Positions 1 through 25,842 of a stretch of DNA of 25,842 bases are shown piece after piece. The first letter of the stretch is position 1, and each line of letters opens with the position of its first letter. This DNA is from an uncultured bacterium (lineage in GTDB: Bacteria; Schekmanbacteria; GWA2-38-11; J061): assembly GCA_964549305.1 (NCBI GenBank), contig CAZJVM010000037.1, forward strand, positions 1 to 25,842, given 5' to 3'. The notes beneath the pieces are model-generated. The model saw only the letters and a program-made list of their open reading frames with translations, was not told the DNA's origin and did no database searches. Position numbers and translations under genes: made by a program.

Positions 1-73
1 CGACATCAGGATTTATCTGCCTCATACACTCGGCAACTGCCTGATTTCCTGTCATCGATTCGCGTTTTGGCAT
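1..73 (-). CDS. porA: Pyruvate/2-oxoacid:ferredoxin oxidoreductase alpha subunit, N-terminus only (continues past the left edge)
   Basis: My translation from the ATG at 73 gives MPKRESMTGNQAVAECMRQINPDV, matching the PorA N-terminal pattern (GNxAxA...xxxxDV). A GGGAG RBS lies at about 81-85. It follows porC-porD in the usual gamma-delta-alpha-beta order. Not in the ORF track. Confidence 0.85.
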   Translation of the reverse strand, partial: MPKRESMTGNQAVAECMRQINPDV

Positions 74-94
74 TGTTATACTCCCGGTAAATAT

Positions 95-391
95 TTATTT
101 TTTGAATTTTACTTCTTCCACCATAGTTATTGCTTTGACTTTCGGAGGACATTCGTTTGCACAGACACCGCATCCCTTGCAAAATCTCAAATCAGCGCCT
201 TTAACCTTTTCGTCCTCGACGATTATGCAGGAGTCGGGACAGCATATCCAGCAGGTAAGGCAATGTATGCACTTATCAAAATCCCATATGGGCCTGTATG
301 TCCTCCATCCTCCTGTTTCATATTCCGCGGCATTGCCCGCTTCCTCAATCAATCCGCCGAGAGGAAGTTCTTCTTTGTTTTTTAAACTCAT
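95..391 (-). CDS. porD: 2-oxoacid:ferredoxin oxidoreductase delta subunit (2x[4Fe-4S])
   Basis: TGGWRTYRP motif plus CIHCLTCWICCP and CKGCGVCANECP; 4-nt overlap with porC. Confidence 0.93.
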   Translation of the reverse strand: MSLKNKEELPLGGLIEEAGNAAEYETGGWRTYRPIWDFDKCIHCLTCWICCPDSCIIVEDEKVKGADLRFCKGCGVCANECPPKVKAITMVEEVKFKK

Positions 392-960
392 ACCCCTTTT
401 ACCTCCGCATAAGCCCTGTCGACTGCTTTTATATTTGCTTCGACTACGCTTGGACCGAATTTTTTACCGAAACTCTTTTCAACTTCCATTTTGACATCTT
501 CAATCTTGATTATGTTTGTAACCTTTGCCACTACACCGAGAATAGGCGTATTGGGAATGGGCCTTCCTATTGTTTCGATGGAAATTTTAGTGGCATCGAC
601 TGTATATACGGTCTCCGATTTAAGGTTAAGTTTCTTTTTAATTTCTGCGGAGCTCATTTCGCTGTTCACTATGTATATTCCGTTTTCGGCAACGCCCTCT
701 GTAACATTGACGCTGTCTATCAGTGTCTGGTCTATGATTATAACTATGCTCGGGTTTGTTACCTGGCAGTGAATCAGAATAGGTTCACCGGAAACCCTGT
801 TGTATGCCTTGAGGGGGGCGCCCATTCTTTCGGGACCGTACTCAGGGAATGCCTGTACAAATTTCCCGCCTGCCGTGGCAGCATCGGCCAGAGCTTTTGC
901 GGCAGTAACCGCGCCTTGTCCCGCCCTTGCGTGCCAGCGTATTTCAATAAATTCGTTCAT
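388..960 (-). CDS. porC: 2-oxoacid:ferredoxin oxidoreductase gamma subunit
   Basis: EIRWHARAGQGAVTA, AFPEYGPERMGAP and GRPIPNT motifs; GGAGG RBS at about 967-971. Confidence 0.95.
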   Translation of the reverse strand: MNEFIEIRWHARAGQGAVTAAKALADAATAGGKFVQAFPEYGPERMGAPLKAYNRVSGEPILIHCQVTNPSIVIIIDQTLIDSVNVTEGVAENGIYIVNSEMSSAEIKKKLNLKSETVYTVDATKISIETIGRPIPNTPILGVVAKVTNIIKIEDVKMEVEKSFGKKFGPSVVEANIKAVDRAYAEVKGV

Positions 961-991
961 TAGTTACCTCCCTACACCCTTTATGACTATT

Positions 992-1591
992 TTACAATGA
1001 CCGTCTTCCCTCAAGCGCCCTCGAAATCGTTATTTCATCGGCATATTCAAGGTCGCCTCCCACCGGAAGTCCGTATGCTATTCGTGATACCTTAACTTCA
1101 AGAGATTTCAGAATCTTTGCAATATACATTGATGTCGTTTCGCCTTCGGAAGACAAATTTGTCGCTATTACAATCTCTTCAGGCGCAATTTTCTTTATTC
1201 TTTCAATTAATTCTTTTATTTTTAAATCTTCAGGGCCTATTCCGTCAAGTGGAGATATTGCCCCGCCAAGGACATGATAAAGTCCCCTGTATTTTCCCGT
1301 CTGCTCAATTGCAATTAAATCAGTGTAGTTTTCCACTACACAGATGACTTTTTTTGATCTCTTTTCACATCTGCAGATAACGCAGACTTCCTCTTCGGTG
1401 ATATTGAAACACTCTTTGCAGAACCTTATGTTGTCCCTGAGTTTTTTAATTGCGTCTGCCAGATTTTCCGCTTCCGCCCTTTCCATTTTCAAAATATACG
1501 AGGCAAGCCGGTTTGCGGTTTTTCTTCCTACACCGGGAAGCTTAGTTAAAGCTTCTATTAGTTTTTCAAGAGTGGGAGATGCATACTTCAT
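992..1591 (-). CDS. recR: Recombination mediator RecR
   Basis: LPGVGRKTA HhH motif, C4 zinc finger (CKEC...CVIC), Toprim motifs ICVVE, YHVLGG and EGETT, and RIAYGLPVGGDLEYAD; dnaX-ybaB-recR synteny. Confidence 0.98.
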   Translation of the reverse strand: MKYASPTLEKLIEALTKLPGVGRKTANRLASYILKMERAEAENLADAIKKLRDNIRFCKECFNITEEEVCVICRCEKRSKKVICVVENYTDLIAIEQTGKYRGLYHVLGGAISPLDGIGPEDLKIKELIERIKKIAPEEIVIATNLSSEGETTSMYIAKILKSLEVKVSRIAYGLPVGGDLEYADEITISRALEGRRSL

Positions 1592-1601
1592 GAAATCGCC
1601 G

Positions 1602-1916
1602 TTAAAAACCGGGAATGTTTAGACCCATGCCTCCGGTTACCTTCTTTAACTCTTCGTCCATCATCTCCTTGGATTTCCGAAGCGCTTCGTTTACTGCGGC
1701 AACGATTAAATCCTGCAACATCTCTTTTTCGTCGCTGTTTACCACTTCAGGGTCGATTTTAATGCTGACTACTTCCTGTTTGCCGTTTGCCGTAACGGTA
1801 ACCATACCGCCTCCCGATGATGCTTCGACTTCCTTGTCAGCCAATTCCTCCTGAATTTTCGCTATCTGCGTCTGCATCTTTTGAGCCTGCTTAACAATTT
1901 GATTGAAGTTTTTCAT
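1602..1916 (-). CDS. ybaB: YbaB/EbfC nucleoid-associated protein
   Basis: KQAQKMQ...SGGGMVTVTANG...LQDLIVAAVNEAL; lies between dnaX and recR. Confidence 0.96.
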   Translation of the reverse strand: MKNFNQIVKQAQKMQTQIAKIQEELADKEVEASSGGGMVTVTANGKQEVVSIKIDPEVVNSDEKEMLQDLIVAAVNEALRKSKEMMDEELKKVTGGMGLNIPGF

Positions 1917-1940
1917 AAAAGAATACCTCTCGTTTATTTG

Positions 1941-3611
1941 TCAGTTTTTAATGTTAACAATCCTTGAAGGAAATAAATCAAGGATTGTTTTTACGGCATC
2001 ATCATTCATTGCCGAATTCATTAATGATTCTCTGTCAGCAACTTTTACTCCAATATCTTCTCCATTGCACTCTTTTTCATTTTTTTCAACCTCTATTTTT
2101 AACTTTACATTCTTCCCAAAGGTTTTTTTTACGGCTTCATTCAATATGGAGAAGTGGTTTCCCATATTTACGGTGGTTAAAGTAAACTCATCGCCGAGAA
2201 TGATTCGAAGTACTTTGTCGTCATATACTTTTCTGCATCCGTTTGAAAAGATGCTGTTTAATATTATTGATTTTTTTTCAAGTATCGTTAAAAAATTTGT
2301 CCATTTGCCTGACATCGATTGCGCCGGGGGTTCCGTGTCGAATGAGCTTTCTTCGGTTATCTCCTGTATCCCCGTTTCCGGTGATGAATTATAGGAAGAA
2401 GGTGATTTTTGGGAAAAATTCCTTTTGTCCTCTCTGCTTTGGCGTGCAGGAGAAAAGTCTTTTTCGCTTTCATCTTTTTCAGAAGAAAGCTTCTTTATAA
2501 TATCGTCAAGAGGCATCGTCACTCTGCTTCTCATACATTTCAATAACGATACTTCAAGCACGATGAAGGGGTTATCCGCTCTTTTTATCTCTTTGCTGCA
2601 TTCATAGAATAGGTTAAAGAGCATAAGCCATTCGTCAAAACTCTTTTCACGGGCAAGATTTTCCTTTAAATCAGCGCCTTCCTGCGACAGGTTTCCGGTG
2701 TGTCCTCCCGATGAGATAACGATTATGTCCCTTATAAACTTGAGGAAGTATTCGCAGAAGGAGTTTATGTCGTATCCTCTTTCAGAAAGCTCTGCGGAAA
2801 GTTTTACAATCGATGAGGCATCGTTATCAATAATTCCCTTTATTATCTCTGCAAGGAACACGGTATCTACTACGCCGAGGATGTCCTTTACCGTTTCAGC
2901 GGTTATTTTCCCTCTCTCGGAAAAGGATATAATGCTTTCAAAAACCGAGAGAGCGTCCCTTACGCTTCCCGAAGCCGAGCGCGCGAGTATGTTGACGGCT
3001 TCCTCTTCTATATCTATATTTTCTTCCGTGGCAATTTTTGAGAGGAATCGGACAACTGCATCATCTGAGAGTGTTTTAAAATCGTATCTCTGGCATCGTG
3101 AAAGAATCGTCGCGGGCAGTTTGTTCGGATCCGTTGTGGCAAGTATGAATTTTACGTGAGGGGGAGGTTCCTCGAGAGTCTTCAAAAGGGCGTTGAATGC
3201 TTCCGTGGTCAGCATATGAACTTCATCGATGATATAGACCTTGAAGCGCGACTGTACGGGAGCGAATTTCGCTTTTTCACGAAGTTCCCTCACTTCTCCG
3301 ATTCTGCGGTTTGATGCCCCGTCGATTTCAATTACGTCAAGAGACGAACCTGCGCTTATTGCTTTGCAGTTTTGGCATTTGTCGCAGGGTTCTTCCGTTG
3401 TCCTTTCCTCGCAGTTTAATGCCTTGGCGAGAATTCTCGCTGTAGTTGTTTTGCCTATTCCCCGCGTTCCCGTAAGCAGAAAAGCGTGGGCGATTCTTCC
3501 CGTTTTAAGGGCATTCTGAAGAGTTTTTGTTACGTGTTCCTGTCCGGTAACTTCGGAAAACTTCTGTGGTCTTTTTTTCCGGGCAAGGACAAGATAAGAT
3601 TCTTCGCTCAT
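1941..3611 (-). CDS. dnaX: DNA polymerase III subunit gamma/tau
   Basis: YLVLARKKRPQKF, Walker A GTRGIGKTT, Zn-binding cysteines, IIDEVHML, SRC motif. Start moved from 3689 to the ATG at 3611 (MSEESYLVLARK), which matches the family N-terminus. Confidence 0.97.
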   Translation of the reverse strand: MSEESYLVLARKKRPQKFSEVTGQEHVTKTLQNALKTGRIAHAFLLTGTRGIGKTTTARILAKALNCEERTTEEPCDKCQNCKAISAGSSLDVIEIDGASNRRIGEVRELREKAKFAPVQSRFKVYIIDEVHMLTTEAFNALLKTLEEPPPHVKFILATTDPNKLPATILSRCQRYDFKTLSDDAVVRFLSKIATEENIDIEEEAVNILARSASGSVRDALSVFESIISFSERGKITAETVKDILGVVDTVFLAEIIKGIIDNDASSIVKLSAELSERGYDINSFCEYFLKFIRDIIVISSGGHTGNLSQEGADLKENLAREKSFDEWLMLFNLFYECSKEIKRADNPFIVLEVSLLKCMRSRVTMPLDDIIKKLSSEKDESEKDFSPARQSREDKRNFSQKSPSSYNSSPETGIQEITEESSFDTEPPAQSMSGKWTNFLTILEKKSIILNSIFSNGCRKVYDDKVLRIILGDEFTLTTVNMGNHFSILNEAVKKTFGKNVKLKIEVEKNEKECNGEDIGVKVADRESLMNSAMNDDAVKTILDLFPSRIVNIKN

Positions 3612-3749
3612 TTCCTGAATCAACCGTATTAAAAGAAAAGTTACTAAGGGATTAGTAATAATGTTTTCACAGAGATGATGAAAAATCAAGAGGAAAAAAA
3701 ATGTATTTTTTTGAGGTAAAATTGCAATGCAGGGGGGCTGTAAAAGGGG

Positions 3750-4655
3750 TCATTCTTTTGAAGACTCCCTGACTTTCCGGGCAAGTTCTTTCATCGTTAT
3801 AAGCTCTCTTCCGCTGTTTTTTATCTCGTTAACGGCTCGTTCGAGAAGCTCCGTTTTAAATCCAATGTCGTAATCTATACGTTCGAGGCGACATATCTTC
3901 GAGGGGTCTAAATCCCCGGGGGTTATCAGGTCAGCGGGATGTATCAGATAGTAGAAATACTCCACATCCTTAAGACAGCTTTTAAGGAGTCTTTTGAACC
4001 GGTCCCAGCCGATAAAAAATGCTGTCGTATGCCAGCAGGCGATTCTGAATCTGTTTGAGGGCAGGGGCAGGGAGACTATCGAACCTGAATTCCCCCTGTA
4101 AAGATGGGCATCGCGACGGGCAAGAAGAGGGTAGTGAAGGTCCCTCCTGTTCAGAACATAAAAAAACCTTTTGTCGCCTATATGGTTTAAGAGCATTTTG
4201 AACAAGCTCGGATACATCAAAAGGGAGGGGAAAGTCGACGTGTCATATTCGTATCTGTTTTTTGCCAGAATTTCGAGGAGTTTCCTTGATGTTGACCATC
4301 CCGGAGAGATGAATCCCTTCGGTTCGTCTCCCGCGGATTCGCTTATGATGTCGTGCGCTTTCATTACTTCGTCGTTAAGTTGCCTGTTGTCAAGGGCGCC
4401 GAGGTTTAGTGGATGAGACCAGGAATGATTGCCAATTTCGTGTCCGCATTGAGCCCACTCTTTGACTCTCGCCCTGCTTTCGGGATTTTCGAGGTCTTTC
4501 CCGATTACATAAATGCTGTATTTGAAGTTGAGTCGTTCGGCAACTCCCAAAAACCTTTCCGCAACTTTGTCAAATGAAGGGTCTTTGTATCCTTCGGGGA
4601 AACCATATGCTTCACCCAATGAATCGAAATTAATGTTTATTGACGCATACTTCAT
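3750..4655 (-). CDS. Polysaccharide deacetylase (NodB/CE4-fold) family protein
   Basis: GHEIGNHSWSH metal-binding motif, GFISPGW, YDTS and YLIHPAD; overlaps the upstream formyltransferase by 26 nt. Confidence 0.85.
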   Translation of the reverse strand: MKYASININFDSLGEAYGFPEGYKDPSFDKVAERFLGVAERLNFKYSIYVIGKDLENPESRARVKEWAQCGHEIGNHSWSHPLNLGALDNRQLNDEVMKAHDIISESAGDEPKGFISPGWSTSRKLLEILAKNRYEYDTSTFPSLLMYPSLFKMLLNHIGDKRFFYVLNRRDLHYPLLARRDAHLYRGNSGSIVSLPLPSNRFRIACWHTTAFFIGWDRFKRLLKSCLKDVEYFYYLIHPADLITPGDLDPSKICRLERIDYDIGFKTELLERAVNEIKNSGRELITMKELARKVRESSKE

Positions 4656-5496
4656 CTATGATTTTCCTTGTATTTATTGAAGGAGAGTAAAAAATATCGG
4701 AAAATTCAGCCACATTGCAGGGGCTTTTTTGAAATTCTCTGAAATCTTTACGGGAAGGCAGACCGTAATAAGATGATTCAATAGTTTCGGGGGGAACAAG
4801 AAATTTTTCATCGATGAGATTGTTAACGGCAATGGGGATTAATTTCGGATAGAGGGCGAAAACATCAGCATAGAATCTCAACATCGAGAGTCCTGTCTTT
4901 TCCTTCGGGTAAGTTGTCTGCAGGAGAATCTTTCCCGTATCTATTCCGGTGTCAACCTGATGGAAAGTGAACCCTGTTGGCTCGTTTTTGATCTTTGCCC
5001 AAAAAAAAGGGAAAAGTCCTTTACACGCCGGAAGCAAGCCCGCGTGCTTGTTTATGATTCCTATATTGGCGGCATCGATAATCTCTTTTTTTAGAATATT
5101 CCCCAGCATTATGAGGATGATGTCTATTTCATTGTCCTTTGTCCATTTGACTACTTCTTCACAGTTCGGGGAAGAAGCGTATTTTAACTCTAAGTTGTAT
5201 TTTTTTGCCAACGCCTTCCAGCTTTTGACAGGGGACATGGACTGCTTGATGAGTGTCTTCAGGGCATAGACTCCCATTAGTATGCAATTCCATAATCCGA
5301 AAACTCTTAACCGCCACAGCGTAACACTGATGCCCTTCAAATTGGCAAGACGTTCAGGGAAAAGATAAATTCCCACTACATTGTGTTCGAGATTCAATTC
5401 GGGGATTGCTTTCTTAAAGGCGGGTAATGCCCAGACGCTGTCATTGCTGGAAAATATGGCAATTCGCCTGCGTTTCTTTGTGTCTTTATCTGTCAT
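4630..5496 (-). CDS. Formyltransferase-domain protein (N10-formyl-THF dependent, probably a sugar N-formyltransferase)
   Basis: IINKHAGLLP (N-x-H-x-x-LLP) and TGFTFHQVDTGIDTGKIL with the catalytic Asp; distinct from the true fmt at 9367-10299. Confidence 0.82.
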   Translation of the reverse strand: MTDKDTKKRRRIAIFSSNDSVWALPAFKKAIPELNLEHNVVGIYLFPERLANLKGISVTLWRLRVFGLWNCILMGVYALKTLIKQSMSPVKSWKALAKKYNLELKYASSPNCEEVVKWTKDNEIDIILIMLGNILKKEIIDAANIGIINKHAGLLPACKGLFPFFWAKIKNEPTGFTFHQVDTGIDTGKILLQTTYPKEKTGLSMLRFYADVFALYPKLIPIAVNNLIDEKFLVPPETIESSYYGLPSRKDFREFQKSPCNVAEFSDIFYSPSINTRKIIDEVCVNKH

Positions 5497-5594
5497 ATTT
5501 CTAACTGTTTTTTAAAGAACTTTCCCGAAAACCTCCTAATCATTCTCTTAAATGAGCAGTTTTCGACAAAGAACGCTGATGTATTAACTTTGTC

Positions 5595-6584
5595 TTATGT
5601 CCAGCGGAGGGCAATTCTAACTGCCTCGATCAAGCTCGATTCATCTGCCACTCCACTGCCCGCAATATCGAAAGCGGTACCGTGGTCAACTGATGTCCTC
5701 AATATGGGAAGCCCGAGAGAAATATTTACTCCGCTTCCGAAACAGTGAAGTTTAAGGGGTCCCATTCCCTGGTCGTGATACATTGCAACGACTGCGTCAA
5801 ATTCACCACGCACCGCTTTTGTAAAAATCGTGTCAGCGCTCAACGGTCCCACTGCTTTGATTCCTCTCTTTAACGCCTCTTCGATTGCGGGCATAATTTC
5901 CTTTTCCTCTTCGCTTCCAAATATTCCCCCGTCTCCGGCGTGAGGATTCAGCGAGCATACGCCTATTACGGGAGATTTTTTCTCATATTTTTTCAGGCTG
6001 TCAGCAATTATCTCAATAGTTCGCAGAAGTTTTTTCTTTTTGATTTGTTTTGAAACATCTTTTAGGGCAAGGTGCGTTGTCGCAAGGGCAACCCTGAGTT
6101 TTCCTCCCTGAAGCATCATTACCACATCGGGACTCGATGTGAGCTCTTTTAAAAGCTCGGTATGCCCCGGATAATGGTGTCCGGCGAGATTGAGTGATTT
6201 CTTGTTGATTGGCGCCGTTACCACTGCCGATGCAGTACCCCCGAGGCATAACCCGACTGCTTTCTTTATGTATCTGTATGCCGCATCGCCGTATTTTTCC
6301 TTCACGACTCCGGCAGTAACGAGTCCTCTCAGACCGTTTTTAATATCTAAAACAAAGAGAGTGCCTTTTGCGGGACTGAATGATGGAATTTCTTTTTCGC
6401 CAATGGGATAAATTTTCGTTCCCGAGTTTATTTTTTTTTCATAAAATTGCAGTACATTGGAATTGCCTATCACCACTGCGGGCAGACAAAGTTTTTTTGC
6501 CGCTTTCAGAATTATTTCGGGTCCCACTCCCGCGGGGTCTCCCATAGTGATTGCCAAAGGTTTTCTAAGTTTTTCCTTTTTCAT
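5595..6584 (-). CDS. pdxA: 4-hydroxythreonine-4-phosphate dehydrogenase
   Basis: ITMGDPAGVGPE, TAPINK, GHTE, LNPHAGD, AMYHDQG and RTSVDHGTAFDIAG motifs. Confidence 0.96.
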   Translation of the reverse strand: MKKEKLRKPLAITMGDPAGVGPEIILKAAKKLCLPAVVIGNSNVLQFYEKKINSGTKIYPIGEKEIPSFSPAKGTLFVLDIKNGLRGLVTAGVVKEKYGDAAYRYIKKAVGLCLGGTASAVVTAPINKKSLNLAGHHYPGHTELLKELTSSPDVVMMLQGGKLRVALATTHLALKDVSKQIKKKKLLRTIEIIADSLKKYEKKSPVIGVCSLNPHAGDGGIFGSEEEKEIMPAIEEALKRGIKAVGPLSADTIFTKAVRGEFDAVVAMYHDQGMGPLKLHCFGSGVNISLGLPILRTSVDHGTAFDIAGSGVADESSLIEAVRIALRWT

Positions 6585-6657
6585 CGCAAACTTTATATTG
6601 TCAATAATTGCTTATTTATCAAAATGTTAAATAATATGTAATAATTGTTGTTATAAT

Positions 6658-6686
6658 TTGCTTATTTTATATATCAATGTTATATT
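6658..6686 (+). promoter_or_regulatory. Putative sigma70 promoter for the GT-C gene
   Basis: TTGCTT (6658-6663), 17-nt spacer ending in TGT, then TATATT (6681-6686), i.e. an extended -10, 43 nt upstream of the ATG at 6730. The region is very AT-rich, so a chance match is possible. Confidence 0.4.
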
Positions 6687-6729
6687 TTTGCACTAAACTT
6701 TAAGTCTTTTACCGCCTTTCAGATTAATT

Positions 6730-8337
6730 ATGTATCACATAAAAGAAAAGAATATTTTTTTTATTATACTCCTATTGTCAATAATACTCCTTATCAATGT
6801 TTCAAGCTACTGGGTTTATACAAACGATGATGCCTATATCACATTCCGTTACTCGAGAAATCTGTCTTCGGGAATTGGACCTGTCTATAATGAAGGAGAA
6901 TATGTCGAAGGTTATACTAATTTTCTCTGGATGATTATTTTTTCGGGCTTTTTATATATCGTCCCTTCTCTTGACATCTCCTTTGCGGGGAAATTCCTTG
7001 GCACTTTTTGCTCGCTTATAACTCTTCTCTTAACTGTGTGTTTAAGCATTGAGATAAGGTCATCGATAGATGATAAAAAGGGTAACGGTGAAGAAGATGA
7101 AGGGTTTAGGGAGTTTTTACCTTTTCTTTCGCTCCTGCTTCTTGCGGCAAATCCCTGTTTCGCAATCAATGCCGTAAGCGGACTTGAAACGGCTTTTTTT
7201 ACAATGCTGGTTACAGCAGGCATATATCTTGACGTAAAACAGATTAAGTATGCGACGACGACCTCCCCGTCATCGATTTTTTTCGCGCTTTCCGCCCTTA
7301 CAAGACCCGAAGGCTTTCTGATTGCCTTTTCCTCATACCTTTTCAAGAATATAAATTTATTTCACGCCGGGAAAAAACAATTCGCAAAATCATTGTTGAA
7401 TGAAAGCATCATATATTCACTCGCATTTATTCCATTCTTCTTATTCAGAGTTTATTTCTACGGTGAAATCTTGCCCAATACATTTTACGCGAAGATTGGC
7501 GGATTCGGATCGGGTTTTTTCTATATCCTGAGATTTTTCAATGAATACGGTTTTTTTGTTTCCCTTGTGCTTCTCCTCATATCCTTCCTTTTTATCAGAA
7601 AATGTTCTTCCGCGTACTATCCCGCAATCGTAATGATTCTCTATTTTTCCGGAATTGTCATGTGGGGTTCGGACTGGATGGAAGGATATCGAATGATTAC
7701 GCCCCTTCTTCCCGTTGTGTTTATTCTCGTGCAGGAGGGAATAATAGGAATAAGCGATTATTTTATGAATGCGAAAAAAGAAGAAGCGAAATCCGGTAGC
7801 ATCCGCCAGGAATGGATTGTCATATCGTTGGTTTTTTTTATTTCACTTTTCAGCATTGCGCAAAGCGTTGAATCGCGCGCAAGAATTTTCACAAGGGCAT
7901 ACGGTTACCAAAAGGGGCACATCAAACTTGCCCGGTGGTTTGAATCAAAGGCGGGAGAAGGGGATACCATAGCATTGATGGATATCGGCATCATAGGATA
8001 TTTAAATCCCGATAAAAAGATACTCGATATCACCGGACTGACCGATGAGCACATTGCAAAATCTAAGGGACGGTTTCTGCACAAGGATTATGACCTGAAA
8101 TATATCTTTGACAAAAATCCGGAATACATTGTGCTGGTTTCAAAAAAACGCCTCGAAGTTTCAAATTCGGGAGTAACTCTCATGCCGCGGGATTTCTGGT
8201 CTTCAATCGAGCAGAAAATTTCCGCAGATGAATATTTCAGAAAAAATTATATTCTCACCGGTATTTTCGAACACAACTATCCTGACAAGGCAGTCGAATA
8301 TTATTTAAATCTCTTCGCGCGAAAAGACCTTTTATAA
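6730..8337 (+). CDS. GT-C fold polytopic membrane glycosyltransferase (AftB-like N-terminal loop)
   Basis: DDAYITFRYSRNL...GPVYNEGEYVEGYTNFLW loop after the first TM helix, SGLET and TRPEG motifs, many hydrophobic segments, and a soluble C-terminal domain with DIGIIGY...DITGLTD. Confidence 0.8.
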   Translation: MYHIKEKNIFFIILLLSIILLINVSSYWVYTNDDAYITFRYSRNLSSGIGPVYNEGEYVEGYTNFLWMIIFSGFLYIVPSLDISFAGKFLGTFCSLITLLLTVCLSIEIRSSIDDKKGNGEEDEGFREFLPFLSLLLLAANPCFAINAVSGLETAFFTMLVTAGIYLDVKQIKYATTTSPSSIFFALSALTRPEGFLIAFSSYLFKNINLFHAGKKQFAKSLLNESIIYSLAFIPFFLFRVYFYGEILPNTFYAKIGGFGSGFFYILRFFNEYGFFVSLVLLLISFLFIRKCSSAYYPAIVMILYFSGIVMWGSDWMEGYRMITPLLPVVFILVQEGIIGISDYFMNAKKEEAKSGSIRQEWIVISLVFFISLFSIAQSVESRARIFTRAYGYQKGHIKLARWFESKAGEGDTIALMDIGIIGYLNPDKKILDITGLTDEHIAKSKGRFLHKDYDLKYIFDKNPEYIVLVSKKRLEVSNSGVTLMPRDFWSSIEQKISADEYFRKNYILTGIFEHNYPDKAVEYYLNLFARKDLL

Positions 8338-8419
8338 TTTACTTATTTTCTTTAATTGCAAAAATCGCCCGATTATTTTATTTTCGCTATTGGGCTCAAT
8401 AAAGAAAAACATATAAAAA

Positions 8420-9211
8420 ATGGTCATTTCTTTAATTACTGATTTTGGAAACTCAGACTACTTTACGGGTGTTATAAAAGGAGTCATTCTTTCAATCTGT
8501 CCCCATGTCCCTATTGTCGACATTACCCACGATATTGAACCCTACAATATTGCTCAGTCAGGATTTGTCCTCTCAAACTCTTATCACTTTTTTCCGCGCG
8601 GGACGGTGCACCTTGCGGTAGTTGACCCGGGAGTGGGGTCGTCAAGAAAAATTCTCATCGTTAAGACTCAAGATTATTTTTTCGTTTTACCGGACAACGG
8701 AATCATAAGCTGGATAGAGAAAAGGGAGAAAAATATTTCGGTATTTGAGTTGGCGCAGACTGACATCTATACGGATTCTCCCAGTGCGACTTTCCATGGA
8801 AGAGACATAATGGCGCCTGTTTCTGCGAAGATTGCATCGGGGACAAAACCGGAAGATTTAGGCAGGATAACAGAAAATTTCGTAAAAACAGAGATTCCTC
8901 TCTCAAGGATAAAGGGAGATAAAATTGAAGGTGCAATAATTTACTGCGACCATTTTGGAAACCTTATAACTAACATCAGGAAAGAGGATTATGAAAAAAT
9001 ATCACAATCAAAGAAGAATTCAAAAATTCTGATAGAGGTTAATAAGATAGACATTAACGGTATATCCTCCTGCTATTCTGACGGTTCCGATTCAAATGTT
9101 AATGCGCTATGGGGAAGTCATGGCAACCTTGAGCTGTTTGTTAAAGAGAAAAATGCAAAAGAAATACACGGAATAAAAACAGGAACTGCAGTTGAAATAA
9201 TTTTCAGATAA
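8420..9211 (+). CDS. SAM hydroxide adenosyltransferase (DUF62; chlorinase/fluorinase superfamily)
   Basis: LITDFG, DITH, VVDPGVGSSR, PDNG, TFHGRD and DHFGN motifs. The Asp-Arg-His triad of the hydrolase branch appears to be present. Confidence 0.92.
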   Translation: MVISLITDFGNSDYFTGVIKGVILSICPHVPIVDITHDIEPYNIAQSGFVLSNSYHFFPRGTVHLAVVDPGVGSSRKILIVKTQDYFFVLPDNGIISWIEKREKNISVFELAQTDIYTDSPSATFHGRDIMAPVSAKIASGTKPEDLGRITENFVKTEIPLSRIKGDKIEGAIIYCDHFGNLITNIRKEDYEKISQSKKNSKILIEVNKIDINGISSCYSDGSDSNVNALWGSHGNLELFVKEKNAKEIHGIKTGTAVEIIFR

Positions 9212-9236
9212 AAAAACCTCCTGCCAATCCGTTTTT

Positions 9237-9363
9237 TGTGAATGTTGGATTTGGATGAGAGACAAGGAAGACAACTGCGAAAAATACCGGAACATACTGT
9301 TTTGTATTTGAGGATTTTCGAGCAGAAGTCTGACGCTGTATATTGCCAAAGACAACATTCACA
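9237..9363. other. 127-nt rod-like inverted-repeat hairpin between convergent genes (candidate structured RNA)
   Basis: TGTGAATGTTG (9237-9247) pairs with CAACATTCACA (9353-9363). Nested stems: TTTGG/CCAAA, AGAC/GTCT, CTGC/GCAG, GAAAA/TTTTC, ATAC/GTAT and GGAACA/TGTTTT. Confidence 0.6.
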
Positions 9364-9366
9364 CAT

Positions 9367-10299
9367 TCAGAAAAAGAATTTTTCAGATAGAGTATACCCC
9401 TGAATATATTGCTCTGCCTTCATCCTTCTCTTGTTTTCAGGCTGAATTTCCAGTAATTCCACGACACCGCTTCCCGTGGTAACTATGAGGCGTTTGTTTT
9501 CAATCCATATGGAACCGGGGTCTTTCTGATAGCTTCGCGCGAGAGTTCTGCATGTCCAAATTTTAAGTCTTTCCTGTTTTTCTTCTGAGAGAAAAGTGTA
9601 TGCGCCGGGCCAGGGATTCATCCCTCTTACAAGAAACTCTATATCTTCGGCTTTTTTATTCCAGTCAATTATACCGTCCTCTTTTTTCAGCATAGGCGCG
9701 AAGGTTACGCGGTTTTCATCCTGCGCCTGAGGAACTATATCGCCTCTTGCCCATTTATCTATCGTTTCTGCAAGAAGGTCGGCGCCTTTTTTCATAAGTT
9801 TGTCAAGAAGACTGAAAGTAGTATCGTCCCTTGCTATCTTCTCTTTTGCCTGAAGAAGAATGTCTCCCGAATCGAGCTCTTTTGCCATCAACTGCGTGGT
9901 TACCCCTGTCTCCTCTTCGCCGTTTATGATTGCCCAGTTAACGGGCGCCGCGCCCCTGTATGCCGGAAGAAGCGATGCGTGAAGGTTGATGCATTTTTTT
10001 GGCGGAAGGTTGAGTATTTTTTCAGGAAGTATTCTTCCGTATGCCACAACTGCGATGAGGTCTGGTGAAAGAGATTCAAGCTCATTTAAGAAAGCGGAGT
10101 CTTTCATTTTTTCCGGTTGCAGAACTTTTATGCCTTTTTCGATTGCATAGGGTTTCAGGGGGGGTGATATTATTTTTCTTCCCCTTCCTGCAGGTCTGTC
10201 GGGTTGGGTAACAACCGCTTTCAGTTCAAAATCTTTTTCGACAAGTTTTTTCAGACAAAGAAGCGCGCCTTCGGTACTTCCCATAAATACTATTTTCAT
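9367..10299 (-). CDS. fmt: Methionyl-tRNA formyltransferase
   Basis: MKIVFMG, VVTQPDRPAGRG, VVAYGRILP, INLHASLLPAYRGAAP and NPWPGAYT motifs; overlaps def. Confidence 0.97.
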   Translation of the reverse strand: MKIVFMGSTEGALLCLKKLVEKDFELKAVVTQPDRPAGRGRKIISPPLKPYAIEKGIKVLQPEKMKDSAFLNELESLSPDLIAVVAYGRILPEKILNLPPKKCINLHASLLPAYRGAAPVNWAIINGEEETGVTTQLMAKELDSGDILLQAKEKIARDDTTFSLLDKLMKKGADLLAETIDKWARGDIVPQAQDENRVTFAPMLKKEDGIIDWNKKAEDIEFLVRGMNPWPGAYTFLSEEKQERLKIWTCRTLARSYQKDPGSIWIENKRLIVTTGSGVVELLEIQPENKRRMKAEQYIQGYTLSEKFFF

Positions 10300-10808
10300 T
10301 TATCCTTCTGCAGCTTTTTGAGCTTCATCCTGATCAGTTCTCTTTTGATTTTGCTTAATCTGTCTATGAAAAGCGTGCCGTTTAGATGGTCGAGCTCATG
10401 CTGAATGACTCTGCTCAACAATCCCGACGCCTCAAATTCTATTTCCTTCTCATCGAGAGTCATTGCCTTAACTAAGATTTTGTCGGGGCGAACGATTTTT
10501 TCCGAAATTTCGGGAACACTGAGACATCCTTCCTCCATAACCGTGTTATTGCCGTCTAAGACCTCTATTACGGGATTTATCAGTTTCAGAATTTCTCTCT
10601 TTTCCTCATCCCTGCCCTTAGTGTCAAGGACAATCAACCTGATATTCTTCCCTATCTGAGGCGCGGCAAGCCCGATTCCCGGAGCATTATACATTGTTTC
10701 AAACATACTGTCTGTAAGCTCCGCAATGGCGCCGTCAATATTCCCGATGCACGATGAATCGGCTCTCAGTATACTCGAAGGATATTTAACTATTTCCATT
10801 ACTGACAT
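10296..10808 (-). CDS. def: Peptide deformylase
   Basis: GIGLAAPQIG, EGCLS and QHELDHLNG motifs. Confidence 0.98.
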   Translation of the reverse strand: MSVMEIVKYPSSILRADSSCIGNIDGAIAELTDSMFETMYNAPGIGLAAPQIGKNIRLIVLDTKGRDEEKREILKLINPVIEVLDGNNTVMEEGCLSVPEISEKIVRPDKILVKAMTLDEKEIEFEASGLLSRVIQHELDHLNGTLFIDRLSKIKRELIRMKLKKLQKDK

Positions 10809-10842
10809 CGAAGTTGTCTCCTCTGATTTTTAAAAAGGAAAA

Positions 10843-11601
10843 TCAGTTCAGAAAAAAACTGACTCCTTCCTTTATCCTTTTTACATCTATACAGGTATCT
10901 TTGCAATAACCGAAGGGGCGCTGATTTACCACACCAAATACCGTTACGGGATAGCAGTCAATGATGCCCGAAATGAGGTCTCTTTCACAGGCGACGGCAA
11001 CAACCGCTTCCGGCTTTGCCTCGATTATGACATTTCTTGCCTCCGTACCCCCTCTTGCCATTGCAACTTTGACTTCTTTATTTACGTCCATATCTATCAG
11101 TTCGTCAAGTATGCATTTACCGCATCTCGCGCAGTTGTCGAGAGTCCTTGTAAGTTTAATATTGCATTCAGAGCGTTGAAGGCAGTGGGGAAGAAGTATG
11201 AGCAGGTTTTCCGGCAAAACTTTTGCATTTTTCAATACGACAAGCCGGTTATTGATTTCTATAAGCGCCTCTTCGAGTCTTTCCCTTGAAACCTTGAAAA
11301 GTCTTCCACAGCCCATAAGGACGGGAAAGAGAATTTTCAGATAAGCACGCCTTAAATACCGGTTGAATGGAATGGAAAGATCGAAAATAACTCCGGCAAA
11401 AAGAAAAAGGACCACGATTATGAAAAATGCCGTTCCGGCAATGATGAGAAGATTCAGGAAAGCAAGGTAATGACCGTATTCGGGGGAAAGATAAATTCTG
11501 AAAAAAATAAAGGCGAAAAGCGCCAATGCCGCGATAATGCTTATGCAAAGATAGGATATGAGCGCTTTATTGCCTCTGTTTATTTTTCCTGCGTATTCCA
11601 T
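10843..11601 (-). CDS. DUF116 domain membrane protein
   Basis: Two N-terminal TM segments; LLPHCLQ...C...CARCGKC, GGT, AVACERDL and GYCKDT motifs; adjacent to def/fmt. Confidence 0.88.
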   Translation of the reverse strand: MEYAGKINRGNKALISYLCISIIAALALFAFIFFRIYLSPEYGHYLAFLNLLIIAGTAFFIIVVLFLFAGVIFDLSIPFNRYLRRAYLKILFPVLMGCGRLFKVSRERLEEALIEINNRLVVLKNAKVLPENLLILLPHCLQRSECNIKLTRTLDNCARCGKCILDELIDMDVNKEVKVAMARGGTEARNVIIEAKPEAVVAVACERDLISGIIDCYPVTVFGVVNQRPFGYCKDTCIDVKRIKEGVSFFLN

Positions 11602-11622
11602 AATTTACACCATCCGGATAAA

Positions 11623-11667
11623 TTGACTCTATTATCAATAATTATTCAATAAGGATAATATAGTCAA
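11623..11667. promoter_or_regulatory. 14-bp inverted repeat (1 mismatch) upstream of DUF116-def-fmt, putative operator
   Basis: TTGACTCTATTATC (11623-11636), 17-nt spacer, GATAATATAGTCAA (11654-11667). Confidence 0.4.
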
Positions 11668-11772
11668 GACAATGCGGTGCGGCAGTAAAGATATTCCTGT
11701 CCTTATATGAGCAAATCCGGAATGCGGGATTAACTGAAAACAAAGGATGTATATCTTCTCTCTGCTGCAGTA

Positions 11773-11952
11773 TTAAAATAGAGCGTATATAAACGGCGCT
11801 ACGGCGGAGCCTTCCGTAAACACTATGAGAAGACCTATGAGAACTAGGATGAAAATAATCGGGGCAAGCCACCATTTCTTTCTCTCCTTCATAAAATACC
11901 AGAATTCGGAAACGATGGATGCGTTAGACTTCATTTTCTTTAAAGATCCCAT
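11773..11952 (-). CDS. SxtK-like / DUF5989 small membrane protein (59 aa; missing from the ORF track)
   Basis: My translation: MGSLKKMKSNASIVSEFWYFMKERKKWWLAPIIFILVLIGLLIVFTEGSAVAPFIYALF*. It has the family hallmarks RKKWWLxP and SAxAPFIYxLF and lies directly after the carbamoyltransferase. Confidence 0.9.
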   Translation of the reverse strand: MGSLKKMKSNASIVSEFWYFMKERKKWWLAPIIFILVLIGLLIVFTEGSAVAPFIYALF

Positions 11953-11994
11953 TTTTCGTCCTTTCGATATATCCTTTTAAGAAACCATTTGCCA

Positions 11995-13734
11995 TTAATC
12001 AAGGGCAAATAGTGTTCTCCAGTCAACATCCTCCTTTAAAGGCTCCATTTCCTTTTTGTCAAGGAGGAAGTTGCCCACTACGAGGTAGTCCATATTTGTC
12101 CTCATAAAGCACATATACGCGTCGTGGGGAGTGCATACTACGGGTTCGCCGCGCACATTGAAGGAAGTATTTATTATAACGGGGATACCTGAAATTTTTT
12201 CGTATTCTTTTATAAGGTCGTAATAAATTTCGTTTTCCTCCCGGGTTACCGTCTGAATCCTTGCCGAATGGTCAACATGGGTAACTGCGGGGATAATTCT
12301 TTTGTTTTCCCTCACGTCTGCCACAAGAAGCATATAGGGACTCGGGCAATCGAGCTCGAAATATTCGTCTGCTTTCTCTGCAAGCACAGAGGGCGCGAAA
12401 GGCCTGAAACTTTCCCTGAATTTTATCTTGAGATTTACCACGTCCCTGTTTTCGGCGTTTGTGGCGTCTGCGATTATACTTCTGTTTCCCAGTGCGCGCG
12501 GACCGAATTCCATTCTTCCCTGAAACCACCCTATGACATTCTGTTCTTGAATGAGAGTTGCCGTTTTTTTAAGCAACTCATCACGGGAAAGCTCGTGGTA
12601 TTTTACGTTTATTTCGTTGAGGTATTTTTTGATTTCTTCATTTGAAAACTCAGGCCCAAAGTATGAGTTTCTGATTCCTTCCTGCCTCGGATTGTCCAGA
12701 AGCGAATGATAGATGAATTTTGCAACTCCCATCGCGCCTCCCGCGTCGCCTGCGGCAGGTTGGACGAAAATATTTTCAAAAGGACCTTCGCGCAAGACCC
12801 TGCCGTTTGAAACACAGTTCAGGGCAACACCGCCTGCCATACAGAGATTTTTAGAACCGGTTTCCTTATGAATGTAGTTTGACATTCTCAAAACTATTTC
12901 TTCGGTTACCTTTTGCACGCTTGCCGCCAAATCCATCTGTTTCTGCTCGATTTTGGTTTCAGGCTCTCTCGGAGGTTCGCCGAAAAGCTCGTCAAATTTT
13001 CCGTTGGTCATTGTAAGACCGTAGTCATAGGCGAAATATTTCATATTGATTTTGAAACTTCCGTCCTCTTTGACATCGATGAGCTCTTTCATAATGAGGT
13101 CGAAATAAACCGGCTTTCCGTAAGGGGCAAGCCCCATAACCTTATATTCAGCGCTGTTGACCTTGAAACCCAGATAATATGTAAAAGCGCTGTATAAAAG
13201 CCCGAGGGAGTGCGGAAAGTTAATCTCTTTGATAATTTCTATATTTGTCCCTTTGCCTACTCCGTAAGTTGCCGTTGCCCATTCACCTACGCCGTCGATA
13301 GTGAGTATAGCCGACTCTTCAAAGGGGGAAACAAGAAATGAACTTGCCGCGTGCGACTGATGATGGTTAATAAAAAGAATTTCCTTTTCAAATCCCACTT
13401 TCTCGTGGATTATGCGCTTTGTCCAAAGCTTGTCTTTGAGCCATACCGGCATAGATTTGCTGAATGAGGCAAATGACTTTGGAAATGTTGCAATGTAGGT
13501 GAGTAGAATTCTTTCAAACTTTACAAATGGCTTGTCGTAAAAGCCCACATAATCCAAATCGTCTGTACCTATTCCCGCTTCACGAAGGCAGTAGTTTACG
13601 GCATGTTCCGGAAAATCGGGATCATGCTTTTTCCTTGTGAAACGCTCCTCCTGTGCCGCAGCGATTATCTCGCCGTCCTTGATGAGACATGCCGCCGAAT
13701 CGTGATAAAAACAGGAAATTCCGAGAATATACAT
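11995..13734 (-). CDS. O-carbamoyltransferase (NodU/CmcH/TobZ/SxtI family)
   Basis: YHDSAA...QEERFTRKKH, HHQSHAAS, IDGVGE, EYKVMGLAPYG, GGVALN, EFGPRALGNRS, KFRESFRPFAP and NTSFN motifs. Confidence 0.97.
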   Translation of the reverse strand: MYILGISCFYHDSAACLIKDGEIIAAAQEERFTRKKHDPDFPEHAVNYCLREAGIGTDDLDYVGFYDKPFVKFERILLTYIATFPKSFASFSKSMPVWLKDKLWTKRIIHEKVGFEKEILFINHHQSHAASSFLVSPFEESAILTIDGVGEWATATYGVGKGTNIEIIKEINFPHSLGLLYSAFTYYLGFKVNSAEYKVMGLAPYGKPVYFDLIMKELIDVKEDGSFKINMKYFAYDYGLTMTNGKFDELFGEPPREPETKIEQKQMDLAASVQKVTEEIVLRMSNYIHKETGSKNLCMAGGVALNCVSNGRVLREGPFENIFVQPAAGDAGGAMGVAKFIYHSLLDNPRQEGIRNSYFGPEFSNEEIKKYLNEINVKYHELSRDELLKKTATLIQEQNVIGWFQGRMEFGPRALGNRSIIADATNAENRDVVNLKIKFRESFRPFAPSVLAEKADEYFELDCPSPYMLLVADVRENKRIIPAVTHVDHSARIQTVTREENEIYYDLIKEYEKISGIPVIINTSFNVRGEPVVCTPHDAYMCFMRTNMDYLVVGNFLLDKKEMEPLKEDVDWRTLFALD

Positions 13735-13743
13735 TATTTTTCC

Positions 13744-13983
13744 CTAAAACTGATGTTTTGCCTGCTCAAGTGTTTCAGTCATAAACTCATTCTCTTTCCA
13801 CGCGCTCTTATCTTCAGACATTCTCTTATCGAGGATGTCTTTTCTTAAAATAAAGGATATTAGGGCTGAAATCATAAAAACGGTAAAATAGATGATGAAA
13901 AGAATAATTTTGGTCTGCACTACGGCAATCTTCTCGGCAAGGACTTTCCACTTTTCCCAGATATTTTTAAAGAATTTTTTCAT
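13744..13983 (-). CDS. Short SxtJ-like membrane protein
   Basis: Pattern of W...IA...IILFIIYF hydrophobic segment, then RKDIL, SAW and a terminal QF, resembling the C-terminal part of SxtJ-type proteins; 9 nt upstream of the carbamoyltransferase. Confidence 0.7.
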   Translation of the reverse strand: MKKFFKNIWEKWKVLAEKIAVVQTKIILFIIYFTVFMISALISFILRKDILDKRMSEDKSAWKENEFMTETLEQAKHQF

Positions 13984-14301
13984 AAGGAATAAGATTAAAT
14001 TTTAATTTCAATACTATTTCGAATAAAATGACTTATACTTTATTTTTCAATATTTCAGTACCTTTTGTAAAAATCGGTTACCCGCTTACCTGTAAAAAAA
14101 TCCGGTAAGCTATTCTGTATTAAAAATTTAATTCTAATCAGAATATTTTTAAGTATAAATCAAAAAATGAAAAAAGTCTTCATCGTCGCGGGCGGAATAA
14201 GCAGGTTTAGAAAATCGGGATGAAGGTAAAGGCGAGATTCAGAAAAAAACCGCAGTTCAACGCGAGTGATGTCTGGTTTGTGCCCGTAAGATAAGAATCA
14301 C

Positions 14302-16551
14302 TTAATTGTCACTGAGTAATTCGAGCATTTTCTCTATATTCGTAGTGGGAAGAGAGCAGGCAAAATTTTTGCAGACATATGCGGTCGCCTTTCCGCTGAT
14401 TGCTTTCATATTGGAACTAAATGGCGCAATTTTTGAAATATTTTTTGATTGCGCGTTTTGGGGACGAAGAAGGATAACCTTCTTCGGAATGTATTTTTTT
14501 CTCACCGCGGACAACATTTTCTTTGTGTCATCGCTTTCAATGTTTCCGGTGATAATGATTTCAAATCCGGGATTAATCGCGTAATCGATTGCGGACATAA
14601 GATATGCGTGAGTGTAGGGTGCCGATTTAATTATTTTCGCAAATGCCCTGATTGTCTCTTTCGCTTTTTCTTCATATTTTTGATTACCCGTGATTCTGCT
14701 CAGTTTCAAAAGATTCATCACTGCCACTGAATTTCCCGACGGAGTTACCCCGTCATAGATTTCCTTTGTCCTGAAGGGAAGTTTTTCGCCATTGCGGGGC
14801 GAAAAGAAGAAACCGCCGTTCTTTTTATCCCAAAAATCGGCAAGCATAATATCACTGAGGTTTATCGCTTCCTTCAGGTATTTTACTTCGAAAGTTGCCT
14901 CATAAAGCTCAATTAACCCCCGGACAAAAAAAGCGTAATCTTCAAGATGGGCAGTCATTGCCCCGTTGTCTTCCCAGTATCTTTTCAAAAGCCTTCCGTC
15001 ATTGCGTCTCAATCGGGAGAGAATAAATTGAACAGACCTCCCGGCGCTTTCGGCATATCTCTTTTCATCAAAGGCAACCGATGCTTTTGCAAGGGACGCA
15101 ATCATAAGTCCATTCCAGTCAGTCAGGATTTTATCATCCCTGAAGGGCTTTATTCGCTTTTCCCTTGCATTGAATAGCTTCCTGCGCATTTTTTCGATAC
15201 GCTCAAAAAATTTGCCTTCATCCGCCTTCAATTCCCCGGCGCTAACAGACAGGGGTTTGTTAAGAAAAATAATGTTTTTTCCCGTTTCCTTTCCGCGTAT
15301 TTCATCGCGGTAATTTCCTTTTTCTTTGATGTTAAATATTCTTGAAAAAAACTCGCCGTCCCTTTTCCCGAGTATTTTGATTATTTCATCTTTTGTCCAA
15401 AGATAGAATTTACCCTCCTCTCCTTCGCTGTCAGCGTCTTCCGCGCTGTAAAAAGCGCCTTCGGGCGAAGTCATATTTCGTGAAACATAGTCAAATATTT
15501 CACCTGCTATGCGGGCATAAATCTTTTTTCCCGTTGCCTCATAGGCCTCAGTGTATGCCATTGCAATCAGCGCCTGGTCGTAAAGCATTTTTTCATAATG
15601 AGGGACAAGCCAGTCATAGTCTGTGGAATAACGGTGAAATCCGAATCCGATATGGTCATAAATCCCTCCCAGTCGCATTTCGAAAAGAGTCTTTTCAGCC
15701 ATTTCAAGAGCGTTTCCGTTTTTCCTGCTTTCTGAGTATCTGATTAAAAAGATTAGATTGTTTGGCAGGGGAAACTTTACGGGCTGAAAGGTAAATCCTC
15801 CCTTTTTTGAATCAAAATTTGAAGAAAGCTTGAAATAGGTTTCATCCAGAATTTCCTTTCCGGGAAATTCTCCCGGTGAATCGAAAGTAAATCCGGATAT
15901 GGTGTTGTCCCATTCGTCGGCTAAACCGGTAATTCGTTTTTTGTCGTTGTTCCATATGTCAGCCACTCCCGCCAAAATCTGAAGAAGTCCCGCTTTCCCG
16001 AATTGCGCTGTTTTAGGAAAATAAGTACCCGCGAAAAAAGTTTTCATTTGAGGTGTCATTATGATTGTCATAGGCCACCCGCCACCTCCCGTTACCGCCT
16101 GTGTAATATTCATAAACACTTTGTCAATATTGGGCCTTTCTTCTCTGTCGACTTTTATGGCAATGAAGTATTTATTCAAAAGAGCGGCAACTTCCGGGTC
16201 TGAAAATGATTCCTCCTCCATGACGTGGCACCAGTGACAGGTGGAATATCCGATTGAAAGGAAAATAGGCTTGTCCTCCTTTACCGCTTTGCTGAATGCC
16301 TCCTCACCCCAGGGATACCAATTAACGGGATTGGTCGCGTGCTGAAGAAGATAGGGGCTTTTTTCAAAAATAAGGCGATTGTATCTATCACCTCCGTCAG
16401 GCGGAAGTTTTGCGATTTCTTCCTGTGCGGGCAAAATGAAACTGTTTCCCCTGTTCTCATAGGCTTTCACATTTGCGCAGTAATAAAAATCTCCGCTTAA
16501 AAAAACAGTTATCAGCAAAATAACAGGGATATTTCCGATTAGTTTCTTCAT
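14302..16551 (-). CDS. Thioredoxin-domain protein, YyaL/SSP411 (DUF255 plus alpha/alpha barrel)
   Basis: [79 protein letters not shown] and [12 protein letters not shown] motifs. Confidence 0.95.
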
Positions 16552-16878
16552 TTTTAAATGTCTGATGATTTTAAAATAAAGTGAATCAATATTATTTTAC
16601 GCTTTATTTAATTACATTTGAATTTTTTACGGAGTTTTTCAAATATCCGGTCCTTTAAAAATACTGCGCTAAGGCACGGGAGTTATTTACGATAATTAAG
16701 TTTTTGAATATGTCTGGACTTTTAATTAGAAATTTTCACGATGATTAAGATAAAATAAAGTTAAAAATATCTGATATGCGTTTTAAAGGTGCCGAATAGG
16801 AGTAGGCGTTTTTACTTCAAAGATGCTGATTCCCTGTGAGCTTTTTTAGGATTAATAGATTGTAAGAGAGATTACGCA

Positions 16879-17685
16879 ATGAAATTAAAGCAGGCATTGG
16901 AGATTGTCGGTGTTGCCCTGAGAAATATAGTTTTGGGCGGAAACCTGATTTCCCTTTCCCTTATCAATAAGCCCAGAAAAATGGTGGAGTATATCTCCGA
17001 AAACCTTTTTCTTTACAAGGGATTGAATTCAAAGAGAGGAATTCCTCAGAGAAATGTGTTCGAAGTGCTGGCAACGGGTGATGTGGAGGATATCAAGCTT
17101 GGAAGCCTGAAGAGCGACGAAAACTGGATTTGGGCGCAGTCTTCCTTCACGGCAGACTTGGTCAACGTCTGCCTCATCTGCAAACTTATAAGGCCTAAGG
17201 TTGTTTTTGAAATCGGCACGCTTAAAGGATACACGTCATTTCATTTTGCCCTTAACACACCAGATGATTCAAAAATTTATACCCTTGATTTGCCCAAAGA
17301 GAAAAGTGTCGAACCTGCGCTTCATACGACACTTGTTGACGATTTTCACATTGATTCGGTATCAGACCTTAAATATTACTGCTTCGAGGGAAACGACGCG
17401 GCGAAGAAAATAGAATGCCTCTCCGGTGACACGGCAACATTCGACTTTTCACCCTATTTCGGAAAGGTTGATTTCTTTTTCATCGACGGGGCGCATTCCT
17501 ACGAGTATGTGAAGTCGGACACTCTGAATGCCCTGAAGTGCTGCCATCCGGGAAGCGTTATCGCGTGGCACGACTTTGGCAGAGTGGGGGTGAACGGTGT
17601 CGTTAAATGGATTCTTGAATTATCGAAAACCCGCGAAATCTATTCCGTGCCCGGAGGTTCCATTGCCTTTATGGTGGTTAAATAG
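16879..17685 (+). CDS. Class I SAM-dependent methyltransferase (Methyltransf_24-like)
   Basis: VFEIGTLKGYT (motif I), YTLD, DFFFIDGAHSYEYVKSD and WHD motifs. Confidence 0.88.
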   Translation: MKLKQALEIVGVALRNIVLGGNLISLSLINKPRKMVEYISENLFLYKGLNSKRGIPQRNVFEVLATGDVEDIKLGSLKSDENWIWAQSSFTADLVNVCLICKLIRPKVVFEIGTLKGYTSFHFALNTPDDSKIYTLDLPKEKSVEPALHTTLVDDFHIDSVSDLKYYCFEGNDAAKKIECLSGDTATFDFSPYFGKVDFFFIDGAHSYEYVKSDTLNALKCCHPGSVIAWHDFGRVGVNGVVKWILELSKTREIYSVPGGSIAFMVVK

Positions 17686-17718
17686 AGCGGTTATCTCCTG
17701 AGCAATTCCTGAGAAATT

Positions 17719-18717
17719 CTATTTGTCTTCTCCGAGCGCGTCATAGAAGGCAACCACATCTTTTCTCTTTTCATCCATATATGCCATTGCGGACCTTGGA
17801 TGCATATTCATCTGTCCTGTGAGCATATAGGCAATGTCGTAACCCCATTCCACTTTTTCTCTGAGAGGAATAATATGGTCCTGAAGACACTGAAGCACCG
17901 GGCGGAGCTTGAACTTGGGATTTTTTAGGAATCCGAGTAAAAGTTCCGTCGGACAATTCCCCGCGCCTCTTCCAAGTCCGCCTATTGTGGAATCAAGATA
18001 TGATGCGCCGAGGATGAGGGATTCGATAGTGTTTGCGTAGGCAAGCTGTTGATTGTTGTGTGCGTGAATCCCGATTATCTTTCCTACCTTTTCCGCCGCT
18101 TTAATGTATTTCCTGGTCAATGCCTGAATTTCCTCAGAATAGAGAGAACCGAAACTGTCAACAAGATAGATTATATCCACATCTGTCTGACAGAGTAAGT
18201 CCAGTCCTTCGTCAAGCTCATGCTCGGGCACAACGGAAGTTGCCATCAGATTTACGGTGGTTTCATAGCCCTTTTCGTGGGCATCCTGAATCATCTCCAC
18301 TGCTGCGGGTATCTGATGAATGTATGTGGCAACTCTTATCATATCAAGTACGCTGTCACCTTTGGGCAGTATGTCATTATGATAATCAGTGCGCCCCACA
18401 TCCGCCATCGCGGCAAGTTTCAGCGATGTGGGATTGTCTCCCACAACTCTGCGTATATCCTCTTCAGTGCAGAATTTCCAGGGACCGTATTCTTCGGGAG
18501 AAAATATTTCTTTCGAGCCTTTATAGCCAAGTTCCATATAATCGATTCCCGCCGCAACACAGGCATCATAGACGCCTCTCACAAAGGCATCATCGAAGTG
18601 GGAGTTAGTCATCAAACCGCCGTCCCTTATTGAGCAATCGAGAACTTTAATGTCGGGGCGGTATGTGAGCCACGAACCCTTTTTTTCAGTTTTGCTTTTT
18701 TTATCTTTCTTAGTCAT
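17719..18717 (-). CDS. DRE-TIM metallolyase, 4-hydroxy-2-oxovalerate-aldolase-like catalytic domain protein
   Basis: LDCSIRDGG, VDSFGS, HAHNNQQL and GLGRGAGNCPTE motifs. Start placed at the ATG at 18717 (MTKKDKK), after a GGGAGA RBS; the ORF track gives 18753. Confidence 0.85.
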   Translation of the reverse strand: MTKKDKKSKTEKKGSWLTYRPDIKVLDCSIRDGGLMTNSHFDDAFVRGVYDACVAAGIDYMELGYKGSKEIFSPEEYGPWKFCTEEDIRRVVGDNPTSLKLAAMADVGRTDYHNDILPKGDSVLDMIRVATYIHQIPAAVEMIQDAHEKGYETTVNLMATSVVPEHELDEGLDLLCQTDVDIIYLVDSFGSLYSEEIQALTRKYIKAAEKVGKIIGIHAHNNQQLAYANTIESLILGASYLDSTIGGLGRGAGNCPTELLLGFLKNPKFKLRPVLQCLQDHIIPLREKVEWGYDIAYMLTGQMNMHPRSAMAYMDEKRKDVVAFYDALGEDK

Positions 18718-18966
18718 TTTGTCATATCTCCCGTAAAAATTACCCTGCTTCATCTAATCATCAGTGAGGATGCAAAAACAAAATTCCCTCACAAATTCAA
18801 TATTCATACTGCAGTGATTGCCTGCATAACATAATTTGCAGCAAAATCAATTTAAAATATCTCGAAATTCACTTTTTATCACTATCTTGTGATATAGCCA
18901 CAAATTTCAGGAAGTCCAAAAACGTTATTTTCCGGTAATTAAAAAAAGACGAAGAATCGGGAGGCC

Positions 18967-20283
18967 TTATTTCATAACTTCATCAAGACTTGCCTTGCCG
19001 TAATAATTAAGGAGTTTTTCTGCCACTGCGGGCCGTTCTTTCTTAATCCTGTCAATTTTTGACATAAGGGCTTTTTTCATTACTTCAGGCGCCGAATTCT
19101 CGCTTACATATCCTTCATAGACTTCGTTATCCGTAAGGGAGAAGAGGTAATCGAGCTCATCGGTGTCGAGAATTCCTATGGCATATCCCTTGAGCGCTTT
19201 TTCTATTTCACCGGGCCAGCAGTATTCGAAGGTGTCATACCAGAATTTGGAATACTCGTCATAACCGCATCCCGTGGCAAGGTGCTTTGCGACAACCTTT
19301 CCCGCTTTATATCCGTACATCATTGCCCCCTGACAGTATGTTTCTATGAATGATGCCGAATCTCCCACTGCAACGATGTTTCCCTCGACGGGAGGGACAA
19401 GACAGGAATAAAAATTCAATGTTGCCGCGGCAGTGTGCACAACCTCCGCGCCTTCAAACCAGTGGCTGAAAGGGCCTTTTTTCATAAATCTGTCAAGGCG
19501 CCTCTTCGTTGACCCTCCTATTGTGGACGCAAACATAAGGTCAACTACCGGTTCATCTCCGGGCTTTGCATCTTTGAGATACTTGTAAAGAAGGTAAATT
19601 TGTCCTCCGCCCTCCGGGGTGTGCCCCTTGCCTATAAAAGTAATCCACGACGGCTCAAAGGGTATCTTCGTGTTATGGAGAAAATATGATGCTACGTGGA
19701 ATGTAACGAAGTATTTTCTCTTCTTGAAAAGCTCGAGTCCCATTACTATCTGTGAATTCACACCGTCCGCGGCGATTACCGTTTTTGCGCGTATATCCTT
19801 TATACTTCTCGAGCGGCATCCTCTGATTAAAACTCTAACCTCGTTCTTTTTTATGTTTTCCGCGCGAAGGACAAAGGTTTCGGGAAGAACGTCAACGCCC
19901 TTTTTAACGCATTGCGTTAGCAGTCCGTCAAGAAGGACTTCCTTGTTGTATGAGATTGAAACGCCTTCGTCATTTCCGATTACGAGTTTTTTCCCGCCCG
20001 GCGTGATTCTTATGGACTGAGCGTGCTTTGCCCACATCCCCTTATATTCCACTTCAAGACCGAGCTTTTCGTATTGTATGTTGTTGTTGACTATTTTGCA
20101 CGTGTCACCGTGGGTATTGGGCTCGTTTATGAGCATCGTACAGCATGAGCGGTCGATTTTCGGAATATCCCTCTTCATATCTATTACGAGCACGGAGAGG
20201 CCTTCCTCAGCGGCAGTCTTTGCCGCCATAAGTCCCGCAGGTCCCGCGCCTGCAACGATTAAGTCGTATTTGCTTTTAACCAT
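18967..20283 (-). CDS. Geranylgeranyl-reductase/FixC-family FAD-dependent oxidoreductase
   Basis: YDLIVAGAGPAG Rossmann motif, IAADGVNS, VAVGDSA and an N-terminal RSCC motif; directly downstream of a ferredoxin. Confidence 0.85.
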   Translation of the reverse strand: MVKSKYDLIVAGAGPAGLMAAKTAAEEGLSVLVIDMKRDIPKIDRSCCTMLINEPNTHGDTCKIVNNNIQYEKLGLEVEYKGMWAKHAQSIRITPGGKKLVIGNDEGVSISYNKEVLLDGLLTQCVKKGVDVLPETFVLRAENIKKNEVRVLIRGCRSRSIKDIRAKTVIAADGVNSQIVMGLELFKKRKYFVTFHVASYFLHNTKIPFEPSWITFIGKGHTPEGGGQIYLLYKYLKDAKPGDEPVVDLMFASTIGGSTKRRLDRFMKKGPFSHWFEGAEVVHTAAATLNFYSCLVPPVEGNIVAVGDSASFIETYCQGAMMYGYKAGKVVAKHLATGCGYDEYSKFWYDTFEYCWPGEIEKALKGYAIGILDTDELDYLFSLTDNEVYEGYVSENSAPEVMKKALMSKIDRIKKERPAVAEKLLNYYGKASLDEVMK

Positions 20284-20292
20284 TTTCGTCTT

Positions 20293-20565
20293 TTAGTTAT
20301 CCCTTTCGGAGTCGATATCTATCTCCGGTTCGAAGAAATCATCTTCATCGGAAAAAGGGTTGCTTTCAAAATTCATGAGCACCACTTCGGGGAAACGGCA
20401 GTCGCTCGATATTGCATCCACTCCGCATACCGCCCTGCAGGTACCGCATTCAACGCAGGACATCTGGTCGATGTATGACTTATTGTCAATAAAACGTATT
20501 GCAAGCCTCGGGCACTGGTTTACACATCCTCCGCAACCGACGCAAACTCTTCTGTCAACTTTCAT
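20293..20565 (-). CDS. 2x[4Fe-4S] ferredoxin with an acidic C-terminal tail
   Basis: CVGCGGCVNQCP and CVECGTCRAVC motifs; tail SDEDDFFEPEIDIDSERDN. Confidence 0.92.
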   Translation of the reverse strand: MKVDRRVCVGCGGCVNQCPRLAIRFIDNKSYIDQMSCVECGTCRAVCGVDAISSDCRFPEVVLMNFESNPFSDEDDFFEPEIDIDSERDN

Positions 20566-20613
20566 TTTTTTTCTTTAAACCTCTTGATTAGGATGATTTA
20601 TAACTTCAGTTTA

Positions 20614-21375
20614 TTATTCCCTGCACATAAAGCACACTTCGGTGACATCTTCTTTTGCTTTTGTCTTTAACTTTATGAAATCAATAACGGCAGAAGGACC
20701 TATTGCTCTTCCGCACTTTGTGCAGGTTGCCATTTCAAATCCCGCTTTCCAGTTTTCAATGATTCTTGCGGGCCCTGAAATTTTTTCCCTGTCATCGACT
20801 TTACCTTCTTCGCCCTTTTCAATATCGTGTAGTTTTACGGCGCCGGTGGGGCAGATATAAAAACAGGTGCCGCATCCGATACAGGCAGACGATTTTTTAA
20901 AGTATGGTGTGGCAACCTTTTTTCCGTAACCTCTGCCTGCGTAATCTATCGCGCTTACGCCCACGATTTCCCGGCAAGCCCTGATGCAAAGCCCGCAAAG
21001 TATGCAGGCTTCGTTTTTGGCATTGAAGCGCTTGTTTCTTTTCACTCCCACTTCCTTTGCTATTTCCTTCAGGCGCGGTACATCCTTGCCGTCTATGAGG
21101 AGAAGCTCGGCTACGAGTTTTCTTGCCGACTTTACCTTCCCGCTTTCAGTGTCAATGTCAAGCCCTTCTTCCACTCTGTACCTGCATGAGGAAACAAGCC
21201 TTCCCTTGCCTGCGTTTCTTATCTCCACTACGCAGAGACGACATCCTCCGTAGGGCTTTAAAGCGTCGTGGTGGCAAAGCGTGGGTATATGAATCCCTTC
21301 GCGCCTTGCGCACTGAAGGATTGTTTCGCCTTCTTTCGCCTCAACATCTTTTCCGTTTATTCTTATCTTTGCCAT
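20614..21375 (-). CDS. NuoG/HydA N-terminal-like Fe-S protein (2Fe-2S, 2x4Fe-4S, C-terminal CxxC...CxxC) with no catalytic domain
   Basis: IPTLC...GGCRLCVVE...SSC, CILCGLCIRAC, CIGCGTCFYICP and CTKC...CFMC; only 253 aa. Confidence 0.9.
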   Translation of the reverse strand: MAKIRINGKDVEAKEGETILQCARREGIHIPTLCHHDALKPYGGCRLCVVEIRNAGKGRLVSSCRYRVEEGLDIDTESGKVKSARKLVAELLLIDGKDVPRLKEIAKEVGVKRNKRFNAKNEACILCGLCIRACREIVGVSAIDYAGRGYGKKVATPYFKKSSACIGCGTCFYICPTGAVKLHDIEKGEEGKVDDREKISGPARIIENWKAGFEMATCTKCGRAIGPSAVIDFIKLKTKAKEDVTEVCFMCRE

Positions 21376-21379
21376 ATCA

Positions 21380-23284
21380 TTAATTTATAATTACCGCGTC
21401 TGCCGGGCACACATCCTTGCAGGCGCGGCATTTAATGCATTTTTCCTGAATAATTCCATATTTCAATCCCATTGCGCCTTTTACTGCGTCTGCCGGGCAT
21501 GCCTTTTTACACTTGCTGCAGCTTATGCATTTTTTCCCGTCAATCGTAAGCTTGATTAAGCTCGGGCATACTCCCGCGGGACACTTCTTTTTCTTTATGT
21601 GCGCTTCGTATTCCTTTTTGAAGTAGCGGATTGTCGAAAGCAGGGGATTCGGAGATGTGGCGCCGAGATTGCAGAATGACCCTTCCTTTACGCTGTTGCC
21701 CATCTCTTCGAGAATATCGAGATCGCCTGCCTTGCCTTTGCCCTTTGTAATATCCTCGACTATCTCCTTCATCTTACGAATTCCCATTCTGCAGGGCACG
21801 CATTTTCCGCAGGATTCCTCCTCCAGAAAACCGAGAAAATATTTTGCCACATCCACCATGCAGGTTTCCTCGCCCATTACCACCATTCCGCCGGAGCCCA
21901 TTATGGAACCGGCATCGTAAAGCGCGTCATAATCAACGGGCAGGTTGAAAAGCTCCGCGGGAATACATCCTCCCGAAGGTCCCCCCGTCTGCACAGCTTT
22001 TGCTTTTCCGCCGTTTTTCACTCCACCGCCTATTTTGTAGATTATATCCTTAAGTTTTGTCCCCATGGGCACTTCCACAAGGCCGACATTTTTCACGTCT
22101 CCCACAAGGGAGAAAACCTTCGTGCCTCTGCACTCCTTTGTCCCGAGCGATGAAAACCATTTTGCACCTTTAAGGATTATCGCGGGAATGTTGGCAAGAG
22201 TTTCCACATTGTTTATCACCGTTGGTTTTCCGAAAAGCCCTTCTACGGCAGGATAGGGAGGCCTTCCCTGCGGTTCGCCCCACGAACCTTCAATGGACTT
22301 TATTAAAGCTGTTTCCTCACCGCACACAAAAGCGCCCGCTCCCTGATATATCTCGATGTTGAAGGAGAATTTCTTTCCCATTACCGAAGTTCCCAAAAGC
22401 CCCGCCTTTTTTGCGTCCTTTATAGCTTTCCCGAGCCGCAGGCAGGCAAGGGGATATTCAGAACGGACATATATATATCCCTTCTTTGCGCCGATGGCAT
22501 AGGCGCCTAAAATCATTCCTTCGATAACCGAGTGGGGGTCGCCTTCGAGAATTGCCCTGTCCATATATGCTCCCGGGTCACCCTCGTCAGCGTTGCAGAT
22601 TATATACTTTGTTCTGCTGTTTACCTGTGACGCTATTCGCCATTTTCTTCCCGTGGGAAAACCCGCTCCTCCTCTTCCGCGAAGTCCCGATTTTTCTATT
22701 TCTTCAGTCACCGTTTCAGCTTTGCCCGACTTCAGGACTTCAAGGAGTGAATAGTAACCGCCCCGCGCGATATATTCTTCTATGCTTTCGGGATTGATGA
22801 TGCCGCAGTTTCTTGTAGCAATCTTGGTTTGACCTGAATGAAATTTAGGCGCTTTCTCTTTCGCGCCTTTTTTACCTTTTCCGGAAATTCTTTTCTTTTC
22901 ACCGGTAAGTATTGACTTTTCTTCAGAGGAAATCATTACCGCTTTCGGCGGCACTTTCTGGGTTTTCAGGGATTCAACAATATTTTTAACATCATCTTCC
23001 GTTACATTTGCAAAGGAGAACTTTCCTTTTTCGGGGATGAAAACTTCTACAAATGGCTCGTTGTGGCACATTCCGATACAACCGGAGTGGGAGAGCGATA
23101 TGTTTTTCTCTTTTTCGATTTTTTCCTTGAAGAAATCGTAGATTGCCGCGGAACCTGAAGCAAGTCCGCATGAGGCAAGACCAACCGTTATTTTTATCTT
23201 TTTGGGATAAAGGGATTCCATCCCCGCTTTTTTATAGCGATCAAGCTCGCGTTTCCCTTTTATTTTGCTTTTTGCAGTCGCCAT
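21380..23284 (-). CDS. NuoF/HydB-like NADH-binding flavoprotein subunit (long form)
   Basis: GLRGRGGAGFPTG, CNADEGDPGAYMDR, GAGAFVCGEETAL, NNVETL, GGPSGGC, SCGKCVPCRMG, HIKKKKCPAGVC, C-terminal 2x[4Fe-4S], and an N-terminal thioredoxin-like Fe-S domain. Confidence 0.95.
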   Translation of the reverse strand: MATAKSKIKGKRELDRYKKAGMESLYPKKIKITVGLASCGLASGSAAIYDFFKEKIEKEKNISLSHSGCIGMCHNEPFVEVFIPEKGKFSFANVTEDDVKNIVESLKTQKVPPKAVMISSEEKSILTGEKKRISGKGKKGAKEKAPKFHSGQTKIATRNCGIINPESIEEYIARGGYYSLLEVLKSGKAETVTEEIEKSGLRGRGGAGFPTGRKWRIASQVNSRTKYIICNADEGDPGAYMDRAILEGDPHSVIEGMILGAYAIGAKKGYIYVRSEYPLACLRLGKAIKDAKKAGLLGTSVMGKKFSFNIEIYQGAGAFVCGEETALIKSIEGSWGEPQGRPPYPAVEGLFGKPTVINNVETLANIPAIILKGAKWFSSLGTKECRGTKVFSLVGDVKNVGLVEVPMGTKLKDIIYKIGGGVKNGGKAKAVQTGGPSGGCIPAELFNLPVDYDALYDAGSIMGSGGMVVMGEETCMVDVAKYFLGFLEEESCGKCVPCRMGIRKMKEIVEDITKGKGKAGDLDILEEMGNSVKEGSFCNLGATSPNPLLSTIRYFKKEYEAHIKKKKCPAGVCPSLIKLTIDGKKCISCSKCKKACPADAVKGAMGLKYGIIQEKCIKCRACKDVCPADAVIIN

Positions 23285-23291
23285 TTCTCTC

Positions 23292-23753
23292 TTATGCTTC
23301 CTTCTCTATCAGTTTTTTTACTCTGTCTGCGGTAAGTTCGCCGTGAATTGTTCCGTTTATGCTTACCACAGGAGCAAGAGAGCAGCATCCAAGGCATCTT
23401 ACCCTTGAAATTGTAAACGTGAGGTCATCTGTGGTGCCTTCATCCTCCAAATCCACTTCACTTGCAAACCTTTTAAGAAGGTTTTCCGAGTTTTTTACAT
23501 AACAGGCAGTGCCCACGCATATATTTATTGCCGTCTTTCCCTTCGGCTCGGTGCTGAATGCCTTGTAAAAGGTCGCAATGGAAAATATGTTTGAAAGAGG
23601 CACATCTATCTTTTCAGATAAAAACTCAAGCCCCTCTTCAGGAAGATAGTTGTATTTTTTCTGAATATCGTGGAGCAGTAATATGAGGTTTTTTTCAGGA
23701 TTCCTGTATTTTTTTATAATTCCATTAATCGTTTTTTGTATATTTTTTTTCAT
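23292..23753 (-). CDS. NuoE/HydC-like 2Fe-2S subunit
   Basis: LHDIQKKYNYLP, ATFYKAFS, ICVGTACYV and CLGCCSLAP motifs. Start moved to the ATG at 23753 (MKKNIQK), 5 nt after the upstream stop. Confidence 0.93.
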   Translation of the reverse strand: MKKNIQKTINGIIKKYRNPEKNLILLLHDIQKKYNYLPEEGLEFLSEKIDVPLSNIFSIATFYKAFSTEPKGKTAINICVGTACYVKNSENLLKRFASEVDLEDEGTTDDLTFTISRVRCLGCCSLAPVVSINGTIHGELTADRVKKLIEKEA

Positions 23754-23758
23754 TGTAC

Positions 23759-24634
23759 TTATTTGCAAAGGTCTTTTAGTTTGTCTGATTCCTTTGTAAG
23801 GCACTGCGTTAGTATTTTTGTGAAATTCTCCGGCACATATCTGTATCTTTTCTGAAAACCGATATATTCTCCCACTCTACCCGAGTCAATCTTAGGGGCA
23901 TCTTCAGAAAATGTTTTTCCCTCATATTCCCACAAGAGATGAAAACCCGATTCCACGGCAAGTATTCCCGCCTTTACCGTATCCGATGCCGAAAACATCC
24001 ATCCCGTAGGGCAGGGGGAGTGCAGATGAATCAGCGATGTCCCCTTTGACGATAGTCCCTTTTTCACTTTTTCCACAAGGTCAAAGGGATAGGATGGCGA
24101 TGCCGATGCCGAATAGGACAGGTTTAGATTGTCCGCCATATGAAATAGATTTCTCGTCTCAAGAGTGAATGAAATCTCTTTTTTTCCCGGAATATCGTGA
24201 TGATAACCGACTCCGAAGGGAAGGGGTCTGAATTGTCCGATTATCTCGTCCATATAGGATTCGTTGTCATAAAGGATGATGAAGAGATTTTTTCCCTTTT
24301 CGAGTATGGATTGAAATGAAACGAGGTTTTCCAGAAATACGGAAAAATCCAGCGCTATTACCGGTTTCCGTTTTTTTCCCTCTTTGTCCCCGCCTGATTT
24401 TAGAAGAAATTCCGCAATGCCCGAAAAGGATGTCTCATTCCAGTTGAAACCGGAAGATACAATCCTGTTTAAATCAGCTGAACTTTCAGGCTGTGAAGGG
24501 TTTGCCTCGGCAATTGCCTTTGCCGCGACGCGCACACCGAGCGCTTTTCCGCATCCCTTGCATGAACGGCGCGCGGAGACAAAGTTTTCTTCCTTTTTTA
24601 AAAGTTTAGGGACAAATACCGAGAATTTTTCCAT
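23759..24634 (-). CDS. PorB-like (2-oxoacid oxidoreductase beta) paralog with a degenerate TPP-binding site
   Basis: RRSCKGCG (cf. HRACxGCG), YDNESYM (cf. YDNEAYMNTG), YSASASPSYPFDLVEKVKK and SPCPTGW. The position of GDGG reads LDFS. Confidence 0.85.
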   Translation of the reverse strand: MEKFSVFVPKLLKKEENFVSARRSCKGCGKALGVRVAAKAIAEANPSQPESSADLNRIVSSGFNWNETSFSGIAEFLLKSGGDKEGKKRKPVIALDFSVFLENLVSFQSILEKGKNLFIILYDNESYMDEIIGQFRPLPFGVGYHHDIPGKKEISFTLETRNLFHMADNLNLSYSASASPSYPFDLVEKVKKGLSSKGTSLIHLHSPCPTGWMFSASDTVKAGILAVESGFHLLWEYEGKTFSEDAPKIDSGRVGEYIGFQKRYRYVPENFTKILTQCLTKESDKLKDLCK

Positions 24635-24654
24635 TTTATCTGTTTAGTTTATAC

Positions 24655-24945
24655 CTACTTAAAAAGAGGATGCCTCGGGACGGATTTTTCCATCTCCATC
24701 GCTATGCATCCCGTGACGCATTGTTTTTGGCATAATGCGCAACCCTTGCATAGGTTTAAATCCGCTTCGAAGTATCCTTCATCTGTTTCCCTGATAGCGC
24801 TGTCCGGGCAGTAAAGATAGCAGACTCCGCATTTTATGCATTTATCCCTGTCAACTTTTGGCGTTTCGAAACGCCAGTCGGAGTTGCTGTTAAAATGCAG
24901 GGCAACTGGAACCTTATCAATTTTATACTTTTGCTTTTTTTTCAA
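24655..24945 (-). CDS. Second PorD-like 2x[4Fe-4S] subunit
   Basis: SDWRFETP, CIKCGVCYLYCPD and CKGCALCQKQC motifs; TTG start with a GAGGGAG RBS at 24954-24960. Confidence 0.88.
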   Translation of the reverse strand: MKKKQKYKIDKVPVALHFNSNSDWRFETPKVDRDKCIKCGVCYLYCPDSAIRETDEGYFEADLNLCKGCALCQKQCVTGCIAMEMEKSVPRHPLFK

Positions 24946-25145
24946 ACCGAGTACTCCCTCGAAAATTAACCGTCTTTTATTATTAGATTTGTTTTATTTC
25001 AAGGAGAAAATGAAAAAAATACAAATACTTTTGTAAAAAAATATTTTTTTCTTGATAAAAATTGTTCTTCTTAATAGTTTTTTTAAATAATCAGTGGTTT
25101 GAGAGTTTTTTTAAAAAGAAGTCAGGAATCAGAAAAGGAGATGTC

Positions 25146-25842
25146 ATGATTAATGTAAGAAGAGTTTCGAGCATTGTAATCATTACAGGATTTATTACGG
25201 CAATTTTAGCGGGTCTTTACATTTATAAACCTGCAGGCCTGCCCGATGTGCCTGAAAACTTTTTGGACAACACCATTGTTGAAGAGACTTCAGGCAATGG
25301 CGTTGATGCCAGGTTTCTGAATATTCAAATGCCCTTTATCGAAAACAGGGGGCAGATGAGCGATGATGTAAAATTCTATGCCAACACCTTTGCGGGGAAT
25401 TTTTATCTCACAAATGACGGCGCTATGATTTATAGAATAATAAAGGCGGATGATGAACCGGAAACTGCCATATGGAAAAGAAACGGCGAGCTTGCAAAAA
25501 CAAAAAAAATGCAGTCTGTCGCTTTCAAAGAGAGTCTTTTGGGAAACAGGCAGGTTATCATCGAAGGGAAAGGTAAGACAGAAACAAAGGTAAATTACTT
25601 AAAAGGGAAAAAAGCGAAATGGAAGACCGCTATCCCAACTTATAACAGCACAAGCCTGGGCGAAGTTTACAAGGGCATATCCCTTTCACTGAATGCGCAC
25701 GGTAAAAATGTCGAGAAGGTTTTTACCGTGTCACCTCAGGGAAATCCCAAAGATATAAAACTCAGGCTTGAAGGCGCCGAAGGGTTGAAGGTAAATGATA
25801 GAGGCGAACTTGAAGTTAAAACTGACATTGCGTCCGTCTCTT
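25146..25842 (+). CDS. Secreted or membrane-anchored protein with the N-terminal domain typical of SBBP beta-propeller-repeat proteins (partial, runs off the right edge)
   Basis: My translation from the ATG at 25146 (AAGGAG RBS at 25135-25140) is open to the window end: N-terminal TM segment, MPFIENRGQ...VKFYA, KVNYLKG...W...IPTY, EVYKGISL, EKVFTVSPQGNP...I.L...GA..L.VN..GEL. Absent from the ORF track because there is no stop codon in the window. Confidence 0.82.
   Translation, partial: MINVRRVSSIVIITGFITAILAGLYIYKPAGLPDVPENFLDNTIVEETSGNGVDARFLNIQMPFIENRGQMSDDVKFYANTFAGNFYLTNDGAMIYRIIKADDEPETAIWKRNGELAKTKKMQSVAFKESLLGNRQVIIEGKGKTETKVNYLKGKKAKWKTAIPTYNSTSLGEVYKGISLSLNAHGKNVEKVFTVSPQGNPKDIKLRLEGAEGLKVNDRGELEVKTDIASVS

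Follow-up and report, generated by a model that had tools for sequence, protein, structure and literature searches.

Seven conserved genes with a Bfu core, pyruvate-oxidoreductase remnants and a GGR-superfamily flavoprotein appear to encode an NADH- and ferredoxin-linked redox complex

Introduction

In Bcd-EtfAB and the caffeyl-CoA reductase CarCDE, the exergonic reduction of a C=C bond by NADH drives the reduction of ferredoxin. FixABCX/EtfABCX (7KOE) combines a bifurcating ETF with FixC and FixX, the latter sitting beside FixC. Geranylgeranyl reductases (GGRs) are C=C reductases; archaeal examples have solved structures (3OZ2, 3ATQ/4OPx), and some archaeal GGRs work with a free ferredoxin that is encoded by an adjacent gene.

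The Bfu (HydABC-type, flavin/iron-sulfur electron-bifurcating) family is treated in passages of Schut et al. 2022 (PMC9304861), according to which NAD and ferredoxin alone do not suffice for the Bfu core, which also requires a third redox partner; quinones are proposed there as third substrates, and Por-Bfu, a BfuABC linked to a pyruvate oxidoreductase, is predicted. The tungsten aldehyde oxidoreductase-Bfu WorABCSL has a solved structure (9MQX), and the sections of PMC12318220 that bear on it describe an extra iron-sulfur subunit, the polyferredoxin WorS, bridging a separate tungstopterin catalytic subunit to BfuA, whose C-terminal helix recruits WorS. The same sections give the BfuA of Por-Bfu a Zn-finger-like motif and no C-terminal helix.

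Here, we examine seven genes in a 25,842-nt stretch of bacterial DNA (hereafter the window, at its full length). The initial annotation of this DNA knew of no described system of such composition, and our full-text literature search likewise found no paper describing it.

Results

The run of genes from 24945 to 18967 on the minus strand consists of seven co-directional ORFs in the order PorD', PorB' (lacking the thiamine-diphosphate motif), BfuC, BfuB, short BfuA, 2x[4Fe-4S] ferredoxin (Fd) and GGR-superfamily flavoprotein (Table 1). On re-measurement, the gaps of 20, 5, 7, 4, 48 and 9 nt were identical to those first reported, and profile scores matched the family labels given then. Domain searches found no PorA, PorC, H-cluster, NiFe or pterin domains and no ETF genes in the seven-gene unit, in agreement with the initial statement that it has no porA, porC, H-cluster, NiFe or Mo/W catalytic subunit. 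For BfuC, the ORF list also holds a longer GTG frame from 23804. The promoter presumably lies in the divergent region 5' of PorD', beyond which a DUF7948 gene runs on the plus strand; a consensus scan of the minus strand of that region found no sigma-70-like site.

Table 1. Features of the seven-gene unit and its upstream region (window coordinates).
Feature	Position	Strand	Description
Divergent intergenic region	24946..25061		116 nt, AT-rich, 5' of PorD'; presumed promoter region
PorD'	24655..24945	-	96 aa, TTG start; 2x[4Fe-4S] delta-type subunit of 2-oxoacid:ferredoxin oxidoreductases
PorB'	23759..24634	-	291 aa; beta-subunit homologue without thiamine-diphosphate motif; presumed Fe-S adaptor or scaffold
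BfuC (HydC/NuoE-like; NuoE/HoxE-like), [2Fe-2S]	23292..23753	-	153 aa from ATG
BfuB (HydB/NuoF-like)	21380..23284	-	634 aa
Short BfuA (HydA-N/HoxU-like; HoxU/NuoG-N-like)	20614..21375	-	253 aa
2x[4Fe-4S] ferredoxin	20293..20565	-	90 aa; presumed dedicated electron donor to the flavoprotein
GGR/FixC-superfamily FAD flavoprotein	18967..20283	-	438 aa; presumed catalytic output

A search of gene neighbourhoods, which the initial annotation had suggested, found the arrangement conserved across genomes and in two phyla, far beyond chance. All seven genes occur on one strand and in the same order at 34 loci from other genomes and metagenomes, with approximate median gaps of 26, 8, -4, 34, 40 and 8 nt. 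The order is kept in four of five genomes of the window's phylum, the fifth being only 70% complete. Sampling of 401 genomes from a second phylum gave flavoprotein matches at E<=1e-90 in 11, and 10 of the 401 keep the order; the 10 flavoprotein matches with at least 53% identity all sit in the cluster. Seven of these 10 clusters are complete, two are cut by contig ends, and in one (L015) BfuB and the flavoprotein are both split across two frames. Metagenome contigs yielded 80 loci, 75 of them with TPP-less PorB'; among these 75, the full downstream order was present in 25, the order as far as the contig end in 45, and a direct passage from PorB' to Fd(-GGR) in five, with no other downstream order observed. 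PorD' lies directly 5' of PorB' in 66 of the 75, and the remaining nine begin at a contig edge. The flanking genes vary from locus to locus while the seven remain constant. Median identity to the window is lowest for PorB' (33%) and 47-72% for the six other subunits (55% for both the flavoprotein and BfuB).

PorD' scores 74.5 bits on the PorD_KorD profile TIGR02179 (cut-off 60.05), and its eight cysteines recur in 39-40 of 40 unique orthologues. PorB' has no Pfam match at E<=0.01 and reaches only 120.5 of the 405 bits that NCBIfam PorB requires; the canonical PorB of the same genome scores 74.9 bits on PF02775. The modeled fold of PorB' (pLDDT 78) best matches the beta subunit of oxalate oxidoreductase (5exd_F; E 4.5e-14, TM 0.65). 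PorB' has neither the GDG motif nor the 'ATGC' cysteine loop, which carries the third cluster cysteine, and this excludes pyruvate chemistry. The GDG motif is gone from all 75 TPP-less metagenome loci and from 11 of 11 genome loci examined, in line with the initial description of PorB' as TPP-less, and the TPP-less proteins form one clade (29 sequences, support 0.995). Of 67 orthologues, 66-67 retain the cluster cysteines C25, C28 and C208; a fourth cysteine is found in 61 of 67 but is missing from the window's own phylum, so that the cluster in the window's PorB' is a candidate only.

PorB' is 30-35% identical to its nearest canonical PorB relatives. Among the 30 best loci encoding these, 29 have the arrangement PorD-PorA-PorB-BfuC-BfuB and one is cut off, and four wider loci read PorC-PorD-PorA-PorB-BfuC-BfuB(-BfuA). 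Because these relatives belong to Por-Bfu clusters, the window's unit corresponds to Por-Bfu minus PorA and PorC, plus Fd-GGR. It shares with Por-Bfu the order PorD-(PorA)-PorB-BfuC-BfuB-BfuA; unlike Por-Bfu, its PorB' lacks the GDG motif and the loop, and BfuA is followed by a ferredoxin and a flavoprotein that are absent from this position in the four wider loci examined. Thus, the seven-gene unit descends from clusters of the predicted Por-Bfu type, a point missing from the initial annotation. Some genomes (e.g. G040) contain both kinds of cluster.

BfuC scores 152 bits on PF01257, and all 57 sequences compared have its cysteines 79, 84, 120, 123 and 124. In BfuB, Pfam domains identify an N-terminal [2Fe-2S]-type domain, an FMN/NADH domain, a NuoF [4Fe-4S] domain and a C-terminal 2x[4Fe-4S] domain, with conserved cysteines; residues 39-631 align with the NiFe-HydB chain 7t2r_B (E 7.6e-202), and other solved Bfu B subunits also align, whereas NuoF chains span only about 166-566. 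The short BfuA carries motifs for one [2Fe-2S] cluster, two [4Fe-4S] clusters and a C-terminal CxxC...CxxC, all of which are shared with its closest solved relative, WorA (9mqx_A; E 6.1e-44), and sixteen cysteines are present in 35 of 35 sequences. Since the chain terminates two residues past the last cysteine, it has a Zn-finger-like motif without the C-terminal helix that recruits WorS, resembling the Por-Bfu BfuA in the relevant section of PMC12318220. The HydC/HydB/HydA-N module named initially is therefore borne out as Bfu-type architecture.

The BfuABC module might instead serve a hydrogenase, formate dehydrogenase, Hdr- or Bam-type partner encoded elsewhere, with the Por' and GGR genes as unrelated neighbours or a decaying Por-Bfu remnant. 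The window's own genome has one weak NiFe-hydrogenase-family match outside the unit, which may be NuoD-like, and a second NuoF-like gene, but the latter (423 aa) lacks the Bfu-type extensions, and no [FeFe]-hydrogenase H-cluster gene (PF02906) was found in this genome, which is estimated to be 100% complete. The order kept in two phyla, the intact frames and the conserved cluster cysteines also disfavour decay or chance neighbourhood, and we consider such a partner very improbable.

The ferredoxin (Pfam Fer4) has all of its cluster cysteines kept, a ninth invariant cysteine (C56) and 32 invariant columns in an alignment of 13 sequences, and it always lies directly 5' of the flavoprotein in the cluster loci examined. 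On GG-red-SF (TIGR02032), the flavoprotein reaches 90.6 bits where the cut-off is 158.8, so 'GGR' denotes superfamily resemblance rather than membership; the first label, 'GGR-family', holds at that broader level. Its model (pLDDT 93.7) best matches Thermoplasma acidophilum GGR (3oz2; Z 35.0, rmsd 3.5 over 376 residues). The archaeal GGRs share its FAD-binding motifs and adjacent ferredoxin gene but are only about 20% identical to it, and the window's protein comes from a bacterial host and is embedded in a Bfu cluster. R45, C47 and C48 are conserved, and the 34 orthologues linked to the operon group in a clade with no other members.

The second-best fold match is FixC (7koe_C; Z 28.8, 379 residues aligned), which raises the question of whether the flavoprotein is a FixC-like quinone reductase, in a Bfu-driven analogue of FixABCX/EtfABCX that couples NADH oxidation to the reduction of ferredoxin and menaquinone. 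The adjoining small 2x[4Fe-4S] protein recalls FixX next to FixC, and a quinone pool is likely, given MqnA, two NuoH and two UbiA-type genes in the genome. Quinones are also among the third substrates already proposed in PMC9304861. However, the GGR match is clearly the better one, the match of the sequence profile to FixC is significant only across the N-terminal nucleotide-binding stretch, and FixX is not among the 91 PDB matches of the Fd profile. Moreover, the surroundings of the unit in the second phylum (additional paralogues of the flavoprotein, PadR regulators and MFS transporters) would better suit an inducible pathway that acts on an imported compound. We therefore regard a quinone reductase as quite unlikely.

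The operon could in principle encode two enzymes: a self-contained NADH:ferredoxin-type module of BfuABC with PorD'/PorB', for example a remnant exchanging electrons only between NADH and ferredoxins, and a separate ferredoxin-dependent reductase drawing on the reduced ferredoxin pool. The largest gap in the unit precedes Fd (48 nt in the window; elsewhere median about 40, up to about 500 nt), so Fd-GGR could have its own promoter. Four loci without BfuCBA have PorD'-PorB'-Fd-GGR adjacent, and the four or five loci with no BfuCBA between PorB' and Fd suggest that the flavoprotein module may not require Bfu for its function; on the tree of flavoproteins, such loci are nested among Bfu-linked ones. 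Additional Fd+GGR-paralogue pairs stand alone beside many loci, and archaeal GGRs use a free, adjacently encoded ferredoxin. In contrast, BfuCBA is sandwiched between PorD'B' and Fd-GGR, and a variant (L050) links BfuB-BfuA to another Fd+GGR-paralogue pair; the Bfu core needs a third redox partner (as stated in part of PMC9304861), for which the unit offers no other candidate; where BfuCBA is missing, PorD'B' stays with Fd-GGR; and in the sampled second-phylum genomes, no flavoprotein orthologue with at least 53% identity lies outside the cluster. Two separate enzymes thus seem unlikely.

Discussion

We lean towards one predicted Bfu-type complex in which NADH reduces ferredoxin and also, by way of PorD', PorB' and Fd, a substrate of the flavoprotein, with a C=C bond as the probable target. 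The initial reading, a Bfu module with a GGR-type output and Por subunits as wire or scaffold, is supported by close gene spacing, order conservation, GDG loss, the kept cysteines and the Bfu architecture. We infer that all seven products would assemble into one soluble multi-subunit oxidoreductase. BfuB and BfuC would form the bifurcating core, reactive with NADH and ferredoxin, and the short BfuA would be the electron exit from it. PorD', with two [4Fe-4S] clusters, and PorB', with one three-Cys cluster site and no thiamine diphosphate, would be leftovers of the ancestor's pyruvate:ferredoxin oxidoreductase module, now serving only as iron-sulfur wire and docking scaffold. The small ferredoxin would pass electrons to the FAD of the flavoprotein, the presumed site of the third reaction. 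In WorABCSL, an extra iron-sulfur subunit likewise bridges catalysis to BfuA, but there WorS takes the place of the proposed PorD'/PorB' and ferredoxin bridge, and a tungstopterin enzyme that of the flavoprotein.

As for direction, NADH would most likely be oxidised at BfuB. One electron branch would go to external low-potential ferredoxin; the second would run downhill through BfuA, then PorD', PorB' and Fd, and end at the flavoprotein, where the substrate would be hydrogenated at a C=C bond or at some other acceptor of fairly high potential. The thermodynamic argument for this direction uses general rather than enzyme-specific potentials. Of the two reactions first suggested, C=C reduction agrees with the best fold match to a GGR, whereas dehydrogenation by a Bfu enzyme is thermodynamically unlikely.

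The proposed logic is that of Bcd-EtfAB and CarCDE, although the proteins are unrelated (ETF/acyl-CoA dehydrogenase versus a Bfu core and GGR-type flavoprotein). If the proposal is true, the unit would also parallel FixABCX/EtfABCX, where a flavoprotein of the GGR/FixC superfamily with a small 2x[4Fe-4S] protein is the high-potential output of an NADH-dependent enzyme making reduced ferredoxin; the bifurcating module would be BfuBC (FMN plus clusters) rather than EtfAB, and the likeness to FixC in sequence is confined to the N-terminus. Thus, the seven genes appear to encode an NADH- and ferredoxin-linked redox complex in which the remnant of a pyruvate oxidoreductase connects an electron-splitting core with a flavoprotein that resembles reductases.

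The seven-gene unit and its window

The initial annotation described a unit of seven co-directional genes separated by gaps of only 20, 5, 7, 4, 48 and 9 nt, and we recovered it exactly so, on the minus strand. The genes encode, in order, PorD′, PorB′ (a PorB without its thiamine-diphosphate, or TPP, site), BfuC, BfuB, BfuA, a ferredoxin (90 aa, 2x[4Fe-4S]) and an FAD flavoprotein (438 aa). Pfam and NCBIfam searches over the seven proteins likewise bore out that the unit carries no PorA, PorC, H-cluster, NiFe or pterin domains. A divergent intergenic region of 116 nt lies 5′ of the unit, and a scan of the region upstream gave no promoter match. The 48-nt gap was negative in a terminator scan, and no clear terminator followed the last gene (scan; 3′-end fold z-score +1.2); we judged the promoter and terminator scans and the 3′-end fold uninformative. 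Among the sequencing runs listed as matches, none was of RNA, and three of DNA or unknown type contained 0.36-0.40 of the words.

The aldolase-type gene that follows the unit after a 213-nt gap (see table) adjoins it only in the genome of the same genus (locus L014, 84% identity), and not at loci L012 and L013. The window genes RecR, YbaB, DnaX, Def, Fmt and PdxA indicate a bacterium, and a PorB′ homologue at 62% identity bears the source name Candidatus Schekmanbacteria. At the left window edge, a canonical POR gamma gene (PF01558, 140 bits) and the ferredoxin-type ORF after it are probably the start of a standard por/vor operon that continues beyond the window; this pair is separate from the studied unit, at a distance of 18 kb. 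The 535-aa ORF matched no Pfam family, and in NCBIfam a beta-arabinofuranosyltransferase was matched only weakly (E 1.2e-10, 40 bits vs. a cut-off of 1050).

Coordinates of the unit, of other features of the window and of related loci (L, gene loci from other genomes or metagenomes, or, with a C-number, on a contig of the window's own genome)
Feature	Sequence	Coordinates	Strand
Seven-gene unit, PorD′ to flavoprotein	window	24945-18967	minus
HMGL-like, 4-hydroxy-2-oxovalerate-aldolase-type gene	window	17719-18753	minus
535-aa ORF	window	6730-8337	plus
POR gamma gene	window	388-960	minus
Two-cluster ferredoxin-type ORF, 98 aa	window	95-391	minus
BfuB and flavoprotein, each split over two reading frames	L015 (second phylum)	5910-7809 and 8986-10333	
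Second Bfu variant, 5′ of seven-gene unit	L080 (metagenome)	1-4455	
Second Bfu variant, 5′ of seven-gene unit	L082 (metagenome)	1-5216	
BfuB-BfuA, ferredoxin, two FAD_binding_4 (VAO/GlcD-type), ferredoxin, flavoprotein paralogue (43%), NmrA-like	L050	1-7655	
Trio of conserved proteins without Pfam family	L045 (second phylum)	11068-14436	
Example of own-genome paralogue families	L057 (C67)	6027-11666	
Example of own-genome paralogue families	L061 (C28)	5890-11570	
Example of own-genome paralogue families	L062 (C119)	251-2834	

Conservation of the gene order

The unit is real and strongly conserved. Schekmanbacteria, the phylum of the window, has five species representatives in the genome collection. 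Four of them, the window's genome included, have the PorB′ gene (the fifth genome is 70% complete), and a gene-neighbourhood check of the type the initial annotation had proposed found all seven genes in identical order in the other three, with identities to the window from 42-62% for PorB′ up to 68-90% for the flavoprotein. In a second phylum, which from the names of homologues is probably Thermodesulfobacteriota/Desulfobacterota, 11 of 401 sampled genomes had a flavoprotein match at E≤1e-90, and all ten flavoproteins with at least 53% identity sit in the cluster. Seven of these loci are complete (L039, L042-L047), two are cut by a contig end (L040, L041) and one (L015) has two genes in split frames, which may reflect either an assembly error or a real frameshift. 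Six loci of flavoprotein paralogues (39-45% identity) were fetched as well, and five of them lacked the other six genes. A genome-wide protein search was used for these counts, since a flavoprotein-only locus search of genome contigs returned one locus.

Scanning metagenomes with a profile of TPP-less PorB′ returned 80 loci, five of them canonical, with PorA adjacent, and 75 TPP-less. Among the 75, some of which are near-duplicates (e.g. L107 and L110), PorB′ was followed by the full series BfuC-BfuB-BfuA-ferredoxin-flavoprotein in 25 and by a prefix of it up to the contig end in 45. The rest have no Bfu genes at this position, with ferredoxin and flavoprotein right after PorB′ in four and ferredoxin and then the contig end in one; no other downstream order occurred in the 75 loci. 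PorD′ lies directly 5′ of PorB′ in 66, and the remaining nine start at the contig edge. Altogether, 34 loci have all seven genes on one strand and in one order.

In the tree of flavoproteins, those linked to the operon (34 unique sequences, at least 51.6% identity) formed a clade with no other members. Inside it the four Bfu-less loci take up two separate places, which suggests that BfuCBA was secondarily lost or moved, and not that four genes were the ancestral state. What is inherited as one block is a Bfu-type core, a Por-derived pair incapable of binding TPP but still with cluster cysteines, a ferredoxin of the unit's own and a flavoprotein of reductase type. That the unit encodes two enzymes which share an operon is, in our view, unlikely.

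The Bfu core

The Bfu family is defined by a conserved BfuBC core, and in its Type 2 enzymes the third site is carried on extra subunits (Schut et al., 2022, PMC9304861). By the accessible part of that description, the NuoEFG-like trio has, as the initial annotation had supposed, the features of a Bfu module, with BfuC, BfuB and a BfuA of Type 2, which has no His-ligated A3 cluster. BfuC is a NuoE/HoxE-like thioredoxin-fold [2Fe-2S] protein (PF01257, 152 bits) with five cysteines present in 57 of 57 sequences. BfuB, a NuoF-like FMN/NADH subunit of 634 aa, has an extra thioredoxin-like ([2Fe-2S]-type) domain at the N-terminus and a 2x[4Fe-4S] domain at the C-terminus. Its residues 39-631 can be aligned to solved Bfu B subunits (NiFe-HydB 7t2r_B, E 7.6e-202; also NfnB, HydB and WorB); respiratory NuoF chains align over ~166-566 only. 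Its cysteines are conserved in 32-38 of 38 sequences. BfuA is a short (253 aa) HoxU/NuoG-N-like protein with Fer2_4 and Fer4 domains, whose closest solved relative is WorA (9mqx_A, E 6.1e-44). Its cysteines fall into sets of 4+4+4+4, found in 35 of 35 sequences: those of a [2Fe-2S] cluster, those of two CxxCxxCxxxC motifs and those of a CxxC...CxxC at the C-terminus. The protein ends two residues past the last of them. Orthologue alignments of BfuA contained no conserved His motif.

WorA, which is missing the A3 cluster, docks its iron-sulfur partner through a four-Cys zinc finger and a terminal helix, and BfuA of Por-Bfu, a predicted Bfu cluster with Por subunits, has the zinc-finger motif without the helix (PMC12318220). 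To judge from the accessible text of that report, BfuA of the unit resembles the Por-Bfu protein in this respect: it shares the four-Cys motif with WorA of WorABCSL but lacks the terminal helix. Membership in the hydrogenase- or formate-dehydrogenase-Bfu groups was ruled out because the unit has no such domains, and the FngABC system, as far as the accessible part of its description goes (PMC13689815), is unrelated.

A Por pair without a TPP site

PorD′ is a delta-type 2x[4Fe-4S] subunit (TIGR02179, 74.5 bits, over the cut-off of 60.05) in which eight cysteines are conserved. For PorB′, the absence of a TPP site proposed earlier was confirmed: the protein had no Pfam match at E≤0.01 and scored 120.5 bits on NCBIfam PorB vs. 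a cut-off of 405, while the canonical PorB of the same genome, our control, reached 74.9 bits on TPP_enzyme_C. The GDG of the thiamine-diphosphate motif (GDG...N) is missing from PorB′ in alignments and in all 75 TPP-less loci; aligned with canonical PorB, the motif is replaced and PorB′ has lost the loop with the ‘ATGC’ cysteine. In PFOR beta subunits, four cysteines bind the proximal [4Fe-4S] cluster, and PorB′ retains three of them. C25, C28 and C208 are kept in 66, 66 and 67 of 67 unique orthologues, respectively, and a further column is Cys in 61 of the 67 and Leu (L121) in the lineage of the window.

The predicted fold of PorB′ (pLDDT 78) still matches OFOR beta subunits (5exd_F, E 4.5e-14, TM 0.65; also 9bt4_C). 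In a FastTree phylogeny of 159 PorB-like proteins, operon-linked PorB′ sequences formed one clade of 29 (support 0.995), none with GDG. This clade is small, since a profile search of 1.84 billion representative proteins found 12 representatives at or above 253 bits and then a drop to 213 bits. PorA was near none of the 75 TPP-less loci and near all five canonical ones. The missing TPP motif and the missing PorA rule out a true PFOR.

The flavoprotein

The initial annotation placed the flavoprotein in the GGR (geranylgeranyl reductase) family. What stood was the PHBH-type FAD fold, nearest to solved GGRs; membership in the family proper did not, as the best family, GG-red-SF TIGR02032, scored 90.6 bits, below its cut-off of 158.8. 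By sequence, no solved chain resembled it more than weakly, PDB 3oz2 included (E 1.2e-7; 4.3e-14 with a profile). The model was confident (pLDDT 93.7), and Foldseek ranked 3oz2, the Thermoplasma acidophilum GGR, first (E 3e-23). In VIA-align this chain reached Z 35.0 (rmsd 3.5, 376 aligned), 6 units over the next chain, with FixC (7koe_C) at 28.8 and halogenases and aromatic hydroxylases at 27.8 or less. Residues R45 and C47 show no variation, and C48, C317 and C355 hardly any. GGRs reduce isoprenoid C=C bonds, and their structures have a conserved cysteine beside the flavin; the profile alignment with 3oz2 stops at the R45/C47/C48 region and the model contains no FAD. From sequence and model, we read the protein as a putative reductase of the GGR/FixC superfamily and not as a GGR proper. 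An Atlas search returned generic ‘FAD-dependent oxidoreductase’ clusters only, and 500 homologues at E≤1e-5 were found among 8000 candidates scored.

A Fix-like complex that passes electrons to quinone would fit this superfamily, and the two complex-I-type NuoH genes and the menaquinone pathway marker in the window's own genome make quinone possible as an acceptor. In the same genome, an RnfC-type gene is absent and PF01512 has only two matches. FixCX systems have EtfAB/FixAB partner genes and the studied unit has none, nor did we find ETF domains in its seven proteins. The sequence match of FixC to the flavoprotein is significant at the N-terminus only, and the Z score of 7koe_C lies within ~1 of unrelated halogenases. 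We consider a Fix-like complex decidedly unlikely.

Relation to Por-Bfu

Por-Bfu is a predicted member of the Bfu family with four Por subunits and a TPP site (PMC9304861). The canonical PorB proteins closest to PorB′ share 30-35% identity with it, one being named as a Dehalococcoidia PorB; in the second phylum, 281 of the 401 genomes sampled carry canonical PorB of this nearest kind. Of the 30 best loci, 29 have the order PorD-PorA-PorB-BfuC-BfuB and the 30th is cut off. In four wider loci the series is PorC-PorD-PorA-PorB-BfuC-BfuB(-BfuA), and neither ferredoxin nor flavoprotein follows it. Thus, the unit has the Por-Bfu order minus PorC and PorA, plus ferredoxin and flavoprotein; in comparison with the four wider loci, the former pair is peculiar to Por-Bfu and the latter to the unit. 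Both arrangements coexist in some genomes (e.g. genome G040). In a BfuB tree, sequences of units with the GGR-type flavoprotein, together with two from the CCG-type variant described below, grouped beside Por-Bfu; the tree took in three Por-Bfu sequences and one outgroup, and we do not count it as evidence. For Bfu enzymes, a flavoprotein of this kind is not mentioned in the accessible part of PMC9304861. We regard the unit as a novel Por-Bfu derivative within the Bfu family, with a flavoprotein as its presumed output.

Two further arrangements were seen. At L080 and L082, a variant encodes a CCG-domain protein (HdrD/GlcF-like), ferredoxin, PorD′, a shortened (245 aa) PorB-like protein without GDG, and BfuC-BfuB-BfuA; such PorB-like proteins of ~240 aa are the sister group of PorB′ with weak support (0.64). 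The contig of L050 stops within BfuB.

How the unit may work

Bfu enzymes tightly couple the reactions of NAD(H), ferredoxin and a third substrate. We lean towards a single Bfu-type complex with the flavoprotein as its third-substrate site. The seven proteins would assemble together, electrons would exit BfuA at its outer [4Fe-4S] cluster, by analogy with WorABCSL, and they would reach the FAD by way of PorD′, PorB′ and the small ferredoxin. By analogy with crotonyl-CoA or caffeyl-CoA reduction in ETF systems, the flavin reaction may be the third, high-potential half-reaction that lets NADH also reduce ferredoxin (−320 mV and about −450 to −500 mV; PMC9304861, Table 1). A Bfu core that instead serves a partner encoded elsewhere is highly improbable.

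Neighbouring genes and possible substrates

Flanking genes are not conserved in the window's phylum. At the 41 loci flanked by 3 kb or more of sequence, the proteins encoded repeatedly near the unit were additional flavoprotein paralogues, in many cases accompanied by a small ferredoxin of their own (23 loci), PadR regulators (17), two paired ~220-aa proteins bearing twin-arginine-like leaders (15), a ~610-aa lipoprotein-like protein of no family (14), MFS transporters (14, one with a protochlorophyllide-reductase-type PCP_red domain), and proteins of the PNPOx (9), ferrochelatase (5) and Fe_bilin_red (3) families. The ~610-aa protein and the two ~220-aa proteins, which have RRxF leaders and conserved Cys, form a trio at L045 with equivalents in L042-L047; homologues also occur in the window's genome (contigs C12 and C8). 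The ferrochelatase likeness of the 610-aa protein is weak (Pfam E 0.098; Atlas clusters 0.80-0.81).

A crude ORF set of the window's own 2.9-Mb genome contains 8 flavoprotein paralogues, ~13 Fe_bilin_red-like proteins, three of which score over the Pfam cut-off, and 11 PNPOx-like proteins. These families are clustered in places (example loci in table); one flavoprotein paralogue adjoins a HemN-like radical SAM gene, and one ferredoxin paralogue (42% identity) adjoins a Fe_bilin_red-like gene.

We treat the recurrent neighbours and these own-genome families as leads to a tetrapyrrole-, bilin-like or otherwise polyunsaturated substrate, not as evidence. A bolder reading is hinted at by the paralogues with ferredoxins and the PadR, MFS, Fe_bilin_red, ferrochelatase and PNPOx genes beside the unit in other genomes, and by the expansion of the same families in the window's own genome. 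The unit would then found a Bfu class in which an NADH-driven core and a cofactor-less PFOR-remnant wire serve a family of ferredoxin-dependent, GGR-like C=C reductases. In nature this hub would drive the anaerobic hydrogenation, step by step, of a polyunsaturated compound taken up from outside, possibly of tetrapyrrole/bilin type, and would regenerate reduced ferredoxin. We offer this as speculation and think it quite unlikely.

Implications

Searches of the openly available full-text literature returned no account of a TPP-less PorB together with a GGR-type flavoprotein in a Bfu cluster, in line with the initial annotation. Experimental proof exists for only a few third substrates of Bfu enzymes, and many are still to be found (Schut et al., 2022, PMC9304861); the unit would add an output of the flavoprotein C=C-reductase type. 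It would also show how a catalytic module, PFOR, can lose its cofactor and take on a new role as an electron wire, and because the ancestral form, Por-Bfu, persists in the same genomes, this evolutionary step is open to direct study. Since the unit is compact (seven genes for apparently soluble proteins) and conserved in at least two phyla of anoxic habitats, it can be tested by heterologous expression. Once the substrate is identified, the large and so far unnamed clade of ‘FAD-dependent oxidoreductases’ would gain a function and, if the bifurcation reading is true, anaerobes would have a previously unrecognised route from NADH to reduced ferredoxin.
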